From the NCBI GenBank assembly GCA_037200965.1, contig JBBCGK010000001.1, positions 384,001 through 448,000 on the forward strand: a DNA stretch of 64,000 nt. The letters run 5' to 3'. Each line of letters starts with the position of its first letter. The first letter of the stretch is position 1. Of the stretch, positions 1 through 64,000 are shown piece by piece. The position numbers and the translations under genes were made by a program. Source of the stretch: a bacterium (lineage in GTDB: Bacteria; Patescibacteriota; Minisyncoccia; Phycocordibacterales; Phycocordibacteraceae). The notes under the pieces were generated by a model. That model saw only the letters and a list, made by a program, of their open reading frames with translations, had not been told where the DNA came from and did no database searches.

Positions 1-2071
1 ACTCGGCGCGCTTCGCTTCGTACGCTGCCTGCGCCGCTTCGTCGCCCATGATGAGTTCGAGTACGAGCGCTTCGATGTCCTCGGCGCTTCCCGTGAGTGC
101 GGCACGGCGGCGGGCATAGACCGCGAGGCGCTGGGTGTTCATCACGTCGTCGTACGCGAGCACCTGCTTGCGGGAATCGAAGTTGAAACCTTCGATGCGC
201 TTCTGCGCGGTCTCAAGCGTCGAGGTGATCATGGAGCTCTCGATCGGCTCGTCCTCGGGAATGCCGAACGTGCCCATGACTCTCTTTATGGTATCCGCCG
301 CAAAGACCCGCATGAGCTTGTCTTCAAGCGATACGAAGAATCTCGTCTCGCCCGCGTCTCCCTGGCGTCCGGCACGACCCCGAAGCTGGTTGTCGATGCG
401 GCGCGCCTCATGCCGCTCGGTGCCGATGACCGCGAGGCCGCCAAGCGCGACGACCTCCTCGCGCTCCTCGGGAAGCGCCGGAACGCCCCCGAGCTTGATG
501 TCGACGCCGCGTCCGGCCATGTTGGTCGCGACGGTCACCTTCCCCTTCCGGCCCGCCTGCGCGATGATCTCTCCTTCGCGTTCGTGGTTCTTCGCATTCA
601 GCATCTCGTGCGGGACTCCCGCGTTCGTAAGATAGGCGCTCACGATCTCGTTATCCTCGATCGAGACGGTGCCGACGAGGACCGGCTGGCCCTTCCCGTG
701 GAGTTCCTTGATGTATTTCGCGACCGCCGCGTACTTCCCCGCCGCGGTCTGGTAGATGAGGTCGTTGTGGTCGGCGCGCTTCGTAGGCCTGTTGGTCGGA
801 ATCACGACCACCTCGAGCCCGTACACGGTATAAAACTCCTCTTCGGACGAGAGCGCGGTGCCGGTCATGCCCGCAAGCGCGTCATACATGCGGAAATAGT
901 TCTGGAAGGTCACGCTCGCGTACGTGCGCGTCTCCCGCTGCACCGCGACGCCTTCCTTGGCTTCGACCGCCTGATGAAGCCCTTCGGACCAGCGCCGGCC
1001 CGGCTGAAGGCGCCCGGTGAATTCGTCGACGATCACGACCTCCCCGTCCTTGACCACATACTCCTTATCATTATGAAAGAGCGCCTTGGCGCGCACGGCC
1101 GTCTCAAGATGGTGCGCGTATTTCATGCCGCCTTCGGTATACAGATTTTCGAGACCGAGCACCTTCTCGGCCTTCCCGATGCCTTCTTCGGTGATCTGGA
1201 TCGCCCGCTGCTTCTCGTCGATGGTATAGTCCTCACCTTCCTTGAACCCTTCGACGATCTTCGCGAAGCGCACGTAGAGGTCTCCCGATTCCGCGGCCGG
1301 ACCCGAGATGATGAGCGGGGTACGCGCCTCGTCGATAAGGATAGAGTCGACCTCGTCGACGATGGCGTAGTGGTGCCCGCGCTGGGAAATCTGGGAAGCG
1401 TCGTAGGCGGTGTTGTCGCGCAGATAATCGAAGCCCAGCTCGTTATTGGTCGCGTAGGTGACATCCGCCGCGTACGCCTCCTTCTTGGTCGCGGGTCGGA
1501 GATAGTCGTAGAACACCCGGAAGGAGCCAAGTTCGTCGCGCGCCTTGTCTTCCTCCTTCTCGACGTGCGATTCGTCGTAGAGATAGCTCCCGCCTGAGGT
1601 GACGACGCCCACCGTTATGCCGAGATAGGCGTATACCTGCCCCATCCAAGTCGCGTCGCGCCTGGCGAGGAAATCGTTCACCGTGACGATATGCACGCCC
1701 TTGCCTGCAAGCGCCCGAAGCACCGCCGGAAGCGTCGCGACCAGGGTCTTGCCTTCTCCGGTGCGCATTTCGGCGATCTTGCCGCGCGCAAGCGCGAGAC
1801 CGCCGATAAGCTGCACGTCGAAATGCCGTTCGTTTCGCGTCCTGCGGGCCGCTTCCCGCACGATGGCGAAGACTTCCGCGATAGCCTCGTCCGAGGGCTT
1901 TCCGTCCGCAACGCGCGTCCGAAGACCCTCAAGCCGGGCCGCAAGCGCTTCCCGAGGAAGCTCCAGAAGCTCGGATTCGAGCGCATTTGCCCGCGCAACC
2001 ACGGGCGCGGCTTCCTTCAGGAATCCTGCGGACTGGTTGCGGGAGAAGAGCCGGTTGAGGATATTGGCCAT
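1..2071 (-). CDS. secA: preprotein translocase ATPase SecA (partial; C-terminus lies beyond window start)
   Basis: Reverse-complement translation from ATG at 2071 reads MANILNRLFSRNQSAGFLKEAAPVVARANALE...HFDVQLIGGLALARGKIAEMRTGEGKTLVATLPAVLRALAGKGVHIVTVNDFLARRDATWMGQVYAYLGITVGVV, the canonical SecA N-terminus with Walker A GEGKT. The + strand ORFs 135-1597 are its antisense. Confidence 0.9.
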   Translation of the reverse strand, partial: MANILNRLFSRNQSAGFLKEAAPVVARANALESELLELPREALAARLEGLRTRVADGKPSDEAIAEVFAIVREAARRTRNERHFDVQLIGGLALARGKIAEMRTGEGKTLVATLPAVLRALAGKGVHIVTVNDFLARRDATWMGQVYAYLGITVGVVTSGGSYLYDESHVEKEEDKARDELGSFRVFYDYLRPATKKEAYAADVTYATNNELGFDYLRDNTAYDASQISQRGHHYAIVDEVDSILIDEARTPLIISGPAAESGDLYVRFAKIVEGFKEGEDYTIDEKQRAIQITEEGIGKAEKVLGLENLYTEGGMKYAHHLETAVRAKALFHNDKEYVVKDGEVVIVDEFTGRLQPGRRWSEGLHQAVEAKEGVAVQRETRTYASVTFQNYFRMYDALAGMTGTALSSEEEFYTVYGLEVVVIPTNRPTKRADHNDLIYQTAAGKYAAVAKYIKELHGKGQPVLVGTVSIEDNEIVSAYLTNAGVPHEMLNAKNHEREGEIIAQAGRKGKVTVATNMAGRGVDIKLGGVPALPEEREEVVALGGLAVIGTERHEARRIDNQLRGRAGRQGDAGETRFFVSLEDKLMRVFAADTIKRVMGTFGIPEDEPIESSMITSTLETAQKRIEGFNFDSRKQVLAYDDVMNTQRLAVYARRRAALTGSAEDIEALVLELIMGDEAAQAAYEAKRAE

Positions 2072-2087
2072 GAATCGACACTATAAC

Positions 2088-2118
2088 GCGAAAAGCCTCC
2101 TTGTGGGAGGCTTTTCGC
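2088..2118. terminator. perfect 10-bp-stem hairpin (AAAAGCCTCC-ttgtg-GGAGGCTTTT) with flanking T/U runs, usable on either strand
   Basis: Inverted repeat seen directly; lies 35 nt downstream of the small minus-strand ORF 2153-2248 and just upstream of the secA -10 element. Confidence 0.55.
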
Positions 2119-2152
2119 TCTAGATCGGTTCCGCCCGAAGGGCGTTGCCAAA

Positions 2153-2248
2153 CTATTTGCGGCGCTTTGCGGCCTTGCGCTTTGCAGGCTTCTTTGCCTT
2201 CGACTTCTTCGAAGTCTTCTTGGCTGCCTTCTTCATTTTCTTTGCCAT
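2153..2248 (-). CDS. 31-aa lysine-rich small basic protein (MAKKMKKAAKKTSKKSKAKKPAKRKAAKRRK), function unknown
   Basis: ATG..TAG ORF on the minus strand in an AT-rich spacer between murB and secA, followed by a terminator hairpin. Too short for the ORF track. Confidence 0.35.
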   Translation of the reverse strand: MAKKMKKAAKKTSKKSKAKKPAKRKAAKRRK

Positions 2249-2383
2249 GGTGTTTCGTAAATTAATTTCTTGCTCATCGACCCATCCACGCGAGAAATAA
2301 TTCACGCATGAATGTTTCTAATGAACAGTATCGCGCGTAATAACTTTTTGTGTGAGCGAAAAAACAAAAGTGTGGATAACTTT

Positions 2384-3424
2384 TTATCCGAACGCGCGCA
2401 CTTCGCGCACGACAACGATGCCGGTAGCGTCAAAAACTTTTTTCGCGATCATATCGGCGAACGCTTCCACATCCGCCGCGGTCGCGCCGTCCTCGGCGAC
2501 GAGCACGAGCGCTTGCTTCTCGAAAAGGCGCACGCGCTTCTCCCGGAAACCCCGGAGTCCGAGTACGTGATCCAGAAGCCACGCAAGCGGCACCTTAAGA
2601 TCGCTGGTTTCCGGCATGGAGAACAGCGGCATTTCCGGGTAGCGCGCCTGAAGCGCACGGGCATGTGTTTCGGGAAGGATCGGGTTCTCGAAAAACGACC
2701 CCGCAGTACCTTCCTTCGAGAGGTCGGGGAACTTATCGGCACGAATGGACAGGATGGCCGTCCGGATATCGGCGAGCGTCGGGGCCGGATTCTCCCCGAG
2801 CACCCGCGCGACATCTTTATAGGAGCGGTTCGGATCCCGGTACGAGAAATTCGGCGCCGGAACGCTCGAAAGCGTGAACGTCGCGCGCATGATGACGTGT
2901 TTCCTTCCCTCGTGCTTAAAGAAACTGTCGCGGTATCCGAACCGGCATTCATCGCGGGTGTATATTCGGGACGCAAGGAGCGCAGTATCGAACGCTTCCG
3001 CGCGTACAAGCGTCCCGGAGAGCGCGGCCCCGTACGCGCCTATATTTTGTACGACGGCGCCGCCGACGGTACCCGGAATCCCGGAAAGATTCTCAAGACC
3101 CCACAGGCAGCGCAGGACGCATATGCGTACGAGTTCGTCCCACAGGATTCCCGCTCCGGCCGTGACTTCGACGCTGCCGCTTCGAAGCTCAGAAAACGTG
3201 ACGCCCGGAATCCGCGGACGAAGGACGACGCCTGGGTATCCCGCATCGCGCGCAAGCACGTTCGATCCTCCGCCTAGTATGAAAACGGGAAGGCCGAGCT
3301 TGCGGGCTTCAAGAACCGCTGTTTCGATATCTTCTCCGGTATCGCAGTCGATGACGAAGCGCGCGTCACCGCCGATCCTGAGGGTGGTGAGATTCCGAAG
3401 CGAGACGTTCTCCCGGATCGTCAT
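2384..3424 (-). CDS. murB: UDP-N-acetylenolpyruvoylglucosamine reductase MurB
   Basis: 346 aa with FAD-binding PCMH motifs (FILGGGSNVL, GIPGTVGGAVVQNIGAYG) and the C-terminal MurB domain. 4-bp overlap with the upstream gene. Confidence 0.85.
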   Translation of the reverse strand: MTIRENVSLRNLTTLRIGGDARFVIDCDTGEDIETAVLEARKLGLPVFILGGGSNVLARDAGYPGVVLRPRIPGVTFSELRSGSVEVTAGAGILWDELVRICVLRCLWGLENLSGIPGTVGGAVVQNIGAYGAALSGTLVRAEAFDTALLASRIYTRDECRFGYRDSFFKHEGRKHVIMRATFTLSSVPAPNFSYRDPNRSYKDVARVLGENPAPTLADIRTAILSIRADKFPDLSKEGTAGSFFENPILPETHARALQARYPEMPLFSMPETSDLKVPLAWLLDHVLGLRGFREKRVRLFEKQALVLVAEDGATAADVEAFADMIAKKVFDATGIVVVREVRAFG

Positions 3425-5607
3425 TGGCCCTGGGCCGCCATCGCGTCGATCTGCAGGAGAAGATCCCGGCCCTGGGCCGCGGCCTCGGGATGCGCCGCGA
3501 TGCCTTCCTGGACCGCCTTGCGCGCGCTTGAAAGGTCGCGCGCGTTCACGTATCCGGCCGCGAGGCGGAACCAGGCGTTCGCCGCCCCGTTCTGATCGAT
3601 CACGTTCTGCGCCAGGCTTCGTATAAGGCGCGGCCAGTCCTGAAAACGATAGTACGCGAGAATGAGTTTCTCGTTCGCCACGCTTGTCGTCCCGAATGCG
3701 TCCTGGAGAATGGCATCCGCTGCGACGCTGTCGCCGGTGATGACGCTTCCGACCGCCGCATAGACGGCAAGATCGCTGAAGGAAGGATCGAGCGCATAGG
3801 CTTTCTCATACGCTTCCTTCGCACCGGCCATATCTCCCGCTTCCCAGAGGGTATTTCCTTCTTCTATATATATGCCCTGCTTCCTCGGCGACAGCGCCTC
3901 GGCGGCTTCATCTTGTTTGAGTGCGTTCTGGCTGTCCCCGGCGACCCGATAGGCGAGGGCGTATTCGAGGCGCAGGCGCGGATCAAGCGGCAGACGTTCG
4001 ACGAGCTCTCCCATCTTGGCGATCGCGAAAGAGGCAATCGCGGCTTTATCCTCCTGACCCGTGCTTTCGCTGCTTATGGCGCTCACTGAAAACGACACGA
4101 GCTGTTCGTTTATCTCCTGGGAAGCGAACGCCGGGTGCGTGAGCAAATCCCTGAACGAGGCAAGCTGCCCCGCAGGCCCTTGCGCCGAAGGCGTGATGGC
4201 TTCGATAAGCTGGCTCCCCGCCCGGATACCGGGCACGTTCACGAACCAGAGAACGGCGAGGAGCAGCACCGCGGCCACCGGGAGAACCATGGTCGACGCC
4301 GACTCGTCGGCGACCTCCGGCAGGCGTTCAAGGTACGGAACGGGGCGGGCGCTCTTCCCGTGGATATACGCGATGACTAGAACGAACAGGAGCGAGGATA
4401 TGAGATTGTCGAAGACGAACATCGAATGCACCCCGTACGCAACCAGAAGCGACGACAGGCCGACTTTCTCCGCGATCGTGAATTCGGGACGCCGCAGCAG
4501 GAGCCAGAATGCGGCGATGAAGAGGCTTATATACAGAAGGAACGCCGGAAGACCGCCCGCGACGAGCCAGTCGACGAAGGAATTATGCGCCCGGTCAAAC
4601 CACGCCTCCTGGTCATACAGCGACGGGCGATAGAATTCGCTGAAGACGTAGTTGTAGCCTTCCTGACCCCAGCCGAGCACCGGATGCACGAGGAATCCTT
4701 CGTACGCCATGTGCCAGAGCGCGAAGCGCGTCGAGCCCTGGTCGATCGAAATGGACGCGATGCGCGCAAGCGCGGAATTGTTCGTAACGAACGACGAATC
4801 GCGTACCAAGAAGAATCCGCCGCACAGGACGAGGACTGCGATAACCGCTCCCGCGCCGTACCGCCGAGTTTTCCCGCCCGACAACAGCGCGGCGAGAAGA
4901 CCGGCAACCGCGGCTCCGATGACGACCCCGAGGACCGCCCCGCGCGTCTCGGTCTTAAAGAGGATATAGGTCTCAAAGAGGATAAGCAGCGGGAGCGCAT
5001 ACCGGAGCCACGAACGGCGTTCGATCTCGCCCCGCAGAAGCCAGGCGGCTATGCATATATGGAACAGGAGATATACCGCAAGATACGTGGCGTTCCCGAG
5101 AGATGCGTCCAGACGCCCGCTTCCCTGGTGTATCGCGGCGACGCCCAGAAGCTGCAGGACGCCGTGGAGGCACACGATCACGGAAACCCCGAGCGAGGTA
5201 AGCCAGAGCCGGCGCCACAGATCCTTGGCTGACAGTACCGAGCTCGCTACCACAAAAAGGCCGAGAAGATGGACGAGCGTGATCCATCCCTCCATCCGCT
5301 CGAAGTTGCTCCAGAGCGCCTTTTCGGGGTTTATCGCGAAGCAGTCGGCGAGGAACATCCAAAGCACGAATACGGCGAAGAGCGCGCCAAGCCAGGAGAA
5401 GCGCGGGCGGTATCGCTTGTCGGCAAACGCGAGCACCGCCCATCCGGCGAGCGCGATCTCGACCAGGATACGGAAGGCGAACGCCTTTCCGGTTATGAAC
5501 GGGAAATACAGGCTGTTCGTGACCAAAAGCGGAACAAAGGGCAGAAGGAAGAGCGCCCCGACCGCCGTCCACCACCCTATCTGAGCTGCCGTCCCTTTCA
5601 CATGCAT
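3421..5607 (-). CDS. O-antigen ligase (Wzy_C/WaaL-like) family polytopic membrane protein with C-terminal TPR repeats
   Basis: About 12 TM segments plus a Wzy_C-like motif (RAHNSFVDWLVAGGLPAFLLYISLF); the C-terminal ~250 aa is TPR-like repeats. A TATAGT -10 lies 9 nt upstream of the ATG. Confidence 0.55.
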   Translation of the reverse strand: MHVKGTAAQIGWWTAVGALFLLPFVPLLVTNSLYFPFITGKAFAFRILVEIALAGWAVLAFADKRYRPRFSWLGALFAVFVLWMFLADCFAINPEKALWSNFERMEGWITLVHLLGLFVVASSVLSAKDLWRRLWLTSLGVSVIVCLHGVLQLLGVAAIHQGSGRLDASLGNATYLAVYLLFHICIAAWLLRGEIERRSWLRYALPLLILFETYILFKTETRGAVLGVVIGAAVAGLLAALLSGGKTRRYGAGAVIAVLVLCGGFFLVRDSSFVTNNSALARIASISIDQGSTRFALWHMAYEGFLVHPVLGWGQEGYNYVFSEFYRPSLYDQEAWFDRAHNSFVDWLVAGGLPAFLLYISLFIAAFWLLLRRPEFTIAEKVGLSSLLVAYGVHSMFVFDNLISSLLFVLVIAYIHGKSARPVPYLERLPEVADESASTMVLPVAAVLLLAVLWFVNVPGIRAGSQLIEAITPSAQGPAGQLASFRDLLTHPAFASQEINEQLVSFSVSAISSESTGQEDKAAIASFAIAKMGELVERLPLDPRLRLEYALAYRVAGDSQNALKQDEAAEALSPRKQGIYIEEGNTLWEAGDMAGAKEAYEKAYALDPSFSDLAVYAAVGSVITGDSVAADAILQDAFGTTSVANEKLILAYYRFQDWPRLIRSLAQNVIDQNGAANAWFRLAAGYVNARDLSSARKAVQEGIAAHPEAAAQGRDLLLQIDAMAAQGQ

Positions 5608-5622
5608 ATTGCAAAAACTATA

Positions 5623-6678
5623 TCACGCCGAAGCAAGCAGCCAGGCTACGTTCCCGGCAAGCACGGCACAGACCAGGCCGTAGCGCACGGCAGGATGCCG
5701 TACCCGCGACAGCGCAAGCACCGCGATGAGCGCGAAAGCGGGCGCGATGATGAAAAACAACCGGGACGAAACATACCCCCAGAAGAACGCCATGCAGGAG
5801 GCAGGGATGGCGATAAGCAGGAAGCGCTTCTGCCACACGGCAAGCCCACGGACGCGGGCGAGACCGAACGGCACGAGAAGCCAGCCAAGGCCGAGAAGCG
5901 CCGCGAGGCTTTTCGCGATGTTGAAGGCCGTGAATTCGGTCTTGAAACCGGCTTCGCCCGCCTGGTGATACCAGGAGAGATACGTGTAGTGATAACGTGT
6001 ATAGACAAAGATTTCCCAGGCAAGATTCACGACCGCGAAGACACCGACATATACGAAAAGGTCGCGGAACCTCTCGCGCCACGAAAGAGCCGGGTGCGCG
6101 AGAATCGCAAGGCCGAAGGCGAGCGCCGCGACGGCGCTGTACTCCTTCCAAAGGAAGCCGAGGGTGATGACTGCGCTGTTTATAAGGAGCACTCGCCATC
6201 CGGGAGCGCGCAGGTACCGGAGCGTGAGCGCGAACGAAAGCACGCAAAAGAAGAGCGCGCCTGTTTCCGTATACAGATCAACGCCGTACCTGAGCACGGG
6301 ATAGCTCGCGCCAAGCAGGAGCGCAAGGAGCGCGCTCTCCTTCGCAGCGAATCCGAAGGCGCGCCCGAGCGCGTAGCAGGCCGCTATGAGAAGGAAATAA
6401 AAGACGACAACCTGCACGAGAAACGCGGTTCCCGGAGGAAGCGCCGTTTCGAGCGCCGCGACCGAAAGCGGAGCGAGCGGCTTCAGGATTCTCCCGGGAT
6501 TCGCGGCCGCATCCGGCGCGCCCCTGAAAAGTTCCGCGGTTTCAAGATAGCTCGCGTAGTCGCTATTGAGCGTAAGCCCGGCGGCATCGAGCTTAAAGAC
6601 CGCGAGTCCCGCGCCGATGATTAGAACGCATACAAGCGGCGTGAGGGCCGTATGGGAGATAGCGCGCAGCGGCTCCAT
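5623..6678 (-). CDS. polytopic membrane protein, putative GT-C-type (ArnT/PMT-like) glycosyltransferase
   Basis: 351 aa, around 10 predicted TM helices, 3-nt spacing from the neighbouring methyltransferase gene. The family assignment rests only on topology and operon context. Confidence 0.35.
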   Translation of the reverse strand: MEPLRAISHTALTPLVCVLIIGAGLAVFKLDAAGLTLNSDYASYLETAELFRGAPDAAANPGRILKPLAPLSVAALETALPPGTAFLVQVVVFYFLLIAACYALGRAFGFAAKESALLALLLGASYPVLRYGVDLYTETGALFFCVLSFALTLRYLRAPGWRVLLINSAVITLGFLWKEYSAVAALAFGLAILAHPALSWRERFRDLFVYVGVFAVVNLAWEIFVYTRYHYTYLSWYHQAGEAGFKTEFTAFNIAKSLAALLGLGWLLVPFGLARVRGLAVWQKRFLLIAIPASCMAFFWGYVSSRLFFIIAPAFALIAVLALSRVRHPAVRYGLVCAVLAGNVAWLLASA

Positions 6679-6680
6679 AG

Positions 6681-7319
6681 TCAGGATACGCGCTTCCGGG
6701 CCGCGATAAAGACGCCTCCGGACAGCAGATGATCTTCGGGAGCGGAACGGTTGATATCGCCATACGAGCGCACGACGAGCCAGTCCATCCGTGAAAAGAG
6801 AAGCGCGAGAAGATAAAGGAGACCCTTCGTAACTTTTCCTCCCCGCACGTCGGACTGGAAGAATATCCGCTGAAGCTGCACGCCAAGGGCGTAGAACGGC
6901 CCGCTGTCCCCTGCCGCTTCGACGATTTCGAACCGGTGGAACAGCTTCCGGAGGCCGTACGGCGTGAAGCGCCAGTAATCCCCGGGCGCGTCGTGGACCG
7001 GAAACGCGAAGCGCGTCGTAAGGAGGGCGAGGCCGCCGGGCGCAAGCACCCGGTGGATTTCCTCGACTACTTGCCTCGGATCATCCGCATGTTCGAGCAT
7101 CTCGGCGCATACTACCCGCTCGAAACTTCCGTCCGGAAACGGCAACCGGTGCGCGTCCCCGAGCACGTCCGGCTTTCGCGCGGGATCGATATCGACCGCG
7201 ATGCTGTCCGGAAAATAGTCCTTGTGCTCGCCGCTCGTCGCCCCGATGTCGAGCGTGTGCGCGCCGGTGGCGTACTTCGCGAGGAATCCGCGTATCTTGC
7301 CGTGCGTGAGTTTTATCAT
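6681..7319 (-). CDS. class I SAM-dependent methyltransferase (Methyltransf_11-like)
   Basis: 212 aa with motif I (LDIGATSGE) and post-I acidic residues (VCAEMLEHADDP...LAPGGLAL). Confidence 0.7.
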   Translation of the reverse strand: MIKLTHGKIRGFLAKYATGAHTLDIGATSGEHKDYFPDSIAVDIDPARKPDVLGDAHRLPFPDGSFERVVCAEMLEHADDPRQVVEEIHRVLAPGGLALLTTRFAFPVHDAPGDYWRFTPYGLRKLFHRFEIVEAAGDSGPFYALGVQLQRIFFQSDVRGGKVTKGLLYLLALLFSRMDWLVVRSYGDINRSAPEDHLLSGGVFIAARKRVS

Positions 7320-7389
7320 GAGCCCTGCCGTAAAGCCGCACTATACCACGCGGCCGGATACGGTGCGGAAATGGTATAGTCTCCATGAC

Positions 7390-7782
7390 ATGCCCTCTCC
7401 CCATATGCGCAAGCTCGCGCGCTATGTCGTTTCCGGCGGAACCGCAACCGCGGTGAATTTGCTCGTGCTCTATCTTCTCGTCGATCACGCGGGTATGCAT
7501 TATCTTTCCGCCTCGGTCCTCTCCTTCCTCAGCTCGACCGTCGTGAGCTTTACGCTTCAGAAGTTCTGGACGTTCCGGAACCGGGCGACCGAACGCATGC
7601 ACTTCCAGTTCGCGCTCTACGCACTCATCACGGTCACGAACATTTGCATCAATACCGCTCTCATGTACGGTTTCGTGGACGTGCTTGGCGTTTGGTACCT
7701 CGCCGCGCAGGTGCTCTCGGGCGGACTCATCGCCATTGCAAGTTATTTTACGTACCAGAAGCTCGTCTTCGCGTCCGCATGA
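7390..7782 (+). CDS. gtrA: GtrA-family small membrane protein (polysaccharide synthesis/flippase accessory)
   Basis: 130 aa with four TM helices and a GtrA-like sequence (VVSGGTATAVNLLVLYLLV...FTLQKFWTFR). The start is chosen at the ATG 9 nt downstream of a TATAGT; the ORF-track start at 7222 would overlap the divergent gene. Confidence 0.65.
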   Translation: MPSPHMRKLARYVVSGGTATAVNLLVLYLLVDHAGMHYLSASVLSFLSSTVVSFTLQKFWTFRNRATERMHFQFALYALITVTNICINTALMYGFVDVLGVWYLAAQVLSGGLIAIASYFTYQKLVFASA

Positions 7783-8465
7783 AGAAACTTTCCGTCATTA
7801 TTCCCGCGTATAACGAGGAGCGCACGCTTGCCGAAATCGTGCGGCGCGTACGGGCCATCGACCTGTCGCCGCTTGAAATCGAGGTTATCGTCGTCGACAA
7901 CAATTCCAAGGATTCGACCTACGCCATCGCTTCCGGCATCCCCGGCATTCGCGTCATCAAGGAAAAAACGCCCGGCAAAGGCGCGGCGGTGCGCGCGGGC
8001 TTTGCTGCCGCGGCCGGGGACATGGTGATCATCCAGGACGCCGATCTCGAGTACGAGCCGAAAGACTATGCCTCCGTGATCGCGCCGATCCTCTCCGGGA
8101 AGGTGAAGGCGGTCGTCGGCGTGCGCACGATCATTCCCGAAGACGCCCCGCCCCGCGGAGTGGCATACGATATCGGAAATACGCTCATCACGCTTGCGAC
8201 GAACATTCTCTACGGAGGCAATGCCGAAGAATATACGGGCTGTTATAAGGCGTTTACGAAAGAGCTTATCGATTCCATACAGGTACGGGAGCATGGTTTC
8301 GCCTACGAGCACGAGCTCGTATGCAAAGTACTGAAGCGCGGAAATGCGGTCGCGAGCGTCCCGATCCACTATTACCCCCGCAGCTACGACGAAGGCAAAA
8401 AGATCAACTGGAAGGACGGGTTCCGCATCCTTTGGGCGATCATCAAATACCGCTTCGTCGATTAG
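7779..8465 (+). CDS. family 2 glycosyltransferase, GtrB/DPM1-like polyprenyl-phosphate hexosyltransferase
   Basis: 228 aa with LSVIIPAYNEE...DNNSKDST...IIQDADLEY (DXD). ATGA overlap with gtrA. Confidence 0.75.
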   Translation: MKKLSVIIPAYNEERTLAEIVRRVRAIDLSPLEIEVIVVDNNSKDSTYAIASGIPGIRVIKEKTPGKGAAVRAGFAAAAGDMVIIQDADLEYEPKDYASVIAPILSGKVKAVVGVRTIIPEDAPPRGVAYDIGNTLITLATNILYGGNAEEYTGCYKAFTKELIDSIQVREHGFAYEHELVCKVLKRGNAVASVPIHYYPRSYDEGKKINWKDGFRILWAIIKYRFVD

Positions 8466-8489
8466 GAAGAAGGCGGGTATACTTCCCTC

Positions 8490-9584
8490 ATGCCACGCGG
8501 CAAGACACTCGCGCTTCTTCTGGGTCTTGCTATCGCCATCATTCTTGCCGACGTATTCATCTTCGGCATCGGACACGTCGACACCGGCACCTACCTTTCG
8601 CAGATCGACGGCTGGCGGCACTTCACGTTCGCGGTCACGGACAATCCGTGGGACGCGTTCCGGGCGTTCAAGCCGCTCTACGGCGTTCTCGGGCTCGTCG
8701 GGTGGTTTCTTTCGCCGGTCGCCGTGCTGCTTGTCGTAAACGCGGGGTTCCTCTTCGGGCTCTCGGTCGCGGCCTACCTTTGTCTCGAACGACTCGGGTT
8801 CTCAAAGGAAGAGACGCTTCTCGGCACGTTCTGGGTCATGACCGCCTATCCGGCGCTCGGCCTCGGGTTTGCGGCTGGTACCGATATTTCGGGATGGTTC
8901 TTCTGCGCCGCGACCATCGCGATCGCGCTTCAGGCGATCAGGCTCGAAAGCGATCGCCTGCTTATGCTCGCGTCGCTCGTCGGTTTTCTCGGCGCGACGG
9001 GGAAAGAGACCGGGGTTCTGGGACTCGTATTTGCCGGTACCTATCTTCTGCTCGTATTCTTCGATCGGGGATTTCGCCGCACCCTCCGCTCGCTCGCGGC
9101 GCTCTGCCTTCCCTTCCTGGTCCTAGAAGGACTGCTGCTGTTTGCCATAAGCCAGGCGGGACTTCCCGGATTCTTCGGCTGGGTCACGTTCAATAACGCC
9201 CTGTATGCCGATATCCATACGCTTAAATACTTTATAGGAGCGGAACTCGCGACGTTCGGTATCCTGTGGCTGCCGGCCGCTCTTGGCGCATATGCGCTTC
9301 TTGCGCGCCGCATTCGGACCGGTGCGCGGGAGTGGAAACTCCTCGCCGCGCTCGGGTTAGCCGCGCTCATACCGATCGCGTGGCCGACATTCACCGACCG
9401 CATCCTCTACATCCAATGGATCGCCCTTGTTCCGCTCGCGCTCTATGGCGCGCGGTTCCTTGGTCTCCCCCGCTATCGCTGGATCCTCTACCTTGCACCC
9501 GTCGCCGTAAGCGCGGTGTTATTGTCCATCGGAGGGCATGACGGGCTGTACCGCTTCGCGCACTATCTTGCGAATTTCCTATGA
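8490..9584 (+). CDS. polytopic membrane protein, GtrC-like / GT-C-type candidate glycosyltransferase
   Basis: 364 aa with at least 10 TM helices, directly after the gtrA-gtrB-like pair. A TATACT lies 6 nt upstream of the ATG. Confidence 0.35.
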   Translation: MPRGKTLALLLGLAIAIILADVFIFGIGHVDTGTYLSQIDGWRHFTFAVTDNPWDAFRAFKPLYGVLGLVGWFLSPVAVLLVVNAGFLFGLSVAAYLCLERLGFSKEETLLGTFWVMTAYPALGLGFAAGTDISGWFFCAATIAIALQAIRLESDRLLMLASLVGFLGATGKETGVLGLVFAGTYLLLVFFDRGFRRTLRSLAALCLPFLVLEGLLLFAISQAGLPGFFGWVTFNNALYADIHTLKYFIGAELATFGILWLPAALGAYALLARRIRTGAREWKLLAALGLAALIPIAWPTFTDRILYIQWIALVPLALYGARFLGLPRYRWILYLAPVAVSAVLLSIGGHDGLYRFAHYLANFL

Positions 9585-10852
9585 AAAGATTCCGAAATAC
9601 TCCGCTCGTGCGGCTTCTCGAGCGCTATACCAAAACCGATATAACCTACCTCGCGTCAGGCGGTTTCTGGCTGTCGCTTGATCAGGTAGCGACGGGGCTT
9701 GCCGCGTTCCTGCTGGCGATCGCGTTCGCGCATTTCGTCCCGAAGGAAACGTACGGAACCTACCGGTATCTTTTGTCCGCGTTCTGGGTACTGACCGCCT
9801 TTTCCCTCACCGGCCTCCCTACCGCGCTTTCCCAGGCGGTCGCCCGGGGGCGCGAGGGGGTATACCGTTCGTCATTCGCGACGAGCCTCGCATGGGGCCT
9901 GCCGTTTGGCGTTATCGCGCTTGGCATAAGCGCCTACTACTTCGTGAACGCGAACGCGCAATTCGGGTACGGGTTCCTCATCATCGCCGTTCTCGGTCCC
10001 CTCATGCAGCCCGCGTATTTGTTCGGGTCGTATCTCATCGGCAAGAAAGAGTTTCGTGTGGTCGCCATCTCGGGCGCGATATTCGCCGTTGCGCCAGCCG
10101 CCGCGCTTTTCGCGACCATGTTCGCGACGCAGAGTCCGCTCGTATTTCTCGTTATCTATCTGCTCAGCAGCGTTGTTACGGGCTTCGCGCTCGCGGCATT
10201 CACGTATATCAGGTACCGTCCGAACCGCGTGAACGATCCGGAATTCCGGGCGCTCGGCGCGCACTTCAGCGTCATGAATCTCCTCACGACGCTCGCGGGA
10301 CAGGTTGATAAGCTCGTCGTCTTCCATTATCTCGGCGCGGTCGAGCTGGCCGTCTACGCATTCGCCACCGCTCTTCCCGAACAGCTTAAGAACGTATTCG
10401 GCGGCGTCTCGACCCTGGCGCTTCCCAAGTTCGTCGCGCGGCCCTTTGAAGAGGTGCGGGCGAATTTCTGGAACCGCCTGTGGCTTTTGACCGCGGGCCT
10501 TGCGCTCGCGGCGCTTGCCTATGCGGCGGCCGCACCGATGCTCTTCCACATTTTCTTTCCGACCTATGCCGAAGCCATCTTCTATTCGCAGGTGTACGCG
10601 CTCGCGCTCGTTCCGATCGGGAGCGCCCTTCCCTCGACGCTCCTGCAGGCCCAGGAAGCGAAGCGGGAACTCTATATCCTCAATATTGTGTCCCCTGTTT
10701 TCCAGATCCTCGCGCTCGTTCTTCTTACGAGCATGTACGGCCTTATAGGCGCCATCGCAGCGCGCATCGCGGGACGGGTATGGACGTTCGCCGTGAGCGG
10801 CGCGCTCCTTGAAGCGTATGCGTGGCGCAGGAAGCGCTTCTCGGGCGCATAG
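9581..10852 (+). CDS. Wzx-like polysaccharide/oligosaccharide flippase (MOP superfamily, Polysacc_synt)
   Basis: 423 aa with 12-14 TM helices and the typical Wzx N-terminus. ATGA overlap with the preceding gene. Confidence 0.6.
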   Translation: MKRFRNTPLVRLLERYTKTDITYLASGGFWLSLDQVATGLAAFLLAIAFAHFVPKETYGTYRYLLSAFWVLTAFSLTGLPTALSQAVARGREGVYRSSFATSLAWGLPFGVIALGISAYYFVNANAQFGYGFLIIAVLGPLMQPAYLFGSYLIGKKEFRVVAISGAIFAVAPAAALFATMFATQSPLVFLVIYLLSSVVTGFALAAFTYIRYRPNRVNDPEFRALGAHFSVMNLLTTLAGQVDKLVVFHYLGAVELAVYAFATALPEQLKNVFGGVSTLALPKFVARPFEEVRANFWNRLWLLTAGLALAALAYAAAAPMLFHIFFPTYAEAIFYSQVYALALVPIGSALPSTLLQAQEAKRELYILNIVSPVFQILALVLLTSMYGLIGAIAARIAGRVWTFAVSGALLEAYAWRRKRFSGA

Positions 10853-10855
10853 CAT

Positions 10856-11464
10856 ATGCTTATGTTCAATTTCCTCAGAATCCGCATATTCGACTTCCTC
10901 AAGAAGAGGAATATGGACCGGGTGTATCAACGCGGCGGCATGTGGGGCCGGGAGCAGGGCGTAGCGGATATCAAAGCCGCCATCGGACTTATAAACAGCC
11001 GGCGCTATGCCCGCTGCCTTGACCTTGGCACGGGAAGGGGCCAGTATGCGGAAGAAGCCGCGCCCCATTGCGGAGAGGTCCTGGCAATCGATATTTCTCC
11101 GGAAGCTGTCGAACGCGCGAAGGAGCGGCTCGGACATATTCCGAATATCCGCTTCTCGGTTGCGAATCTGCGCACATTCGGATCCTCCGAACCTTTCGAT
11201 CTCGTCATCCTCGGGGACACCCTGTATTATCTCGGCGATCTCCGCTTCCCGCTCGAATTCCGGAAGGCCATAGCGAATATCGTACGACTCGTCGCTCCCG
11301 AAGGACGCATCCTCATGGTGAATTATATTTCGCCCGGGCGGAGCGAAAAACAGCTGCGGGAATATGCGGCCCTGTTCCAGGCCGAAGGAATGCGCATTGA
11401 GCATAACGATATATTTTCAGACGGCCCGAAGCGGTGGCTTCAGACCGTGCTCGTGCGGAACTGA
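10856..11464 (+). CDS. SAM-dependent methyltransferase (NodS-like)
   Basis: 202 aa with motif I (LDLGTGRGQYA) and LAIDISPEAVERAKERL...LVAPEGRILM. Confidence 0.6.
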   Translation: MLMFNFLRIRIFDFLKKRNMDRVYQRGGMWGREQGVADIKAAIGLINSRRYARCLDLGTGRGQYAEEAAPHCGEVLAIDISPEAVERAKERLGHIPNIRFSVANLRTFGSSEPFDLVILGDTLYYLGDLRFPLEFRKAIANIVRLVAPEGRILMVNYISPGRSEKQLREYAALFQAEGMRIEHNDIFSDGPKRWLQTVLVRN

Positions 11465-11494
11465 CAAAACGCCCCCTTCGGGGCGTTTTGTCAG
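11461..11494. terminator. bidirectional intrinsic terminator: 14-bp perfect stem CTGACAAAACGCCC / GGGCGTTTTGTCAG
   Basis: Perfect inverted repeat with a 6-nt loop between convergent genes 10856-11464(+) and 11514-12797(-). The stem carries its own U-tracts in both orientations. Confidence 0.7.
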
Positions 11495-11513
11495 TCCTTC
11501 AGAATCCGCCCGG

Positions 11514-12797
11514 TTATTCCGGATACTGATTCCCGGCTCCTCCGTTATAGAGTTCGGCTATTTCGCCTGCGGTGAGAGCCCGGGACCAGACGCCGCACTC
11601 GTCCTGCAATTGGTCCCCGGAGATATTGCCTCCGGCCTGGTACCCGAGCCCGAACGCCGTGGAGCTGTCGTTCTTCGTTTCCGCTACGGTTCCGGTGCCG
11701 ATGCCCGCGCCGTTCACATAGATCGTTCCCGTCGTTCCGCTCGCGGTGGCGGCGATGTAATACCAGGCGCCGTCCGAAAGCGTCTGGGGGATGGTAACTT
11801 GCTCGTTGCTTGAGCCGTTGGTGCCGAAAAACAATGCGCCTGTTCCCCCGGCATTTGCATATGCTAGACGGTACGAATTCGCATCAGACGGCCCGCCCCA
11901 CTTCGCGAGGATCGGATACATGTCCGGCGGCTGCGACCCGAATTTGACCCAGCACGCGAGCGTCATGTCTCCCGTCACGTCGAGCCCGTTCTGGGTTAAG
12001 TCGTCGGCGGTGAAATAATGCCCTGCCCTGCCCGCGCCCGTAATCCGGGCGGCATTATGAACGAGGCCTGGCGCGTACACGGTGCCGTTGTTTGCCAACG
12101 TATTGCCGCCGACCGAATCGATGGCATCGCCGCCCGTCTCGTCGAGTTTCCAGTAGGAAACGAGCGAGCCGTCCGAATACGCGGCAGGCACCGGAGCGGG
12201 CGGAGTATCATCGGGAGGAGTATCAGGCTCGTCGTTGCCGCCCCCATCGCCTTCATCATCGTCGTTCTCGTCATCGTTCCCTCCCGAACTGCCTCCGCCG
12301 GAACTATGATGAGAAGAATGGTGGGTAATAATGCGGCCGGAGGTTGACGCAGGTTTCGGAGCTCCGTATCCGAGCGCATAGGAACCTAAGTAACGGGCGC
12401 CGTCATACAGAAACGTAAACACATCGGCACTCCCCGCGGCAGCGCTTAAGGTCGGCGCTTCGCCCCCGAGCCACAGGATCGAACCGGGCCATGCGACGGT
12501 ACGGTTTCCGGACGCATCCTGGTTGAGGATAAGCTTGTATTCGCTTCCCGGCTGCGCGCCTCCGAACGCCAGGCCGATATCGCTCGTGATGAGGTTGAGC
12601 AAATGCACGTTCCCCGTATTCCAGTCGATCGTAAGCGACGAGGGAATCACGTCGGTAACTATCTTTTGCTGGGAGGGCGAAGTGGTTCCGGCGGCGAATA
12701 AGGAAAGAGCGTACGGCGGCTCCGCCGCGAGCGCTGCCGAGGGCAGAGCGAATAAAAATGCCGCTACCAGGAGCGGAACGAACGACGTATGTCTCAT
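11514..12797 (-). CDS. secreted LamG/concanavalin-A-like lectin domain protein with an acidic low-complexity linker
   Basis: 427 aa with a signal peptide (MRHTSFVPLLVAAFLFALPSAALAA) and a mid-protein HHSSHHSSGGGSSGGNDDENDDDEGDGGGNDEPDTPP linker. The C-terminal motif DGAWYYIAATASGTTGTIYVNGAG is typical of Laminin_G_3. Confidence 0.55.
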   Translation of the reverse strand: MRHTSFVPLLVAAFLFALPSAALAAEPPYALSLFAAGTTSPSQQKIVTDVIPSSLTIDWNTGNVHLLNLITSDIGLAFGGAQPGSEYKLILNQDASGNRTVAWPGSILWLGGEAPTLSAAAGSADVFTFLYDGARYLGSYALGYGAPKPASTSGRIITHHSSHHSSGGGSSGGNDDENDDDEGDGGGNDEPDTPPDDTPPAPVPAAYSDGSLVSYWKLDETGGDAIDSVGGNTLANNGTVYAPGLVHNAARITGAGRAGHYFTADDLTQNGLDVTGDMTLACWVKFGSQPPDMYPILAKWGGPSDANSYRLAYANAGGTGALFFGTNGSSNEQVTIPQTLSDGAWYYIAATASGTTGTIYVNGAGIGTGTVAETKNDSSTAFGLGYQAGGNISGDQLQDECGVWSRALTAGEIAELYNGGAGNQYPE

Positions 12798-12841
12798 GTG
12801 CGAGGTCTTACTTAATAAGTAAGCGCAACACCTCGGAAAAA

Positions 12842-12847
12842 ATTATA
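12842..12847 (-). promoter_or_regulatory. putative -10 (TATAAT on minus strand) for the LamG gene
   Basis: The minus strand reads TTTCAT-N18-TATAAT about 45 nt upstream of ATG 12797. A 17-bp palindrome (12807-12823, CTTACTTA-A-TAAGTAAG) sits in the predicted 5' UTR. Confidence 0.3.
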
Positions 12848-12897
12848 TTCGTTACCCTGTTTGAAATGAAATATCGGGCGTGTGGATATCCGCCGTT

Positions 12898-13800
12898 TTA
12901 GATAAAATATTGCTGAACGGATGCGCGGATGGAGTCGCGCATCGTAACAAACTCGGGATATTGGTAGAAGAAAAGTATCTTCTGGTCTTTTTTGAGCGTA
13001 CCGGCAGGCTTCGCCCGAAGCACGAAGTCGGTGAACGATTCGGCGATGTCTTCCTCGGGACCGCTCGCGCCGTACTTGGTGGTGAAATCGTCGAGGTGCC
13101 GGTTGTAAAACGCGGGCGTCTTCCCTTTCTCCCGCGCCTCGCGCGCGTCCGCCACGTCGCCGGCGCTCCAGAAAGCTTTCACGAACGCGTCGAGATACGA
13201 ATCCTTTTTGGTGCACCCGGCAAGAGAGAGATACCGCCCTGTTTTGGCGCAATAGCGCGGACTCTTTTTCTTGAATTCGACCTGATCCTTATCGAGCGTG
13301 AGGAGATGCGTGTATTCGTGCGTCAGGATGATGGCGGCGTCGCGCACCCATGTCCGGTTCTCGAAGCTGGACGCGTTCGTGTTCACGGCGAGCATCCACG
13401 ACGGCTGCTTGTTGCTTATGCGCGTCACGAACGCGAGCACGGGCTCGTGCGGGAGATTGTAGGTAAGGTAGACGCCGATATGCTGGTAGGTGAAGTCGGT
13501 CCCCGCGATGCCCTCGAATATGTCCCAGACTTTCTGCTCGTTGGTGTCCGTGTTCCTCGTCCACTTGTAGTTCTTATACAGCCGCTGGTTCGCGACCCTG
13601 AACACGTTCACGATGTCCTCTTCGTCATACGGCACTTCCCTGCTCACCTCATTCCCGATGGGAACGTCGAGAGAGGAACGGTCGAACGACCATTCGGTAT
13701 TGGCTGTCGGGACGGCCTGGACTGGCGGGGCCGCCTGGGCGGGCAGCGCCATAAGGAGCGCGAACGGCAGAAGGAGGGCGCTATAGAAAGCCTTTCTCAT
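12898..13800 (-). CDS. secreted putative zinc metallopeptidase (HExxH: HEYTH)
   Basis: About 300 aa with a signal peptide (MRKAFYSALLLPFALLMALPAQA) and an HEYTHLLT motif. The start is chosen at ATG 13800, 7 nt downstream of a TATAGT; the track start at 13809 is a GTG. Confidence 0.5.
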   Translation of the reverse strand: MRKAFYSALLLPFALLMALPAQAAPPVQAVPTANTEWSFDRSSLDVPIGNEVSREVPYDEEDIVNVFRVANQRLYKNYKWTRNTDTNEQKVWDIFEGIAGTDFTYQHIGVYLTYNLPHEPVLAFVTRISNKQPSWMLAVNTNASSFENRTWVRDAAIILTHEYTHLLTLDKDQVEFKKKSPRYCAKTGRYLSLAGCTKKDSYLDAFVKAFWSAGDVADAREAREKGKTPAFYNRHLDDFTTKYGASGPEEDIAESFTDFVLRAKPAGTLKKDQKILFFYQYPEFVTMRDSIRASVQQYFI

Positions 13801-13893
13801 GCCGAACACTATATACCGGGCTGTGGGCGAAATGAAGGCGCGTCTTGCGGAAACGTTAAAGCGTAAAGGAATACGATCGACTGCTAGAAGCCA

Positions 13894-13920
13894 CTAGACG
13901 CTAAAGGCTGTATACAAGCC
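13894..13920. repeat. 27-bp direct repeat, copy A (24/27 identical to 15333-15359)
   Basis: Copy A is ctagacGctaaAGgctgtatacaagcc and copy B is ctagacActaaGTgctgtatacaagcc. On the minus strand copy A encodes only ...GLYTAFSV*, a remnant of the last 8 codons of an immunity-like gene homologous to the 15333-15542 gene. Confidence 0.6.
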
Positions 13921-14335
13921 GTATTGGATCGGTAAGCTATTTCAGTGAACTTTTACATCTGGAAAGTATTGAGTATTTGGTAGCAGAAAACCGCCTTTCA
14001 GCGGTTTTCTGGGAAGGTGTGGCCGTAATGCGCTGTTTGGTCTTGCCTTAACTCAGTCATTCCTCTGACCTCAAGCTCTCATCGTAGGACAGCTTTTTCC
14101 AAGTCCCCTATTTCTTCTTACGCTTTGTGTCGCCAAGGGCGGCACCTGCGACTGACTTCTGGACTGTACGCTTTTGCGGCTTCTTCAGCAACTTCGATGC
14201 CATACTTGCCACACGTTTGCTCGTGTTTCCCATGATAGTGCTTGCCGAGGAGGATTAGTAGAAGTGACCACCTTCTATCCTCGGTCTCTACATTTTACTC
14301 TTGTAAGAATTTACAGCGAGGTGGATAACTGATTC

Positions 14336-14869
14336 CTACAGGAATGCGATGAAACCCAGTAAACCAAGTCCTACCGCGAGAAGGATGAAGGTTGGAACCA
14401 CACTGAAATTAATATAGCGTCTCTCAGATTTCCTTAGCTCGTCAACAGACTCAAACTGCTGTAGTTTCGGATTCAGAATATTTTTCCTTGAATATACATA
14501 CCTGCCCCGATTCCATGATAGACGTCTCCCATGTCTAAATGTAAAGATGATTGCAAAGAGCGATGCAAGAAACATTGCCAGAGTTAAAAGACCGAAAAAC
14601 AGAGTCCATATACCTTCAAAACCATCTGTATTGATTAGCTTATCCGTCACTTCAAAATAAAGGTAGGTTATGACATATACAATGAGTATGTCAGGCAGCT
14701 TCCTTAGTGAGATATATGCTATGTATCCGTACCCAAAGGGAGAGATGGTCCATCCTTTAATATATTTCAGATCATTATCTGAAAGCTGATTCTCATTTCT
14801 TACCTGCTTTCTTTCAAACCATGTAAAGCTTGACAGGTATTCGCGAGTCTCCTTAAATCCAAATTTCAT
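14336..14869 (-). CDS. hypothetical membrane protein in the AT-rich island (orphan immunity-protein candidate)
   Basis: 177 aa, 3-4 TM helices, low-GC codon usage unlike the host; lies between the two 27-bp repeats. Confidence 0.45.
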   Translation of the reverse strand: MKFGFKETREYLSSFTWFERKQVRNENQLSDNDLKYIKGWTISPFGYGYIAYISLRKLPDILIVYVITYLYFEVTDKLINTDGFEGIWTLFFGLLTLAMFLASLFAIIFTFRHGRRLSWNRGRYVYSRKNILNPKLQQFESVDELRKSERRYINFSVVPTFILLAVGLGLLGFIAFL

Positions 14870-14973
14870 AACCTGCTTAAATTCACTTCACTATAATAAA
14901 TCCTTGTCAGGATTAATTCCGCTAAGATTAATTTCCTCTAGGTCAATCTGAAAAGCTCTTGCTTGCTGTTGCA

Positions 14974-15309
14974 TTAGAGAAATAATCTCATATACAGCCA
15001 TCTGGTAGCCTCTGTCATAGTCTGTAGTCTCCGTATTGATTTTCTTATTGGAATTTCGCCAAGTTTGTATTCAATAATGTCGCCAGTACCTGGAAGTGCA
15101 AATTCCTCAAGTAAGAATCGAGGAATATAGTGATGATTCGATTGTTCGTAATCATTGATATAAACTCCTTTTTGTAGGATTCCATATATATAAAATACTA
15201 CTTTAGATAAAAGACGACTTCTTATCCTCCTATTTAGCATTACCATGATTAGCTTATTTGCTAATCTAAGTCTCGCGATGTTTATACGCTTTACTAGCAC
15301 CGATATCAT
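14974..15309 (-). CDS. hypothetical protein in the AT-rich island (possibly a truncated orphan module)
   Basis: 111 aa, AT-rich, no recognisable motif; the start is uncertain. Confidence 0.3.
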   Translation of the reverse strand: MISVLVKRINIARLRLANKLIMVMLNRRIRSRLLSKVVFYIYGILQKGVYINDYEQSNHHYIPRFLLEEFALPGTGDIIEYKLGEIPIRKSIRRLQTMTEATRWLYMRLFL

Positions 15310-15332
15310 TAAGTAGGGACTGTTAGGTCTTT

Positions 15333-15359
15333 CTAGACACTAAGTGCTGTATACAAGCC
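15333..15359. repeat. 27-bp direct repeat, copy B (stop codon plus 24 nt at the 3' end of the 15333-15542 gene)
   Basis: See copy A. A local tandem duplication tacaagcca/tacaagcc sits next to it. Confidence 0.6.
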
Positions 15360-15542
15360 ATACAAGCCAATAACTATAAAGAATAGAGCGGATAATCTGA
15401 TCATTACCAGCATCCACTTTGGTTCTTGATTATTTTTTATAGAATAGACACTGCGTGTAAAATTCCAAATTACACCAGGATTTACAATCGATAGGAGACC
15501 GGCGATAAGAAAAATAGAATTTAATATTATTTGAGAAGTCAT
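15333..15542 (-). CDS. small 2-TM membrane protein, putative cognate immunity protein of the RHS C-terminal toxin
   Basis: 69 aa with two hydrophobic helices. It starts 4 nt after the RHS stop codon, and the region is AT-rich like the toxin tip. Confidence 0.55.
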   Translation of the reverse strand: MTSQIILNSIFLIAGLLSIVNPGVIWNFTRSVYSIKNNQEPKWMLVMIRLSALFFIVIGLYGLYTALSV

Positions 15543-15546
15543 ATAG

Positions 15547-18500
15547 TTATCTGTTATTTTTAACCTTATTTTTTGTCTCGGTCGTTGTTGGCTTCGTTGT
15601 AGCTGGTGTTGTCGGAGCAGGCGCGGTTTGAATCATACTTCCAGGAATGATTGGGACATGGACTGTATAGGTTTGCGATACTGCTGCTCCAACGCCAATT
15701 TGCAGGTTATGACTGCTTGAAACATCTTGTTTTGGACCTGTAGCATTAGTTCCATCCTTTACGTTAACAGTTGCTGATTTCGAGTATTTATACCCCACCC
15801 CTACTGCGCCGCCCACACTTTGTTCAACCTGCACCTCAGCGTTTTTTGGCATAGAACCTGATGAGAACCCTCCACCTATCTTTGCTTCCGCTCCAAGCGA
15901 AGGTCCTCCGCCGGCAACTGCGTTAACTCCTTGGTCACTTGCTTCAAAACCTATCTGCACATTGAAGAATCCATATGTTAGACCTCCATTGATATAAACA
16001 TACCAATTACCAGACGGATCCTTATTAATTATTGGATTATTTCGGACATAACTATAGCTATTCAAAGTTTGAGGATCCATCAGAATCTGATTCAATTCTT
16101 GCTGTGTTAGTTCCTTTACCTTCTTTGCATCTCCCATAGCCAAGAAAGATGGGTCTTGTGATAGAAACTGTCCACGTCCCCCGTCGTAATAACGTGCATT
16201 TAGATACGACAAATCAGACTCGTCATCATGGAACTGCCCGATGAAAGTCCGCCCGAGATCGACGGCTCCCGCATCGACCCTCTCGCTCCCGTACGGATAG
16301 TAGTCGAGGGTCTTCGCAAGCTGGCCCGCATCGTCCGAGACGACGTTCGTCGAGCCCAGGTGGTCGGGATGCATATAGCTCGTGGTGGTGGCGGAGCCGT
16401 TTCCTTCGATCGCGGCGACAAGCCCGTCTCCCGCCCAGATATACGCCGTAGTGGTCGCGCCTTGTAGTTCGAAGTATTTATTCGGGTACAGAGTGGCGAT
16501 GCCGCCAGAAACCTTCGCGGCCCTGTTGCCGACATGGTCATAGGCATAGGTGGTGGTCGCGGACCCATCACTTGAAGCGGCGAGGCGGTTGCGGTAATCC
16601 CAGGCGAACGAATCGGGACCGTGGGCGACGACGTTCCCGTCGTTGTCGTAGGAGAGGGTCGTGGACGCGACGGAGGTCGGCGCATGGGGATTCGCGTAGC
16701 CGGTCCCGGCATAGGCATAGGAGCCCTGGCCGGACTTGCCCGTAAGGTTGCCGATGGCGCTGTAGCCGTAGGTCTCGCGATACGGCAGAGATGCGGCGGC
16801 GGTCGTCGAGGCGACCGTCAGGCGGTCGAGATCGTCATAGGCGAACACCGCGCTTTTCGCCGCCTGCGTGTCGGAATAGTCATCGATGCCGGTAACATTC
16901 CCCACGGCGTCATAGGTGAAATAGATGTCCTGGATCGTCGTACCCGACGGCGGCGTTCCGATCACGTAGCTTGCGGCGGCGCTCCAGTCGCTGTCCACGT
17001 CGTGGTCGTCCCATACCCGCATCCGCCAGTAGTACGGGATGCCAGCCGCAAGCGCGTCCCCCGCATAGGTAATGTCCTCCGTGCGCGTGCCGGGGGCGGT
17101 GGAGCTCGCAAACGGCGCCTTCGCGCTGTCCCAAACCGGAGCGCTCCAAGCGCCCGTCGAGGTCGCCACCTGTATCTGGAAATACCGCGCGGAATCGCCG
17201 GAGTCCGGATCGGCATACACCGCGGAGAACTCGGGGAAATAATCCGTGATCCCGGCCGGGTTCGTAAGCCCTTCGGTCAGGAGCGAGGCGGGCGCGCCCG
17301 GCGGAAAGGACACGGGAATCTCGAAGCTCGCCACGGAACTCCACTCGCTTTGCGTATCGGCATCCCAAAGCTTGATCCGCCAATAATACGGCGTGGACGA
17401 GGCGAGGGCCGGTCCCGCGTATGAGATGTCCGGTATGCGCATGCCGGACGGCGTCGAGCTTGCAAGGGCCGTCATGCCAGTGTCCCAATAGACGCTTGAG
17501 AACGCGCTTGAGGCGGCGAGCTGGATCCGGTATGCGAGGGCCAGATCGCCCGCGTCCGCGTCCGTAAAGAGGGCCGAAAACTCCGGCGTAAGGTCGGTGA
17601 CGTGCACGGGATCCGTCTGCCCTTCGGTAAGAAGGGCCGTCGGCCCGGCAGGAGCCGTGTCGTAGACAACGACGAGCTTCGGATCGTGGCCCGTACCCGT
17701 ATCGTCCGCCGAAGCGAAATTCGCGACGAGTTCGGTCGCGTCGGTGGGAGCGATATTGTTGAAGTCGTTATACGTCCGGACGGAAAGCTTCGTGACGCCG
17801 GTCCTCGAAATGGAAGCCAGCCCGTTCGCGTTAAGCGCGATCGGTTCGTACGTGTTGCCGGCATACGTTCCGTCGCTTACGCCATAGGACGTGCTGCCGA
17901 TCATGTCGAAGTCCTGGCTTACGAGGCTCGCAGCGGACGAAGGCGAAGAAGAAGCGACATAGAGCCGTTTCTCGGAGCCGCCCGCCGTGACGCCGGTCAT
18001 GTAAAGGCTGAGGGTCGCGTCGATGACCGGAACGCTGTCGGGAAGCGAGGACGTGTCGAAAAGAAGGAACCCGCGCCTGATGCCGTAGTCAAGCGCCCCG
18101 GAAGCGACCCCGAGCTCGTCGCTCACGATGATCTCAGCAGCGTCGGAATTGGCGTTGATACCGTTCGTCGCGTTATGAACCGAGTTCCAGTTCGAGCTGT
18201 GATCCTTATACACGTATCCGTCGACCGACGACGTCTCGGGGTCAGGGTCGGGATAGAACGTACCTGTGTCCGCGCGCGCTCTTTTGGGGAACAGGAAGCC
18301 GACGATCGCTTCAAGGATGCCGGGGCTCCCGCCCTGCGCCCGTTTCTGGGCTTCATAGGAGTCCGCGGTGGTGATGCCGTAATCGGCGACCCACCACCCG
18401 CCTTTTTCGTCTTCGTAATACTGGGGATCGCCGGAAACGATTTCGGCGACGAACGTGTTCGGCTTGTCGGTCGCGAAAACGCGCGCGTGCTTGGTTCGCT

Positions 18501-21500
18501 GGCTTTTAATCTCTCCTTTCACCGCCACGCCCGCTGCCTTTGCCCGCGCCCGGGTCTCCTCGCTTGCCGGAAGATCGTCCACGTTCTCGTCCGTCCGGTA
18601 GGCATAGCGGACGATGCCGTCCGAAATTTCCCTGGTGCCAAGATGCCGGTCAACCGGCGCGCGCAACCGGAGCTCCGGCGCGTCGAATGGAAGCGCCTTC
18701 AGGGAAGCGTACGAGTCCCCGTCCGGTGCCGCTCTCTCATCCGTCGTGGTCGAGGCCGTTTCGCCAACTGCCGCTTCCGGAACGAGCGATTCCCCGAGAG
18801 GCTGCGTAGTCGAGGCCGCACGGGACTCCGTTTCCGGAACCTCCTCCGTCGTAGCGGCTCCTTCTTCCGGCGAGATCGCATCATGCCCGTCGAGATCGGA
18901 AGGAACGATCGGCTCGACGGACGCTTCTTCGCCAGCCTCTTCCTGGCCCATACCCAAAAACGCGAGCAGATACGGACTGTTCGACGCAAGCGCGAGACGG
19001 CCGTTTCGTATGCCAAGCAATTTCCCGAAAGCGCCCGCCTGCTCCGAGTCTTCGCCATCTCCATCCGTGCGGAGAGAATCTCCCGCCTGGGGAAGGACCG
19101 TGCGGATGTTCGTGAGCCGATAGAGCTGGTCCGCCGCGTAGGTGTAGGAACTCTCGGTTCCGTTCCCCAGCGCCGCATACTTGACCTTCCCGGTCGGCGC
19201 ATAATCGAAGTCGCTCACGACATCGGCAAAAGTCCCCGCTTCTCCCTGCCGCTGTGCGATCCTCTCGAGCTGCCCGGCGCTGTTGTATGTGTACCGGGCC
19301 TGTATCCCGTTCGGATATCCGAGCGTCGCAAGGTTCCCGAGCCGGTCGTACCCGTACCGCGTTATCGCGGATACGCCGCCGATAGTGTCGGTTTCCGTCT
19401 CCATCCGCCCGAGCGGATCGTATGCGAAAGCCGCCGTCGTTTCGGTCGTCGATGCCGTGCAGAGAAGTCCCTTTCCTTCCGTACAGGCGTCATAGGTATA
19501 GGCGACCTCGATACTTGGGCTCCCGGCGAAATCTTCGGCGAGGGGCCGGTTGAGATCGTCATAGGTGAATACCGTCGTCTGCCCCTTCGGATCGGTCGAG
19601 GATGCCAGATTCCCGGAAGCATCGTAGTTGTATGACCAGATGCCGTAGGTCGCGTCCGCGCCCGCATGGAGGTCTGTCGCGCTCAGGCGGCGGCCGAGGC
19701 CGTCATAAGCAAAGTCGCGGATATTCCCCTGCGCGTCCGTTATCTTCGTCAGGTTCTTATTGCCGTCGTACTCATACGCGGTCGTCTGCGAGCTCCCGCC
19801 GACATGCTCGACAACTGACGCCAAATTCCCGTAAGCATCCTTGACGAGATCCTTCGCGCGCCCGAGCGCGTCGGTGACGGTCGTTTTCCAGTCGTCATAG
19901 GCGTATTCCGTCTCCCCGACGGCGTTCTCGACCGAACTCACGCGCTTCAGCGGATCGTACGCATAGCGCGTGCGAAGCGGGAGGGCGGGCGGCGAGCTGG
20001 TGCCGGTGAAACCGGTCCCGGAGGCGAAGTAGGGCTGGGATTCGCTTACGAGAAGCCCGCGTCCGTCGTACGCGAACGTGCGTACCGCGTACCGGTTCGA
20101 TCCTTCGGCTTCGGCAAGCTCTTCGACTTTCCTGCCGAAACCGTCGAAGTACGTATAGGAATCGGCCGAAACGGCGTCGTCGAGATAGTCGGTCCGCTTG
20201 GCGCGGCGCGGCATCCCGGTATCGGTATAGGCATACGCGCTTTTCATAACCAGCGCCGAAGGCTCCTCCGTGTCCGGCTGCCACTCTTCGAGCACCCGGT
20301 CGAGCGGATCATACACGGTATGGTACGTCCGGCCGTTCGGATTCGTCGTCTGCCGCGGCTTGCCCGAGGAATAGTCGTAGAGATACGCGGTGCTCTGCCC
20401 GAGCGCATTGGTAGTCGTCGCCGGATACAAGCCATAGGGATCGTACTCGTAGATCGTCTGCTTATCGCGCGGATCCTTTTCGGTGAGTACGAGCCCGCGG
20501 GCGTCGTAGGTTTTTTCGGTATCGATCGTCGTCGAAGCCGCGATCCATGACTCCTGCTTGGTCAGGTTCCCCCTGTTCAGTGAACCGAAAGAAAGCGCGT
20601 CATAGTAGTTTTTCGTCTCCCGCACCGTCGAGCTTGCCTGATCCGTACGCGTCTCTCGCGACAGAAGCGAGAAGGGCGCGGTGGAGCTTGCCGCGTAGGC
20701 ATACGCGGTCGTGAACTTGTCCGTGCCGGTATCGGCAAACGAGCCGTCCGCGCCCGCATTCACCCTTCCCCATTCGACCTTCTGCGTCAGGTTTCCGGCC
20801 CCGTCGTCATACGCGTACGTCTCGGCCTTGTCCGCATGGTCGGAATCCCCGTCGTAGTCGAGCACCGTCATTTGGGTCTTCCTGACGAAGTCCGCCTTCC
20901 CGCCCCGGTTATAAGTTTCCCATTTGTCCACTTCAAGCGAATACAGATGCCCCGCGTCGTCGTACGACTCGCTGCGGTACGCCTTCCCGATCTTCGACTG
21001 GTCGTCGAGATATTCCCCGGTCGAGGTCGCCGAGGCGTCGCCCTGATGGAAGAAGGTTTTCGTAACGTTCCCGGCGGCATCCGTCTTCGTGGTCGTCCCG
21101 AATCCGGCGATGCGCCGGTCGAAGGGGCTGCCAAAATAATACCTGCCGCCCGCATACGCGTAGGAATCGGTCGAAGTCGCCCCGATACCGGCATACCTGC
21201 TTATGCCCTCCGCAGTCTCGAGGTTCACCGGAAGCCCGGGATTGAGCATGGCACCGCCCGCGCCCCGATAGCTTGCGGAAGACTTGTACGACGCGGTAAT
21301 GGCCCCGCCCGCGGGCTCGACGACGCGCGTGAGCAGATCGGCCATGCCTCCGGTGCCGAGATAGACGAAGTTGTAGTTGTGATAATAGCTGCCGCCGATG
21401 GTACCCGAGGTGATGAAATCCACGGGGCCGTTCCCGTCCGCTTCCCCGATGCGCGTTCCGGCATCGAGACCGTTCGCAATGAACGGCGCGGGAAGCGTTC

Positions 21501-23451
21501 GGGCCGGATCGAGCGCCCATCCGGTACCCGTATTGAGGTAGACGGCGTTGCCCGACCATAAGGAATTCGCGCCGTTGAATTCGACCCATGAGTTATAGCC
21601 GATATCGACGAGGCCGTCGTTGTTGAAGTCGGCGAGACGGGTGCTCGTGCCGCCGCCGGGCGGGATTGGCACGGCCCACTCGGTGCTCGTGGCCCACCCC
21701 GACCCGGTGTTGAGATACACCATATCGGTCGGGCCGTACTGGGAATCGGAACCTCCGATAACGTCGTCGAGCCCGTCGTTGTTCACGTCGGCTATGCGCG
21801 CGCCGGTATCCGCCCGGAGCCGCGCGGAGAAAAGCACCGGTATCTGCCACGACGGCGCGTACGTCCAGCCGTGGCCGTTGTTGAGGTACACCTTCTTCGT
21901 ATACGTTACGCTCCCGCCGTTCGGATTGTTCACATACGAGCGGACGATATCGGCGGGGCCGTCGCCGTTCACGTCACTGAACCGGGTGCCGACGTCCTTA
22001 TTATTCTCCACAATCGTCTCCGGATTGGTCCATACGGTACTCGTCGCCCAGCCGCTGCCGGTATTGAGAAACACCGACGAATTACACACGAAATCCGGTA
22101 GCAGATCTCCGTTCACGTCCACTATGCGGGTCCCTTTGTCGCGTATCGATGAACTTCCGTATTCGGTGATGATGCAGGGAGCGTTCCAGAGCGTGTTTTC
22201 AGCCCATCCGGTACCGGTGCCAAGATAGGTATGCTTGGTTATCACGGGGCTGCTGTACTTGGATTCGACAAGGTCGGTGAGCGAATCGCCGTTCACATCG
22301 GCGAGCGTCACTCCGCGATCGCCCTGATCGTTCGTGAATTCGACCGGCACCGTCCAGCCGGGACTGGCCCACGCGGGACTCGATGTCGCATAGGAGAATG
22401 CGGCCGCGGGAAGCGAGATTACCGCCCCGCCGTCGTCCCGGCCCGATTCGGTAACGCCCGCGAGGAGGAGGCGCGAGCCGTTGTCGCCGTGCGTATAGGC
22501 GAAATCGTAGCTCCGAACCCACTCCCCGTTCACCTTCGTCCGTATCTGGTCGATCTTATACCGTGTCCGCACACCAAAGCCGCCGGGAGACGTCGTCGCG
22601 GTCGCGGTCGCCCGAAGGCTCTTCGCGAACTCGACCGAAAAGACTCCGGGCGCTCCGCCGCTCCCGGTATAGCGGATGGATTCGGGATAGATCTGCCCCG
22701 AATCTTTCGCGTAGCCGTACGTGACGGTATTTCCGTTCGCATCCATGGTTTCCTGGAGCATCCACTTGTACACTCTGCCCGAATCTCCCGGGTCATCCTG
22801 CCTGGCGGCGGTCGAGGTGCCGAACCTGTACACGACGCCGTTTTTATCCGTCACCATCCAGATGTTTCCGGCAAGCGCATAGCGCAGATAAGAACCGTCA
22901 TCGCTGCGGGCGAGAAAGACCGAGGAATCCGACGTGGTCGCAAGCTCTCCCGAAAGCGAGGAATAGAAATGCGGCGAGGTCGTGCTATAGAGATTTTGCA
23001 TCCCTTCGACGTTATACCGTTCTATGTACGGTATGGAGATATTCCAGCCGTATCCGAAAGCGCTCGCCTCGTCGCGGTCCTGACTCGAATAGGACAGGGA
23101 AAGATGCGGCTCCATACCGTTTCTTCCGGGCGGAACGGTGATCGCGTAGTCGTACGTAAAAGCACCTGTTGCGGCCGATTGATCGGCGCGGGTACGTTCC
23201 GGGCCGGAATCCCGCAGGTATGGCGGCAACTGATCATCGCCGTCCCCCAAACTGAGAGTCTGCGCTCCCCCGCCCTGAAGAAAGGCATCGCCCTCCGTAT
23301 CCGGCATAGCCGATGAAACATCCTCGGCCGGATCTTCCGACGCCGCCAAAACGGGAGCGCAGAAGAGCGGCGTGAAAGAAAGAATCAGCGATGCTGCCAC
23401 GAACTTGTTGAAGGATATTACCCAGGTCGCCCGTTTCGAGGGCTTTGCCAT
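15547..23451 (-). CDS. giant secreted RHS/YD-repeat polymorphic toxin: SpvB-like N-terminal domain, FG-GAP beta-propeller repeats, YD/RHS shell, RHS core, variable C-terminal toxin domain
   Basis: From N- to C-terminus the protein shows: a signal peptide (MAKPSKRATWVISFNKFVAASLILSFTPLFCAPVLAA); an SpvB/TcB motif (TGAFTYDYAITVPPGRNGMEPHLSLSYSS...GYGWNISIPY); at least 6 FG-GAP-like repeats (DVNGDxxxDxV); dozens of YD repeats (YEYDPYG, YAYDGRGLL, YNYDASGNL...); an RHS core end (ARYYDGGRGQFLSQDP...NSYSYVRNNPIINKDPSGNWY); and a ~150-aa Gly-rich tail. The start is chosen at ATG 23451, giving a good signal peptide; the ORF-track start at 23556 adds 35 aa. Confidence 0.85.
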   Translation of the reverse strand: MAKPSKRATWVISFNKFVAASLILSFTPLFCAPVLAASEDPAEDVSSAMPDTEGDAFLQGGGAQTLSLGDGDDQLPPYLRDSGPERTRADQSAATGAFTYDYAITVPPGRNGMEPHLSLSYSSQDRDEASAFGYGWNISIPYIERYNVEGMQNLYSTTSPHFYSSLSGELATTSDSSVFLARSDDGSYLRYALAGNIWMVTDKNGVVYRFGTSTAARQDDPGDSGRVYKWMLQETMDANGNTVTYGYAKDSGQIYPESIRYTGSGGAPGVFSVEFAKSLRATATATTSPGGFGVRTRYKIDQIRTKVNGEWVRSYDFAYTHGDNGSRLLLAGVTESGRDDGGAVISLPAAAFSYATSSPAWASPGWTVPVEFTNDQGDRGVTLADVNGDSLTDLVESKYSSPVITKHTYLGTGTGWAENTLWNAPCIITEYGSSSIRDKGTRIVDVNGDLLPDFVCNSSVFLNTGSGWATSTVWTNPETIVENNKDVGTRFSDVNGDGPADIVRSYVNNPNGGSVTYTKKVYLNNGHGWTYAPSWQIPVLFSARLRADTGARIADVNNDGLDDVIGGSDSQYGPTDMVYLNTGSGWATSTEWAVPIPPGGGTSTRLADFNNDGLVDIGYNSWVEFNGANSLWSGNAVYLNTGTGWALDPARTLPAPFIANGLDAGTRIGEADGNGPVDFITSGTIGGSYYHNYNFVYLGTGGMADLLTRVVEPAGGAITASYKSSASYRGAGGAMLNPGLPVNLETAEGISRYAGIGATSTDSYAYAGGRYYFGSPFDRRIAGFGTTTKTDAAGNVTKTFFHQGDASATSTGEYLDDQSKIGKAYRSESYDDAGHLYSLEVDKWETYNRGGKADFVRKTQMTVLDYDGDSDHADKAETYAYDDGAGNLTQKVEWGRVNAGADGSFADTGTDKFTTAYAYAASSTAPFSLLSRETRTDQASSTVRETKNYYDALSFGSLNRGNLTKQESWIAASTTIDTEKTYDARGLVLTEKDPRDKQTIYEYDPYGLYPATTTNALGQSTAYLYDYSSGKPRQTTNPNGRTYHTVYDPLDRVLEEWQPDTEEPSALVMKSAYAYTDTGMPRRAKRTDYLDDAVSADSYTYFDGFGRKVEELAEAEGSNRYAVRTFAYDGRGLLVSESQPYFASGTGFTGTSSPPALPLRTRYAYDPLKRVSSVENAVGETEYAYDDWKTTVTDALGRAKDLVKDAYGNLASVVEHVGGSSQTTAYEYDGNKNLTKITDAQGNIRDFAYDGLGRRLSATDLHAGADATYGIWSYNYDASGNLASSTDPKGQTTVFTYDDLNRPLAEDFAGSPSIEVAYTYDACTEGKGLLCTASTTETTAAFAYDPLGRMETETDTIGGVSAITRYGYDRLGNLATLGYPNGIQARYTYNSAGQLERIAQRQGEAGTFADVVSDFDYAPTGKVKYAALGNGTESSYTYAADQLYRLTNIRTVLPQAGDSLRTDGDGEDSEQAGAFGKLLGIRNGRLALASNSPYLLAFLGMGQEEAGEEASVEPIVPSDLDGHDAISPEEGAATTEEVPETESRAASTTQPLGESLVPEAAVGETASTTTDERAAPDGDSYASLKALPFDAPELRLRAPVDRHLGTREISDGIVRYAYRTDENVDDLPASEETRARAKAAGVAVKGEIKSQRTKHARVFATDKPNTFVAEIVSGDPQYYEDEKGGWWVADYGITTADSYEAQKRAQGGSPGILEAIVGFLFPKRARADTGTFYPDPDPETSSVDGYVYKDHSSNWNSVHNATNGINANSDAAEIIVSDELGVASGALDYGIRRGFLLFDTSSLPDSVPVIDATLSLYMTGVTAGGSEKRLYVASSSPSSAASLVSQDFDMIGSTSYGVSDGTYAGNTYEPIALNANGLASISRTGVTKLSVRTYNDFNNIAPTDATELVANFASADDTGTGHDPKLVVVYDTAPAGPTALLTEGQTDPVHVTDLTPEFSALFTDADAGDLALAYRIQLAASSAFSSVYWDTGMTALASSTPSGMRIPDISYAGPALASSTPYYWRIKLWDADTQSEWSSVASFEIPVSFPPGAPASLLTEGLTNPAGITDYFPEFSAVYADPDSGDSARYFQIQVATSTGAWSAPVWDSAKAPFASSTAPGTRTEDITYAGDALAAGIPYYWRMRVWDDHDVDSDWSAAASYVIGTPPSGTTIQDIYFTYDAVGNVTGIDDYSDTQAAKSAVFAYDDLDRLTVASTTAAASLPYRETYGYSAIGNLTGKSGQGSYAYAGTGYANPHAPTSVASTTLSYDNDGNVVAHGPDSFAWDYRNRLAASSDGSATTTYAYDHVGNRAAKVSGGIATLYPNKYFELQGATTTAYIWAGDGLVAAIEGNGSATTTSYMHPDHLGSTNVVSDDAGQLAKTLDYYPYGSERVDAGAVDLGRTFIGQFHDDESDLSYLNARYYDGGRGQFLSQDPSFLAMGDAKKVKELTQQELNQILMDPQTLNSYSYVRNNPIINKDPSGNWYVYINGGLTYGFFNVQIGFEASDQGVNAVAGGGPSLGAEAKIGGGFSSGSMPKNAEVQVEQSVGGAVGVGYKYSKSATVNVKDGTNATGPKQDVSSSHNLQIGVGAAVSQTYTVHVPIIPGSMIQTAPAPTTPATTKPTTTETKNKVKNNR

Positions 23452-23542
23452 TACGGGTATCGTAGCATCCATTATCGAGGGCTTGTGGATATCGGGAGAA
23501 TCGGAAACTTTCGTTTTTATTGACGATACGCAGCGCAACATA

Positions 23543-23557
23543 TATGATATTATCATA
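23543..23557. promoter_or_regulatory. 15-bp perfect palindrome TATGATA-T-TATCATA, putative operator of the RHH antitoxin operon
   Basis: Seen directly; lies 20-34 nt upstream of the antitoxin ATG and overlaps -10-like TACTAT/TATAAG hexamers. Confidence 0.45.
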
Positions 23558-23576
23558 CTATAAGTTAATACCCCTT

Positions 23577-23795
23577 ATGGCCACCGTCTCCGTACCCCTC
23601 AACGCCGAGCTTGAAGAGCGTCTGGATTTCCTTGTCGCGAGCGGCGTGGGCGCGAACCGCGCGGATGTCATGCGCCGCGGGCTTGAAAACCTGGCGGAAG
23701 AAGAGGCGATCAACGCCGTACTTAAGGCCGAACGTGAAGTGGCGGGCGGCAAGATACTGCGCGGGAACGCACGCAAAGTATTGCTTGGTCCGTAG
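23577..23795 (+). CDS. ribbon-helix-helix (CopG/ParD-like) type II antitoxin
   Basis: 72 aa: MATVSVPLNAELEERLDFLVASGVGANRADVMRRGLENL..., an RHH signature. Sits immediately upstream of a RelE/ParE-like ORF. Confidence 0.65.
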   Translation: MATVSVPLNAELEERLDFLVASGVGANRADVMRRGLENLAEEEAINAVLKAEREVAGGKILRGNARKVLLGP

Positions 23796-23801
23796 TCTTC
23801 T

Positions 23802-24062
23802 ATGCAGGTCGCGTTCGCACCCCAATTCAGGCGGCAATTCAAGAAGCTGCCGAAACCTCTTCAGGAAGAAGCGCTCGAAAAGATCGAGACCTTCGGGGAT
23901 GCCGGGAACCACGCGGCGTTGCGCGTTCATAAGCTTGGCGGGAAGCTTCACGGCCGCCTGAGCTTTTCGGTCAATTATCGGTATCGGATACTGTTTTTAT
24001 GGGAAGTTCCGAATAAATCAGCAATCCTGCTCGCCATCGGCGATCACGCCGTATACGAATAA
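23802..24062 (+). CDS. RelE/ParE-family type II toxin
   Basis: 86 aa; the C-terminus LGGKLHGRLSFSVNYRYRILFLWEVPNKSAILLAIGDHAVYE matches the ParE/RelE fold signature. Confidence 0.65.
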   Translation: MQVAFAPQFRRQFKKLPKPLQEEALEKIETFGDAGNHAALRVHKLGGKLHGRLSFSVNYRYRILFLWEVPNKSAILLAIGDHAVYE

Positions 24063-24066
24063 GCGC

Positions 24067-25182
24067 TTAGGGATCCTTGTCCTTCAGAGCCGCGATGATC
24101 CTTCGCGCGCGCGCAGCCCACGTATGCGAGGCGGCGAGCGAAAGCGCTTTTACGGACTTATCTCGTGCCGCCTGGGAATCGGCAAGCGCGTCCCGTATGC
24201 CAGCCGCAAGAGCTTCGGGATCGTCAGGCGGCACGAGATACGCGCTGTCGCCTGCAAGGACTTCCCGGATCGAGGGAAGATCGGACGCGACGATCGGCGT
24301 ACCGGAAGCGATATACTCGAAGAGCTTCATGGGCGAGGTAAAGCGGGTGGAATCCTCGTCCTTCCCGGAATTCGGCAGGACAAGGATGTCCGCGGCGCGA
24401 AGATAGACCGGAACGCCCTCGTGCGGCACGTGTCCGATTATCCTGACGTTCACCCTGCTTCCCCACTTCCCCCCGAATGCCTCGATATCTTCCGGCGTGC
24501 CGCCGAGAAATATGAAAAGCGCGTCCGGAACGAGGGCGGCGGCCTCGGCAAGCGCGGCGGCGCCCTTCCTCGGATAGAGATGCCCCGCATACAGCACGAT
24601 GCGCTTGTCGCGCGGGAATCCGAGCGCGCCGCGCGCCGCCGCGCGATCCGGTACGCCGTCAAACAAGCGCTCATCGACCGCGTCGGGAGCCACGACGATT
24701 CGCTCCGGGGCGACGCCCGCAGCCGCATACGCCGTTCGCAGCCCTTCCGATATGACGACAGTGCGAAGCGCCCGGCGGGCAACGATTTTCGAGACGAACG
24801 ACGGCCGCGCATGCGCTTCAAAAACGAGTCTCTTCCCGAGAAGCAGGTACTGCGCGAGCACGAGCGCATCGCGCGAATAGATGACGTCGGCGCCGCGAAA
24901 CGCGGGAAGCCAGCGGACTTTCTCGGAAAACCAGAGTGCGGAGACCAAAAACCCGAGCGGACCGGACCGGACGAAGTCCGGCGCTTCCAGGGTCGCAACC
25001 TTGAAGGAAGGACGAATGCCGTAGTACGCGAACGGGTCGGCGGCGAGATGATTGATGCGCAAAGGGATGACGAGCTCAAGGTCGACGCCCGCTTCCGCAA
25101 GCGCTTCGCACGTCTTCATGATCTGGAGGCCGTAGGCGCGCTCGGTCGGCAGGCGCGCATTCGATATATAGAGAAGTTTCAT
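24067..25182 (-). CDS. GT4-family (GT-B) glycosyltransferase
   Basis: 371 aa with the C-terminal GT4 signature (PNSGKDEDSTRFTSPMKLFEYIASGTPIVASD). Confidence 0.8.
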   Translation of the reverse strand: MKLLYISNARLPTERAYGLQIMKTCEALAEAGVDLELVIPLRINHLAADPFAYYGIRPSFKVATLEAPDFVRSGPLGFLVSALWFSEKVRWLPAFRGADVIYSRDALVLAQYLLLGKRLVFEAHARPSFVSKIVARRALRTVVISEGLRTAYAAAGVAPERIVVAPDAVDERLFDGVPDRAAARGALGFPRDKRIVLYAGHLYPRKGAAALAEAAALVPDALFIFLGGTPEDIEAFGGKWGSRVNVRIIGHVPHEGVPVYLRAADILVLPNSGKDEDSTRFTSPMKLFEYIASGTPIVASDLPSIREVLAGDSAYLVPPDDPEALAAGIRDALADSQAARDKSVKALSLAASHTWAARARRIIAALKDKDP

Positions 25183-26237
25183 TGCGCAGTGTATGCGGCC
25201 AGTTCCGAACGTATTTCAGGTACTGACAACAGGAGTTCTTTTATCTCGTTTTTGGAGAGTCGTCGCGCATCTAACGAACCATAACCGCTCCCGCCCACAT
25301 CATCACCGCCCTGACTCTGAACGTCGGAGGAAGATCTGGCGGTTTCTTCGTCGGGCGACTCCGGAACAATTCTGTAATATTCGCCGTGATCGACGGCCCG
25401 GCGGAGTTCCTCAGCGGAAATAAGAAATTCGTCACGTCGTTCTCCCAGACGCATGCCGATGTATGCGGCGGGCGTTTTGTACGAAAATAATTCGGCGATC
25501 GCCAACGCGAGATCGGCAAGCGCTATCCCAGGTATTTTGCGAACGTATATTTCGCCCGCTGCACCGCTGGTGAGAGCGAAGAGAATGAGGTCAAGCGCTT
25601 GGTCGAGGGTCATGAAGAAGCGCGTCATCTGCGGATCGGTAATAGTAATAGGTTGGCCTTGCTTGATTCGTTCGATAAAATACGGTACGACGGAACCACG
25701 CGTATAGAGAATATTGCCGAACCGCGCAATACATACGACCGTTTTGGAATTGCGCGCGGATGCTATCGCGACGCGCTCCATTAAGGCTTTGCTCATCCCC
25801 ATCGCACTTGTCGGAGCAGGTGCCTTGTCGGTTGAAAGCACGACAAGCCGTTTTACTGCGTGACCAATCGCGCTTTGAATGACATTGTTACTTCCGAGCA
25901 CGTTAGTTTTTACGAACTCAAGCGGAAACGATTCACCGATCGGCACCTGTTTAAGCGCTGCTGCATGGAATACGTAGTCGACGCCTCGCATCGAAACATC
26001 CACCGCTTGCCGGTCGCGGATATCGCCGACAATAAAAGCAAGCCGTGGGTCACTCACGCGATTGCGCATATCAAATTGTTTTTGCTCGTCCCTGCTGAAG
26101 ATAACCACTTGCTTGGGTGCGAGCGTAAGCAGCGCTTCGGCAACTGCGGAGCCGACCGATCCGGTACCGCCGGTTATGAGTATAGTCGCGTCCTTAATTT
26201 GCTCCGCATAAGAAGAATGCAGGTTCAGATCAGACAT
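25179..26237 (-). CDS. UDP-N-acetylglucosamine 4,6-dehydratase (PseB/FlaA1/CapD family)
   Basis: ILITGGTGSVGS...LSTDKAPAPTSAMGMSKAL (Sx-K). The start is chosen at ATG 26237; the track start at 26309 would read into the IS481 left inverted repeat. ATGA overlap with the downstream GT4. Confidence 0.75.
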   Translation of the reverse strand: MSDLNLHSSYAEQIKDATILITGGTGSVGSAVAEALLTLAPKQVVIFSRDEQKQFDMRNRVSDPRLAFIVGDIRDRQAVDVSMRGVDYVFHAAALKQVPIGESFPLEFVKTNVLGSNNVIQSAIGHAVKRLVVLSTDKAPAPTSAMGMSKALMERVAIASARNSKTVVCIARFGNILYTRGSVVPYFIERIKQGQPITITDPQMTRFFMTLDQALDLILFALTSGAAGEIYVRKIPGIALADLALAIAELFSYKTPAAYIGMRLGERRDEFLISAEELRRAVDHGEYYRIVPESPDEETARSSSDVQSQGGDDVGGSGYGSLDARRLSKNEIKELLLSVPEIRSELAAYTAQ

Positions 26238-26289
26238 GGATTTGCTCAAAGTAGCAATAAATACTAAAGGTTTCAACCGTGCCTTAAGG

Positions 26290-27237
26290 TCGCACTGCAT
26301 ATCGAACACTCCCTAATACTAAGGAGGATATGCGCAAAGAACCCAGGGAAATCATCAGGAAATTGAAGAAGTCGGGAGGAAAGGTGCGCGAAACCGCACG
26401 GACACTCGGCATATCTCCGGGCACGGTGGTGTTCTGGAAGAAGCGAGCCCGGAGCATCCGGAGCCGGTTTGCGCTCTCGACGCGGCAGCTTGTCCGCAAG
26501 TCGACAAGACCGAAGCGTCTTCGCCGCAGGACGCTCTCGGGAGAGCGGGCTGAGGCGCTCTTGCGCCTGCGCGAAGAGAAAGGATACGGGGCGCGCAAGC
26601 TCAAAGTGCTGCTCGGCCTCTCCGAGCACCCGGCGACCATCCATCGCTTCCTCAAAGCGAAAGGTCATATACTGGAAGGCGCGTCATACCGACGGCCGAG
26701 ATATCAGGAGACCACGCATATGTATCTCAAGAACGTGACCGCGCCCGGGAAGCTTCAGATGGATGTGAAGTACGTGACGCCCGAGCTGTCGGGGCTCCCG
26801 CATACCCTGTATCTGTATGCCGTCATTGATATTTGGAGCCGATACAAAGCTGGCGTCATCTTCCCCGAGCTCGTGCAGGACTTCTCCATCGAGGCCCTGC
26901 GGACGGTTTCGCTGCCGTTCGTACCGGATTTCGTGCAGACCGACAACGGCCTTGAGTTCCAGAGCCGCTTCCGCGCCTTCGTGACTGGGGAACTCGGCTG
27001 GAAGCATCATTTCATCCACAAGGCGAACCCGAATGAGAACGCGGTCATCGAGCGGTCATTCCGCACCGACGAGGAGGAGTTCTTCTGGCGCTTCATGAAA
27101 AAGCCCGCTTCAATGGAGGACCTCAATGCCCAGTATCAGGCCTTTCTGCGCGAATACAACCACGAACGGCCGCACCTTGGCATCGAGCTCAAGACGCCGT
27201 ATGCTCGACTGCAAGAGTGTTCGATATGTTAGTGCGA
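26290..27237 (+). mobile_element. IS481-family-like insertion sequence (~948 bp) with 22/23-bp imperfect terminal inverted repeats and a probable 6-bp TTAAGG target-site duplication
   Basis: IRL is TCGCACTGCATATCGAACACTC (26290-26311) and IRR is GAGTGTTCGATATGTTAGTGCGA (27215-27237). Their reverse complements differ only by G vs AA. Flanking TTAAGG lies at 26284-26289 and 27240-27245. Confidence 0.7.
26330..27232 (+). CDS. DDE transposase (N-terminal HTH + rve integrase core), IS481-like
   Basis: 300 aa. The DDE triad context reads LYLYAVIDIWSR ... VQTDNGLEF ... AVIERSFRTDEEE. A canonical SD (AAGGAGG) lies 3-9 nt upstream of the ATG, unlike most host genes. Confidence 0.8.
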   Translation: MRKEPREIIRKLKKSGGKVRETARTLGISPGTVVFWKKRARSIRSRFALSTRQLVRKSTRPKRLRRRTLSGERAEALLRLREEKGYGARKLKVLLGLSEHPATIHRFLKAKGHILEGASYRRPRYQETTHMYLKNVTAPGKLQMDVKYVTPELSGLPHTLYLYAVIDIWSRYKAGVIFPELVQDFSIEALRTVSLPFVPDFVQTDNGLEFQSRFRAFVTGELGWKHHFIHKANPNENAVIERSFRTDEEEFFWRFMKKPASMEDLNAQYQAFLREYNHERPHLGIELKTPYARLQECSIC

Positions 27238-27272
27238 TATTAAGGCGTGAAAGCGTCCGTGGCTATAGCTGA

Positions 27273-28079
27273 TTACAGTTTTATTCCGAAATACGCTGCC
27301 GTAAGGAACCGCAGAATATTCCATTGGTATGCGACGCGCGTCCATTCGACCGCAAGCGGCATGCTCTTGTCGGAGCCATACCGAAAGCGATTGAAAAGAC
27401 TTTTGAGGACGACCTTGGCTATGGTCGATATCTTGGACACCGCGAGGCGCAGGAACATGCCTGTTTCCCGCGTCGCATAGAGTTTCGCGTCCATGAGCGC
27501 ATAGCGCCGGTTCTTCTCAACATCCTGTCCGCTCGCAACGAAATAGTGCCAGTGCCCCGCGAGATATCCGGCCGGATAGCGGGCTTCGTCGTACGTGATG
27601 CGCTCGTGGATAGCCTTGCGGAAGCGCGCGCCGCTCCCGCGGTTGAAAAAGCGCTTTTGCCAGCCCGGATAGTTCGAAGAATGCCCGATGAGGCGGCCGT
27701 CAAGCACGATGCGGGGCGAGATATTGTAGACGAACGTTTCCGCCGGCTGCCGCGAAGCTATGACGCGGACTTCCGATACCAGTTCCGGCGTCGCTTCCTC
27801 GTCCGAATCGATATAGAAAAACCAGTCATGCGTCGCGGCATCGAGGCACTGGTTTCGCACTCCGGCATAGTCGCGGAGCGTATTATCGGGATTCTTGAAC
27901 TCGGAGTTCTGCGCGATGATATGCGCGCCGCAGGTCCCGGCAATGGCGAGCGTCTCGTCCGTGCTGCTTCCGTCGCAGATAATGATCTCGGCGAAGTCCT
28001 TCACGGACTCGAGCGCCCTCGGCAGGTTCTTTGCCGAGTTATAGGTGAGGATAGCGGCCGTGCAGGGAATCTTTTCCAT
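27273..28079 (-). CDS. family 2 glycosyltransferase
   Basis: AAILTYNSAKNLPRALESV...ICDGSSTDET...YIDSDEE (DXD). The start is chosen at ATG 28079, giving MEKIPC. Confidence 0.7.
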   Translation of the reverse strand: MEKIPCTAAILTYNSAKNLPRALESVKDFAEIIICDGSSTDETLAIAGTCGAHIIAQNSEFKNPDNTLRDYAGVRNQCLDAATHDWFFYIDSDEEATPELVSEVRVIASRQPAETFVYNISPRIVLDGRLIGHSSNYPGWQKRFFNRGSGARFRKAIHERITYDEARYPAGYLAGHWHYFVASGQDVEKNRRYALMDAKLYATRETGMFLRLAVSKISTIAKVVLKSLFNRFRYGSDKSMPLAVEWTRVAYQWNILRFLTAAYFGIKL

Positions 28080-28080
28080 A

Positions 28081-28842
28081 TCAGAATGCTCGCACGATGC
28101 TCCGGTACCACTCGATCGCTTTGGTGGCGCGGAGCGCGAACTGCCAGAACGGCATCGGCCCGGTGATGACATTTCGCTTCAGGGCGAACAGATCGTCTCC
28201 GGGGGCTATAAGCCCCGGCTTTATCGAAAACGCGGCTGTAAAGCCCGCCTTCGCGACCGCGCGGGCGACTTCCGCCGAGTAATGCCCTCCGGGATAGGCG
28301 AAATAGCGGTATCCCTTAGGGTTCGCAATCTCGCGTGAGAGCGTCTCCGCACCGGTCGTCTCGAGCATCGCATGCGTCTTCGAGTGGTGTGCGAGCGTTA
28401 TGAGGCCGCTTGCGGCGAGCTCCGCAAGCTGCGCTTCGCCGAGCATCTTCGCTCCGGGCTTGAGATAGCTCCCCGCCGCCTCCGGCTCTGCGATGAGGAA
28501 TACCGCTGCGGACGCCTGGTACTTCCTGAGGATCGGCAGTGCGTGCGTCAGCAGGTCTTCATATCCGTCGTCGAACGTGACCGCGGCGCACTTGCGCAGC
28601 AAACTCCCTTCCCTTTTGGCATATGCGCTTATCTCGTCAAGCGCCGCGAAATGATACCCGTGCGCCTTGAGAAACCGCAGCTGGCGCTCGAACATTTCCG
28701 GGCTCGTCGAGAGTTCCCAGCCGTCGCTTGAAATCGAGTGATAGCAAAGTACCGATACCTCCCGGAAGTTGAAAAGGAAATCGGCAGCGCTGCGCGCCGC
28801 ATATAAAAAGGCATAGAGGATGTTTTTGATGAAATCTCTCAT
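28081..28842 (-). CDS. polysaccharide deacetylase (NodB/CE4) family protein
   Basis: 253 aa with the NodB motif AAVTFDDGYEDL plus HSKTH. Confidence 0.7.
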   Translation of the reverse strand: MRDFIKNILYAFLYAARSAADFLFNFREVSVLCYHSISSDGWELSTSPEMFERQLRFLKAHGYHFAALDEISAYAKREGSLLRKCAAVTFDDGYEDLLTHALPILRKYQASAAVFLIAEPEAAGSYLKPGAKMLGEAQLAELAASGLITLAHHSKTHAMLETTGAETLSREIANPKGYRYFAYPGGHYSAEVARAVAKAGFTAAFSIKPGLIAPGDDLFALKRNVITGPMPFWQFALRATKAIEWYRSIVRAF

Positions 28843-29630
28843 GCTGGCTCCGCGGCTTCGATGATAAGCATGACGTGCGGGAGGAAGGCTTGATATGGAA
28901 TACCGAATGTCCGCAGTATTCCTTTCATAAGCCGTTTGAAAACGTTCGTGCTCTTCCCTTCCTCCGGACGTATACGCCAGGACCGGGCTTCCGTCTCGGA
29001 AGCCCGGAGCATTCGCCGTACGGCGAAATAGGTGTAGAAATGGAGGCCGTTGTCCTCAAGCGGATTATGCCCCACCAGGCGCACATAGAGTCGGGCAAGC
29101 GGTAGAGGAAGATAGGAGAGACCCCAGAGGCCGGTGTGCGTTTCTTTCGGGTTCAAGCGGTTCGGGAAAGCGAGGTAGAAGACTCCCCCGGGCTTTAGAA
29201 CCCGCCGGATCTCGGAAAGGTAGCGGACGGGATCGTCGACATGCTCGATGACGCTCACGGACAGCACCGCGTCAAACGACGCGTCCGGAAACGGAAGCGT
29301 TCTGCCCTCATAGAATTGGAAATGCGCGGAGGAGCCGGAGGTTTCCGCCTCCGCGCGGGCAATTGCCACGAGCTCGTTTTCTATATCGACGCCTTCGACC
29401 GAAGCTCCGCGCTTCGCAAACGCTATGCCGATGCCGCCGTTTCCCGCCCCGGCGTCGAGCACTCGGAGACCTTCCAAAAGACCGACGCGCCGCTCGAAGT
29501 CGTCCGCGATGCCTTCCGATTGCTTCTCCTTCGTACGCCAGTCCTCGATGATCTTCTCCCGCTCCCCTTTCGAGGCCCGCGGGAAGCGCTTTTCTACATA
29601 CTTTCGCGCAATACGGTCGGTATAGGCCAT
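28839..29630 (-). CDS. class I SAM-dependent methyltransferase
   Basis: 263 aa with motif I (VLDAGAGNGGIG) and a post-I acidic stretch (VDIE...VLKPGGVFYL). ATGA overlap. Confidence 0.7.
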   Translation of the reverse strand: MAYTDRIARKYVEKRFPRASKGEREKIIEDWRTKEKQSEGIADDFERRVGLLEGLRVLDAGAGNGGIGIAFAKRGASVEGVDIENELVAIARAEAETSGSSAHFQFYEGRTLPFPDASFDAVLSVSVIEHVDDPVRYLSEIRRVLKPGGVFYLAFPNRLNPKETHTGLWGLSYLPLPLARLYVRLVGHNPLEDNGLHFYTYFAVRRMLRASETEARSWRIRPEEGKSTNVFKRLMKGILRTFGIPYQAFLPHVMLIIEAAEPA

Positions 29631-29696
29631 TGGCTTTCAGTATGAACTATCCCCTGCCCTCTGGCGACCTTGTTTTGGCCTTATTTGCTTTTTGTA

Positions 29697-30815
29697 CTAC
29701 CGATCCGAAAACAGCTTTTCGTATGCCGTAACGGCCCGCTCGATGGAATAGGCCTCGGCAGAACGGATAGCGGCAGCCTTCATCGCGGAACGGTCGCATA
29801 CGATCATATCCGAAAGACCCCCCGCGGCGGCCTCCGGCGCGTAGCCCTTGATGAACAAGCCGTTCACTCCCTCCTCGATCATCTCGTCGGGACCCGCAGT
29901 CTTGGTCGTAAGGACGGGGAGGCCGCAGGCGAGGGCTTCGGCGTGCGCGATGCCGAAGCCCTCGATAAGCGAAGTGGAGACGAAGAAATCCGCGACGGCG
30001 AAGAAGCGCGGCACGTCCTTGCGATAGCCCGTAAACCGCACGATGTCGTGAAGGCCGATACTCTCCGCGTATGCGCGTATCTTCTTCTCGTGGCTTCCGC
30101 CGCCGACGATGAGCAGGCGGTATTCGGGATTCGAACGGACGAAAAGCTTGAAACCGTCAAGGAGGAGTTTGTGATTCTTCTGCGGGATGACGCGCGAGAC
30201 GTTCAGTATGATCCTGTCTTCCGGAGCGAACCCTGTTTCTCTTCTGGTCTCTCCCGTATCATATCGGTTCATTTCGGCCCGCAGCTTTTCGATATCGATA
30301 CCATTATGAATGACGGCAAACTTCTCCCGAGATATGCCTTCCTGCCATGACGTAAAATCGGCTACGGTTTCCGAGACGGCGACGATACGCTTCGTGAGAT
30401 GCGAGAGCAGGCGGTCGAGGAAGCGTTCTTTCGCCGTCTTTCCGACGTATGTGTTGTGCTCGACGACGAACACGCGGTATCCGAAGAACGGCTTCAGGAG
30501 CCGCATGATCGTATTGCTAAAAAAGAGGTTCGCGAGAACCACATCCGGATTTATAGCGCGCAGCAGCCGATACAGTTCCCGCCACGCCCTCCAGTCGCGG
30601 ATGCCCGTAAAATGAAGTTTGTGGAGTTCGGTTCCTTCGGGAAGCGCGTCATAGAGATATTCGCGCTCGTCCTCGCCGAAGGTGAACAGCGTGAGGAGAA
30701 CGGGTTCGAAGCGGCTTCGATCGATGCGCGCGAGAAGATCGGCGATGAGCTTCTGCGCTCCGCCGATCAGGAAGTCGTTTATGACGATGAGCGCCTTGAT
30801 CCGCTTCTCCGGCAT
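29697..30815 (-). CDS. GT4-family glycosyltransferase
   Basis: A GT-B fold with the EX7E-like region LIEGFGIAHAEALACGLPVLTT. The start is chosen at ATG 30815 (MPEKRIKALIV) to avoid overlap with the upstream gene. Confidence 0.75.
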   Translation of the reverse strand: MPEKRIKALIVINDFLIGGAQKLIADLLARIDRSRFEPVLLTLFTFGEDEREYLYDALPEGTELHKLHFTGIRDWRAWRELYRLLRAINPDVVLANLFFSNTIMRLLKPFFGYRVFVVEHNTYVGKTAKERFLDRLLSHLTKRIVAVSETVADFTSWQEGISREKFAVIHNGIDIEKLRAEMNRYDTGETRRETGFAPEDRIILNVSRVIPQKNHKLLLDGFKLFVRSNPEYRLLIVGGGSHEKKIRAYAESIGLHDIVRFTGYRKDVPRFFAVADFFVSTSLIEGFGIAHAEALACGLPVLTTKTAGPDEMIEEGVNGLFIKGYAPEAAAGGLSDMIVCDRSAMKAAAIRSAEAYSIERAVTAYEKLFSDR

Positions 30816-30817
30816 GG

Positions 30818-31450
30818 CTAGGGCGCGCGCATCTTGAAAATGAACCCGAGCGGATAGCGTTCGCGTATCCCGGGGCGAAGCCGGAGGAATAGAGCATCCA
30901 GAAGCGCATACGGGAGGTACAGGGGCGGCCGGAGGAAACACGGCACCGAAAGCACGAGTGCGTTGAAATTCGACGTGAACGGGCCGCCGCCGATCGATCG
31001 TATCTCGAGCGAGGCGAATTCCGCCTCGCCAAACATCCGCGCGAGCGCTTCCTTGGTATAACGGAAATAATCGTGCGGGTCGGGATGGTACTGGATGAGA
31101 AACGGGACGAAGCCTATAAGCGTGCCGCCGGGCTTGAGGATCCGGCGCATCTCTTGTATGAGGAACCGATAGTTATAAACATGCTCGAGCACGTTCGCGC
31201 AGAGCACCGTATCGACGCTCGCGTCGGGAAACGGCAAGGCGTCCCGTTCGAAGTCGATGCCGGACATGGAACCGTCGACCGGGGTAACGCCCGTTACGCC
31301 GGATATATCAAAATATTCGAAGTAATCGGGCTTGTGCCCGCCGCCGACATCCACAACCGCGCCCGTAAGGGGCCGGCCTTCAAAACCCTGGTTCATGCGG
31401 ATGCGCAGCAAACTCTGTCCGGCATAAAGCTTTTTGAGCGTGAATATCAT
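30818..31450 (-). CDS. class I SAM-dependent methyltransferase
   Basis: 210 aa: VVDVGGGHK...LCANVLEHV...LKPGGTLIGF. Confidence 0.7.
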   Translation of the reverse strand: MIFTLKKLYAGQSLLRIRMNQGFEGRPLTGAVVDVGGGHKPDYFEYFDISGVTGVTPVDGSMSGIDFERDALPFPDASVDTVLCANVLEHVYNYRFLIQEMRRILKPGGTLIGFVPFLIQYHPDPHDYFRYTKEALARMFGEAEFASLEIRSIGGGPFTSNFNALVLSVPCFLRPPLYLPYALLDALFLRLRPGIRERYPLGFIFKMRAP

Positions 31451-32481
31451 GTTCGGTTCAGTTCTACCACGAGACGGTCCATAAGCGTTGCGAGGCCGTG
31501 CTCCCGCACGACGACGGCCCGCTCGAGGCTGCCGAGCGCGCGGTATTCCTCGCCCGAGAGCTTAAAAAGCTTCAGAATGGCTTCCGCGAGCGCCTTGGGA
31601 TCGTTCTCGGACACGATCCACTCGGCGGGCACGATGCCTTCGAACGCCGCGCTCGTAACCACGACCGGCGTCTCGCACGCCATGGATTCGAACGCTGTTT
31701 TGTCGAAGTACCCGTTCGCAGCGAGATTCAAGGCAACCCCGTGCGCGCTATAGAGGTTCGGCGTCTCCTCGTTCCGGCGCGGTCCGAGAAACGCGAGAGC
31801 GTTCGCTTCGACGAGGTCGGCAAAGTCGGCGCGAAGCTTCTCGCCATATGCGGGATCGAGTTCCGGACCAACGAACGTGAGAACGGCCGCCGTGCCGCTT
31901 GAACGGAGAATTCTGAGCGCTTCAAGCGCGATATGCGCGCGCTTGCTCGGCATGATGCGGCCCTGCATATAGAGCGCATAGCGGTTCTTCGAGACCGGAC
32001 GCGGCGCGAAAAGCTCCGTGTCGATGCCAACCGGCATCCGCCGGGCCTTTCCCAGAAGCGCGGGCGCGGCGTAGGGCGACGTATAGAACACCTTCCGCGC
32101 AAGAAACGCGGCGAGCTTGAAGCGCGCGTCGCGCTGCGGATGGTTGTACCAGAGAGCCGCGTGTTTCCTGAATACCCGCCAGAACAGTCCGCCGAGAATC
32201 ATATATTCGGGATTCATGTGCACGAAGACCGTATCGTAGCGGCCGCGCAGCTTCCATATGAGCATTTTGAAGCGGTATGCATACGCAAGGCGGCTTCGCG
32301 CGCCCTGTTCTTTTCCGAGAGAACATACCCGCACGTTGTCCGGAAGCGCGTGCGCTCCTTCACGCAGACAGATCACCTCGATGCTTTCGCATCTTCCCGC
32401 GAGTTCTTCAAGCCAATGATGGAAGAAGCCGAGCACCGGATCCTCGCGGTCGACCGTTTGCGTGGCGATAAGGAGTTTCAT
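31447..32481 (-). CDS. GT4-family glycosyltransferase
   Basis: 344 aa, GT-B fold; ATGA overlaps on both sides. Confidence 0.7.
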   Translation of the reverse strand: MKLLIATQTVDREDPVLGFFHHWLEELAGRCESIEVICLREGAHALPDNVRVCSLGKEQGARSRLAYAYRFKMLIWKLRGRYDTVFVHMNPEYMILGGLFWRVFRKHAALWYNHPQRDARFKLAAFLARKVFYTSPYAAPALLGKARRMPVGIDTELFAPRPVSKNRYALYMQGRIMPSKRAHIALEALRILRSSGTAAVLTFVGPELDPAYGEKLRADFADLVEANALAFLGPRRNEETPNLYSAHGVALNLAANGYFDKTAFESMACETPVVVTSAAFEGIVPAEWIVSENDPKALAEAILKLFKLSGEEYRALGSLERAVVVREHGLATLMDRLVVELNRT

Positions 32482-33614
32482 GAGAGCGTGCGGGCGAGGT
32501 CGTTTGCTATGAGTGTCGGCTGGTCCGTGTACGCGGCAAGATGTTCCCTGGCGGCGACTTCGGCGCTCCGCACCATGAGTTGCCTGGCTTGCGCGTCCTC
32601 TATCATGCCGACCATGGCTATCGAAAGCGCTGCGGGATCGGCGACCGGCACCGAAAGTACGTCGCGATATCCCCGGAACACTTCCCCGACGATGCCGACA
32701 TCGGTCGTGATGATCGGCACCCGGGCGAGCGCGGCTTCGATGAGCGTAAGGCCGTAACCTTCATACGCGCTCGCTTGTATAAACGCTTGCGCGCTTTGCA
32801 GAAGACCCCGGGCGTCGGCGCGTTCGCCAAGGAAGAGCACGTGCTTTTCAAGGCCCCATTTATGCACGTACCGCTCGAGCTTGCGGCGCTCGCGTCCCCT
32901 GCCGACAAGCATGACGCCCGCTTGCGGATACTGCCCGTGCACGCGCGCAAGCGCGTCTATTATGTCTTCTATGCGCTTTTCGGGCTCAAGACGCCCGATC
33001 GCCACGAATGTGAACTTAAAGTCGTGCGGCGGAAGTGGTACCGGGGCGGATATCTCAAGCGGCGTCGCGATCGGAATAACGGTAGGCTCCTTGATGCGCG
33101 TGCCGTAGCGGAGCGTAAGCGAGTCCTTGATGCGCTTTGAGACCGCACGGATGCCGTCGGCTTTGGGAAGTACCTGGTCGGCAAAGCGGAGGCGGAAACG
33201 GTTCAAAAACGGCATGCGAACTTTGAGCGAGTGGAGGTTACCGTTTCTCGTAAACCAGGGGGAAAGGAAGTCGGTATGTATCTGTATATAAAGTTTCGCG
33301 TTCGTGCCTTTCACCGCCCAGAGCGCGATAAGGCCGTACTCGAACGGATCCTGCGCGGCAACGACATCGATGTTATAGGCAGTGATAAGCGCCCGGACTT
33401 TGGGCGGAAGAAACGCGAGTATAAGAAGTCGGGGCGTCCGGACCGGATGCAGGAAGAGCGTACCTTCCTGCTCTTCGCGCGCGCCCCGGGCGGCCCGGGA
33501 AATGATGTGCAGCTCGCCGCCCTTGATCGCGGCTGCATACGCGCGCATGCGCGCCCTCGAAGCGCTTCCGGGATTGAAAATCGATGGATCGTTCGAGACG
33601 AAAAGGACGTTCAT
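32478..33614 (-). CDS. GT4-family glycosyltransferase
   Basis: 378 aa; C-terminal domain signature ...ASAYEGYGLTLIEAALARVPIITTDVG. Confidence 0.75.
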   Translation of the reverse strand: MNVLFVSNDPSIFNPGSASRARMRAYAAAIKGGELHIISRAARGAREEQEGTLFLHPVRTPRLLILAFLPPKVRALITAYNIDVVAAQDPFEYGLIALWAVKGTNAKLYIQIHTDFLSPWFTRNGNLHSLKVRMPFLNRFRLRFADQVLPKADGIRAVSKRIKDSLTLRYGTRIKEPTVIPIATPLEISAPVPLPPHDFKFTFVAIGRLEPEKRIEDIIDALARVHGQYPQAGVMLVGRGRERRKLERYVHKWGLEKHVLFLGERADARGLLQSAQAFIQASAYEGYGLTLIEAALARVPIITTDVGIVGEVFRGYRDVLSVPVADPAALSIAMVGMIEDAQARQLMVRSAEVAAREHLAAYTDQPTLIANDLARTLS

Positions 33615-34708
33615 ACGAGGGATTTTAGAAATGTGGCGGTTCTAGGAATCAGAGCCTCGACGGAAAAGCGTTTCGCGGATTCGCGCGCTTCCCGCGAAAG
33701 GCGCGCAGCAAGCTCCTTGTCGGAAAGAATGCGCCTGAGGGCTTCGACAAGCGCATCCGCATCGCCCGGCGGCGCGAGAAGCCCGTTCTCTCCGTTGCGT
33801 ATGAGTTCGCCGTTTCCGCCGACATCGGTCGTGACGACCGGAACGCCGAGCGCGAGCGCTTCGATAAGCAGATGCGAGAGGCCTTCGTATGAGGTATTGA
33901 GCACGAACGCGTCCGCGCTTTCCATGACCGTAAGCGTATCGGCGTGCGAGAGCCGTCCTGTAAGCACTGCCCGACTCCCGAGTTTCTTCGCGTGCGTCCC
34001 GATGTTCGCGTGTTCGGGCCCGTCGCCGACGATCGCGAGCGATACGCTCGGAACCGACTCCGATACCGCTGCGACCGCGTCTATCGTGCCTAGCATCCCC
34101 TTCCACGGTACCAGGCGGCCGACGGATACGACAAGAGGCCGCGAAAGCGCGGCCACCGATTCGTGCACCCTGCCCGGTTTTTCTGACTGCATGGCGTTAT
34201 AGATAACTTCGATTTTCTCTGCGGGGATGCCCCAAATCGCTGTAACGTCCTTGAGGTATGTGCTCGGGACGATCACGCGGACCGCGTTTTTCGCGACCCT
34301 GGTTTGGATCCATCTAAGTGCGCCAACTGGGAATGGAACCGTCTTCGTCCGGACGAACGTATCCAAATCGGCCACGATTCCAAACCGCTGCCTCCCCTGC
34401 TCCCAGGCATAGTCGCCGACGATCTTTACGACAAACGGCTTCCCCGCCCGTTTCGCGGCCTTCATCGCCGGAAAGCCGACCGAGACCGGGTCAAGCGCGA
34501 GTATCGCGTCCGCTTCCCGCGCTGCCTTAAGAACGCGGCGATAGTAGGCGAAATGCCGGATAAGCTTCGGCAGATGCCGTACATCCGAGAACTTCACCAC
34601 CTCGACCTCGATTCCCTGTCCAGGAAAGCCCTCGACAAGGAGTTTGGCGTAGGTAGCTGGCCCCCCGGACTCGGGCGGGTATAAAGGAGTCGCTATGACG
34701 AGCCGCAT
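33611..34708 (-). CDS. GT4-family glycosyltransferase
   Basis: 365 aa; ...TSYEGLSHLLIEALALGVPVVTTDVGG. Confidence 0.75.
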   Translation of the reverse strand: MRLVIATPLYPPESGGPATYAKLLVEGFPGQGIEVEVVKFSDVRHLPKLIRHFAYYRRVLKAAREADAILALDPVSVGFPAMKAAKRAGKPFVVKIVGDYAWEQGRQRFGIVADLDTFVRTKTVPFPVGALRWIQTRVAKNAVRVIVPSTYLKDVTAIWGIPAEKIEVIYNAMQSEKPGRVHESVAALSRPLVVSVGRLVPWKGMLGTIDAVAAVSESVPSVSLAIVGDGPEHANIGTHAKKLGSRAVLTGRLSHADTLTVMESADAFVLNTSYEGLSHLLIEALALGVPVVTTDVGGNGELIRNGENGLLAPPGDADALVEALRRILSDKELAARLSREARESAKRFSVEALIPRTATFLKSLV

Positions 34709-34717
34709 GGGGCCATT

Positions 34718-35929
34718 CTAGCGGCTTTCAAGCATCCCGTCGAAGAGCGCTTTCATGTTCTGCGCGATGAGGTCCCAATCGTACTTCTCAAAGGCGAGGG
34801 CTTTTGCCGTCGAGAGGACTTCTTTTACCTTGTCTGGCCGCGAGAGTATATCTTTCACCGCAAGCGCAATCTGCTCCGGGTTGTTCTTATCGACCGCCCA
34901 CCCGGTCGTCGGCTTATCGGGATTGCGCTTTTCGTCGAACAGGAAGTCCCCGATGCCGCCTTCCTGCGTCGCTATTACCGGAAGCTCCGCCGCCATCGCT
35001 TCGACGAACGAGTTGCCCATGCCTTCCGAACGCGACGGCCTGATGAAAATATCGCACGCCTTGAGCGCGAGCGGCATTTCCGCATGGCCAATCTGTCCGA
35101 GGAAATGCGTACGTTCCCCGACGCCGGTAGTTTCTGCGAGTTTCTTGAGGACTTCTTCGTCAGGACCGATTCCGTAGATTATAAAATGCAGGTTCTCCGG
35201 GAGAAGCGCGAGTGCGCGTATGACGTCGTCTAGGGCGTTCTTGTGCACCAGCCTTGAGGTCGTGACCAGAAATATGTCGCCCGGTTTCTTGCCAAGCTTC
35301 TCACGCATTGCCTGTAATTCGCCAGCTGGATATAGATGCGAAAAATGTGCGGCATTCACCGCGTTTGGAATAACCTCCGCGGGGCCTTTAAAGCCCATAC
35401 GCCTGCCCCATGTCAGCAGGAAGTTTGAGATGGGTTGGAGCACGTCCGCCTTCGTGAAGCCCCACCTAAAAAGCGGCCATACGGGCCTCGCGATCTTCTC
35501 GATGTGCTCTGGCGGGTCCCCTTCCTGAAGCGTCAGGAGATATTTCACTTCGGGATGAAATGTCTTGAAGAGTCCGGCGGGAATACCGGTCGCATGTGCC
35601 ATCATCGCCCAGACGCCGTCAAAGTGGTGCGCTCGATGAAGCTTGAGCGCTGCGAAGAAAGCTCCAAACTGATACCAATGTTTGAGATAGTGGAGTGGAT
35701 ACCGTTTCAAGTCGTTCATCGATGGATTCAGACGCGCAGCACCGATACGGTGCACGACGACGTTCCTTATACGTTCTGTTCTCGGCAAGCCAGAGTCGAC
35801 ACGCAGTGTCAGCACATGAAACTCGAGTTGTTCGGGATCGATACGATCCGTTATTTCCTTGATAGCGACTTCCGCCCCACCTATGAATCGAGGATAGTAA
35901 TTAAGAGAAAATATGAGGATTTTCCTCAT
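34718..35929 (-). CDS. GT4-family glycosyltransferase
   Basis: About 403 aa; ...RPSRSEGMGNSFVEAMAAELPVIAT. The start is chosen at ATG 35929 (MRKILIFSLNYYPRFIGGAEV), in an ATGA overlap with the upstream ORF stop. Confidence 0.75.
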   Translation of the reverse strand: MRKILIFSLNYYPRFIGGAEVAIKEITDRIDPEQLEFHVLTLRVDSGLPRTERIRNVVVHRIGAARLNPSMNDLKRYPLHYLKHWYQFGAFFAALKLHRAHHFDGVWAMMAHATGIPAGLFKTFHPEVKYLLTLQEGDPPEHIEKIARPVWPLFRWGFTKADVLQPISNFLLTWGRRMGFKGPAEVIPNAVNAAHFSHLYPAGELQAMREKLGKKPGDIFLVTTSRLVHKNALDDVIRALALLPENLHFIIYGIGPDEEVLKKLAETTGVGERTHFLGQIGHAEMPLALKACDIFIRPSRSEGMGNSFVEAMAAELPVIATQEGGIGDFLFDEKRNPDKPTTGWAVDKNNPEQIALAVKDILSRPDKVKEVLSTAKALAFEKYDWDLIAQNMKALFDGMLESR

Positions 35930-37371
35930 AGCGATGTGTGCGCAGCCCTTTGGAGTATTTGCGAGTATGCGAAGCGCATTGCATTCGCGAACGAGTCGCC
36001 CGAGCCAAGTAACCTTTGTGCCCGCATGCGCGAGGCAAGCGAAGCGAGACGCCTGCCCTGCTCCGCATTTGAAGCATAAACCTGATCGGCGGCGCCAATG
36101 AACATACGCAGGAAAAGGCGGACATACCAAGATATATCCTGATCGGCGAGCGTGATGAGAAGCGGTACTGGCGACTCCTTACGAACTGAGAGGGCCGCAA
36201 GCGCGCCGTAACTTGCCATGAGTGACCATGAAAACAGGTACCGATGTTCTCGCACGAGCCTTTTCCCCGTACGCGCACCCAGAAACGGAAGAAGGTATTT
36301 ATCGAAGGAGTTTCCAAAACCGATACGATGGATAGTCGCGTTCGGCACCGGACAAACCGCATGGCGCGCATGCGAAACGTAATGCGTTGTAACGATATCG
36401 AAATGCAGCTCTGGCATCTGACGCATGAGCTCGCAAAGCGCGTCTTCAGCGGGTCCCGAGACCGGATGAAACGTCGTCGTAAAGACGAGCACGCGTTTTT
36501 CAGGTTCCGCGGCAGCATTCGTCCGCACCGTTTCCTTTCGTACGTATTCCTTAAGTGCACGAGAAGGACTCCACCCGAGCGAGCGCGTCTTGCCTGTATC
36601 AATGTCCGCCTGCGCGCGGTTGCCAGCGCGTTCCGGAAGCATGATGAGCGTACTGCTATAGAGCTTCGCGAGGTCGAGGATGGATATGCGGTCGTCGCTC
36701 CCGATCCCGTATCCGTCGCCATTTCCTTTCTCGCCGACAAGTATGAGGCCGTCGACAATATCTTCGACATGCGTGAAAATACGTTCCTGCGTTCCGGGAG
36801 CGACGACCGTGAGCGGCAAACCGCGTATGGCCTGCTGGCGGAATATTTCAACGACGGTGCCGTACGCATCCCCGCGCTCGCCGGGACCGTATACGTTATA
36901 GAAATAGGCGATCGCGTAGGAAAGCTCAAACCAAGTTCCGTAGTTGACGATCAGCTCCGTCATACTCGCCTTTGACCAGGCGTAAGGACTTTGGTCACGT
37001 CCGAGACCACTATCACCGAACTTGGTGGAACTGCCAGCATAGACCAGTTTTGCGCGGCGGCGGCGTACAAATTCGAGTACGGCAAACGTGCCGAACTGAT
37101 TCAAGTCCCAAACTTGCTCAATATCTTCAAAGCTTTTCTCGACACGGGAGTATTCCCCAAGATGATAGACAATGTCCGGAGTCTCGGGAATGAGCTTTTC
37201 TATATCCTTCGTATGTCCCTCCCTATAGTCGACGCCTGGAACATGATTCTCGCGGGAACCCGTAAAATAATTGTCGAGAGAAATGACCTTGTGCCCGTCC
37301 TTTATGAGCCGTTCGCACAGGTGTGAGCCGATAAAGCCCGCACCGCCGGTCACGAGGATAGTCTTTTGCAT
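35926..37371 (-). CDS. NAD-dependent epimerase/dehydratase (SDR, UDP-sugar 4-epimerase/decarboxylase-like) fused to a C-terminal GT-B N-terminal-half-like domain
   Basis: The N-terminus is ILVTGGAGFIGSHL...YAWSK (YxxxK). The C-terminal ~190 aa (VLVFTTTFHPVSGPAEDALCELMRQMPELHFDIVTT...) resembles a Glyco_trans_4 N-terminal domain with no catalytic C-terminal domain. Confidence 0.6.
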   Translation of the reverse strand: MQKTILVTGGAGFIGSHLCERLIKDGHKVISLDNYFTGSRENHVPGVDYREGHTKDIEKLIPETPDIVYHLGEYSRVEKSFEDIEQVWDLNQFGTFAVLEFVRRRRAKLVYAGSSTKFGDSGLGRDQSPYAWSKASMTELIVNYGTWFELSYAIAYFYNVYGPGERGDAYGTVVEIFRQQAIRGLPLTVVAPGTQERIFTHVEDIVDGLILVGEKGNGDGYGIGSDDRISILDLAKLYSSTLIMLPERAGNRAQADIDTGKTRSLGWSPSRALKEYVRKETVRTNAAAEPEKRVLVFTTTFHPVSGPAEDALCELMRQMPELHFDIVTTHYVSHARHAVCPVPNATIHRIGFGNSFDKYLLPFLGARTGKRLVREHRYLFSWSLMASYGALAALSVRKESPVPLLITLADQDISWYVRLFLRMFIGAADQVYASNAEQGRRLASLASRMRAQRLLGSGDSFANAMRFAYSQILQRAAHTSL

Positions 37372-37414
37372 GCCTTGAGGATAAGGGTTTCGTGAAGGAA
37401 TACAAGGCGAAAGC

Positions 37415-37456
37415 CGCCCCCGCCAGAAGCAACCTCGGCTGCTTCTGGCGGGGGCG
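37415..37456. terminator. 16-bp perfect-stem hairpin (CGCCCCCGCCAGAAGC / GCTTCTGGCGGGGGCG) between the T4CP-like gene and the glycan operon
   Basis: Perfect inverted repeat with a 10-nt loop; the minus-strand reading is followed by GCTTTCGCCTTGTATT. Confidence 0.5.
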
Positions 37457-37553
37457 ATTACTCTTTCCTTGGCATAGCGGACTTTGGTTACGATCCAACA
37501 ATCTTTGTCCGACGTTCCTTAGTACTCTCCGTTCGGGGAAAAAGTTTCAAACA

Positions 37554-39518
37554 CTATGCCTCGCCCTTGAGTATTTTCTTCAGCGTCTCTTCAGGAACTT
37601 CGAAAGGCTGCACTCCTGGCGTTTTTTGCTGCGTTTGCGGTTCTTGCCGCGGTGCCGGAGCTTGGGGCACAACATCTGTCGCCGCGGAAGGCGCTACGGC
37701 TGGCTGCTTCGCGATAACGCTCGCGAGCGCGTCCTTGAGCGAACTTTGCTTCTCGGTCTCTTTCTGCTGTTTCTCCTTCCCGGCCGATGCGGTCATATTC
37801 TTGAGTATTGATTTAAGCTCCTCGGTGGTCTTTGCTTTCGGTACGGGCGGAACGCGTTCCCGGATCGGCGCGTTTATGGGCCGGTTTTGCTCTACGGAAG
37901 CGGGCTCGCCCATGGGAAGCTCTTCCCGGTGCGGGCGCGGCGGAAGCGCCTCTTCCTTTGGTCGTGGAGGGAGCGTACGCTCCGGAGAAAGGACAGGAGC
38001 GCGCATCAGGGTCCTTGCGGGAGAAGGCATGCGGGCCGGAACCGGGCGCTCGCTTGCCTCGCGCCGTGGCGCGGCAGGCACCGGGCGGGCCCCGGGCCCC
38101 GGCACTTCGCTTCCCTGGTTCGCAAGCGCCTTTTGCATGGCGACATTGCTTGGGGCTTTTCTCGGGGCCCCTGGCGGGCCGTACGAGGCCTTGCGCATGC
38201 GTGCGTCGACCGGCGCTTCGGAGGCGACGCTCGCCTCAAGCTCGGCGACTATGGCGCTTTCGATTCCTTCGCGCGGCGAGGTGAACTGCGCGCGGGAGGA
38301 GGCGATAACCTCGTTCCGGTACGAAACGGGCGGCGCTTCGATCGGCGGTATGGTTACGGCCGAAAACGGCGGCGAGCCGACGCCGTCGATCATGAGGGTC
38401 AGGTATATCTGCCGCTTGTCGAGACCGACGATGTCCTCCTTGAGGAAGGCGGGCGAAAAGACCGTTTCGAGTGTCTCGGCGTCGAAGGGACCGACGCGGA
38501 ACGCGACCGTCGTGCCCACGTTCCCGAATACGGCGTCCCGGACCTCTTCTTCCATCTGTTCGATGTACTGGTGCGCGATGACGAGGTTAAGTTTGTATTT
38601 TCGGGCTTCGGAAAGAATCTCGGCAAACGTCTCGTTCGCGAAGTTCTGGAATTCGTCGACATAGAAATAGAAGTGCGGGAGCCGGGCGAGGTCGGCGCCG
38701 TGGAGATTCGCGCGGCTCATGGCGCCGAGAAAGATGCGCGTCGTTAGCATGGAGCCCAGGAGCCGCATGTTGGTCTCGCCGACAAGCCCCTTCGAGAGGT
38801 TGATGATGAGTATCTTCCGGTTGTCCATCATCTCCCTGATGTCGAACGAGGACTTCGGCTGCCCGATAATGTTTCGAATGAGCGGGTTCCCGGTAAACTG
38901 GCCGATCTTGTTCTGGATCGCGGGCGTCGCCTCTTGCGTGTACTTGTCACCGTAGTTTGCGAATTCCTTGACCCAGAAATCCTTCACGACCGGATCTTTC
39001 ACGTTATCGACGACTTTGGTGCGATAAGCCCTGTCGGTGTACATGCGGTTCACCCCGAGAAGCGTCGCGTCCGGGTATTCAAGGAGCGCGAGGAGCGTGT
39101 TCGTGAGGATGTACTCCATGCGGGCGCTCCAGGCGTCCTCCCAAATCTTCTTGAAGGTCGCCATGAGACCCGAGACCACGAGGTGTCGCTTGTCGTACCC
39201 GACGTCTTCCATCACGTTGAAAGCGATCGGATTGTCCATGTCAAACGGCGCGAAGTAGACCACGTCCTTGATGCGCTCCTGCGGGACGTACTCCAGGAGC
39301 TTGTTGGCAGTCTCGCCGTGCGGGTCGATAAAGGTGAGACCTTCGCCGTTCCGAAGGTCCTGGATCGCCATGTTCTCAAGCAAGGTCGACTTGCCCATAC
39401 CCGTCTTCCCGATCACGTACATATGGCGGTCGCGGTCCTTCTGCTTGATGCCAAATGGCACTTTCTTCCCTCTCGAGTCGGTCGCCGCGAAATAGGTAAC
39501 GCGTTCCGGATTATCCAT
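37554..39518 (-). CDS. TraG/TraD/VirD4-family coupling-protein-like P-loop ATPase (soluble, no N-terminal TM helices) with a ~250-aa Pro/Ala-rich disordered C-terminal tail
   Basis: Walker A YVIGKTGMGKSTLL and Walker B FYFYVDEFQNFA (a DEF-type motif as in T4CPs). The C-terminus is PRPKEEALPPRPHREELP-rich. The start is chosen at ATG 39518, 6 nt after a perfect TATAAT; the track start at 39545 is a TTG. Confidence 0.5.
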   Translation of the reverse strand: MDNPERVTYFAATDSRGKKVPFGIKQKDRDRHMYVIGKTGMGKSTLLENMAIQDLRNGEGLTFIDPHGETANKLLEYVPQERIKDVVYFAPFDMDNPIAFNVMEDVGYDKRHLVVSGLMATFKKIWEDAWSARMEYILTNTLLALLEYPDATLLGVNRMYTDRAYRTKVVDNVKDPVVKDFWVKEFANYGDKYTQEATPAIQNKIGQFTGNPLIRNIIGQPKSSFDIREMMDNRKILIINLSKGLVGETNMRLLGSMLTTRIFLGAMSRANLHGADLARLPHFYFYVDEFQNFANETFAEILSEARKYKLNLVIAHQYIEQMEEEVRDAVFGNVGTTVAFRVGPFDAETLETVFSPAFLKEDIVGLDKRQIYLTLMIDGVGSPPFSAVTIPPIEAPPVSYRNEVIASSRAQFTSPREGIESAIVAELEASVASEAPVDARMRKASYGPPGAPRKAPSNVAMQKALANQGSEVPGPGARPVPAAPRREASERPVPARMPSPARTLMRAPVLSPERTLPPRPKEEALPPRPHREELPMGEPASVEQNRPINAPIRERVPPVPKAKTTEELKSILKNMTASAGKEKQQKETEKQSSLKDALASVIAKQPAVAPSAATDVVPQAPAPRQEPQTQQKTPGVQPFEVPEETLKKILKGEA

Positions 39519-39588
39519 GCGCCTATTATACACTTTCCAACGCAACGGCCGCGCCTAAAGACGCGGTCGTTGCTTATTTTCGTTTTTT

Positions 39589-39816
39589 CTACCCTACGCT
39601 ACTGATTTCTTCAGAGCCGCCTGGCGCCGGAGCGGGAGCGGCGGCGGAAGCGCGTATCTCCGCGCGTACCCTTGATTGACGCAGCGAGAGGCCCGCGACC
39701 ACTATGGCGATGCCAAGGATCGGTAGAAACCATGAGAGCCACGAAACCGGAAGGCCCGAAAAAGGCGAAAGGAAAACGAGGACGCCAAGAAGTATAAGGG
39801 TACTTACGCGGGACAT
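39589..39816 (-). CDS. small 2-TM membrane protein encoded immediately upstream of the T4CP-like ATPase
   Basis: 75 aa: MSRVSTLILLGVLVFLSPFSGLPVSWLSWFLPILGIAIVVAGLSL... Confidence 0.35.
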   Translation of the reverse strand: MSRVSTLILLGVLVFLSPFSGLPVSWLSWFLPILGIAIVVAGLSLRQSRVRAEIRASAAAPAPAPGGSEEISSVG

Positions 39817-39828
39817 GGCCAGATTCTA

Positions 39829-40512
39829 TCAAGGACTCACGATGACGACAAATTCTCCCCGGATCTCGCCCGGAAACGCCGCGAAATGCGCCCGGCACTG
39901 GGTAGCGGTGCCGACGACGAGCGACTCGTAGAGTTTCGTGAGCTCGCGGCAAACGGCGACCTTCCGATTGGCGTCGAGGACCTCGACAAGAGAATCGAGC
40001 GCTTTCTCGATACGGTGCGGGGATTCATAAAAAACGACAGCGCGCCGGCTTGTTCCGATTTCCTTAAAGAGCGTCTGCCGCCCTTTTTTATGCGGAAGGA
40101 ATCCGAGGAACGTGAACTCCGCAGCCGGGAGTCCCGCGATCGAGAGTGCGGCAGTAAGGGCCGAGGCGCCAGGGATGGCCTCGATCTTTACCGATTCCCC
40201 GAGCCGCTCGCGCGTTTCTCTTACCAGCTCGTTTCCGGGGTCCGAGATGCCCGGCGTCCCCGCATCGGTCACGAGCGCGACGCGCTTTCCTTCCCCAAGA
40301 AGCGCGAAGATCTTCGAGGCAGCCTTGGGGCCGCTTCGCGCATGGAAAATAAGAAGCGGCTTCGAGATTTCATAGCGCGCCAAGAGCTTCGCCGTCACGC
40401 GCGTGTCCTCGCACGCTATCGCGTCGGCCTGCCTGAGCGTCTCGAGCGCCCGCAGCGTGATGTCACCCAGGTTGCCTATGGGCGTTGCCACAACGGAAAG
40501 AGTCCCGAGCAT
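39829..40512 (-). CDS. rsmI: 16S rRNA (cytidine1402-2'-O)-methyltransferase RsmI
   Basis: 227 aa, tetrapyrrole-methylase fold: LSVVATPIGNLGDITLRALETL...AIACEDTRVT...TDAGTPGISDPG. Confidence 0.85.
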   Translation of the reverse strand: MLGTLSVVATPIGNLGDITLRALETLRQADAIACEDTRVTAKLLARYEISKPLLIFHARSGPKAASKIFALLGEGKRVALVTDAGTPGISDPGNELVRETRERLGESVKIEAIPGASALTAALSIAGLPAAEFTFLGFLPHKKGRQTLFKEIGTSRRAVVFYESPHRIEKALDSLVEVLDANRKVAVCRELTKLYESLVVGTATQCRAHFAAFPGEIRGEFVVIVSP

Positions 40513-40606
40513 CGTGTCCGTACCTTACCACCATGCGCTTCGTCCGAACAGCGCAGGACGCTGTTCCCGGGATTATTCGTGGATAAATTGCCGGGTCCAC
40601 GAGTCG

Positions 40607-40616
40607 TGATCCGGGG
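40607..40616. repeat. 10-bp direct repeat TGATCCGGGG (left flank of the IS1595-like element)
   Basis: An identical 10-mer recurs at 41459-41468, bracketing the transposase gene. Confidence 0.5.
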
Positions 40617-41458
40617 GTATTAAGAACAAGTTGGCACAAGCGTGAGTGATTTCGTTAAGTAAATACGGGGCGAATTGAAGATTTCCGGCGAGGAAAATCT
40701 GAAGCAGAATTCCCTCACGTATTCCTCCAAGTTCTCGCTCCAGTGATGATGATACATCCTGCGCACGAAGGTGCGGTATACCCCGAACATTCCCTCGATC
40801 TCAGAGGTGTGCTCGAACTCGAATTTGGAGTGAATATCTCGCTGGTGCGACACCGGCCAGCGTTGGCTGATGTTCTTGTATATCGACCCGCCATCGGTCC
40901 AGAGCTCGCTTCCCGGCGCCACATGCTCGAACAGGAATGAGACGGCATCAGTCTTGGTTGGGTACCTGCCGTGGAATACCTCGAAGGCGAGCTTTCTCGT
41001 ACCTTTCTGCTTGGCCATGACGAGCGCGGCGTTTTTGAAGTACGCTTCGTCCATTTGGACGATACGTTCGAGCACATGGGTTTCCTGGGGCAAATGGAGC
41101 CTGAAGGTGGCATACCAACGCCTGACCGTGCGTTCCGGAAGGCCAGAGAGCGTGACGGCTTGGCGTACCGGCTCTTGTATGGTCCAGCACCAGAGCAGCA
41201 CCCACCACTGCTCGAGGGGGAGCTTCAGATTCGAGAGCCAGGTGTGCGAGGTGAGGGAGAAGCGGATGCGGCACGTGCGGCACCGATACCGCTCCTGTTG
41301 CTTTTCGATCCTTCGTGACCGGCACGAAGGACAGAACACGTTCTTGCCGAAGAGCGTACGGCGCAAGAACTTCCGAATCTGCGCTTCGCTCGGTATCTGT
41401 TTGAGAGTGTACATAGCTTCCATGGTATGGGAGCTGTGCCAACTGAGTCTGAATGCCC
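40617..41458 (-). mobile_element. IS1595-family-like insertion sequence (~840 bp) bounded by 10-bp direct repeats, with short AGTTGGCACA-core terminal inverted repeats
   Basis: Direct repeats as listed. Left end is AGTTGGCACA at 40629-40638; right end is the reverse complement of TGTGCCAACT at 41436-41445. Confidence 0.5.
40620..41423 (-). CDS. IS1595-family DDE transposase (N-terminal zinc-ribbon CPSC...CRTC)
   Basis: FCPSCRSRRIEKQQERYRCRTCRIRF, then IVQMDEAYF ... LWTDGGSIY. The start is chosen at ATG 41423 (MEAMYTLKQ); the track start at 41477 would cross the direct repeat. Confidence 0.7.
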   Translation of the reverse strand: MEAMYTLKQIPSEAQIRKFLRRTLFGKNVFCPSCRSRRIEKQQERYRCRTCRIRFSLTSHTWLSNLKLPLEQWWVLLWCWTIQEPVRQAVTLSGLPERTVRRWYATFRLHLPQETHVLERIVQMDEAYFKNAALVMAKQKGTRKLAFEVFHGRYPTKTDAVSFLFEHVAPGSELWTDGGSIYKNISQRWPVSHQRDIHSKFEFEHTSEIEGMFGVYRTFVRRMYHHHWSENLEEYVREFCFRFSSPEIFNSPRIYLTKSLTLVPTCS

Positions 41459-41468
41459 TGATCCGGGG
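41459..41468. repeat. 10-bp direct repeat TGATCCGGGG (right flank of the IS1595-like element)
   Basis: See 40607-40616. Confidence 0.5.
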
Positions 41469-41470
41469 AC

Positions 41471-41500
41471 TTGACAATACAATATACTAAGGTGTATAAT
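41471..41500 (+). promoter_or_regulatory. perfect-consensus sigma70-type promoter TTGACA-N18-TATAAT
   Basis: Both hexamers are perfect. The promoter sits 3 bp outside the IS1595 direct repeat and about 45 nt upstream of the small ORF 41548-41658. Confidence 0.55.
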
Positions 41501-41547
41501 TGATGCCGTACCCTGTACATCAATCATCACGCTAAGAGGAGAGTTAC

Positions 41548-41658
41548 ATGGATATGACCACCTTACCCTTCGTTGTCGCTTTGGCGACGTTCGGGCTGTA
41601 TTTCGCGGGCCTGTTTTTCGAGGCACGCGCGACAGCGATCCCGTACTTCCGCCCGTAG
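41548..41658 (+). CDS. 36-aa hydrophobic single-TM peptide (MDMTTLPFVVALATFGLYFAGLFFEARATAIPYFRP)
   Basis: A strong SD (AAGAGGAGAG, AGGAG 6 nt before the ATG), a perfect upstream promoter and a downstream hairpin terminator. Too short for the ORF track. Confidence 0.45.
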   Translation: MDMTTLPFVVALATFGLYFAGLFFEARATAIPYFRP

Positions 41659-41680
41659 ACCGAAAAACGGGCGTCTCATT

Positions 41681-41708
41681 GGCGCAGGCTCCGTAAGGAA
41701 CCTGCGCC
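41681..41708. terminator. hairpin GGCGCAGG-loop12-CCTGCGCC followed by CTTTTC, between convergent murC and the small ORF
   Basis: 8-bp GC stem seen directly; a second short hairpin (41651-41670) precedes it. Confidence 0.45.
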
Positions 41709-41745
41709 AACCTGCTTTTCAAGATGAATCAAAATCGGTAACGGT

Positions 41746-43029
41746 CTAGGTCTTAGGTGCGGCGAGCATGTCCGCAATTTTATAAATATCTCCTGCGCCC
41801 ATGGTCATAAGGGAGTCGCCGGAGCCATACGTTTCGAGCACCTTCTCGATAGCGTCAAACGAAGGAAGCGCTGCGGCGTCGGTGCCTTCCGCACGGATAC
41901 GTTCGGCGAGTATGTCACTTGAAATGGTGCCGTCGTCCGTCTCACGCGCCGCATAGATGGGAGCTATAAGGACCTTGTCCGCGTCCTTGAAGGCGGTTGC
42001 GAAATCGTCGAGGAGGTCGCGGGTGCGGCTGTAAAGATGCGGGTGGAAGGCGACAACGACCCTGCCGTTCGTCTTTTCCCGAAGCGCCTTCAAGGTCTCG
42101 CGCACTTCGGTCGGGTGATGCGCGTAGTCATCGTATACGTCGGCCCCGCTCTTGGTTTTTCCTTTGTATTCGAAACGCCGCCAGGTGCCGTGGAAATGAG
42201 AGAGCGAAGTGGCGATGGAACTTTCAGCGATAGACGGAAGAACGGCGCGGGCGGCCCCGGCGGCAGCGCGGGCATTCATTTGATTGAAGCCTCCCGGAAG
42301 CCGCAGCTCATAGGCAGGCTCGAGCGTATAGTCGATAACGGGCGCCACGGCGTCGGCGAGCACCGCCGCGATATTCGCGTCGTGGGGGTTCGTGACGATA
42401 CAGCCGTCCTCGGGCACGTTCCGTATCGCCGTACGAAACGTTTCCTGAAGAGCTGCAAGCGACGGGAAATGATCGGTATGGTCCCATTCGAGGTTGGTGA
42501 CCACGAGCACCGAGGGGGAGAGCTCGAGCAGGTGATCCTTATATTCGCACGCCTCGACGACGAAAAGATCCGAATTACCGGAAAGATAGTTGGAGCCGAA
42601 ATCCTTGACGATAGAGCCGACGATGGCGGTCGGAGAAGCCCCGGCGTCGGCGAGAATCTTCGCAAGCATGCCGGTCGTGGTCGTCTTCCCGTGCGTTCCG
42701 GCGACCGCGATCGTCTTCTTTCCCCGCGACACTTCCCCGAGCATGGCGAAGTACGAGAGTTCGGGTATGCCAAGCTCCCGGGCGCGCATTCGTTCCGGAT
42801 TTTCCGGAGGCACCGCGTCGCTATAGATGAGCCTGTTCGTGAGAGCCTCTACGTTCTCCGCCTTTTGACCTATCACGACCCTGATCCCCTTCTTCTCCAA
42901 TAGCTCCGTCACCGGACCCGCCTCCCTGTCCGATCCGGTTATTTCATTTCCCTGCTCCTTGAGCATTTGCGCGAGCGCGCTCATCCCGATGCCGCCGATG
43001 CCGGTGAAATGGAGTTTTTGAGGGTTCAT
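41746..43029 (-). CDS. murC: UDP-N-acetylmuramate--L-alanine ligase MurC
   Basis: 427 aa: HFTGIGGIGMSALA...IAVAGTHGKTTTTGML...VVEACEYKDH (Mur ligase motifs). Confidence 0.9.
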   Translation of the reverse strand: MNPQKLHFTGIGGIGMSALAQMLKEQGNEITGSDREAGPVTELLEKKGIRVVIGQKAENVEALTNRLIYSDAVPPENPERMRARELGIPELSYFAMLGEVSRGKKTIAVAGTHGKTTTTGMLAKILADAGASPTAIVGSIVKDFGSNYLSGNSDLFVVEACEYKDHLLELSPSVLVVTNLEWDHTDHFPSLAALQETFRTAIRNVPEDGCIVTNPHDANIAAVLADAVAPVIDYTLEPAYELRLPGGFNQMNARAAAGAARAVLPSIAESSIATSLSHFHGTWRRFEYKGKTKSGADVYDDYAHHPTEVRETLKALREKTNGRVVVAFHPHLYSRTRDLLDDFATAFKDADKVLIAPIYAARETDDGTISSDILAERIRAEGTDAAALPSFDAIEKVLETYGSGDSLMTMGAGDIYKIADMLAAPKT

Positions 43030-44099
43030 GCGCCTGTGCCAAGCACGATATCAGAAATATCCCGGCGAAGCTCGTTGATGGCATCCGGGCTCGAGCGCTT
43101 GGGATACGTCCTGTTGGAGAGAACGGCAAACGCTGTTTCCCGTTCCGGATCGACGACGCAGAGCGTTCCCGTGAACCCTGTTTTCCCGAATGTGCTCGGA
43201 CGCACGTGATTTCCCATGAACCTCGGCTCGTTGAGTTCCCATCCAAGGCCCATCGATACGCCAGGCAGGCTGAGCTGGTTGGTATGCATCTGCGCGACCG
43301 TCGCGGGCTCGAAGTATTTGATGCCGCTCAGCGAGCCTTCGTTCAGAAGCATCTCGAGGAAGATGAGGATGTCCGGTACGTTCGTAAAGAGGCCGGCGCA
43401 ACCCATGGGATGCTCTTTCTCCAGAACGAAGCTGGTCTCGTCGTGTACGAATCCCTGCACGAGCCCCCGCCATTCGTCTATCTCCGTCGGCGGAATGCTC
43501 TTCTGGTCGCGAGGAAAAAAGGTTGAGTTCGTCATGCCAAGCGGCTTGAAGAAGTATCCGTGTCCGACTTTATCGACCGTCGAACCTGTTATGTTTTCTA
43601 TGACCAGGCTAAGGAGGAGCGCCGGAAGATTCGAATATTTCGCCTGTTCGCCCGGCCGGGCCTTGAGATTCACGTGCGGAAGATTCTTTCCTATTTCTTG
43701 CGCAGTCGCCTTCGTGACGTCGAATCCGGGCGTCGGAAAATCTGGGATAATCGCGTATGTGAGCAGGTGCCGGATGAGCGTCTCGTGTGTGTAGTTATTT
43801 TTGTAAGTCGGCAGATGAGTGACAAGCTTGTCGTCGAGGGAAAGCTTCCCTTCTTCGATCAGTTTGAGCGCGATGGAGCTCGTCGGGATCGATTTGGTGA
43901 TGGAGGCGACATCATACGATGTATCCGCCATGACCCGGGGACTTTCCGGTTCGTAGGTGAAGCGGCCTTCCGCGAAAATCTCGCGCTTCCCGTCGCGCCC
44001 TACGATGCCGACGACGGCACCCGGGAAGACTCTTTCTTCGATAGCGCGTATAAGCCTGTTTCGGAGTGCTGATTCCATAGACGCTATCAACTCTAGCAT
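43026..44099 (-). CDS. beta-lactamase-family serine hydrolase / PBP-like (SxxK: SITK)
   Basis: 357 aa with the active-site SITKS and YSN-like motifs. ATGA overlap with murC. Confidence 0.7.
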   Translation of the reverse strand: MLELIASMESALRNRLIRAIEERVFPGAVVGIVGRDGKREIFAEGRFTYEPESPRVMADTSYDVASITKSIPTSSIALKLIEEGKLSLDDKLVTHLPTYKNNYTHETLIRHLLTYAIIPDFPTPGFDVTKATAQEIGKNLPHVNLKARPGEQAKYSNLPALLLSLVIENITGSTVDKVGHGYFFKPLGMTNSTFFPRDQKSIPPTEIDEWRGLVQGFVHDETSFVLEKEHPMGCAGLFTNVPDILIFLEMLLNEGSLSGIKYFEPATVAQMHTNQLSLPGVSMGLGWELNEPRFMGNHVRPSTFGKTGFTGTLCVVDPERETAFAVLSNRTYPKRSSPDAINELRRDISDIVLGTGA

Positions 44100-44146
44100 T
44101 TTCGATGCATGGGTGCCTTTTCTCTGCCTCTGCTACACTGGCCCGT

Positions 44147-45067
44147 ATGGCCCGAATCTATGACAAGGCGTATTTCGGTTCAAAGGTGGTGCCCATTGAT
44201 GACGCAGCGCTCAACATCACTACCTCAGCTGTACTCTACGGGCTCAGCGTCTATACGGTATTCCCGGTATGCGTGACGCAAGACGGACTCGCAGCGTTTC
44301 GCCTGTCCGACCATTTCAAGCGCCTTATCGAGTCGGCGCGCATAGTTGGAATCGACACATTCGAACAGGAATGGACGTATGAGAAGTTCTTGGTGGCCGT
44401 GAAGGAGACTACGGCCGCAAACAGCATCCGCCAAGACGCATTCGTGCGCGCGAGTGTACATGTGAGTGAGCGCGTGCCGGGCACGCGCTCGAGAGGACTG
44501 GCGACGACCTTGAGCATGTTCGTCTATGAAGCACTCCCGATCATCCCGCAGGACGGGACGCGCCTCAAGACGAGCGTCTGGAGGCGCGTCCCCGACTATG
44601 CGATTCCTTCCCGCGCGAAGGTAAACGGGGCGTATGTGAACTCGGTGCTTGGAAAGCAGGACGCGCTCGACAGCGGGTACGACGACTGCATCTTCCTAGA
44701 CGCCGAAGGCCATGTCTGCGAATTGTCCGCGGCAAACATCTTCATCGTCCGCGACGGCATGCTTGTTACACCGCCGACCTCAGGCGATATTCTTGAGGGA
44801 ATAAACCGGCGCACCATACTCGAGCTTGCGAAGAACATGGAAATCCCCGCGGTTGAACGCACGATCGACCTTACCGAACTCTATGTGGCGGAGGAGGCAT
44901 TCGCCTGCGGTACCTCTTCCTTCATCGCTCCTATCGCCGAGATCGACAAGCGTCGTATCGGTTCGGGTGCGATAGGCCCGATTACGACACGGATACGGCA
45001 ACAACACACGGCCGCGCTTCACGGGAGCGATCCGGCTTACCACAAATGGCTTACGATTTTAAGCTAG
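44147..45067 (+). CDS. class IV (fold-type IV) aminotransferase: branched-chain amino acid or D-amino-acid aminotransferase
   Basis: About 306 aa with motifs FLDAEGHVCELSAANIFIV and GITR-like regions. The start is chosen at ATG 44147, 7 nt after TACACT. Its stop overlaps the murD stop on the opposite strand at the CTAG. Confidence 0.7.
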   Translation: MARIYDKAYFGSKVVPIDDAALNITTSAVLYGLSVYTVFPVCVTQDGLAAFRLSDHFKRLIESARIVGIDTFEQEWTYEKFLVAVKETTAANSIRQDAFVRASVHVSERVPGTRSRGLATTLSMFVYEALPIIPQDGTRLKTSVWRRVPDYAIPSRAKVNGAYVNSVLGKQDALDSGYDDCIFLDAEGHVCELSAANIFIVRDGMLVTPPTSGDILEGINRRTILELAKNMEIPAVERTIDLTELYVAEEAFACGTSSFIAPIAEIDKRRIGSGAIGPITTRIRQQHTAALHGSDPAYHKWLTILS

Positions 45068-46272
45068 TTTTCTGCAAGAGTTGAAATCCATTTCCTGTAC
45101 TGCGCACTCTTGTCCTTATAGTCCTTGAAGAGGTTGAAGCTCGGTGAGGCATTCGAAAGAAGAACGATCCCGCCAGGGCGCGTATGCGTATACGCGGCAC
45201 GCACCGCTTCTTCCATAGAAGATACGGGGATGATATTCCGCTCGCTCACTTCGGCCACCATCTTGGCACCCGTATCGGGAAATATGATAAAGGTTTGTAT
45301 CTTGGTCTTCCCCAATTCTTGAGCAAAAGCATCAAATGAAATGCCGCGATCTTCTCCGCCGAGGATGATGGTATCGACACCGGAAAGAGCGTGTACGGAA
45401 GCCATCGAGGCTTCCGGAATGGTGGCGAGAGAGTCGTCGTAAAATGTGATGCCGCGATACGTTCCGAGTCTCTCCAGTCGGTACGGGAGCGGAATAAATG
45501 TCTTGATATGTTCGCGGGCTTCGGCTTCCGAGATACCCAACGCCTGCACCGCCGCGACCGCAAGCGCACAATCCTTTTGATTATGCTCGCCGAGGAGTTT
45601 TGTCTCGAAGCTTTTGCTCATATCCGGCCGCACTACCTTTCCTGCAAACTGAATAGCAAGATCACTGCCGTTTATGAAAACATCTTCCGAACCTTGGAAA
45701 CGCGCGATATTGAGCTTCGCCTCCTTGTACTTTTCAAAAGAACCGTGATGGGATAAATGTTCCTGATAGAGATTCGTAAGGACGGCAACGTGTGGGGAGT
45801 GCGTCAGGTATTCGCACTGATAACTCGACAGCTCAAGGACATGAAGCTGACCCGGAATATCCGCGCTCAGGATATCTGCGTCGGCAATACCAATATTGCC
45901 CGAGAGCCGGACGGTACGGCCCGCTCCTTTGAGTATGTGGTAAATCAGCGAAGAGACGGTACTCTTTCCTTTCGTACCCGTGACCCCGATGGCCCGGTCG
46001 CGCACGCGTTCAAGCACCAAGTCGGTAAACGTGGTGACGCGCGTTTTCGAAGAAGCAAGCCGGAGCTTTCTCGTCGGTATGCCGGGAGTCTTGTAGACAA
46101 TCTCGATAATGTCCGGTATCGAGAGCCCGAGATGCACGGTCGCATCCAATCCCCCAGGGTCTATAGCCGCTTCGTCGAAAATATGGAGTTCGGCCTTTCC
46201 TTTGAAATATTCATAAGCGGCATGGCCTTCCAGACCGAAACCGGCAATCCCGATGATAGGCTGTGCGCTCAT
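45064..46272 (-). CDS. murD: UDP-N-acetylmuramoylalanine--glutamate ligase MurD (possibly the L-Glu-adding MurD2 type)
   Basis: 402 aa: IGIAGFGLEGHAAYEYF...IGVTGTKGKSTVSSL... (Mur ligase). Confidence 0.85.
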   Translation of the reverse strand: MSAQPIIGIAGFGLEGHAAYEYFKGKAELHIFDEAAIDPGGLDATVHLGLSIPDIIEIVYKTPGIPTRKLRLASSKTRVTTFTDLVLERVRDRAIGVTGTKGKSTVSSLIYHILKGAGRTVRLSGNIGIADADILSADIPGQLHVLELSSYQCEYLTHSPHVAVLTNLYQEHLSHHGSFEKYKEAKLNIARFQGSEDVFINGSDLAIQFAGKVVRPDMSKSFETKLLGEHNQKDCALAVAAVQALGISEAEAREHIKTFIPLPYRLERLGTYRGITFYDDSLATIPEASMASVHALSGVDTIILGGEDRGISFDAFAQELGKTKIQTFIIFPDTGAKMVAEVSERNIIPVSSMEEAVRAAYTHTRPGGIVLLSNASPSFNLFKDYKDKSAQYRKWISTLAEN

Positions 46273-47588
46273 GGCTGGTGATAGTCGGCGGGAATGCCGT
46301 GCTCCCCGGTCGTCTCAGAAAGCATGGGCAAATACGCACCTCCTTCCATAATCGGCAGAGCTGCCAACACCGCCGGGAGCGGCAATCCTGCGTCGCTATA
46401 CTGCTTCGCGGAAAGATAAAGCGCGAGAAGATTTTCCTTGAACGTACCCACACAATCAAATGGCTTCCCCTCGTGCATACCGATCAATTCCTCAAAGAGC
46501 GGAATGAGAGCCGCATCCTCAAAGAGATTCTTCCTGAAGATATTGAAAACGGTGTTTGGCGCAAGAAATGCGGATAACGCTCCGAACATGAAAGCGCATT
46601 TCGCGCATTCGCCACACCACGACCCGGTCTTAAGGCCCCGATTGCAAGAAACGAAATACGGAAAATATTGCGGATATTCGATGAATCTGCGGACCACCTG
46701 CAGCTCGTAGAGCGGCCGGATAAGGGAAAAGAGGCGGATGCCTGGATTCACATACTTCCGGACATACTCTGCCGCCATCTTCTCGAACTCATAGCTTTTC
46801 GAATACTGATGGTTAATATTCTGACCCAGATACTCGACATTACCTTCGCTCGCGCTCCGTTCAAGCGAGGGAATTATATCGGTGAAGCCGTTCGCCTGCG
46901 CGGCAAGCACGGCGCTCATCATGTATGTGGCGGTGATAGGCACGTGTCCGTTCGGCGCTCCCCGCTTCACAAGCTCCATGACGGGAGCGAAATTCTTCGC
47001 CACATCGCGCCTGACGCTCACACAATCGGTGACTCCGGACACTTCGCGCAGGCGCGGGCCAAAAGGGAGCGGTTCGAGCTCGAACCATGAAAATGCTTTC
47101 TCTTGCTTTTTTAGCAGTTCGCCAGTCACCAAGCTGTCCTTCCCTCCTCCGAAAGGCACCAGCGCGCGGCGCGGGCCATTCGGGATACTTTGAACCGGCA
47201 AAATATCGGGTGCCTGAGGGTCTCCAACCACGTGTACCAGCCCTCGAAAGTCGATCTTGTTGACATAAAAGAATTCCCCAAGACCCTGAGTATATAAATT
47301 CTCCCAAAATGCGATTTGTTCCGGCAAAAGCCGCCCCGCTTTTATAACAATTTCCGGAGCAAGGATTGCTTTCCAAAAGCCCGCAAGTTCCGCGAGACCG
47401 AGTGCAAACGCAGCTGGTCTTAATGTTTCGGGGTTTGTGCCGTCTGGGAATGTATACCCAAGTTCGTGGACGAAGCGGTGCCCGGCATCGGTCGTATAGG
47501 TATAGGCAACCTTCCCCCGTTCGATATCTATCGCAAACGCATCGAAATAGAATCTGTGCGCGAGCGGCGAAGGTTTCATCGCGTCCAT
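46269..47588 (-). CDS. PP-loop (SGGKDS-type) ATP-pyrophosphatase-superfamily protein with a C-terminal CxxC...CGxCxKC zinc motif; candidate MurL-like glycopeptidyl-glutamate epimerase
   Basis: 439 aa: RALVPFGGGKDSLVTG (PP-loop) and SCNRGLKTGSWCGECAKCAFMFGAL. ATGA-coupled to murD. Confidence 0.4.
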   Translation of the reverse strand: MDAMKPSPLAHRFYFDAFAIDIERGKVAYTYTTDAGHRFVHELGYTFPDGTNPETLRPAAFALGLAELAGFWKAILAPEIVIKAGRLLPEQIAFWENLYTQGLGEFFYVNKIDFRGLVHVVGDPQAPDILPVQSIPNGPRRALVPFGGGKDSLVTGELLKKQEKAFSWFELEPLPFGPRLREVSGVTDCVSVRRDVAKNFAPVMELVKRGAPNGHVPITATYMMSAVLAAQANGFTDIIPSLERSASEGNVEYLGQNINHQYSKSYEFEKMAAEYVRKYVNPGIRLFSLIRPLYELQVVRRFIEYPQYFPYFVSCNRGLKTGSWCGECAKCAFMFGALSAFLAPNTVFNIFRKNLFEDAALIPLFEELIGMHEGKPFDCVGTFKENLLALYLSAKQYSDAGLPLPAVLAALPIMEGGAYLPMLSETTGEHGIPADYHQP

Positions 47589-47633
47589 GCCCCTATTCTA
47601 CCCGCAGAACCGCACTCACGCACGAAACGGAAC

Positions 47634-48182
47634 CTACTCGCACTCCCTGGTCGAAGTCGCGTCCTGGTGCGTCACCGGAAGCGGGCTTCTCGGCATGACG
47701 ATGATGCTATACGGGGTCGAGAGGGACTGCGTCACCATGCAGCCCTTGCCCGGGACGGTGAGGGTGACATAGACGGTACGCTCGGTCGCGCTGTCCTCGA
47801 CTTTCGTGACCGCGATGGCGTATCCCCCGGTTGGCTTTTGCCCGGCGAACACCCCAACGACCTCCTGCGAGGAAAGGTCGACCGCGGGCGTCGTCGAACT
47901 GGTACCGAACGCGAGTTTCCAGAGTTTCGCAATCCCCTCGGCATCGGTCGCGAGATAGTTCTTGCGGGTCGTAACGCCTCCGGCATGGGTGCCGGTGGTG
48001 AGTGTCGTGAAGTCCACGGGGCCTCCTATCTCCATCGCTTCGGTCGAGTTCGGCGTCGTAGTAGCCACCTGCTCGACGGCGGGCACGCCCATCATAAGCT
48101 CGTCAGGAGTGTAAAAATAAAGATAGGCACCGATGATGCCGGACGCGATGATCATCCCGACGATGATAAGAAGGTCTTTCAT
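47634..48182 (-). CDS. membrane-anchored PrcB_C-like domain protein (protease-complex subunit PrcB family), tentative
   Basis: An N-terminal TM (MKDLLIIVGMIIASGIIGAYLYFY) and a C-terminal motif GVFAGQKPTGGYAIAVTKV...GKGCMVTQSLSTPYSIIV. The start is chosen at ATG 48182, 6 nt after TATACT; the track start at 48242 overlaps the tRNA. Confidence 0.4.
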   Translation of the reverse strand: MKDLLIIVGMIIASGIIGAYLYFYTPDELMMGVPAVEQVATTTPNSTEAMEIGGPVDFTTLTTGTHAGGVTTRKNYLATDAEGIAKLWKLAFGTSSTTPAVDLSSQEVVGVFAGQKPTGGYAIAVTKVEDSATERTVYVTLTVPGKGCMVTQSLSTPYSIIVMPRSPLPVTHQDATSTRECE

Positions 48183-48237
48183 AGGTCTAGTATACCTTCT
48201 GTGCGGGCCCCGGGGGCGTTCTCCACAGGGAATTTTG

Positions 48238-48310
48238 TGCACGCTCTAGGATTCGAACCTAGGACCGCTCGAGTATCAGTCGAGTGCTCTACCAACTGAG
48301 CTAAGCGTGC
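48238..48310 (-). tRNA. tRNA-Ile (anticodon GAT)
   Basis: The reverse complement folds as a cloverleaf: acceptor GCACGCT/AGCGTGC, D-arm GCTCAGTTGGTAGAGC, anticodon stem CTCGA/TCGAG with loop CTGATAC, and T-arm CTAGGTTCGAATCCTAG. Discriminator A; CCA not encoded. Confidence 0.85.
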
Positions 48311-48565
48311 AGTTTCGTGATAGTACCAAAATCCGCCTGTTATTTCCACTTTCCCCACCCCCTCCCTTTCCCCCGAACCTTGCCTGTTATAGTGAGCCTA
48401 TAGATGGTCCACCGTGGCAACACGCGCGAACCGAAATTCCTCCGGTCGAGGAGGACTTCTACTCCCGAGTCGAAACTGCGCCGGCATCGCAACAAGGAGC
48501 GCATCTGGCAAAGATGCGTAAAGCGCCTCAAGGTCGCGGAAGTGCCTGCGGCTGCATAGGCCAAA

Positions 48566-48599
48566 AAGAAAGACCCGGATCACCCGGGTTCTTTCTTTA
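48566..48599. other. strong 14-15-bp hairpin (AAAGAAAGACCCGG-atcac-CCGGGTTCTTTCTTT) in the 16S-tRNA-Ile spacer
   Basis: Seen directly. Could be an rRNA processing stem or an attenuator. Confidence 0.4.
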
Positions 48600-48933
48600 T
48601 TCAGTGCATCGAAAACCTGTAGTCGCGTTCTCTTTTGTTCCGCCTATCCTGCTCCCGCTCAAAGGCTCACGTGTGGCCTTCAAGCGACCGCCGGGTTACG
48701 TTATCCGGCTTCCGTAGCGCGTTTGGGGACGACGCTAATCTCCCACTGTCCTTGCAGACAATATCGACATGATATGCCTTTCGGGCGATATCGGTTCCAA
48801 TTGGATATGTTCCACGAGCAGCTTCCGCTACCCGTGCCTTGTTTCGACTTACTCCCTGTCATTGAGTTTGCCGTAGTCCTGCATACGCAGAATTTCGGGC
48901 ACCCCCAACTCCCTTGAGTTGACGGGCGAATGT

Positions 48934-49824
48934 GATACTTAGGCAAGTTCACGTTCCCACGCAGCGAGCGGATTTCCCGCACTGCGCGAGCCCCCGGCGT
49001 GCATTTTCGATTTCAACACAGCGATCTTCCTAACCCCTTCTTTCGTGTGATGGGCTTTCGCAATCGCGAGCTCGAGGACTTGGTAAAATAGCTCAAAGTC
49101 CTTTACGCGCTTGCTTTCAAGCGGGTGCCTTTTGAAAAAAGGCACCACGACTTGCTTCAAGAGATCGTAGCTGAAGATCTCGAACCGATAATTATCCCGT
49201 TGATTCTTCCGATATTCGCGTTGGAAGTATATCTTTCCGCATCCCCAGAATTTCTGTACTTTCTCAAGAAGAGGAAGTTCGTCTTCCCGCATCTTGATGT
49301 AGTAACGGCACTGCACCCGGTAACTTACCGAGCCATGCTCTTTCTTAGGTGGAAGCAGATAGACACAGAAACTCCCTTCGCCATCGGTCAAACCGACGAT
49401 GTAATCAGCGGATAGCACGCCTGGTTTTGTCCTTCTCGCGTTCTTCTTGTGGAAGAGCGCAATACTACGACGCAGCTGACTCCCAGTGTCTTTTGATTCC
49501 TGCATACCGACATAGTATCAATGAGTTGACACTACGGGTATTCAAGAACCGTTGCCGTTGTGGACAACTGGGTCTCCCCGGGTTACGCATACTTCTATTC
49601 CATACATCCTCTACGGGCCTTTCTTCGGCACCTTCCCTATCCTCACCGCCCACTGATAGGTCGATGCGGCCCTTTTTGTGTACAGGCTGTGTTTTGCTTC
49701 CAGATCCTTCAGTCCATACCTTACGGCATTGGACCTATCTTTCGGCTACGCTCCCCACGACGAGTGAGGAGGAGTGGATTTGAACCACTTAGAACTATGC
49801 GCTGCCGGGCGCATTTATTTGTGA
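48934..49824 (-). mobile_element. intervening sequence (group-I-intron-like, ~890 bp) inserted near E. coli 16S position ~1396 (CTTGTAC|ACATTCGCCCGTCA)
   Basis: Conserved 16S sequence stops after TTGTAC at 49825 and resumes at 48933. The insert encodes a LAGLIDADG ORF. Confidence 0.7.
48939..49505 (-). CDS. LAGLIDADG homing endonuclease (single-motif type)
   Basis: 188 aa with the motif YIVGLTDGEGSF; the ORF ends at the insert boundary. Confidence 0.8.
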   Translation of the reverse strand: MQESKDTGSQLRRSIALFHKKNARRTKPGVLSADYIVGLTDGEGSFCVYLLPPKKEHGSVSYRVQCRYYIKMREDELPLLEKVQKFWGCGKIYFQREYRKNQRDNYRFEIFSYDLLKQVVVPFFKRHPLESKRVKDFELFYQVLELAIAKAHHTKEGVRKIAVLKSKMHAGGSRSAGNPLAAWERELA

Positions 49825-50395
49825 GTACAAGACTCGAGAACGTATTCACCGTAGTATGGCTGACCTACGATTACTAGTGATTCCGGCTTCATGAGGTCGG
49901 TTGCAGACCTCAATCCGTACTGGGGGCGGTTTTCGGGATTAGCTCCACCTTGCGGTCTTGCATCCTTCTGTACCGCCCATTGTAACACGTGTGCAGCCCA
50001 GGGTATCAAGGGACATGCTGATCTGGCGTCATCCCCACCTTCCTCTCCCGTGAGGGAGCAGTCTCGCCTGACATATATAACAGGCAACGGGGGTTGCGTT
50101 CGTTACCCCACTGAAGGGAACAGTTCAAACCACGAACTGACGACGACCATGCATCACCTGTCCAGCACCCTCGAAGGCTCCGTCCCTTTCGGGTCGGATG
50201 CAGCTGGATTTCTAACCCTGGTAAGGTTCTTCGCTTGCCGACGAATTAAGCCACATGTTCCACCACTTGTGCGAGTCCCCGTCTATTCCTTTGAGTTTTA
50301 AGCTTGCGCTCGTACTACCCAGGCGGCTCGCTTATCGCGTTAGCTTAGCCCCACAGAGGGTCGATACTCCGTAGAGCGAGCGAGCAACGTTTAGG

Positions 50396-50427
<32 letters not shown>

Positions 50428-50689
50428 ATCCCCTGGCTTTCGTGTGTGAGCGTCAGGAACGTACCAGTCTATTGCCTTCGCCTTTGGTGTTCCCCATGAT
50501 ATCAACGGATTTCACCCCTACACCATGAGTTCCATAGACCTCTTACGCCCTCGAGCCGTACCGTTTCCCGTGCGGACCGGAAGTTGAGCTCCCGGATTTT
50601 ACGCGAGACTAATACGGCCGCCTTGACACCCTTTACGCCCAGTGATTCCGGATAATGCTCGGGGCCTCTGTATTACCGCTCCTGCTGGC

Positions 50690-51624
50690 CATCGTGTGTG
50701 GCATGCCGCACGGGCATGCCGCTCATATCGCTATGAGGATCGGACTATATCATCACCCACCAATACTGATGGGGCTCGGCGTGTAGTCTCTGAGGGGTCA
50801 AAGTATATATTCCGATGATCAGAAGGAAGCTTGTACCTGAAACAGGGCAGGATGTAAGGGGCGACGGTTCTTGTAAACGCGTCGCGTCCTTCTTTCCCGA
50901 TATACAGTTTCGGATACCGCTTCCCGCGGCACAGCGACAAATAGGTTTTTGCCGCGATGCCGAATCTCTCTAATAACAGCGCTTGCAGTCGCTTCACCTC
51001 CGATTCCGTGAAAGAATCAGTACTGATGTGGTACGCATAATGGGATTTTGCTCGATAATCGAGCCTCCCATCATCCATGAACCACACCGCGAGCGTGAGC
51101 GGCGACCGGAACAATTCGGTGATATTTCCAGGAACGACCTTCTCGCGTCCCGCGTAGAAGATTTTGCGCATGTCTTCGAGGTTCTCGAAGAAACGCGTTC
51201 CGAAATACCACTGTTTCGTATCCGGTCTTTGCTTCGGAGGAGTTTTGACGAGATGCGCGAAGTGACTATAAAGCCACACTACATACTCCTTTCGTTCCTC
51301 CGATTGCTTTACCTGCAATCGGGTGCCTCGATAGCCGTTAAACTCGAGATTTCCATCTCCGAGCATGAGGCCTACGAGCACATCCCGTTGTTGCTTCGAG
51401 AGCGCACAGATCATCTTCACAATTATACTCGACTTCCCTGCTGATTGTCTCTTGGGATCTGATTTTGATTTCAAAGAAATCTAAACCAGACGCAGTCCAC
51501 AAGAGAGTTCCAGCATATAGCCAAGTTTTCGATCTCGATTTCTCGAGAAAGCTGCACGCGGTAACGAACGGTTCGTGAGAACCGTTCGATTTGCTCCAAT
51601 GCGCAGAGCCACCTGCGCACGTGT
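50690..51624 (-). mobile_element. intervening sequence (~935 bp) inserted in the 16S 515-region (AACTCTGT|GCCAGCAGGAGCGGTAATAC)
   Basis: The exon sequence ends at 51625 and resumes at 50689. The flanking universal-primer site reads GCCAGCAGGAGCGGTAATAC rather than GCCAGCAGCCGCGGTAATAC. Confidence 0.7.
50731..51474 (-). CDS. LAGLIDADG homing endonuclease (double-motif type)
   Basis: 247 aa with VGLMLGDGNL and VWFMDDGRL motifs. Confidence 0.8.
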   Translation of the reverse strand: MKSKSDPKRQSAGKSSIIVKMICALSKQQRDVLVGLMLGDGNLEFNGYRGTRLQVKQSEERKEYVVWLYSHFAHLVKTPPKQRPDTKQWYFGTRFFENLEDMRKIFYAGREKVVPGNITELFRSPLTLAVWFMDDGRLDYRAKSHYAYHISTDSFTESEVKRLQALLLERFGIAAKTYLSLCRGKRYPKLYIGKEGRDAFTRTVAPYILPCFRYKLPSDHRNIYFDPSETTRRAPSVLVGDDIVRSS

Positions 51625-52214
51625 ACAGAGTTAGGAGCCCCTTATTCCCCGGGTACCGTCAATTACTTCGTCCCCGGGAAAAGCTGTTTACGTACCTAAG
51701 CACTTCGTCCAGCACGCGGCGTCGCTCCGTCAGGCTTGCGCCCATTGCGGAATATTCTCGTCTGCGGCCTCCCGTAGGAGTATGGGCCGTATCTCAGTCC
51801 CATCGGTGGGGGTCAGCCTCTCAGCTCCCCTAAACGTCGTAGCCTTGGTGAGCCATTACCTCACCAACTAGCTGATATTACGCAGGTGACTCCCGGAGCA
51901 ATAAATCTTTACTCTCGCGAGACCATCGGGAATTACCCAACCTTTCGGCTGGCTATGCCCGACTCCGGGGGATCTCCCTGCGCGTTACTACCTCGTTCGC
52001 CACTGCCCTTGCGGGCCGTTCGACTTGCATGACTTATCCACGCCGCCAGCATTCATCCTGAGCTAGGATCAAACTCTCATTAAGAATAGGCGGAACAAAA
52101 CAAAACATAACTTACAGGTTTTCTTGCACCCCCAAGACCGTGCCGGTCCTGGGGACTTTATTCGTATGTCAGAGAGCAAATAAAACCGGCCCCCTGTGGG
52201 GCAGGTAAAGCCAT

Positions 52215-52241
52215 ACTATAGGAGGGCGGGAGGGGCGTCAA
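52215..52241 (-). promoter_or_regulatory. putative rRNA promoter TTGACG-N15-TATAGT (minus strand), ~135 nt upstream of the 16S 5' end
   Basis: Hexamers read from the reverse complement of 52215-52241; the spacer is one nt short of optimal. Confidence 0.4.
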
Positions 52242-52338
52242 GAGGCGTTTTGATGGGCGTCGTAACGAACCGGAGACCCTTTGGACAGGCCTTAGCGCTT
52301 ATGGTATATCTGGCCCAGATCCAACGGAGATTACGCAC

Positions 52339-52824
52339 ATGGGAACTCGGGTAGCCGACATGGCCAAGGCCATGGGAATGTCCTATATAGACCTGAACCG
52401 CCGACTCTTTCCAGTCAACGCTCCCGCCAGGCTGGTGCCGACCATTGAAGAACTCGAGGAGGAACTGGAAGAATCTGAGACGATGGGCGAGGTCGCGTAC
52501 GTCATAAACGAAACGAAGCCCGGAAGCCCCCTCAGGCACCGGGCAACCCAGAAACACTATGCGCTCTGGATCAAAGCCCGTGACGAAGCGCGCACGATTG
52601 CTGAGTGGTACGAAGTGCATCGCTTCGCGCGATTCGACAAGCAACGCGACGCTGCCAGGGCCAAGATCGACAATATCTTCGAGTCGAAATTCAATGCGGC
52701 AGACACTCTCCCGAAACTCATGGAACTTTGGGAAGCGTTGCCGCGGAAGAGCAGGACTTTCGGCTATCTGCGGACACGCATGCTCTTCAAGATCGCCGAA
52801 TACTACCAAGATGAAGGGGGATGA
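52339..52824 (+). CDS. hypothetical protein (161 aa, acidic, no recognisable motif)
   Basis: GGAG sits 10 nt upstream, and the ORF is followed 9 nt later by a GAAA-tetraloop terminator. The antisense ORF 52216-52809 has no such signals. Confidence 0.45.
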   Translation: MGTRVADMAKAMGMSYIDLNRRLFPVNAPARLVPTIEELEEELEESETMGEVAYVINETKPGSPLRHRATQKHYALWIKARDEARTIAEWYEVHRFARFDKQRDAARAKIDNIFESKFNAADTLPKLMELWEALPRKSRTFGYLRTRMLFKIAEYYQDEGG

Positions 52825-52832
52825 ATCTTTGA

Positions 52833-52858
52833 AAGGGCCTGCGGAAACGCGGGCCCTT
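52833..52858 (+). terminator. intrinsic terminator AAGGGCCTGCG-GAAA-CGCGGGCCCTT followed by a T-rich tract
   Basis: 11-bp stem (one G-U) with a GNRA tetraloop seen directly. Confidence 0.55.
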
Positions 52859-52949
52859 CACTGTTTCCCTTATAAAACGATTCTTACCTCCGACAAGTTG
52901 CATGCGGCGTTGAAAAGCGTATGCTGGTTGAAGCCGTCAAACCTTACCT

Positions 52950-53642
52950 ATGAGCGCATCACCGCGGGAGCGTGTTGTCGTGTCTGTCGGAGGGTCTCTT
53001 ATCGTCCCTGAGGGGATCGATGCTTCATTTCTCGCGCGCTTCCGCGAGCTTATTCTCAAAAAGATTTCCGAGGGCTTTTCTTTTTATATCATCACGGGCG
53101 GCGGGAAGACCGCGCGCAGCTATCAGGAAGCCGCGCATCTTGTTCGCGGCGATCTCCCGCGCGAAGACCTCGATTGGCTCGGCATCCACTCGACCAGACT
53201 CAACGCGCACCTCATGCGCACGCTTTTTCGCGAGCAGGGGCACGCGAAGATCGTAAAGGATCCGACAATGGTCCCTGAGGAAAGCCCGGTTATCATCGGT
53301 GCCGGATGGAAGCCCGGCTGGTCGACCGACTATTGCGCCGTGCTTGCGGCAAAGGCGCTCGGCGCGAAGCGCCTCGTGAACCTGTCGAATATCGACTACG
53401 TATACGACAAAGACCCGAGGAAATTCGAGGGTGCGAAGAAGCTTGAAAAACTATCCTGGAGCGAGTTCCGAAGCCTTATCCCTGCCGAGTGGGATCCGGG
53501 GCTCTCTTCCCCGTTCGATCCGGTAGCGGCCAAGGAAGCGGAGGCGCTTGGTCTTGAAATCGCCATCATGAACGGCGCGCGTCTTGATGAATTTGAAAAC
53601 TATTTAGAAAATAGGAACTTCGAGGGAACGGTCATTTCATAA
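52950..53642 (+). CDS. pyrH: UMP kinase PyrH
   Basis: 230 aa: RVVVSVGGSLI...ITGGGKTARSY... (amino-acid kinase fold, UMPK signature). Confidence 0.8.
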   Translation: MSASPRERVVVSVGGSLIVPEGIDASFLARFRELILKKISEGFSFYIITGGGKTARSYQEAAHLVRGDLPREDLDWLGIHSTRLNAHLMRTLFREQGHAKIVKDPTMVPEESPVIIGAGWKPGWSTDYCAVLAAKALGAKRLVNLSNIDYVYDKDPRKFEGAKKLEKLSWSEFRSLIPAEWDPGLSSPFDPVAAKEAEALGLEIAIMNGARLDEFENYLENRNFEGTVIS

Positions 53643-53647
53643 CGAAA

Positions 53648-53667
53648 CGGGCCGCTTTCGCGGCCCG
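53648..53667. terminator. bidirectional hairpin CGGGCCGC-tttc-GCGGCCCG between convergent pyrH and 53684-54580
   Basis: 8-bp GC stem seen directly; the minus-strand reading is followed by TTTCGTT. Confidence 0.5.
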
Positions 53668-53683
53668 CAAGTTGGGGAAGACC

Positions 53684-54580
53684 TTAGTGATATAGGAATG
53701 AGGAATCCGACATCACGACCTGTCCGAGCGACAGGTCTTTGACCCATCCCGGCATTTCAGTCCGATGCTCATGCACGAGCGCGGCGAGGCGCAACTGCAT
53801 GCTCGCCTCGGAACCTGTGATTTTCTTCTCTTCGATCTCACGCAGCACTCGGGCGATCTTGTCGGCAAGATACGGCGCAAGCGCTCCGGTAAACACGTTG
53901 AGCTGCATACCGGACCTGTCTCTGGTCTCTTGCGGGCCCAATGCCTGATAGTGCGTCGCAAGAAGTCCCTGGAGCGATGCGTTCGGCTTGAGCCTGAAGT
54001 CGACTGAAACGAGAGCATGGATGGTATAGCCCCCGTACCAGGCAACTGTGACCGGTACAATAGCGGAACGGCGCCAGACCGGCACCGGGACGCTACGTAC
54101 TTCCAGGCGTTCGGCCTGCACGATCTGCCCCGGCAAGAGCATCCGGCCATCGTCGGTTATCCGCACATACCCAGGAGCGGTACCGAGCAGATGTCCGCCT
54201 TGGTTTATGTAGAGCGCCGCCGCAGTCGGCATGAGGGCGAGCAGCGTGAAGACGCTCAGCGTGATCGGGATAGCTTCGTCGGTCGCTTCGTAGAACCAGT
54301 ACAGCGGACCGAAGTATTTGCGCGTCTTTCCTGTCCAATCATCTGTCCACACGAGAATAAGCGCGTAGGCACTGAGACAGATAACGCCGCCCGCCGACAC
54401 CCAGATCGGCGTCCATTCCCAGAACGCGGCATTGTCTTCCATGGCGCTCACCCCATAGGCGTCCAATAGATACAGGGACGAAAAAAGAAAAGCGGCGACA
54501 CTCACGGCGAAACCGGCAGCAATAAAGGCGGTCCGGCCCAGCCAGTGTGGGAGCTCGAAGCTCCGCGTTGTTGCAGTCAT
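53684..54580 (-). CDS. hypothetical membrane protein (4 TM N-terminal domain + soluble C-terminal domain)
   Basis: 298 aa; no motif recognised. Confidence 0.35.
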   Translation of the reverse strand: MTATTRSFELPHWLGRTAFIAAGFAVSVAAFLFSSLYLLDAYGVSAMEDNAAFWEWTPIWVSAGGVICLSAYALILVWTDDWTGKTRKYFGPLYWFYEATDEAIPITLSVFTLLALMPTAAALYINQGGHLLGTAPGYVRITDDGRMLLPGQIVQAERLEVRSVPVPVWRRSAIVPVTVAWYGGYTIHALVSVDFRLKPNASLQGLLATHYQALGPQETRDRSGMQLNVFTGALAPYLADKIARVLREIEEKKITGSEASMQLRLAALVHEHRTEMPGWVKDLSLGQVVMSDSSFLYH

Positions 54581-54666
54581 TGGATTATCCTCCGTAACGA
54601 GCTTGGTTGCCTAAGGCATTATAGCAGATAAACGTGGCACTGTAAAACGACGACGTCCACTGATCG

Positions 54667-55218
54667 TTATCTTGAAACTTCCGAGAGGATCCGGTCTATC
54701 TGCTTATGAAGCTCTTCGAGCGTGCCGTCGTTGGTGATTGTAAAGTCAGCCGAATCAATGACGGCACGGATATTGTGCTTTGCCGGATCGTTCGATGCTA
54801 TTTCCCGCTCGTTGTCCTCGACAAACTTCTCAAAAGAAACCTGATCGGTCTCGGTTCCCCGCTTCCGTATACGTTCGTAGCGCGCTCTGACATCCGCGTC
54901 CACGCCCAGGATTATGGCCCCGTGCTCCCGGAGGAAATTCGCCTCTCCGAGCGTATGCAATGACTCGATGATAACATCGGCTCCGTACGATTGCGCGCGC
55001 TTCAGAAGCTCTCCCGTGATATATCCGGCTCCATGTTTCGCGCGTAAATCGTTCGCGACGATGCTCAGATTATCGCGAACGCGCGGAAGGCCCCGGCGAT
55101 CCACTTCTTCCCAGAGAAAGTTACGAACCGAGAAATGTGTAAATCCTTGTTCTTCGACCAAGTACTCGACCACCGTTCCCTTCCCCGCCCCGAGCGTCCC
55201 GGCGATACCGAGAATCAT
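54667..55218 (-). CDS. P-loop nucleoside-monophosphate-kinase-like protein (GAGKGT Walker A; adenylate/cytidylate kinase-like)
   Basis: 183 aa: ILGIAGTLGAGKGTVVEYL; the specific substrate is not assignable. Confidence 0.45.
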   Translation of the reverse strand: MILGIAGTLGAGKGTVVEYLVEEQGFTHFSVRNFLWEEVDRRGLPRVRDNLSIVANDLRAKHGAGYITGELLKRAQSYGADVIIESLHTLGEANFLREHGAIILGVDADVRARYERIRKRGTETDQVSFEKFVEDNEREIASNDPAKHNIRAVIDSADFTITNDGTLEELHKQIDRILSEVSR

Positions 55219-55221
55219 GGG

Positions 55222-56130
55222 CTATTTCTTCGCGAACCGGTGCGCGAGCGGGATAAGGAGCGGGGCGGAGCGGCAGATGGAAGAGAACGTTCCGGCGACG
55301 ACGCCGACGAGCATCACGAGCGCGAAGTTGACGGTCACGGGCGCGCCGAAGAAAACGAGTGCGAGGAGTGCGAGCGCGACCGTGAGCCCGGTATTGATGG
55401 AGCGCGTCATGGTCTCGTCGATCGACTTGCCGATCGTCGTCTCGAACGATTCCTTAAGCCCGGTCTTCTCGTTCTTCGCAAGGTGCTCGCGGACGCGGTC
55501 GAAAATGACGATAACGTCGTTCACGCAGTACCCGAGAAGGGCAAGAAGGGCGACCACGAAGAGCGAATCGACTTGAGCGCCCGTGAAATGGCACAGCGCC
55601 GCGAAGAAGCCGGTCGGCACGATGATGTCGATCGCGAGCATGGCGACGACGGTAAGACCGTAGGTCCAGCCGGGGACCGGAGGCGGGACTTTCCGGAACG
55701 CCCAGGCGATATAGAGCACGATGGCGAGGACGACCGCGAGGATGGCCCAGATCGCTTTCTTGCCAAGCTCGGTGCCGAGAGCAGGCCCGACGCTCGTGAA
55801 TTTGTCTTCGGTGAACTCCGCCGTGCCGCCAAGGGTAAGCGCGGAAAGGACTGCCTCGTGTTCCGCGGGAGTGAGCGTCCGGGTACGAAGCGTTACGCCC
55901 GTCTCTCCCGACTGGCGGAGCGATATTTCCCCGAGCGCGACCCGGTCGGTAACGCTCTTCTTAAGCACGTCGAGCGAAGGCTCGGACGTGGTGTACGTGG
56001 CCTCAAGGAGCGACCCGCCCGTGAAATCGATGCCGAGCGGAAGACCGAAGAAGACGATGGCGCCGAGCGCGGCGGCAAGGATGACTCCGGTGATCCAGAA
56101 GAACAGCGTGCGATGGTTGACGATATACAT
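55222..56130 (-). CDS. secF: protein translocase subunit SecF
   Basis: 302 aa with the typical SecF N-terminus (GIDFTGGSLLEATY) and 6 TM helices. Confidence 0.85.
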   Translation of the reverse strand: MYIVNHRTLFFWITGVILAAALGAIVFFGLPLGIDFTGGSLLEATYTTSEPSLDVLKKSVTDRVALGEISLRQSGETGVTLRTRTLTPAEHEAVLSALTLGGTAEFTEDKFTSVGPALGTELGKKAIWAILAVVLAIVLYIAWAFRKVPPPVPGWTYGLTVVAMLAIDIIVPTGFFAALCHFTGAQVDSLFVVALLALLGYCVNDVIVIFDRVREHLAKNEKTGLKESFETTIGKSIDETMTRSINTGLTVALALLALVFFGAPVTVNFALVMLVGVVAGTFSSICRSAPLLIPLAHRFAKK

Positions 56131-56133
56131 ACG

Positions 56134-57435
56134 TTATTTGCGAAGCCCGCTACCAGTAAGAAAACGCCATGCCCCCGTGTTTGCTTCGGGCAGTATCGCA
56201 AGCAGGAAGATGCGCGAGACGGTGACGGCGGAGACGAGCGAAGCGATGACGCCGAGCGCGAAAACGAGCGCGAAGCCCTGGATGAGGCTCGTTCCGAGCC
56301 AGAAGAGAATCACCGCGGAAATAAGCATCGTAAGGTGGCCGTCCCTGATCGCGGGCCACGCGCGGCTGAAGCCGATGTGCGCGGCTTCGCGGGGCCCCTT
56401 CCCTTCGCGAAGCTCTTCCTTGATGCGCTCGAAGATGAGCACGTTCGCGTCGACCGCCATACCGACCGATATGATAAGCCCCGCGATGCCGGAGGCGGTA
56501 AACGTGACCGGAATGAATTTCATCACGGAAAGGACGAGCGCGAGATAGCCGACGAGGGCAACGTCCGCGACCAGGCCCGGAAGACGGTACCAAAGAAGCA
56601 TGAAAACCGCGACCAGGAGGAATCCGACGATGCCGGCAAGCACTCCGGCGGTAATGGCGTTCGCGCCAAGAGTCGGCCCCGCGGTGTTCGAACCGATAAG
56701 TTCGATCGGGACCGGAAGCGCGCCGAAGTTAAGGTTCTGCACCAGGCTCTTCGCTTCGGTCGCGTTGAACTTACCGGTAATGGTTGCGGTGCCGCCCGGA
56801 ATCGCCTCCTGAATGACGGGCGTCGAAATCGGCGAGCCGTCGAGGAAGATGCCGAGTATGTCGCCGACGTGCTCGCTCGTGATTTTCTCGAAAAGCTTCG
56901 CGCCTTCGTCGTTGAACTTGAGAAGGACAATAGGGCTTCCAAGCACGTTGCTTGCGCCGCCGTTCCCGAATTCAAGCGACGCATTCGCAAGATACTGGCC
57001 GGTGAGTCCGGTCGAGACGAACTCGGTCGTCGTGCCGACCGTCTTCTGGAGCCGGAATTCGAGCACCGGCGTCTTGCCGATCGCGTCGACCGCGGCCTTC
57101 ACGTTCGTGACGCCCGGGAGATCGACGATAAGGCGGTCTTCCGCCTGGCCGTTGAGGGTGCTCGCCCGCTCGGTCTGGACGAGGGGTTCCGCGACGCCGA
57201 AGAGGTTCACGCGGCGCTCGATAACCTGATGAAGCGACGCGAGGGCGCCCGGGCGGCTTGCCTCAGCGATCGAGGCAGTATCCGCCTTATAGGTGAGTTC
57301 GGTACCTCCCGCAAGGTCGAGGCCGAGCTTGAAGCGCCACGGGGACTCGGGATTGGCCTGGGTCGACCAGACGAACCATATAAGCGCGGCTCCTATGATA
57401 AGGAGCCCGATGGCGGCAAGCCGATGATGCTTCAT
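56134..57435 (-). CDS. secD: protein translocase subunit SecD
   Basis: 433 aa: LGLDLAGGTELTYKAD..., a periplasmic domain and a C-terminal 6-TM domain. TTGCAT-N16-TATACT lies 9 nt upstream of the ATG. Confidence 0.85.
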   Translation of the reverse strand: MKHHRLAAIGLLIIGAALIWFVWSTQANPESPWRFKLGLDLAGGTELTYKADTASIAEASRPGALASLHQVIERRVNLFGVAEPLVQTERASTLNGQAEDRLIVDLPGVTNVKAAVDAIGKTPVLEFRLQKTVGTTTEFVSTGLTGQYLANASLEFGNGGASNVLGSPIVLLKFNDEGAKLFEKITSEHVGDILGIFLDGSPISTPVIQEAIPGGTATITGKFNATEAKSLVQNLNFGALPVPIELIGSNTAGPTLGANAITAGVLAGIVGFLLVAVFMLLWYRLPGLVADVALVGYLALVLSVMKFIPVTFTASGIAGLIISVGMAVDANVLIFERIKEELREGKGPREAAHIGFSRAWPAIRDGHLTMLISAVILFWLGTSLIQGFALVFALGVIASLVSAVTVSRIFLLAILPEANTGAWRFLTGSGLRK

Positions 57436-57495
57436 GATGGGCCTAGTATAAGGAATTAGGGGCCGGATGCAACCGCATCCGAACCAGGTGGAATC

Positions 57496-57765
57496 TTATT
57501 CAAAAAGATCGGCATGGGTGCCGGTGCGGTGGAGGATAATACTGGATTCCGTGACGGCATAGACGAGGAGCCAGTCGGGTTCGATATGGCATTCGTCGGT
57601 TCCTTTCCACTCCCCTTGAAGGGGGTGAGGCTTGTAGTCCGGGGGAAGGCTGCCTTGAGCCGCAAGCAAGCGCGTGACGGCCACCATCTTCTCTCGATCT
57701 TTCCCCCGTTTTAACTGACGCCGGATATCTTTCTTGAACCGGCTTGTTTGAAGAAGAATCCTCAT
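57496..57765 (-). CDS. yafQ: type II toxin YafQ (RelE/ParE superfamily)
   Basis: KRGKDREKMVAV...DYKPHPLQGEWKGTDECHIEPDWLLVY...LHRTGTHADLFE is a near-textbook YafQ signature. The start is at the second ATG (MRILLQ), in an ATGA overlap with dinJ. Confidence 0.75.
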   Translation of the reverse strand: MRILLQTSRFKKDIRRQLKRGKDREKMVAVTRLLAAQGSLPPDYKPHPLQGEWKGTDECHIEPDWLLVYAVTESSIILHRTGTHADLFE

Positions 57766-58031
57766 GCGCGCATAGCGCGCAACTCCTTCTCCCATGCATC
57801 GAACGATTTCGGCTTCAGCAGCCCGCGGCCCTTACGGGCATCGCGGATGACTTTTGCGGTTTCGGCGTTGGGGATATTGGTACTGAACGGGAGTCCTTGG
57901 TTGAGGGTTACTTGCGTATAGAAGAGCGTAACGGCATCCGTCGGGGAGAGGCCGATTCTCGAAAGCACCGCCTCTCCCCTGCGCTTGAGCGAGGGTTCCA
58001 TGCGGGCTCGTACCGTTGCGGTTTTTGCCAT
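57762..58031 (-). CDS. dinJ: type II antitoxin DinJ (RelB/DinJ family)
   Basis: MAKTATVRARMEPSLKRRGEAVLSRIGLSPTDAVTLFYTQV... The start is chosen at ATG 58031, 6 nt after TACACT. Confidence 0.7.
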   Translation of the reverse strand: MAKTATVRARMEPSLKRRGEAVLSRIGLSPTDAVTLFYTQVTLNQGLPFSTNIPNAETAKVIRDARKGRGLLKPKSFDAWEKELRAMRA

Positions 58032-58069
58032 ATGCGCAGTGTAGCCCATTTGGGCTACACTTGCAAATC

Positions 58070-58882
58070 CTAAGAGTATTCGGCGAGCTCGATAACGTTC
58101 TCAAACAGTTTCGCAACGGCGACCGGACCCACTCCTCCCGGGACGGGCGTAAAAAGAGAACATTTTTCGGCACCCGCCGGATCGGCATCTCCCCTTATAA
58201 CGCCGCCGGACTCGGAGGTGCCCGCATCGATAAGGATGACTCCCTCCTTGATTATCTCAGGCTTCACAAGCCCCGCGGAACCCGCGCCCGCGACGATAAT
58301 GTCCGCGCCGGAAAGCATGCGCGCGAGCTCTTCCGGAGCCGTTTCGATGGTCGCTATGGAAACGTCCGCACCTTGGCGGTTAAGCCATGTCGCAACCGGA
58401 GCGCCGACCAGCCAGCCATTCCCTATGACTACAGCCTTCTTCCCCGCTATCGATACGCCCCTCACTATTTCCGCGACCGCGCCGACGACCGGCGGCAGGA
58501 GCGCGCCGTCTTCTCCTCTTTCAAACCGCGCCCGGGCCGCGGACGAAAGCACGTCAGCGTCTTTTTCCACAGGAATCGCGTCGAGTACCGCCTGCGTATC
58601 GACCGTGGCCGGAAGCGGAAGCTGTACGATGAGCGCGTCTTCCGTAGCGGCCGTGACCGCGGCGATGAGCTCGGTTGTGGTCGCGGTCTCCGGGAGCGTC
58701 TGCACGATCATCCCGATACCGGCCTCCGCGGCGCGCTTTTCTTTGATCTTAAGATACGACGCCGTCGCGGCATTGCCCCCGCAGGCAACCACGCGAAGCG
58801 TCGGCATGCGTCCGAGCTGTTCGGAACGCGCTCTGGCGCGCGAGAGTATATCCGCTGCGAGTCTCTTTCCGTCGAGAATCAT
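58070..58882 (-). CDS. folD: bifunctional methylene-THF dehydrogenase / methenyl-THF cyclohydrolase FolD
   Basis: 270 aa from MILDGKRLAADI...; GKKAVVIGNGWLVGAPVA. The track ORF extends to 59275, but that upstream part lies in a different frame from the SDR gene. Confidence 0.8.
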   Translation of the reverse strand: MILDGKRLAADILSRARARSEQLGRMPTLRVVACGGNAATASYLKIKEKRAAEAGIGMIVQTLPETATTTELIAAVTAATEDALIVQLPLPATVDTQAVLDAIPVEKDADVLSSAARARFERGEDGALLPPVVGAVAEIVRGVSIAGKKAVVIGNGWLVGAPVATWLNRQGADVSIATIETAPEELARMLSGADIIVAGAGSAGLVKPEIIKEGVILIDAGTSESGGVIRGDADPAGAEKCSLFTPVPGGVGPVAVAKLFENVIELAEYS

Positions 58883-59943
58883 TTGTGGCGGCGCGCGCTT
58901 TCGGGCACGAACGACTCGTACGCGCCGTTGGTGTAATAGAAGGCGTCGAAGCTCGGGTAAGCATATGCATATCCGAGTTCCCTCGTAACTTTCGAGCCGT
59001 CGACCGCGATGGGATACGAATAGCTTTTCCAGGCCCCCTTGCCGGTCGGAATCTTCCCGCGCGAAAGATGCCAAAATACGAAAAACGGGAAGCGCACCAT
59101 CCACGGATATACGGGAAGCAGCCGCTTCCCCACCGCCTTCGCCATATCGGGCCCGAGAACAACCGGACCCGGAGGGCAGATATTGAAGACCTCGTATCCC
59201 TTGACCGGTTCGCCAAACGCGAGACGCTCGACGATACCGACGACGTCGTCCTCGTGTATGAACTGCCGGAGCCACTTAGGCGTGACCGGAACAAAGGAAA
59301 CCATGCCGGAGACGAGACGATAGGCGAAGGAATCCTTGAGCTGCCCCGAAAGCGCGGCCTGAAGCCCGAACCGGATACGCATGAACCGCCCGCGGGGGCC
59401 CGTGATGGCCGCGGGGCGCACGACGGCGACGTTCACCCGCTTATCGCTTTTCGCATATTTCTCTTCGAGATGCTCCTCGGCAATCCTCTTCTCTTCCGCA
59501 TATAGATAGTCCATTTTTCGGAACGGCTCGTCTTCCGCATACCGGTGTCCGGTCGAGTTGTCGGGATACGCGCCATAGGAAGCGACGGTGGAGAAATGGA
59601 TCAGGCGCTCGACCGAAGGTTCGCCGAGCGCGAAATCGAATACCGCGTCGGATCCGTCGATATTCCACTTCCACGTAAGCGCATGATCGCCGTACACCTC
59701 CCGTATCTGCCACGCGGTGTGGATCACGATATCCGGCCTTTCCGCCCGCGCCCGCTCCTGCCAGGTCCCGTCGGAAGTATTGGCCTCTATATAGAGAAGC
59801 TTCGGTTCCTTGGCGAGCAGTTCCGGAAGCGGTTCTTTATCGACGCCGATGATGCGTCCGATGTCCTCGCGCTTCGCGAAGCGTTCGACGAGCATGGCGC
59901 CTACATACCCTGCCGCCCCGGTGATGAGTATCGTGCGCTTCAT
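58879..59943 (-). CDS. NAD-dependent epimerase/dehydratase-family (SDR) protein
   Basis: 354 aa: ILITGAAGYVGAML... ATGA overlap with folD. Confidence 0.65.
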   Translation of the reverse strand: MKRTILITGAAGYVGAMLVERFAKREDIGRIIGVDKEPLPELLAKEPKLLYIEANTSDGTWQERARAERPDIVIHTAWQIREVYGDHALTWKWNIDGSDAVFDFALGEPSVERLIHFSTVASYGAYPDNSTGHRYAEDEPFRKMDYLYAEEKRIAEEHLEEKYAKSDKRVNVAVVRPAAITGPRGRFMRIRFGLQAALSGQLKDSFAYRLVSGMVSFVPVTPKWLRQFIHEDDVVGIVERLAFGEPVKGYEVFNICPPGPVVLGPDMAKAVGKRLLPVYPWMVRFPFFVFWHLSRGKIPTGKGAWKSYSYPIAVDGSKVTRELGYAYAYPSFDAFYYTNGAYESFVPESARRHK

Positions 59944-59944
59944 A

Positions 59945-61315
59945 TCACCATGAGCTTACGCGAAACAGCATCCTTTTGATAGTCTTGAGCGCGATAACGA
60001 TGTCGAGCCCGAGCGAGCGGTATTTGAGGTAGTAGAAGTCGTAAGCGAGGCGGGTTTTGGTCTCTTCTATGGATTGCGGGCTGATGCTTCCCTGCTCGTA
60101 CTGCTGGTTGATCTGCGCCCAGCCCGTGATGCCGGGCTTCACGATATAGCGGGCGTCGTAGTACGGAATAGCTTCGGAGAGACGCTTGCCGAGCCCTTCG
60201 ATATCGCTTCGGGGGCCGATGAGCGAGATTTCGCCCCGAAGGACGTTGAGCCATTGCGGAAACTCGTCAAGCGACGTCACGCGAAGGAAGCTGCCGACGC
60301 GTGTGACCCGGTTCTCCCCTTCCGTCGTCCATTCGCCGGAACTTGCGAGATTCTTGGTCATGCTCCGGAACTTGCGCGCGGCGACCGGCCTTCCGCACTC
60401 CCCTATGCGGACCTGTTCGATGAATACGGGACCGGGACCTTCGAGTTTCTGCGCGAAATACACGAAGGGCGTAGCGAGCGCGGTTACGAGGCCCATCACG
60501 AGGCCCCCGATGATATCGATTGCGCGCTTGGCGGCCATATACGCAAGCGACGGATTCGCGGAAACGTGCTTGAGGAACCATTCGTGCTTCATAAGCGAGA
60601 GCGGGATGCGGTCGAAGACCTCTTCGTATACCTGCGTGAATTCGGCAAACTGGTAGGTGCGCCTGAAGCAGGACAGGTGATAGATGAGCGGCAGGAGGCC
60701 CTTGGCAACGGGGTGCTCGGTATCGACGACGAGCATCCCCACGTTCGCTTTCTCGAACTCCGCTTCAAGCGCTGCGGCATCAAGGTCCGCGAACTCCTCC
60801 GGGGTGCGGACAAGCGCGAATTCGAGATGATAGCGGGAATTCCCGTTGACTTCCCGCACAAGCTCGTCCGCTTCCGCGCCGCTTGCGATGAGCGCCGCGC
60901 GAAAACGAACGCGGCGGCTGGTCAGTTTCGGATAGAGCGCAAGGCGCCAGAGGAAGATAAGCCCGAGCGAGATGACGAGATACAGAACGAGATTGGTTTT
61001 CGGGGCGATGCCGACGCCGGGCACGAGAAAGAAGAAGAGTGCGGCGAGCACGATGTTGAATACCTGCGTCTTGAGGAGCGCATCAGCCAGCCGGCTCTTG
61101 AAGAGGATTACCCGCTTGCCATAGAGGCCCGAGAGATAGAAAACGAGGATCCATAGCGCGAACAGGAGCGCGAATACCGGGAAGTGAGCGCCGAACGTCT
61201 CGCGGCTCGGGAGTTCCCCGTAGCGAAGGAGAAGGGTAAGCCAAAGCGCCGCCACGAAGGCGGCAATATCGCCGAGAAACAGGAGCGCGGCTCCCCTTTT
61301 GCCACCGTGAGTCAT
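59945..61315 (-). CDS. polyprenyl-phosphate sugar phosphotransferase (WbaP/CpsE-like priming glycosyltransferase)
   Basis: 456 aa with N-terminal TM helices and a C-terminal bacterial sugar transferase domain (...SLIGPRSDIEGLG..., KPGITGWAQI). Confidence 0.8.
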   Translation of the reverse strand: MTHGGKRGAALLFLGDIAAFVAALWLTLLLRYGELPSRETFGAHFPVFALLFALWILVFYLSGLYGKRVILFKSRLADALLKTQVFNIVLAALFFFLVPGVGIAPKTNLVLYLVISLGLIFLWRLALYPKLTSRRVRFRAALIASGAEADELVREVNGNSRYHLEFALVRTPEEFADLDAAALEAEFEKANVGMLVVDTEHPVAKGLLPLIYHLSCFRRTYQFAEFTQVYEEVFDRIPLSLMKHEWFLKHVSANPSLAYMAAKRAIDIIGGLVMGLVTALATPFVYFAQKLEGPGPVFIEQVRIGECGRPVAARKFRSMTKNLASSGEWTTEGENRVTRVGSFLRVTSLDEFPQWLNVLRGEISLIGPRSDIEGLGKRLSEAIPYYDARYIVKPGITGWAQINQQYEQGSISPQSIEETKTRLAYDFYYLKYRSLGLDIVIALKTIKRMLFRVSSW

Positions 61316-61350
61316 CGGATACGGTTATACTATAGAACATCTACAGCCGC

Positions 61351-62481
61351 ATGGAAGTTACGCCCCCGCACAAGATTCTCTACGTCATCACCAAGGCAAA
61401 CTGGGGCGGCGCGCAGAAATACGTCTTCGACCTCGCGCTTGAGGCGAAAAAACGCGGGTACGATGCGGCGGTCGCGTACGGCGAGGAGGGGCTCCTGGCA
61501 AAAAAACTCGCGGAGGCGGGCGTGCGGACGATGCGCGTCGCGGCGCTTCGCCGCGACGTATTGGGGCTCGGGGAGTTCAAGGCGGCGGCGGAGCTGTGGC
61601 GTTTGTTTCGGGAGGAACGTCCGGACATCGTGCACCTTAACAGCTCGAAAGCGGGGTTTATAGGCACGCTCGCGGCGCGGATGGCCCGCGTGCCGCGCAT
61701 AGTCTTCACGGCGCACGGATGGGCCTTCAACGAACCGCGCCGGAAGTTCGAGAAGAACCTTTTCGGCATCCTCCACCACCTCACCATTCTCGGGACGCAC
61801 CGGACGATCTGCAATTCGGAAGCCACGTACCGGGACGTTGCGTGCATGCCGGGCGCCCGGGGAAGGCTTGTCGTGATATATAACGGGGTCGAACCGGTGG
61901 AACTGCACGGGCGGGCGGCGGCGCGCGCGAAGCTTGCCCCCGGTCTTAAGGCTACATTCTGGCTCGGTACGCTTGCGGAACTCCATCGCGTGAAGGGCCT
62001 TGATGTCGCGCTCAGGGCGTTCTCGAAGATCGCGGAGCGCTTCCCCGACATGGCGCTTGTGCTTATGGGAAGCGGCGAGGAACGCGCGCATCTCACCGCC
62101 CTTGCGCACTGGCTTGGCATCGAGAAGCGCGTCTTTTTTTGCGGACATGTGGAAAACGCGGCGGGCTATCTCCCGGCGTTCGATCTGTTTCTCCTTCCGT
62201 CGCGCTCCGAAAGCTTCGGGTACGTGGTGGCCGAAGCGGGGCTTGCGAGGGTGCCCGTGATCGCAAGCAGCGTGGGCGGCGTGCCGGAGCTTATCGAACA
62301 CAAGGTGACAGGGCTGTTGGTACCTCCGGACGATGCCGATGCGCTCGCGCAGGCGATAGCAGACCTGCGGGAAGATCCCGCGCTTGCCGCCGGACTTGCC
62401 GGGAAGTTCTTCGAGCGCGTGCACAGGGATTTCTCAAAACAGAAATCGCTTGACGAGACATTCGCGCTTTACGGCCTTTAG
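61351..62481 (+). CDS. GT4-family glycosyltransferase
   Basis: 376 aa; ...PSRSESFGYVVAEAGLARVPVIASSVGG. Confidence 0.75.
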   Translation: MEVTPPHKILYVITKANWGGAQKYVFDLALEAKKRGYDAAVAYGEEGLLAKKLAEAGVRTMRVAALRRDVLGLGEFKAAAELWRLFREERPDIVHLNSSKAGFIGTLAARMARVPRIVFTAHGWAFNEPRRKFEKNLFGILHHLTILGTHRTICNSEATYRDVACMPGARGRLVVIYNGVEPVELHGRAAARAKLAPGLKATFWLGTLAELHRVKGLDVALRAFSKIAERFPDMALVLMGSGEERAHLTALAHWLGIEKRVFFCGHVENAAGYLPAFDLFLLPSRSESFGYVVAEAGLARVPVIASSVGGVPELIEHKVTGLLVPPDDADALAQAIADLREDPALAAGLAGKFFERVHRDFSKQKSLDETFALYGL

Positions 62482-63614
62482 CCTATATATTCCTGGCCCG
62501 CGAGCGAACGCGAGACGCTCCTGCCGTGCCGGGCAAGCGATGAGACGATGCCAAGCGCCGCGAATTCCATAAGGAGATGCGACCCGCCGGAGCTCATGAA
62601 CGGTATCGTCGTGCCGGTAACCGGCAGGAGTCCCAGGTTGATCCCCGCGTGTATGAAAAGGTGCGCCATAAGGACGAGGGCGACGCCAAGCGTGAAGAAC
62701 GCGTCGAAATTGGTCGCCGCGCGCTTCGCGATATCGATGAGGCGGGCGAGCAGGAGGCCGTAGAGAAGCAGGAGAAGGAGAACGCCGACGAAGCCCCACT
62801 CTTCGGCGAACGCGGCGAACACGAAGTCCGTCTCGTATTCCGGAAGGAACCGGAGCTTCGACTGCGTGCCGTATCCGATTCCCTTCCCGAGCCACTCCCC
62901 GGAGCCCACGGCGACCGTCGCCTGATAGGCGTTATAGCCCGCGCCGCGGATGTCGGCCGCGGGATTGAGGAAGGCGACAATGCGCGTCCGCTGATAGTCG
63001 TGAAGGCCAAGGGACCAGAACCCCGCCGCGGCGACGATGCCCGCAAGCGCGACGAGCGCCAGATGCTTTTTCGAGATGCCGGAAACGAGCATCATGCCAA
63101 GCCATACGGCGGAAAGTATCACGGCGGTCCCGAGATCGGGCTGCACGAGGACCAGAAGAATCAGGGCGGCCGCATAGAGGCCGGAAATGATGACGTGCTT
63201 CAGCTGCGCGATGTCGACGTGCCGGCGAGAGAGGTATTTCGACAAAAGCATTACGAGCGCGAGCTTCGCGAAATCGGCGGGCTGGAACGAAAAGCCGCCA
63301 AGAAGAAACCAGCTTTTCGCCCCCATTACCTTATGCGCGACAAGGAGGAGGAGCGCGAGGAGCGCGACCGCAAGCGCGTACGCCGCGAACACGACCTCCT
63401 TGCGCCTCAGGAACCGCAAATCAAGCGAGGAAAGGGCGAAATACGCGAATACCGCGAGGACGAGCCACTCAAGCTGGCGCGGCGCGAGGCTTGCGCCCAC
63501 GCCGAACGTATTCATGGTAAGGACGCCAAGCAGCGTGAGCGTTATGGCCGGAAGGATGAGGAGCCAGTCGAACCGGCGGGGGAAGCCCTCGGCCTTCGAA
63601 AACAGTTCCCTCAT
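62478..63614 (-). CDS. SEDS-family peptidoglycan glycosyltransferase (RodA/FtsW)
   Basis: 378 aa, 10 TM helices, with FQPADFAKLALVM and TDFVFAAFAEEWGFVG motifs. Confidence 0.85.
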   Translation of the reverse strand: MRELFSKAEGFPRRFDWLLILPAITLTLLGVLTMNTFGVGASLAPRQLEWLVLAVFAYFALSSLDLRFLRRKEVVFAAYALAVALLALLLLVAHKVMGAKSWFLLGGFSFQPADFAKLALVMLLSKYLSRRHVDIAQLKHVIISGLYAAALILLVLVQPDLGTAVILSAVWLGMMLVSGISKKHLALVALAGIVAAAGFWSLGLHDYQRTRIVAFLNPAADIRGAGYNAYQATVAVGSGEWLGKGIGYGTQSKLRFLPEYETDFVFAAFAEEWGFVGVLLLLLLYGLLLARLIDIAKRAATNFDAFFTLGVALVLMAHLFIHAGINLGLLPVTGTTIPFMSSGGSHLLMEFAALGIVSSLARHGRSVSRSLAGQEYIG

Positions 63615-64000
63615 CGCGGGAGCATAATGACGGGCTTGACCTCAATGCGGGCTACCGGGGCCGGGAAGGCCGCGTTCCAGGTGAAGATCGCAGAAGCGCT
63701 ACCCTGCGGCTGGATCGCTTCGAGCACGGTCTGCGAGGCGCCGACCGCGTTTCCGGATGCGTCGAATACCGTCGCGACGACTTTCGTATTGTAAAGCGGC
63801 TCAACGTCGTCGTTTTGGAGAACGGCAGTGATGCGGGGCGCATCCGGCGTGCCGCCAAGCTCCGCGCTCCTTGCTTTCGGAAGTACGCGCGTCTCCCGAT
63901 AGCTTTCCCACAGGACGGAATCCTGATCGAACGTAAGAAACACCCGAACGACCTGCTGGTTGCCGGAAAAGAAATTCGGCACGTAGACCGGGACGACCGA
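63611..64000 (-). CDS. 3' end of an upstream gene of unknown function (partial; continues past the window end)
   Basis: The open frame runs to the window edge; the C-terminus ...IEVKPVIMLPR* has an ATGA overlap with the SEDS gene. Confidence 0.4.
   Translation of the reverse strand, partial: SVVPVYVPNFFSGNQQVVRVFLTFDQDSVLWESYRETRVLPKARSAELGGTPDAPRITAVLQNDDVEPLYNTKVVATVFDASGNAVGASQTVLEAIQPQGSASAIFTWNAAFPAPVARIEVKPVIMLPR

Follow-up and report, generated by a model that had tools for sequence, protein, structure and literature searches.

Why does a GC-rich gene for a very large RHS protein end in AT-rich DNA, and why does this composition continue into a small gene directly downstream? The question is raised by a 2669-aa open reading frame (15547–23556, minus strand) in the 64-kb stretch of DNA analysed here (the window) and by the 69-aa gene that follows it (15333–15542, minus strand). 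The explanation favoured here, to which we assign a probability of about 0.6, is that the AT-rich end encodes a C-terminal module that can be exchanged. The parent protein would be an RHS polymorphic toxin which a CPR-type bacterium exports by the Sec route, and the module would carry a Vap-like, membrane-acting tip together with a DUF6199 immunity protein.

Composition and architecture of the RHS gene

Sliding GC content falls from 0.60–0.66 over the RHS gene to 0.33–0.48 between ~14250 and 16200, and the AT-rich island at the end of the gene is the sole place in the 64 kb where a 500-nt stretch has a GC content below 0.47. By region, GC is 0.615 in the RHS core, 0.43 in the tail, 0.33 in the 69-aa gene, and 0.34 and 0.39 in two further open reading frames of the island, ORF111 and ORF177. 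The GC3 of the RHS core is 0.752 ± 0.065 (34 windows of 70 codons), against 0.31, 0.36 and 0.30 in the last three 70-codon windows of the gene (z = −6 to −7). When GC3 is followed codon by codon, the drop from 0.75 to ~0.30 is sharp and is located at codon ~2451 (~16206), within the conserved Rhs_assc_core and ~60 codons ahead of the DPSGN cleavage motif. Amino-acid composition cannot produce such a GC3 shift, which argues against a local compositional quirk. An earlier, sequence-only reading of this DNA had described the end of the RHS gene and the 69-aa gene as AT-rich, and both sliding GC and GC3 confirm this. The limits it gave for the AT-rich tail, 15547–16200, are accurate since the switch lies at ~16206, whereas the length it quoted, ~150 codons, was too short, the actual figure being the last ~219 codons. 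The island as a whole is also larger than was stated there, reaching ~13900, some 1.4 kb past the 69-aa gene.

The RHS protein consists, in order, of a Sec-type signal peptide (identified by eye), SpvB, an FG-GAP propeller, an RHS/YD shell, Rhs_assc_core and a variable tip, with a ~700-aa insertion in the shell that includes two Ig_Rha78A_N domains. Pfam matches comprise RHS_repeat (PF05593, 5e-35, in nine stretches), SpvB (7e-19), FG-GAP_3 (1e-9) and Ig_Rha78A_N (2e-29), and the RHS/YD repeats are likewise detected by TIGR01643 (1e-22). In the public record the protein starts at Met29, giving 2641 aa, and an identical protein is present in GCA_015655515.1. No T6SS genes were found near the RHS gene, and the protein appears to be exported by the Sec route, like WapA. 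The neighbouring genes are surface-polysaccharide genes.

The Rhs-associated core (aa 2419–2516; 16009–16302, minus strand) was recognized by TIGR03696 (5e-14; 52.6 bits, cutoff 32.5) and carries an aspartyl-protease motif. The arrangement QDPSF...DPSGN is present, with a spacing of 45 residues between the Asp motifs compared with the usual 18–19 (PMC10684867). From reading of the sequence, DPSGN (16006–16020, minus strand) corresponds to the second DPxG of the RHS autoproteolysis motif; in Tse5 the motif and its cleavage site, marked by the slash, are DPxGL/I (PMC10684867), and by analogy cleavage of the RHS protein is predicted after N2517. The GC3 switch at ~16206 falls in the YLNARYYDGGRGQF block of the core, which is conserved across all tip relatives, and is read as the recombination junction.

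The tip domain and its relatives

Downstream of DPSGN is a conserved, Gly-rich tip domain (aa 2518–2643; 15628–16005, minus strand), the presumed toxin, followed by a low-complexity Pro/Thr-rich C-terminal tail with the basic end KNKVKNNR (15550–15627, minus strand; delimited by alignment). The corresponding tails of relatives are variable and rich in Ser/Thr/Asn/Gln, and in most of them the last residue is K or R. No sequence match to the ~125-aa tip exists in Pfam, NCBIfam or the PDB: searches of PDB chains with the single sequence or a profile gave nothing meaningful (the best being biliverdin reductase, E 0.6), and NCBIfam searched with the tail gave noise alone (E 0.3 for both TrbL and the MXAN_2562 OMP barrel). 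Among 1.84 billion representative proteins, six relatives were found, by exhaustive HMMER search alone, and two more came from contig scans, where a 3-member tip alignment found loci L009 and L010. Word-indexed homologue searches with the tip, the 69-aa protein or a 7-member tip alignment returned no match, and a 2-member tip alignment searched against genomes returned no locus.

The family is found in CPR-like and Myxococcales contigs, and all eight relatives sit after an RHS core end bearing NNPxxxxDxxG. The only invariant residues in the family alignment are G, S, V and P, and the tip lacks nuclease and deaminase motifs. Collinearity between the window RHS protein and P0002, its closest relative, extends from end to end (30–47% identity), and the two tips are no more similar than the shells, so that the cassette may have been resident in this RHS lineage for some time.

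Pairing of the tip with a small membrane protein

The 69-aa gene starts 4 nt past the RHS stop codon, at a position where the public record calls no gene. Its product has two hydrophobic segments (residues ~1–28 and ~41–69; Kyte-Doolittle >1.6) and belongs to DUF6199 (PF19701), matching at 30.1 bits (GA 27.7) over profile positions 2–62 of 64. DUF6199 is a Pfam family without an assigned function, and the literature searched contains no mention of it. At each of the six evaluable tip loci a same-strand ORF encoding a two-TM protein of 66–88 aa begins 0–33 nt past the stop codon, and L010 carries two such ORFs. The partner in L001 also passes the DUF6199 threshold (47.7 bits against 27.7). The partners of more remote tips are not recognised as DUF6199 members, and the downstream proteins of L003, L004 and L009 share with it the architecture alone (hhalign probability 5%). 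From synteny, the DUF6199 protein of the window is proposed to be the cognate immunity protein.

In L009 the module takes the form of an orphan cassette behind a main RHS gene with an Ntox44 tip (5e-16), and it includes a near-identical core fragment of ~140 codons, which indicates that the tip family and Ntox44 are interchangeable at the same junction. Furthermore, in three high-GC hosts, those of the window, L001 (0.35–0.40 versus 0.58–0.62) and L010 (0.54 versus 0.65), the tip module has a lower GC content than the DNA around it. The 6/6 pairing, the orphan cassette, the low GC content and the RHS-core context together support the earlier proposal of a horizontally swapped tip accompanied by a two-TM immunity gene, the latter being present at 15333–15542 with both its hydrophobic segments. 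A tblastn search of the window and the other loci turned up no second copy of any of four sequences, namely the tip, the immunity gene, ORF111 and ORF177.

Predicted fold and possible target

Two AF2 models of tip-family members with 27% mutual identity reach pLDDT values of 84 and 86, resting on 7 sequences only, and both are all-beta with no helix longer than four residues. The tip is modelled as an eight-stranded closed beta-barrel that superimposes on VapB, VapD and VapG, and the best Foldseek match is the VapD crystal structure (probability 0.98, with a weak E-value of 0.096). The barrel of the Vap family is a double Greek key with strand order 41238567. Homology between tip and Vaps is unproven because hhalign of the tip family against six R. 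equi Vaps gave a probability of 0.2%, and the Vap family profile (R_equi_Vir, Pfam) matched none of the seven tip members at E <= 10. The last strand of the tip is Gly-rich (xGxGAxxSQxY) and is followed by a Trp in three of the seven members, but it lacks the GGGxGxW that is the C-terminal hallmark of the Vaps.

In Vaps the "bald" surface is rich in glycine, and there are kinks at Gly residues (PMC4118825). Liposomes are permeabilised by VapA, which also makes proton gradients collapse, but VapB, with the same fold, is only weakly active on membranes (PMC10100859). Since VapA permeabilises membranes, a membrane-acting toxin is the best guess for the tip, and the Vap-like fold taken with the almost wholly membrane-embedded immunity protein makes membrane disruption plausible. 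The same fold need not mean the same function, and a membrane immunity protein is no proof of a membrane target. A toxin tip with some other target shares the cassette context equally well: the barrel might, in the manner of avidin or lipocalin, sequester an envelope ligand such as a lipid-linked precursor of the cell wall, or be an unrecognised enzyme, with the immunity protein masking either target or toxin. Structural studies of Vaps have indeed proposed binding of ligands or lipid surfaces, detergent having been seen on the bald spot (including PMC4118825). This alternative is nevertheless judged unlikely, as the tip has no conserved polar or catalytic residue, which argues against an enzyme, the core of the Vap barrel is filled and leaves no cavity, and the best-studied Vap is a membrane permeabiliser.

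Proposed mechanism

Under the favoured reading, a low-GC cassette comprising the end of the core, the tip with its immunity gene, and cargo ORFs would have entered the conserved Rhs core by recombination at the YLNARYYD block (~16206) and displaced an earlier module, of whose immunity gene a 45-nt stump would have been left at 13879–13923. The RHS shell would encapsulate the ~150-aa tip and its aspartyl protease would cleave after DPSGN, freeing a tip that may fold as a Gly-rich, Vap-like eight-stranded beta-barrel without catalytic residues. The freed tip would attack a neighbouring cell at its cytoplasmic membrane, in all likelihood through permeabilisation and collapse of the proton gradient, as for VapA. 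The producer would be shielded by the DUF6199 protein, which is presumably co-transcribed with the RHS gene and, as a two-helix hairpin almost entirely buried in the membrane, could block the tip there.

It is very unlikely that the tip is no toxin at all and instead serves a large envelope protein of a CPR bacterium as a surface domain, structural or adhesive in role, with its low GC content a local quirk and the small ORF unrelated. Consistent with such a role are the tiny size of the family, the location of the RHS gene among surface-polysaccharide genes, the resemblance of the S/T/P-rich tail to a cell-surface linker, and the collinearity with P0002, which extends through the tip. However, the tip always lies past the autoproteolytic DPxG, the position of RHS cargo, it occurs in an orphan cassette that is interchangeable with Ntox44, and its partnership with a small membrane ORF holds in 6/6 loci across CPR-like and Myxococcales contigs.

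Least likely, by a slight further step, is a helical glycine-zipper pore former of the Tse5-CT, EsxX or CdiA-ionophore type, whose Gly/Ala/Ser-spaced helices would insert and oligomerise into an ion channel: RHS-borne pore formers such as Tse5 are known (PMC9637101, PMC10684867), several such toxins have a small two-TM immunity protein, and the tail is Gly/Ala/Ser-rich (G 17%, V 13%, S 10%, A 9%), but the tip has no segment of helical-TM grade given its Kyte-Doolittle maximum of 1.04 (19-residue windows) and GRAVY of −0.28, it shows a strict, beta-strand-like alternation of hydrophobic with small or polar residues, and both AF2 models are all-beta. The structure of Tse5 has been published (PMC10684867); no PDB chain matched the tip at E <= 10, in a PDB copy that may lack Tse5-CT. 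The sequence-only reading was correct as to the Gly/Ala/Ser-rich composition and the lack of nuclease or deaminase motifs, but the GxxxG-like spacing from which it had argued for a membrane-disrupting toxin is not in excess (4 GxxxG against ~3.7 expected from 17% Gly), and the hydropathy and the AlphaFold models do not support the glycine zipper as a basis for that claim.

Relation to known systems

The RHS polymorphic toxins, including Rhs of E. coli and Salmonella, WapA of B. subtilis and Tse5-Tsi5 of P. aeruginosa, have the same RHS repeats, DPxG core, variable tip and adjoining downstream immunity gene as the window locus and, like the tip family, have their junction at the conserved end of the core and form orphan cassettes (as in L009). 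The window protein differs from them in its TcB-like N-terminal half (SpvB plus FG-GAP propeller), which is fused to the shell, in the ~700-aa shell insertion with Ig-like domains, in the 45-residue rather than 18–19-residue Asp-motif spacer, in its undescribed tip family and in its CPR-type host. Tse5-CT/Tsi5, EsxX and the CdiA ionophores likewise combine a polymorphic-toxin C-terminus with a small integral membrane immunity protein, and loss of membrane potential may be the outcome common to Tse5-CT/Tsi5-type toxins and the window tip, although Tse5-CT-type toxins are hydrophobic and helical whereas the tip is amphipathic and all-beta, with no TM-grade helix. Vaps, by contrast, are virulence proteins that are secreted free-standing, target the endolysosomes of the host and lack an immunity partner; the tip is RHS cargo with an immunity gene.

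Literature searches found no paper combining CPR, Rhs and polymorphic toxin, none on PF05526/R_equi_Vir and none linking VapA with Rhs. The tip thus represents a previously unannotated family of presumed RHS toxin tips, with no Pfam model and very few members among billions of proteins, and its partner provides a first functional context, putatively immunity, for DUF6199. A Sec-exported, TcB/TcC-fused RHS weapon would also be added to a sparse picture of CPR contacts with other cells. If the predicted Vap-like fold is real, it would be the first link of this fold to polymorphic toxins, and the toxin-immunity pair would offer a simple genetic handle on membrane disturbance by Gly-rich barrels. 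The mode of action of the Vap fold in R. equi virulence is still debated. A broader, doubtful but not far-fetched idea is that the Vap barrel is an ancient mobile membrane-permeabilising toxin fold, of which RHS tips would be the interbacterial form, DUF6199-type proteins the dedicated immunity and R. equi Vaps a host-directed offshoot; were this true, the debated mechanism could be approached through a genetically tractable toxin-immunity pair.

The distal part of the island

Two further ORFs make up the cargo of the island. ORF111 (14974–15309, minus strand) contains the motif found at the N-terminus of DUF4238 (NHHYIPRFLLEEF; Pfam E 3e-4, below GA, profile positions 1–32 of 281), is cut short after it, and is probably gene debris. 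ORF177 (14336–14869, minus strand) encodes an AT-rich multi-TM protein without a Pfam or NCBIfam match; one of its loops faintly resembles a DUF6199 loop (hhalign P 0.003, probability 10%, a weak match), and ORF177 could encode a second immunity-like protein, in this case an orphan. A terminator-like hairpin seen by eye near 13985–14010 was not called by a scan.

A 45-nt direct repeat (family D1, 76% identity) is present in two copies. The GC-richer copy at 13879–13923, whose minus strand reads ...YGLYTAFSV and a stop codon, is inferred to be what remains of an older immunity gene that was displaced, and to mark the distal edge of the island. The other copy (15318–15362) spans the last nine codons of the 69-aa gene, its stop codon and the next 15 nt, and the 27-nt core of the repeat occurs exactly twice in the window, against 0 expected.

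The RHS gene and its C-terminal cargo

The minus-strand gene at 15547-23556 encodes an RHS protein of 2669 aa whose C-terminal end, together with the small gene behind it, is best read as a toxin tip with its cognate immunity cassette (probability about 0.85). Pfam and NCBIfam searches assign to it SpvB, FG-GAP repeats, nine RHS repeats, two Ig_Rha78A_N domains (aa 1972-2200) within a large insertion in the shell, and the Rhs-associated core TIGR03696 (aa 2419-2516), the C-terminal end of which is NNPIINKDPSGNW. The shell aspartyl protease of the RHS toxin Tse5 cuts the equivalent DPxGL after Leu (PMC10684867), and the cargo of the window protein would therefore start at W2518. By eye, the N-terminus looks like a Sec signal peptide. 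The surrounding genes encode glycosyltransferases, a Wzx-type flippase and an epimerase, with an IS element nearby and no VgrG, PAAR or TcA; the IS-type transposase (rve_3, HTH_Tnp_1; 26330-27232, plus strand) is upstream of the RHS gene at a distance of 2.8 kb, within a surface-polysaccharide cluster.

The shell insertion (∼700 aa; aa ∼1550-2200, window ∼16950-18900, minus strand) comprises acidic low-complexity sequence, a region without an assigned family and the two Ig_Rha78A_N domains, and might be a receptor-binding module exposed on the exterior. A similar insertion, along with a Gly_rich_2 domain, is found in the related RHS protein P0002.

A compositional break and an AT-rich island

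Sliding-window GC is 0.60-0.66 across most of the RHS gene vs 0.33-0.48 at about 14250-16200, so that composition over the gene is non-uniform, as the sequence-only reading had supposed. With GC3, which takes out the effect of amino-acid composition, the RHS core stands at 0.752 ± 0.065 (34 windows of 70 codons) and the last three windows at 0.31, 0.36 and 0.30 (z = -6 to -7). The drop is abrupt, at codon ∼2451; since this falls at window position ∼16206, the boundaries of 15547-16200 previously proposed for the AT-rich tail were right, although the stretch amounts to the last ∼219 codons by GC3 and not ∼150. The break lies in the YLNARYYDGGRGQF block, ∼60 codons upstream of W2518; the block is common to all relatives and is the expected site for recombination between RHS genes.

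The island is the sole part of the 64 kb with GC below 0.47. It holds the gene for a 69-aa protein (15333-15542, minus strand; GC 0.33), already picked out as AT-rich, followed on the same strand by ORF111 (14974-15309; GC 0.34) and ORF177 (14336-14869; GC 0.39), and a zone of intermediate GC reaches to about 13900. A 45-nt direct repeat (76% identity; copies 1439 bp apart at 15318-15362 and 13879-13923) has a 27-nt core that occurs exactly twice in the window vs none expected. The first copy spans the last nine codons and stop of the 69-aa gene plus 15 nt beyond; the distal copy is GC-richer and probably represents what is left of an earlier, displaced immunity gene, marking the far edge of the insertion.

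The only part of DUF4238 in ORF111 is the N-terminal motif (HHYIPRFLL, E 3e-4, profile positions 1-32 of 281), after which the ORF stops; it looks like a truncated gene brought in with the island. ORF177, AT-rich and multi-TM, belongs to no family, and its loop LSWNRGRYVYSRKNILNPK is similar to the loop between the two helices of the 69-aa protein at an hhalign P of 0.003 and a probability of 10%; ORF177 is possibly an orphan gene of immunity-like type.

The two-TM partner

The 69-aa gene starts 4 nt past the RHS stop codon, and its product has two TM-grade segments and passes the Pfam threshold for DUF6199 (30.1 bits vs 27.7). The inter-helix loop probably faces the cytoplasm, because it holds positive charges (positive-inside rule). 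The decisive evidence that this protein is the partner of the tip is synteny: a same-strand two-TM ORF stands behind the tip in 6/6 evaluable loci, namely the window, L001, L003, L004, L009 and L010, which supports the two-TM immunity candidate of the sequence-only reading. (The count is restricted to these loci, leaving out L002, with an N-run, L005, at a contig end, and P0007.) In L001 the ORF (66 aa, 9 nt past the stop; DUF6199 1.3e-12) is uncalled in the record; L003 and L004 have ORFs of 80 and 85 aa, that of L009 (88 aa) starts directly after the stop, and L010 has two in tandem, of 75 aa overlapping the stop (ATGA) and of 71 aa. The proteins of L003, L004 and L009 are DUF6199-like in architecture, with homology not provable at an hhalign probability of 5%. 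In the public annotation of GCA_015655515.1, which contains the same RHS protein, the 69-aa DUF6199 gene and ORF111 are both uncalled; gene callers are missing small immunity genes of this family.

The tip family and its predicted fold

Residues 2517-2669 gave no family match in Pfam or NCBIfam at E <= 0.1 and none among PDB sequences at E <= 10, and word-indexed searches with the tip returned no relatives. Among 1.84 billion representative proteins, an exhaustive HMMER search found only seven at E <= 1e-3: the window's own, the RHS protein P0002 (3073 aa; 47% identity across the tip) and five contig-end fragments, in each of which an RHS core end precedes some 125 homologous residues. Two further loci, L009 (metagenome) and L010 (Myxococcales MAG), came from pattern scans. 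The aligned tips share a domain from the Trp past DPxG through ...VPxx, beyond which lies a variable Ser/Thr/Asn/Gln/Pro-rich tail usually ending in Lys or Arg.

AlphaFold2, run on a shallow alignment of seven sequences, predicts an all-beta tip (mean pLDDT 84.1, pTM 0.71), with four of the five models of the first run above 76; a second model, of a member 27% identical to the window's tip, reached pLDDT 86.5 and pTM 0.73. The top Foldseek match of model 1 is the Rhodococcus equi virulence protein VapD (probability 0.98, E 0.096, TM 0.50/0.54). The closed Vap barrel has eight strands in the unusual order 41238567 (PMC4089522), and published descriptions of the Vap fold agree with several features of the modelled tip. 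The alignment is shallow, and comparing profiles of the tip and of six pVAPA1037 Vaps gave a probability of 0.2%; the tip is therefore Vap-like in predicted fold and not demonstrably a Vap family member.

It is fairly unlikely that the tip is instead a barrel that binds a ligand or precursor, or an unrecognised enzyme; its only invariant residues, four Gly plus a single Ser, Val and Pro, resemble no catalytic set in the alignment of relatives, in keeping with the earlier remark that it has no nuclease or deaminase motif.

Cassette exchange

L009 (JACCDV010492063.1, 1-4512) is an RHS displacement array. At the end of its main RHS gene stands an Ntox44 tip (728-1441; 5e-16), and two small ORFs (149 and 178 aa) follow; beyond them the core end recurs as a near-identical copy of ∼140 codons, fused to a Vap-like tip (2863-3546), with the 88-aa two-TM ORF and then a 169-aa ORF paralogous to that of 178 aa. 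Orphan toxin-immunity modules are classically arranged in this way, and thus the tip family is exchanged at the same junction with Ntox44, an established toxin domain; that the tip is a non-toxic surface domain is very improbable. With the GC3 break and the synteny, the array supports the swapped toxin-immunity module first proposed.

L010 (JAQBQF010000275.1, 12-1767) has the tip at an RHS gene end, so the family seems to cross phyla, provided that the Myxococcales binning is correct. The module is lower in GC than its surroundings in three GC-rich hosts (window, 0.33-0.43 vs 0.615; L001, 0.35-0.40 vs 0.58-0.62; L010, 0.54 vs 0.65), and other members are on contigs of 0.40-0.44 GC, as would suit a pool of low-GC donors. 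From end to end, the window RHS and P0002 are collinear (30-47% identity), with the tip no more similar than the shell; the tip-RHS association is thus not necessarily recent.

Proposed action

Once freed from the RHS shell, the tip would attack the cytoplasmic membrane of the target as VapA acts on membranes, and in the producer the membrane-embedded DUF6199 hairpin would neutralise it. VapA makes liposomes permeable within minutes and causes proton gradients to collapse (PMC10100859). The chances that the tip is a membrane permeabiliser are about even; the combined reading, a toxin-immunity cassette acting by permeabilisation, is moderately favoured. The helical glycine zipper suggested earlier is very improbable: GxxxG occurs four times vs about 3.7 expected from composition (17% Gly), hydropathy is low (Kyte-Doolittle <= 1.04 in every 19-residue window; GRAVY -0.28), and hydrophobic V, I, L, Y, F and A strictly alternate with small or polar G, S, T, N and Q in tip segments, a signature of amphipathic beta strands.

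RHS tip-and-immunity cassettes are well known as a type of system. What is new is a tip family without a profile in Pfam or NCBIfam, the predicted Vap-like fold of an RHS tip and the proposal of DUF6199 as an immunity family; in the literature searched, no paper ties Vaps to Rhs toxins or mentions DUF6199.

Elsewhere in the window, the 16S rRNA gene (49773-52084, minus strand) is matched in two parts (49773-50828 and 51562-52084) separated by a ∼733-nt insert encoding a LAGLIDADG_2 homing endonuclease (ORF 50731-51474, E 1.5e-32), an arrangement typical of CPR/Patescibacteria, and tRNA-Ile(GAT) lies at 48237-48310.

Follow-up and report, generated by a model that had tools for sequence, protein, structure and literature searches.

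What does a 13-kb run of glycosyltransferase genes make in a bacterium of the Patescibacteria/CPR, and how might its product reach the cell surface? The question is raised by a stretch of 64,000 nucleotides, hereafter the window. The host is of Parcubacteria type and its closest genomic relatives are Patescibacteria/Parcubacteria MAGs, in agreement with the original prediction of a glycan-assembly operon in an organism unlikely to make LPS. The locus is a real and fairly ordinary sugar-chain assembly operon of a CPR host. In our view it likely specifies the cytoplasmic enzymes that assemble a surface heteroglycan and modify its sugars; the locus consists of a conserved core and a variable outer module, and the glycan would be exported by a Wzx/Wzy-type pathway.

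The outer limits of the cluster are exact, with the first gene starting at 37371 and the last stopping at 24067. An independent and 100% identical Logan contig (L001) gives the same gene calls. The features of the interval and its upstream flank are as follows.

37415–37456, no strand: 17-bp GC-rich hairpin
35926–37371, minus: SDR fusion, 481 aa, first gene; SDR domain plus half GT-B domain
34718–35929, minus: GT4, 403 aa, core; Glycos_transf_1 119.8 bits plus Glyco_transf_4
33611–34708, minus: GT4, 365 aa, core; Glycos_transf_1 131.8 bits; EX7E at 275–283; 7 of 8 related loci
32478–33614, minus: GT4, 378 aa, core; Glycos_transf_1 92.6 bits plus Glyco_transf_4; EX7E at 285–293; 7 of 8 related loci
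31447–32481, minus: GT4-type, 344 aa, core; Glyco_trans_1_4 50.2 bits, Glycos_transf_1 46 bits
30818–31450, minus: SAM methyltransferase, 210 aa; Methyltransf_11 46.4 bits; glycine-rich VVDVGGG; 3 of 8 related loci
29697–30815, minus: GT4, 372 aa; Glycos_transf_1 131 bits; EX7E at 285–293; 372-aa gene call on L001
28839–29630, minus: SAM methyltransferase, 263 aa; Methyltransf_11 86.3 bits; motif VLDAGAGNG
28081–28842, minus: CE4 polysaccharide deacetylase, 253 aa; Polysacc_deac_1 64 bits
27273–28079, minus: GT2, 268 aa, soluble; Glycos_transf_2 59.2 bits; 268-aa gene call on L001
26282–27245, plus: IS481-family-like insertion sequence (IS), 964 bp; HTH_Tnp_1 plus rve/rve_3 domains; inverted repeats and flanks read from the sequence
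26330–27232, plus: transposase ORF of the IS; HTH_Tnp_1 plus rve/rve_3
25179–26237, minus: CapE/FnlA/WbjB-type UDP-GlcNAc 4,6-dehydratase/5-epimerase, 352 aa; Polysacc_synt_2 298.5 bits
24067–25182, minus: GT4, 371 aa, last gene; Glyco_trans_1_4 80.7 bits, Glycos_transf_1 78.1 bits

The cluster had been predicted at precisely these coordinates, and its twelve genes are indeed co-directional minus-strand ORFs. All are intact and free of internal stops (ORF check of 24067–37371), and the family assignments of all twelve exceed the Pfam gathering scores. Most genes are joined by ATGA overlaps as predicted, with 4-bp overlaps at 6 of the 11 junctions; four further junctions measure 1, 2, 9 and 66 bp. 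The original prediction placed all genes on the minus strand and did not record the IS, but a plus-strand transposase gene lies inside the interval. It also counted seven GT4s and three methyltransferases, whereas we found six complete GT4s (403, 365, 378, 344, 372 and 371 aa) plus a half GT4 fused to the SDR, and two methyltransferases (210 and 263 aa). The half domain may be the seventh GT4 of the earlier count; two further methyltransferases are encoded elsewhere in the window (6681–7319 and 10856–11464). The GT2, CE4 deacetylase, UDP-GlcNAc 4,6-dehydratase and SDR "epimerase" are each present once, as expected. The GC content is even across the cluster (0.56–0.60). A hydropathy scan detected no TM segment or signal peptide in any of the twelve gene products, in line with assembly on the cytoplasmic face. 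The hairpin, identified by a terminator-like scan and sequence reading, lies in the 182-bp spacer that separates the first gene from a VirD4-like ATPase gene upstream of it; this hairpin is probably the terminator of the ATPase gene and hence the 5' limit of the operon.

A presence/identity matrix over eight related loci divides the operon into two parts. The SDR fusion and the four GT4s that follow it occur in 6–8 of the 8 loci, the other seven genes in only 2–3. Because the gene order is kept in these eight loci, the cluster is far from a chance arrangement, and in related genomes the conserved genes also adjoin a VirD4-like ATPase gene. With its conserved front half and variable back half, the operon resembles O-antigen or capsule loci. 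Residues 1 to ~285 of the SDR fusion (about 36517–37371) form an extended-SDR nucleotide-sugar epimerase/dehydratase-like domain, and residues ~290–481 (about 35929–36504) a GT-B N-terminal half domain without the donor-binding half; this C-terminal half GT4 is strongly conserved. The 403-aa GT4, which overlaps the upstream gene by ATGA, carries an EX7E motif at 302–310 and has orthologues of 39–71% identity in 7 of the 8 loci. The 378-aa GT4 also has an ATGA overlap. The 344-aa protein is 37–44% identical to its counterparts in 7 of the 8 loci; Pfam recognises only its C-terminal donor domain, and motif reading found no canonical EX7E in it. The core, in which a nucleotide-sugar SDR fused to a duplicated GT4 acceptor-side half domain precedes four GT4s, probably builds an inner oligosaccharide that is conserved in the lineage.

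The outer module, comprising two SAM methyltransferases, a GT4, the CE4 N-deacetylase, the GT2, the CapE/FnlA-type dehydratase/5-epimerase and its coupled GT4, would then add and decorate further residues. The 372-aa GT4 has a clear orthologue only in L002 (55%) among the eight loci. The 263-aa methyltransferase is preceded by the 66-bp gap, the only sizeable native intergenic gap, and is 65–69% identical to proteins in L002 and L042; the GT2 shows 58% and 41% identity in the same two loci. TFDDG and HSKTH motifs were seen in the deacetylase, whose best NCBIfam matches are PgaB and IcaB, far under cutoff. The last GT4 (58% identity in L002) is ATGA-coupled to the dehydratase, and the dehydratase–GT4 pair recurs in L041 and L042. 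None of the GT4s or methyltransferases comes near the cutoff of a curated NCBIfam equivalog, and their specificities are therefore not assignable. From the two methyltransferases and a deacetylase with intact motifs, a heavily O-methylated and partly N-deacetylated glycan is a reasonable inference; the methyltransferases could also act on non-sugar substrates. A close comparison is offered by L042, Parcubacteria bacterium C7867-004 (GCA_001189075.1, LFCN01000004.1), which shares the block CE4–methyltransferase–GT2–dehydratase (60%)–GT4 together with orthologues of the 365-, 378- and 344-aa GT4s. It differs in lacking an IS and in the GT4 part of its SDR fusion protein (692 aa), which is complete.

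Candidates for initiation and export are encoded elsewhere in the window.

59945–61315, minus: candidate large polyprenyl-phosphate glycosyl-1-phosphate transferase (PGT), 456 aa; Bac_transf 165.6 bits; TIGR03025 264.5 bits (cutoff 295.6)
9581–10852, plus: candidate Wzx/MOP flippase, 423 aa; Polysacc_synt 62.5 bits
7644–8465, plus: GtrB-like GT2, neighbour of the Wzy_C/TPR gene; GT2 107.6 bits
5623–6678: PMT_2 GT-C, neighbour of the Wzy_C/TPR gene
3421–5607, minus: Wzy_C plus TPR membrane protein, 728 aa; Wzy_C 65 bits plus TPR

A WbaP-like primer, a Wzx flippase and a Wzy_C/TPR protein had been predicted here, and the Bac_transf, Polysacc_synt and Wzy_C plus TPR domains agree with this. The Wzy_C/TPR protein is a candidate polymerase, ligase or O-oligosaccharyltransferase and is 47% identical to the one at the end of locus L042; in L002 and L042, Wzx orthologues (65% and 60% identical) are encoded within the homologous cluster or adjoining it. 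The PGT, Wzx and Wzy_C genes are 13–35 kb from the operon in this genome, so that their proposed coupling to it is drawn from synteny in relatives: in L042 and L002 all three functions are encoded within the homologous cluster or alongside it. In L042, the Wzx, PMT_2, GtrB-like GT2, GtrA and Wzy_C/TPR genes are contiguous with the cluster, whereas in the window an RHS toxin cassette separates them from it. Given their presence in the window and their position in relatives, a Wzx/Wzy-type route is plausible, and the glycan would probably be built on a polyprenyl-phosphate carrier before export by such a route.

The original prediction that the dehydratase is of Pse/legionaminic-acid type was not borne out. 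PseB and CapE are both Polysacc_synt_2 members and 5-inverting UDP-GlcNAc 4,6-dehydratases, and the enzyme of the operon still scores 278 bits with the PseB model and 218 bits with the PseB structure 2GN4. However, the former is under the trusted cutoff of 408, and CapE/FnlA-type structures score ~90 bits higher and align to its very C-terminus: S. aureus CapE (Cap5E/Cap8E; PDB 3VVB, 3W1V, 4G5H) matches end to end with 312 bits (3VVB) and A. baumannii 4J2O over the full length with 302 bits. The enzyme shares with these the Asp-Lys pair of STDKA135, a Met in place of the SDR catalytic Tyr of PseB (M146GMSK; MGxSK) and a CapE-like C-terminal extension. PseC/H/G/I/F-like domains, a DegT aminotransferase, a NeuB-type synthase and a CMP-transferase were found in none of the window ORFs scanned, and no Pse partner genes adjoin the orthologues in L041 or L042. 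A PseB-like role, in which the dehydratase would provide the glycan with a nonulosonic acid of pseudaminic- or legionaminic-acid type, is thus disfavoured and highly improbable. The FnlA model (TIGR04130) gives 328 bits against a cutoff of 730, also below threshold, which places the enzyme in a diverged CPR clade, unlike the CapE/FnlA enzymes themselves, with its product predicted from sequence. An identical 352-aa protein exists at NCBI; the nearest other relatives are 60–65% identical, and the named ones come from Parcubacteria/Patescibacteria MAGs. A partner for the CapE-like enzyme (4-reductase of CapF/WbjC/WbvR type, or 2-epimerase) was not recognised among the window ORFs scanned, and the final sugar is therefore not fixed. 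The CapE/FnlA type belongs to the 6-deoxy-L-HexNAc route; one outer residue, made from UDP-GlcNAc, is likely to be a 2-acetamido-2,6-dideoxy-L-hexose or the 4-keto precursor of this sugar.

The product might alternatively be a short lipid-linked oligosaccharide that is not polymerised and is moved en bloc to a surface protein (pilin, S-layer-like, LTD/PKD) by the Wzy_C/TPR protein as an O-oligosaccharyltransferase. O-oligosaccharyltransferases of the PglL/PilO type are members of the Wzy_C family, a chain-length regulator was not seen in the window, and an LTD and/or PKD surface-protein gene lies directly upstream of the SDR fusion in five related loci, but is missing at the corresponding position in the window. 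Pilin glycosylation is predicted, and still unexplored, in Saccharibacteria (bioRxiv 10.1101/2024.11.25.624915). The sequence gives no separation of the polymerase, ligase and oligosaccharyltransferase roles, and for a protein glycan the unit made by seven transferases would be long, though not unprecedented; we regard this reading as possible but rather unlikely. A membrane glycolipid, lipoglycan or small-molecule glycoside seems more doubtful still; it would be made on the lipid or metabolite acceptor itself, with neither an undecaprenyl-phosphate carrier nor Wzx/Wzy export. Several GT4s are nearest in NCBIfam to BshA, MshA and monoglucosyl-diacylglycerol synthase, but with scores 3–5 times under the curated cutoffs, and the deacetylase is of CE4 type rather than the LmbE type of the bacillithiol and mycothiol pathways. 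The half GT-B domain on the SDR might serve to dock an acceptor or the membrane, and in L039 the SDR and GT4 core pair stands alone, with no other glycan genes alongside; in relatives, however, the cluster comes with Wzx, PGT and Wzy_C genes.

A surface heteroglycan of Wzx/Wzy type remains the reading we prefer. Loci of this type for O-antigens, capsules and secondary cell-wall polysaccharides (for instance S. aureus cap5/cap8 and P. aeruginosa O11 wbj) have the same single-strand block of GT4/GT2 and nucleotide-sugar enzyme genes, with a first enzyme of CapE/WbjB/FnlA type. They also share the presence of PGT, Wzx and Wzy_C-family proteins in the genome, a division into genes that relatives conserve and genes that vary, and IS disruption. 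In contrast to cap5/cap8 and O11 wbj, the host here is a monoderm-type CPR bacterium (contig ~0.96 Mb), the first gene encodes an SDR fused to a half GT4, CapF/CapG (WbjC/WbjD) partners are not recognised in the window, and the genes for initiation and export are scattered in this genome, with a chain-length regulator likewise not seen.

IS disruption is common in Wzx/Wzy-type polysaccharide loci. Here, the IS takes up the 963 bp that separate the GT2 gene from the dehydratase gene, and the longest-ORF start of the dehydratase (26309) falls inside its inverted repeat; the start is at 26237. The element has terminal inverted repeats of ~31 nt (26282–26311 and 27215–27245) and a 4-bp target duplication, CGTG (26278–26281 and 27246–27249). 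It resembles the IS481 family in its length of ~1 kb, a single transposase ORF with N-terminal HTH and rve DDE domains, inverted repeats and a short duplication. Unlike typical IS481 transposases, its transposase is below the model cutoff (NF033577 IS481, 145 bits, cutoff 224; IS3 second at 95 bits), as a distant member. The element inserted recently, into a 67-bp spacer, and, oriented against the operon, may lower the expression of the last two genes by a polar effect. The independently assembled Logan contig ends exactly 31 nt inside its right end.

The interval 24067–37371 encodes 12 intact ORFs on the minus strand, and each could be assigned to a protein family above the Pfam gathering score. 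The coordinates and the general description of a co-directional glycan-assembly operon in the original prediction thus stand, whereas several of its details need correction. Six complete GT4 glycosyltransferases were counted instead of seven, two methyltransferases (210 and 263 aa) lie in the interval instead of three, and the claim of an exclusively minus-strand gene set does not hold because a plus-strand transposase gene (26330–27232) is located inside the cluster.

Genes of the operon in order of transcription (all family assignments above the Pfam gathering score)
35926–37371, minus strand: SDR fusion protein, 481 aa, first gene transcribed
34718–35929, minus strand: GT4, 403 aa
33611–34708, minus strand: GT4, 365 aa
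32478–33614, minus strand: GT4, 378 aa
31447–32481, minus strand: GT4-type protein, 344 aa
30818–31450, minus strand: methyltransferase, 210 aa
29697–30815, minus strand: GT4, 372 aa
28839–29630, minus strand: methyltransferase, 263 aa
28081–28842, minus strand: CE4 deacetylase, 253 aa
27273–28079, minus strand: GT2, 268 aa
25179–26237, minus strand: Polysacc_synt_2 dehydratase, 352 aa
24067–25182, minus strand: GT4, 371 aa, last gene

ATGA overlaps connect the genes at six of the 11 junctions; four more junctions measure 1, 2, 9, and 66 bp, and the eleventh is a 963-bp gap holding an insertion sequence. The GC content is even throughout the cluster (0.56–0.60). The ORF boundaries agree with the gene calls on the Logan contig L001 (SRR28211700), an independent assembly that is 100% identical to window 27215–40267. 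Apart from a strong hairpin at 37415–37456, promoter and terminator scans of the operon returned about the number of sites expected from the background (7 vs. 6.1 and 19 vs. 16.5, respectively), and we claim no internal promoter. A simple hydropathy scan predicted neither a transmembrane segment nor a signal peptide in any of the 12 operon proteins, which fits assembly at the cytoplasmic face with the CE4 deacetylase acting before export. Several further ORFs were discarded as genes. The minus-strand ORFs 26273–26668 and 26684–27019 have no Pfam matches and run antisense inside the transposase gene, ORF 35901–36929 is an alternative frame within the SDR gene without matches, and the minus-strand ORF 23565–23951 (128 aa) has no matches and lies where the plus strand carries a small toxin-antitoxin-like pair.

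The gap between the GT2 and dehydratase genes is occupied by a mobile element of 964 bp. Its plus-strand ORF (300 aa) encodes a transposase with HTH_Tnp_1 and rve/rve_3 domains, for which the IS481 model NF033577 was the best NCBIfam match (145.4 bits, below the cutoff of 224), followed by IS3 with 95.5 bits. The element ends in imperfect inverted repeats, each about 31 nt long (26282–26311 and 27215–27245), which are directly flanked on the outside by CGTG (26278–26281 and 27246–27249), a 4-bp target duplication. In having one rve DDE transposase whose N-terminus carries an HTH, together with inverted repeats and a short target duplication, the element agrees with the IS481 family. With the element removed, a spacer of 67 bp separates the stop codon of the GT2 gene from the start of the dehydratase gene, indicating that the insertion interrupted no coding sequence. 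For the dehydratase, the longest-ORF start (26309) falls within the left inverted repeat; the true start is an ATG at position 26237, and the resulting protein is identical to a 352-aa NCBI entry. L001 breaks off precisely 31 nt into the element, at position 27215 of the window. Logan contigs derive from a k=31 graph; if k is 31, this is the expected break for an element repeated or polymorphic in the sample, and the position of the break independently supports the element boundary at 27245. The left inverted repeat has no second copy within the window. The insertion ahead of the dehydratase gene is recent. The transposase is oriented against the operon and might exert a polar effect on the last two genes, but the terminator scan found no minus-strand terminator-like site inside the element, so read-through to these genes is possible. 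A second mobile element, an IS1595-family transposase gene at 40620–41477 (DDE_Tnp_IS1595 with a zinc ribbon), is found upstream of the operon at a distance of about 3 kb.

The six GT4s (403, 365, 378, 344, 372, and 371 aa) match the Glycos_transf_1 donor domain with 46–132 bits against a cutoff of 26.4. A Pfam match to the N-terminal domain is found in five of them, missing from the 344-aa protein, and the canonical EX7E motif is present at the expected position in four (403, 365, 378, and 372 aa). The CE4 deacetylase matches Polysacc_deac_1 (PF01522) with 64 bits against a cutoff of 23.1 and carries VTFDDG and HSKTH motifs. We considered and set aside several other readings. For PNAG-like synthesis, the best curated neighbors of the CE4 protein, PgaB (84 bits, cutoff 322) and IcaB (59 bits, cutoff 248), score far below their cutoffs, and the processive membrane GT2 synthase is absent, the operon GT2 being soluble. 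BshA and MshA are the top NCBIfam neighbors of several of the GT4s, yet 3–5 times below the cutoffs, and the operon deacetylase belongs to the wrong family for a bacillithiol- or mycothiol-like pathway. Matches to PF20706 of the anti-phage "GT4-conflict" system are much weaker than the generic GT4 matches over the same residues.

The first gene of the operon is a fusion. Its SDR domain, about equally similar to UDP-hexose/HexNAc 4-epimerases, Pal, and UXS, stops near residue 285, and the ORF extends to residue 481. Among the proteins of the window, the tail found the N-terminus of the adjacent 403-aa GT4 by BLAST (E 2e-4) and by an HMM (E 9e-7), and hhalign aligned the tail family profile (A2) to the family profile of this GT4 (A3) over GT4 columns 3–153 with a probability of 98.7% and an E-value of 1.7e-16. 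The AlphaFold model of the tail (pLDDT 86) matched MshA, GlgM, BshA, and PimB' in Foldseek. These matches span less than half of the targets (TM-score about 0.31 by target and 0.54–0.59 by query), as would fit one half of a GT-B fold. The tail has no Glycos_transf_1 match and no EX7E motif, and contains only the N-terminal one of the two GT-B halves that together would form a catalytic cleft. Lacking the donor-binding half and EX7E, it cannot act as a transferase by itself; this half domain may be what the original prediction took for a seventh GT4.

Decay does not account for the tail, since the full 480-aa architecture is retained with 63–71% identity in over 120 protein clusters (90% identity level), and invariant positions are as numerous in the tail as in the SDR part. 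Searching with the tail profile in a library clustered at 50% identity found 17 representatives with E ≤ 1e-30 and 298 with E ≤ 1e-10. Among the 150 matches listed, those with E-values above about 1e-26 mostly belong to the N-termini of ordinary GT4s (about 370–400 aa). The SDR/half-GT fusion thus forms a tight, lineage-restricted clade. Other arrangements occur in relatives, namely an unfused SDR of about 284 aa (in the related locus L041 and in L002, a Candidatus Paceibacterota MAG) and an SDR joined to a whole GT4 in Parcubacteria bacterium C7867-004 (L042, 5597–7675, 692 aa). In one 876-aa representative (P0246), the tail profile matches two separate stretches. In our reading, the half domain might dock the SDR to an acceptor or to the GT4 machinery.

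We compared the contexts of eight related loci with the aid of a best-match matrix. The SDR, fused or unfused, and the GT4s of 403, 365, 378, and 344 aa are found in six to eight of the eight loci and in the window order in most, whereas the remaining seven operon genes are found in just two or three. Elsewhere, Methyltransf_21, GT47, GT9, radical-SAM, or CofD genes replace these variable genes. In six loci (L035, L037, L039, L041, L043, and L044), the core adjoins a VirD4/TrwB-like ATPase gene, 53–67% identical where the gene is fully covered, and a gene for an LTD and/or PKD surface protein often lies between the two in the relatives. The most reduced form, an SDR fusion with a single GT4 only, is seen in L039, and a weaker SDR–GT4_403–GT4_365 order (GT4s named by length in aa) recurs in the Saccharibacteria MAGs L025, L027, and L008. 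The central GT4 has its best genomic relative in L002 (55% identity), a locus with counterparts of 11 of the 12 operon genes but no dehydratase orthologue. Such a combination of an invariant inner part with an exchangeable outer one, at a constant place in the chromosome, is the usual pattern of O-antigen or capsule loci. The window's own ATPase gene (37554–39545, 663 aa, VirD4/TrwB/TraD-like, soluble) lies immediately upstream of the glycan locus, the same position as in five relatives; its surroundings show no further type IV secretion genes. GT9 (heptosyltransferase-family) genes in the variable half of two metagenomic contigs (L037, 17784–21415; L038, 15346–18977) were unexpected in organisms thought to lack LPS.

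The dehydratase had been predicted to be of the pseudaminic (Pse) or legionaminic acid (Leg) type. It matches PF02719 (Polysacc_synt_2) with 298.5 bits, and its best model is the FnlA equivalog TIGR04130 (328.1 bits), yet under the cutoff of 730; the PseB model TIGR03589 reaches 277.8 bits against a trusted cutoff of 407.75. Among solved structures, S. aureus CapE scores 312 bits with residues 14–351 aligned, including the C-terminal extension, and the A. baumannii 4,6-dehydratase/5-epimerase 302 bits, whereas H. pylori PseB scores 218 bits with only residues 12–293 aligned. The motifs STDKA at 135 and MGMSK at 146 align with the corresponding CapE residues. Like CapE, the enzyme keeps the Asp-Lys pair of STDKA and has Met at the position of the catalytic Tyr in YxxxK, unlike PseB and ordinary SDRs. 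The scores favoring CapE and the motifs together place it, as a diverged CPR member, in the CapE/FnlA/WbjB group, whose enzymes open the routes to 2-acetamido-2,6-dideoxy-L-hexoses. Its named relatives come from Parcubacteria bacterium C7867-004, a "Patescibacteria group bacterium", Wolfebacteria, and Yanofskybacteria. Scanning of the window ORFs detected no PseC, PseH, PseG, PseI, or PseF domains, no Leg enzymes, and no recognizable 4-reductase (CapF/WbjC/FnlB/WbvR) or 2-epimerase (CapG/WbjD/FnlC); beside the dehydratase orthologues in L041 and L042, neither these reductase and 2-epimerase partners nor Pse/Leg enzymes were found. With CapE and FnlA scoring higher, Met replacing Tyr, and no Pse/Leg enzymes among the scanned window ORFs, we consider the Pse/Leg reading very improbable. 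A GT4 gene follows the dehydratase gene in the window, where the two are ATGA-coupled, and in L041 and L042, and its product is a reasonable candidate for transferring the dehydratase-derived sugar.

The three distant genes that had been proposed as a primer, a flippase, and a Wzy_C/TPR protein proved to be as described, with matches to Bac_transf, Polysacc_synt, and Wzy_C. The components of a Wzx/Wzy-type pathway (polyprenyl-phosphate phosphoglycosyl transferase, MOP/Wzx flippase, and membrane protein of the Wzy type) thus all occur in the window, 13–35 kb from the operon.

Initiation, export, and neighboring glycan genes outside the operon
59945–61315: Bac_transf phosphoglycosyl transferase, 165.6 bits (TIGR03025, 264 bits, cutoff 296)
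9581–10852: Polysacc_synt/Wzx flippase, 62.5 bits
3421–5607: Wzy_C protein with TPR, Wzy_C 65 bits
5623–6678: PMT_2 GT-C, beside the Wzy_C gene
7644–8465, plus strand: GtrB-like GT2, beside the Wzy_C gene

A pair of a PMT_2 GT-C and a GtrB-like GT2 is typical for extracytoplasmic glycan decoration. In L042, genes for Wzx (60%), PMT_2, a GtrB-like GT2 (60%), GtrA, and Wzy_C/TPR (47%) directly follow the dehydratase–GT4 pair, and in L002 the Wzx gene (65% identical) is embedded within the cluster. In the window, a region around an RHS/SpvB/FG-GAP protein gene (15547–23556, minus strand, 2669 aa) separates the two halves of the glycan locus that are contiguous in relatives. A LamG gene and a putative secreted-protein gene likewise lie between the operon and the export genes. 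Downstream of the RHS gene, a 40%-GC stretch (about 14.0–15.5 kb) contains three small hydrophobic ORFs (69, 111, and 177 aa), and 13900–23556 has the appearance of a polymorphic-toxin cassette accompanied by immunity genes. It is plausible that a once-contiguous locus was later split by this cassette. A plus-strand gene pair at 23577–24062, converging on the operon 3' end, might be a toxin-antitoxin module; the 72-aa member is RHH antitoxin-like by eye with no Pfam match, and the 86-aa member has a weak HigB/RelE-like match (E 6.5e-4, below the cutoff).

Most likely, the window encodes the stepwise production of a lipid-linked heteroglycan. The phosphoglycosyl transferase would prime the lipid-linked unit, the four conserved GT4s would extend it, followed by the variable GT4, GT2, and GT4, and the CapE-like enzyme would supply one residue. 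The two SAM enzymes would methylate the glycan and the CE4 enzyme N-deacetylate it, before Wzx would flip it and the Wzy_C/TPR protein would handle the flipped product, whether as a polymerase, ligase, or oligosaccharyltransferase. The sequence is compatible with a polymer, a protein glycan, or a lipoglycan as the end product, of which a protein glycan appears rather unlikely and a lipoglycan improbable. We can only tentatively suggest a wider role, which we consider doubtful. The conserved five-gene core, headed by the SDR/half-GT fusion, adjoining the ATPase gene in the Parcubacteria-type relatives examined, and with a recognizable SDR–GT4–GT4 order also in Saccharibacteria MAG loci, might make a CPR-specific envelope glycoconjugate such as a teichoic-acid substitute or a pilin or surface-protein glycan. 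The strain-variable, IS-switched outer part might then serve host or phage recognition in episymbiosis, and the half-GT might be a new tether of a nucleotide-sugar enzyme to an acceptor or assembly complex.

To our knowledge, there is hardly any experimental work on how CPR/Patescibacteria make their glycans. Because CPR bacteria spend their lives on host cells, the glycans at their surface are candidates for determining host range and susceptibility to phages. We found no description of this locus type in the literature searched, and a 2024 preprint on pili called glycosylation in Saccharibacteria unexplored (bioRxiv 10.1101/2024.11.25.624915). The locus is a familiar polysaccharide gene cluster in a poorly studied lineage. 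Alone, it is typical of its kind, and chemistry or genetics would be needed for it to answer any open question. It does map conserved and variable parts concretely, offers a candidate step toward a 6-deoxy-L-HexNAc, and reveals a widespread SDR/half-GT4 fusion that is testable. Of moderate interest are the core/variable organization in the CPR loci examined, the conserved fusion, and the recent IS insertion.

The expectation that the organism is unlikely to make LPS is supported by its relatives, which are Paceibacterota, Parcubacteria, and Patescibacteria, and by a 16S rRNA gene with a LAGLIDADG insert. The contig to which the window belongs measures 960,259 bp. The minus-strand 16S rRNA gene is split (49773–50828 and 51562–52084) by an insert of about 733 nt, with a LAGLIDADG_2 ORF at 50731–51474 and a weak group I intron match at 50721–50893. 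Inserts of this kind in the 16S rRNA gene are a frequent CPR trait. A second ORF, LAGLIDADG_1 (48939–49505), is located between the 16S 3' end and tRNA-Ile(GAT) (48237–48310). No 23S gene follows the 16S region; a PrcB_C gene comes next, and the order LAGLIDADG–PrcB_C–Mur ligases recurs in L035 and L036. At 41746–46272, two Mur-ligase genes surround genes for a beta-lactamase-family protein (PF00144) and a class IV (D-amino-acid type) aminotransferase. MurB (2384–3424) and FtsW (62478–63614) are located at the edges of the window, and in this region genes for peptidoglycan are intermixed with those for glycans.

Follow-up and report, generated by a model that had tools for sequence, protein, structure and literature searches.

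An intact 962-bp IS481-like insertion sequence inside a glycan operon and the placement of its 6-bp target duplication

The window, i.e., the whole stretch of 64,000 nt that was analysed, contains a glycan cluster of about 17 genes on the minus strand, mostly overlapping by 4 nt. A GT2 glycosyltransferase gene at 27273..28079 (minus strand) codes for 268 aa as called and has a Pfam Glycos_transf_2 match; its exact product is on record. The gene at 25179..26237 (minus strand) is intact and codes for a PseB/FnlA-like UDP-GlcNAc 4,6-dehydratase of 352 aa (Pfam Polysacc_synt_2, 5e-89). This protein scored 328 bits with FnlA and 278 bits with PseB in NCBIfam, both below the equivalog cutoff, and its NCBI record (P0121) is named polysaccharide biosynthesis protein. 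The last gene of the operon, coding for a GT4 glycosyltransferase (24067..25182, minus strand), is also intact and overlaps the dehydratase gene by 4 nt. The two genes form a coupled pair at the 3' end of the operon, and they also stay together in a relative with 63% identity (L088). Downstream of the operon are a small toxin-antitoxin-like gene pair (23802..24062, plus strand) and a gene for a 2669-aa SpvB/RHS/FG-GAP protein (15547..23556, minus strand).

An insertion sequence lies 28 nt past the GT2 stop codon and 45 nt before the ATG of the PseB-like gene. A sequence-only reading of this DNA had described it as an element lying between the GT2 gene (ends 27273) and the PseB-like gene (starts 26237) and oriented against the operon. 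Its place was confirmed by coordinates and Pfam matches, and its orientation by the strands, as the transposase is coded on the plus strand, antisense to the cluster. The uninterrupted spacer would be about 67 bp, so the dehydratase and GT4 pair is not translationally coupled to GT2 even without the insertion. In other assemblies, the PseB-like gene was called at 373-377 aa (L004:1-1134 and L005:1-1134), with a start inside the left end of the insertion sequence (MQCDLKARLK...). This over-extended start region (26238..26312, minus strand), which is not part of the 352-aa NCBI call, is an annotation artefact created by the insertion.

According to the comparison of copies, the complete insertion sequence spans 26283..27244 (plus strand), is 962 bp long, and reads 5'-CTTAAGG...ATATTAAG-3'. 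The earlier span of 26284..27245 is within 1 bp of these limits, but only because the supposed duplications had been included in it. All 962 bp are 100% identical at the DNA level in the window copy, in L001:2954-3915, in L002:2954-3915, and in the whole contig L003. The copies L001 and L002 were found by exact-protein look-up on contig JBBCBH010010897.1 (GCA_037975565.1, 960 kb), while L003 is a 962-bp Logan contig representing a collapsed repeat from raw-read assemblies. The identity runs from CTTAAGGTCGCACT... to ...AGTGCGATATTAAG and ends exactly at C...G (26283 and 27244) in every copy. The G+C content of the element, 0.577, equals that of the window, 0.58. A UvrD helicase gene with an intein domain match (L002:5267-6903) lies near the L002 copy.

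The terminal inverted repeats are real and intact, but their length is 29/30 nt and not 22/23 bp as first reported. The left repeat (26283..26311, plus strand) is 29 nt long and consists of the CTTAA tip and a conserved CATATCGAACAC box. The right repeat (27215..27244, plus strand) is 30 nt long, holds the stop codon of the transposase gene (27230-27232), and encodes the C-terminal ...ECSIC of the protein. The repeats are imperfect, as their alignment has one indel and identical bases in 26 of 30 columns; an inner block is perfect (14/14, 26298-26311 and 27215-27228), and an outer block matches at 14 of 16 positions (26281-26296 and 27231-27246). The expectation that the repeats should be conserved in other copies was borne out by the copy comparison, and the CTTA tip and the ACATAT..AACAC box of the left repeat were also found in relatives. 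At each repeat, the CTTAA tip would be the end that is cleaved and joined, and the subterminal CATATCGAACAC box is a putative transposase-binding site.

The transposase gene (26330..27232, plus strand) is a single uninterrupted ORF coding for 300 aa, with an N-terminal HTH (about residues 7-41) and a DDE core (D145, D205, E241) on one polypeptide and no frameshift. Pfam recognized rve_3 (3.4e-12), HTH_Tnp_1, and rve on this ORF. In 21 homologs, D205 and E241 never vary and D145 hardly does, and 35 residues lie between D205 and E241. A profile search of PDB gave no match with the transposase, and among solved structures none is near enough in sequence to confirm the triad. The nearest homologs share a conserved C-terminal QECSIC. 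In one assembly (L007, GCA_015655515.1), 5401 bp of host flank are identical to the window, but there are two SNPs in its 173 bp of insertion sequence, at 5418 and 5434 (window 27229 and 27213), within the last 32 bp of the element. They alter the C-terminus of the transposase (Q to R, Cys to stop) and the right inverted repeat, and could represent a variant copy or read mixing among copies.

A Shine-Dalgarno-like AAGGAGG (26321..26327, plus strand) is located 2 nt before the ATG of the transposase gene. Such a spacing is unusually short for a working Shine-Dalgarno sequence. The motif had been presented as canonical and unlike host genes; it is present, and about 22 of 26 called genes of this organism lack a similar motif, but the 2-nt spacing makes its function doubtful. 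In relatives, AAGGAGGT is found 4-6 nt before the start, or there is no motif. Inspection by eye gave nothing convincing as a transposase promoter in the left inverted repeat or as a junction promoter across the abutted ends. The sole match of the promoter scan, TTGGCA-N17-TATGCT (9/12; 27177..27205, plus strand), is in the right end of the element and reads outward, antisense to GT2; the count is no higher than in shuffled sequences. A -10-like TANNNT was found exactly 6 nt before the start codon in 7 of 70 genes, while 0.5 were expected, when about 70 crude gene calls from the window, L001, and L002 were used (e.g., L001:3919-4776, minus strand, and L002:5267, plus strand). This suggests that leaderless mRNAs may be widespread in this organism.

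The search for transposase homologs gave 1449 sequences at E < 1e-10, the nearest of which is 76% identical; with few exceptions they are about 300 aa long, and the contigs that carry them mostly measure about 1 kb. Their source names are 'integrase core domain', 'InsO family', and once 'IS481 family transposase [Ca. Saccharimonadales]'; 'IS481 family transposase' is the name given by NCBI to a homolog with 58% identity (P0099). A scan with one genome per species recognized 80 loci; they are spread over many lineages of Patescibacteria, and sets of several copies occur in Dehalococcoidia. The same architecture is seen in relatives from other phyla at 44-49% protein identity. The elements of Paceibacterota OZ244939.1 (L031-34, 49% aa identity) are 962 bp long, have ends CTTAATGG...CCATTAAG, and are flanked by four perfect 6-bp duplications, GCGACA, GTATAT, GATGGG, and ACCACC. 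Those of Dojkabacteria (L071-72) are 984 bp long, with ends CTTAATCAG...CTGATTAAG and two perfect duplications, CACCCA and GATGTT. Dehalococcoidia copies (about 48% aa identity, 962 bp, CTTGTT/CTTAAT tips) reach several per genome in a number of genomes, with up to nine loci in one of those scanned; the loci are L039-L069, L076, and L086-87, on chromosomes OZ253588.1, OZ252024.1, OZ244924.1, OZ244824.1, and others. The element is a member of a compact IS481-like clade, whose members are widespread among Patescibacteria/CPR genomes and occur as multiple copies in some Dehalococcoidia. Its occurrence in Patescibacteria and in the unrelated phylum of Dehalococcoidia suggests cross-phylum spread. 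Elements of the clade were also found in MAGs labelled 'Gammaproteobacteria' or 'Pseudomonadales' (L021, L022, L026, L070, L085). These may be mis-binned contigs or mislabelled bins, as the other hosts are nearly all CPR.

The sister copies L001 and L002 are flanked, directly outside the element ends, by perfect 6-bp duplications, TACCTA and CTGATG, respectively. As the copies are identical through their tips and perfect hexamers follow beyond, the element includes TTAAG, and its target duplication is formed by the next 6 bp outwards. At L001, the stop codon of the metallo-beta-lactamase-fold gene upstream shares bases with the TACCTA duplication. When ends of relatives were sought in a relaxed scan, 34 of about 60 scored copies had a perfect 6-bp duplication beside CTT-type tips, four matched at 5/6, and two at 4/6, one of these being probably a spurious end call. 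About ten well-defined copies (e.g., L055, L058, L086, and L024) are without any duplication and are candidates for IS-mediated rearrangements. No target-site consensus or palindrome was recognized among eight perfectly duplicated sites.

At the window copy, the left hexamer is CCGTGC (26277..26282; the same junction is in L004 and L005) and the right hexamer GCGTGA (27245..27250; the same junction is in L006 and L007), so the duplication is imperfect and matches at 4/6. The central CGTG is common, the two mismatches are at the outermost positions, and GC adjoins the element on both flanks. The left junction was reproduced in the Logan assemblies of SRR28211700 and SRR10968228, and by gene layout also in GCA_015689235.1, and the right junction in the Logan assembly of SRR28211700 and in GCA_015655515.1. 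As both junctions recur in independent assemblies, a local assembly error does not explain the imperfect duplication. The predicted uninterrupted target, ...GGTTTCAACCGTGAAAGC... (window 26271..26285 joined to 27245..27253), would have a small palindrome TTTCA-N4-TGAAA centred on the insertion point, but its arms are only 5 bp long, and the L002 site showed nothing similar. Altogether, 26283..27244 very probably represents an intact, autonomous 962-bp IS481-like insertion sequence inside the glycan operon, with a 6-bp target duplication outside CTTAA...TTAAG. Transposition would follow an IS3/IS481-type mechanism, in which a 6-bp staggered cut at integration would give the 6-bp duplication directly outside the tips.

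The mismatched hexamers of the window copy may have several sources. One of them, tentative and of low probability, is that the stagger is constantly 6 bp but 1-2 nt beside each end of the element are donor-derived and not templated by the target, e.g., when a circle-junction spacer is kept as a 5' flap. The target would then be CCGTGA, with 'GC' carried beside both ends, and the empty site ...AACCGTGAAAG... would correspond to this 6-bp target. GC is found beside the element on both flanks, and the other bases fit one target, CCGTGA. The near-perfect duplications of relatives also deviate mostly terminally (L051, L061, and L066 at position 6, L030 at positions 1-2), and for the IS481 element of SBW25, it was demonstrated that bases once taken as duplication move together with the element (PMC11708052). 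However, this proposal is purely inferential and draws on five cases only, GC flanks that could have acted as donor are missing from both known sister copies, and simple point mutation or sequencing consensus effects are alternative sources of such mismatches. Point changes after insertion may also account for the imperfect duplication.

The window copy could also be the one element that remained after two copies in direct orientation recombined homologously, with a deletion. In that case, each flank would derive from a separate insertion site, and GT2 would originally not have adjoined the PseB-like gene. This origin is judged improbable. The window hexamers do differ, while perfect duplications are found in both sisters and in the 34 copies of relatives; recombination between identical insertion sequences is a recognised cause of missing duplications (PMC11708052), and about ten copies of relatives have none. 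In L088, the dehydratase and GT4 pair follows different genes, but this synteny does not decide on the deletion. Against recombination, CGTG is common to both hexamers, and a match of at least 4/6 between unrelated hexamers has p of about 0.04. The mismatches are outermost, as in the other near-perfect duplications of the clade, where 6 of 8 mismatches are terminal (p of about 0.02). In addition, the two flanks belong to a single glycan operon, lie on the same strand, and are separated by a spacer of usual length.

The ISfinder family IS481 has IS481 of Bordetella pertussis as its type element, and its usual termini are TGT...ACA. In IS3 elements, two overlapping ORFs are joined by a programmed -1 frameshift. 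The best NCBIfam match of the transposase is IS481 (NF033577; 2.5e-42, 145 bits), which covers residues 7-293 of 300 and model positions 4-283 of 284. The best annotated tblastn matches, on plasmids, are all named 'IS481 family transposase', with 29-34% identity. Like members of this family, the element is about 1 kb long and has a single-ORF DDE (rve) transposase with an N-terminal HTH, short terminal inverted repeats, and a 6-bp target duplication, perfect in L001, L002, and the 34 copies of relatives and 4/6 in the window copy. In most IS481 elements the duplication is 6 bp long, against 3-5 bp in IS3 (Kojima and Bao, PMC10045372). Unlike IS481, the termini of this element are 5'-CTTAA...TTAAG-3', and those of relatives CTTA(A/T)T, instead of TGT...ACA; ends TGT...ACA and TG..CA are also described for IS481EU elements (PMC10045372). 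Further differences are the score, which is below the curated cutoff of 224 bits, the identity of at most 34% to annotated members, no palindromic CTAG-type target evident at the eight perfectly duplicated sites, and the hosts, which are Patescibacteria and Dehalococcoidia. In the literature, a search for IS481 in Patescibacteria gave no result. The element keeps the IS481-like label, subject to two caveats, its sub-threshold score and its non-TGT ends, and the earlier claim of an IS481-like element with intact transposase and intact ends is confirmed by the ORF, the domains, and the inverted repeats.

It is conceivable, though with a small chance of being correct, that these elements of about 950-990 bp and 300 aa are a distinct uncatalogued subgroup beside IS481, with tips CTTA(A/T)T...A(A/T)TAAG and hosts in Patescibacteria and Dehalococcoidia, in which near-perfect duplications, with their mismatches concentrated at the bases that touch the element as in the window copy, are footprints of donor nucleotides left via a circle-junction intermediate. 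If true, the duplications would be a sequence-only read-out of the transposition pathway. The IS481-family element of SBW25 is similar in having several identical copies in one genome, which were taken as a sign of recent activity, and in the same interpretive trap over duplication and element tip (PMC11708052). It differs in that it targets REP sequences and its movement was seen experimentally (PMC11708052), while the present element is known from sequence alone.

An assignment to IS3, or to another rve-type family, is very unlikely. The catalytic core is of the related rve type with the DD(35)E spacing of IS3 (D205-E241), NCBIfam IS3 is the second match (3.7e-27, 95 bits, also under its curated cutoff), and several homologs are named 'transposase InsO family protein' by JGI. 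However, IS481 scores higher and is the name of all best annotated tblastn matches; furthermore, the single ORF without frameshift, the duplication of 6 bp and not 3-5 bp (PMC10045372), and the ends CTTAA...TTAAG instead of TG...CA are all unlike IS3.

There is next to no chance that the element is 26290..27239 with TTAAGG (26284-89 and 27240-45) as its 6-bp target duplication, as the sequence-only reading proposed from a TTAAGG found in direct orientation to the left and to the right of the window copy: (C)TTAAG borders each of the three copies, whose loci are unrelated, and is part of L003, relatives of different phyla have conserved CTTA(A/T)T tips, the perfect but differing repeats outside (TACCTA, CTGATG) would need chance twice, the 'TA' on the right side between the repeat and the supposed duplication is left unexplained, and the same error is documented for an IS481-family element of P. 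fluorescens SBW25 (PMC11708052). The TTAAGG assignment was refuted by the copy comparison, TTAAG being a conserved element tip that every copy shares with distant relatives outside its phylum. The element is an ordinary intact insertion sequence that was detected correctly, and its target duplication was mis-assigned.

The insertion had also been called recent and probably active. The intact ORF and inverted repeats, the three copies 100% identical over 962 bp, and the two perfect 6-bp duplications point to recent transposition within the genome, and the element is probably still active, as judged from these features. The part of the argument that took an intact duplication as a sign of recency has the wrong bases as its ground, as TTAAGG is the element tip. 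The window site is occupied by the insertion in every available assembly of the population, and so is the L001 site, in both Logan runs too; this fixed occupancy counts against a very recent event. When an empty site was searched for by exact-protein look-ups of the flanking genes, only contigs breaking at, or containing, the insertion sequence were obtained. The nearest PseB-like homolog outside the population is 65% identical and too far for an intergenic comparison. A gapped pattern across the predicted empty site had no match in JGI metagenomes, but the end of the insertion sequence is also absent there, so this null result is uninformative. As no empty or polymorphic site was found, mobility is deduced from copy identity only. 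Each of the three copies lies in a spacer whose two neighbouring host genes run in the same direction, opposite to that of the transposase gene.

No intrinsic terminator was found by the scan on either strand of the insertion sequence. A polar effect on the PseB-like and GT4 genes, via Rho or via collision with transposase transcription, is plausible. The insertion may attenuate read-through into the last two genes, both of which are intact, and need not abolish it. Between the end of the element and the PseB-like start, a promoter-like TTGAAA-N17-TACTTT (26248..26276, minus strand) is present as reported earlier; it is host-derived, 10 nt upstream of the PseB-like ATG, and its -35 follows directly after the left hexamer. 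It has 8/12 consensus positions, however, which is below the scan threshold and indistinguishable from chance.

These results leave the understanding of insertion sequence biology unchanged. Their value is mostly for annotation, as they fix the limits of the element, on which masking and naming of insertion sequences depend. Two minor points deserve mention, the conserved CTTA tips that relatives of different phyla have in common and the mismatches next to the junctions. The cross-phylum clade with such tips could serve catalogues of insertion sequences. For the organism, the surface-glycan operon of a streamlined, probably Patescibacteria genome has a fixed insertion sequence between its main body and its last two genes.
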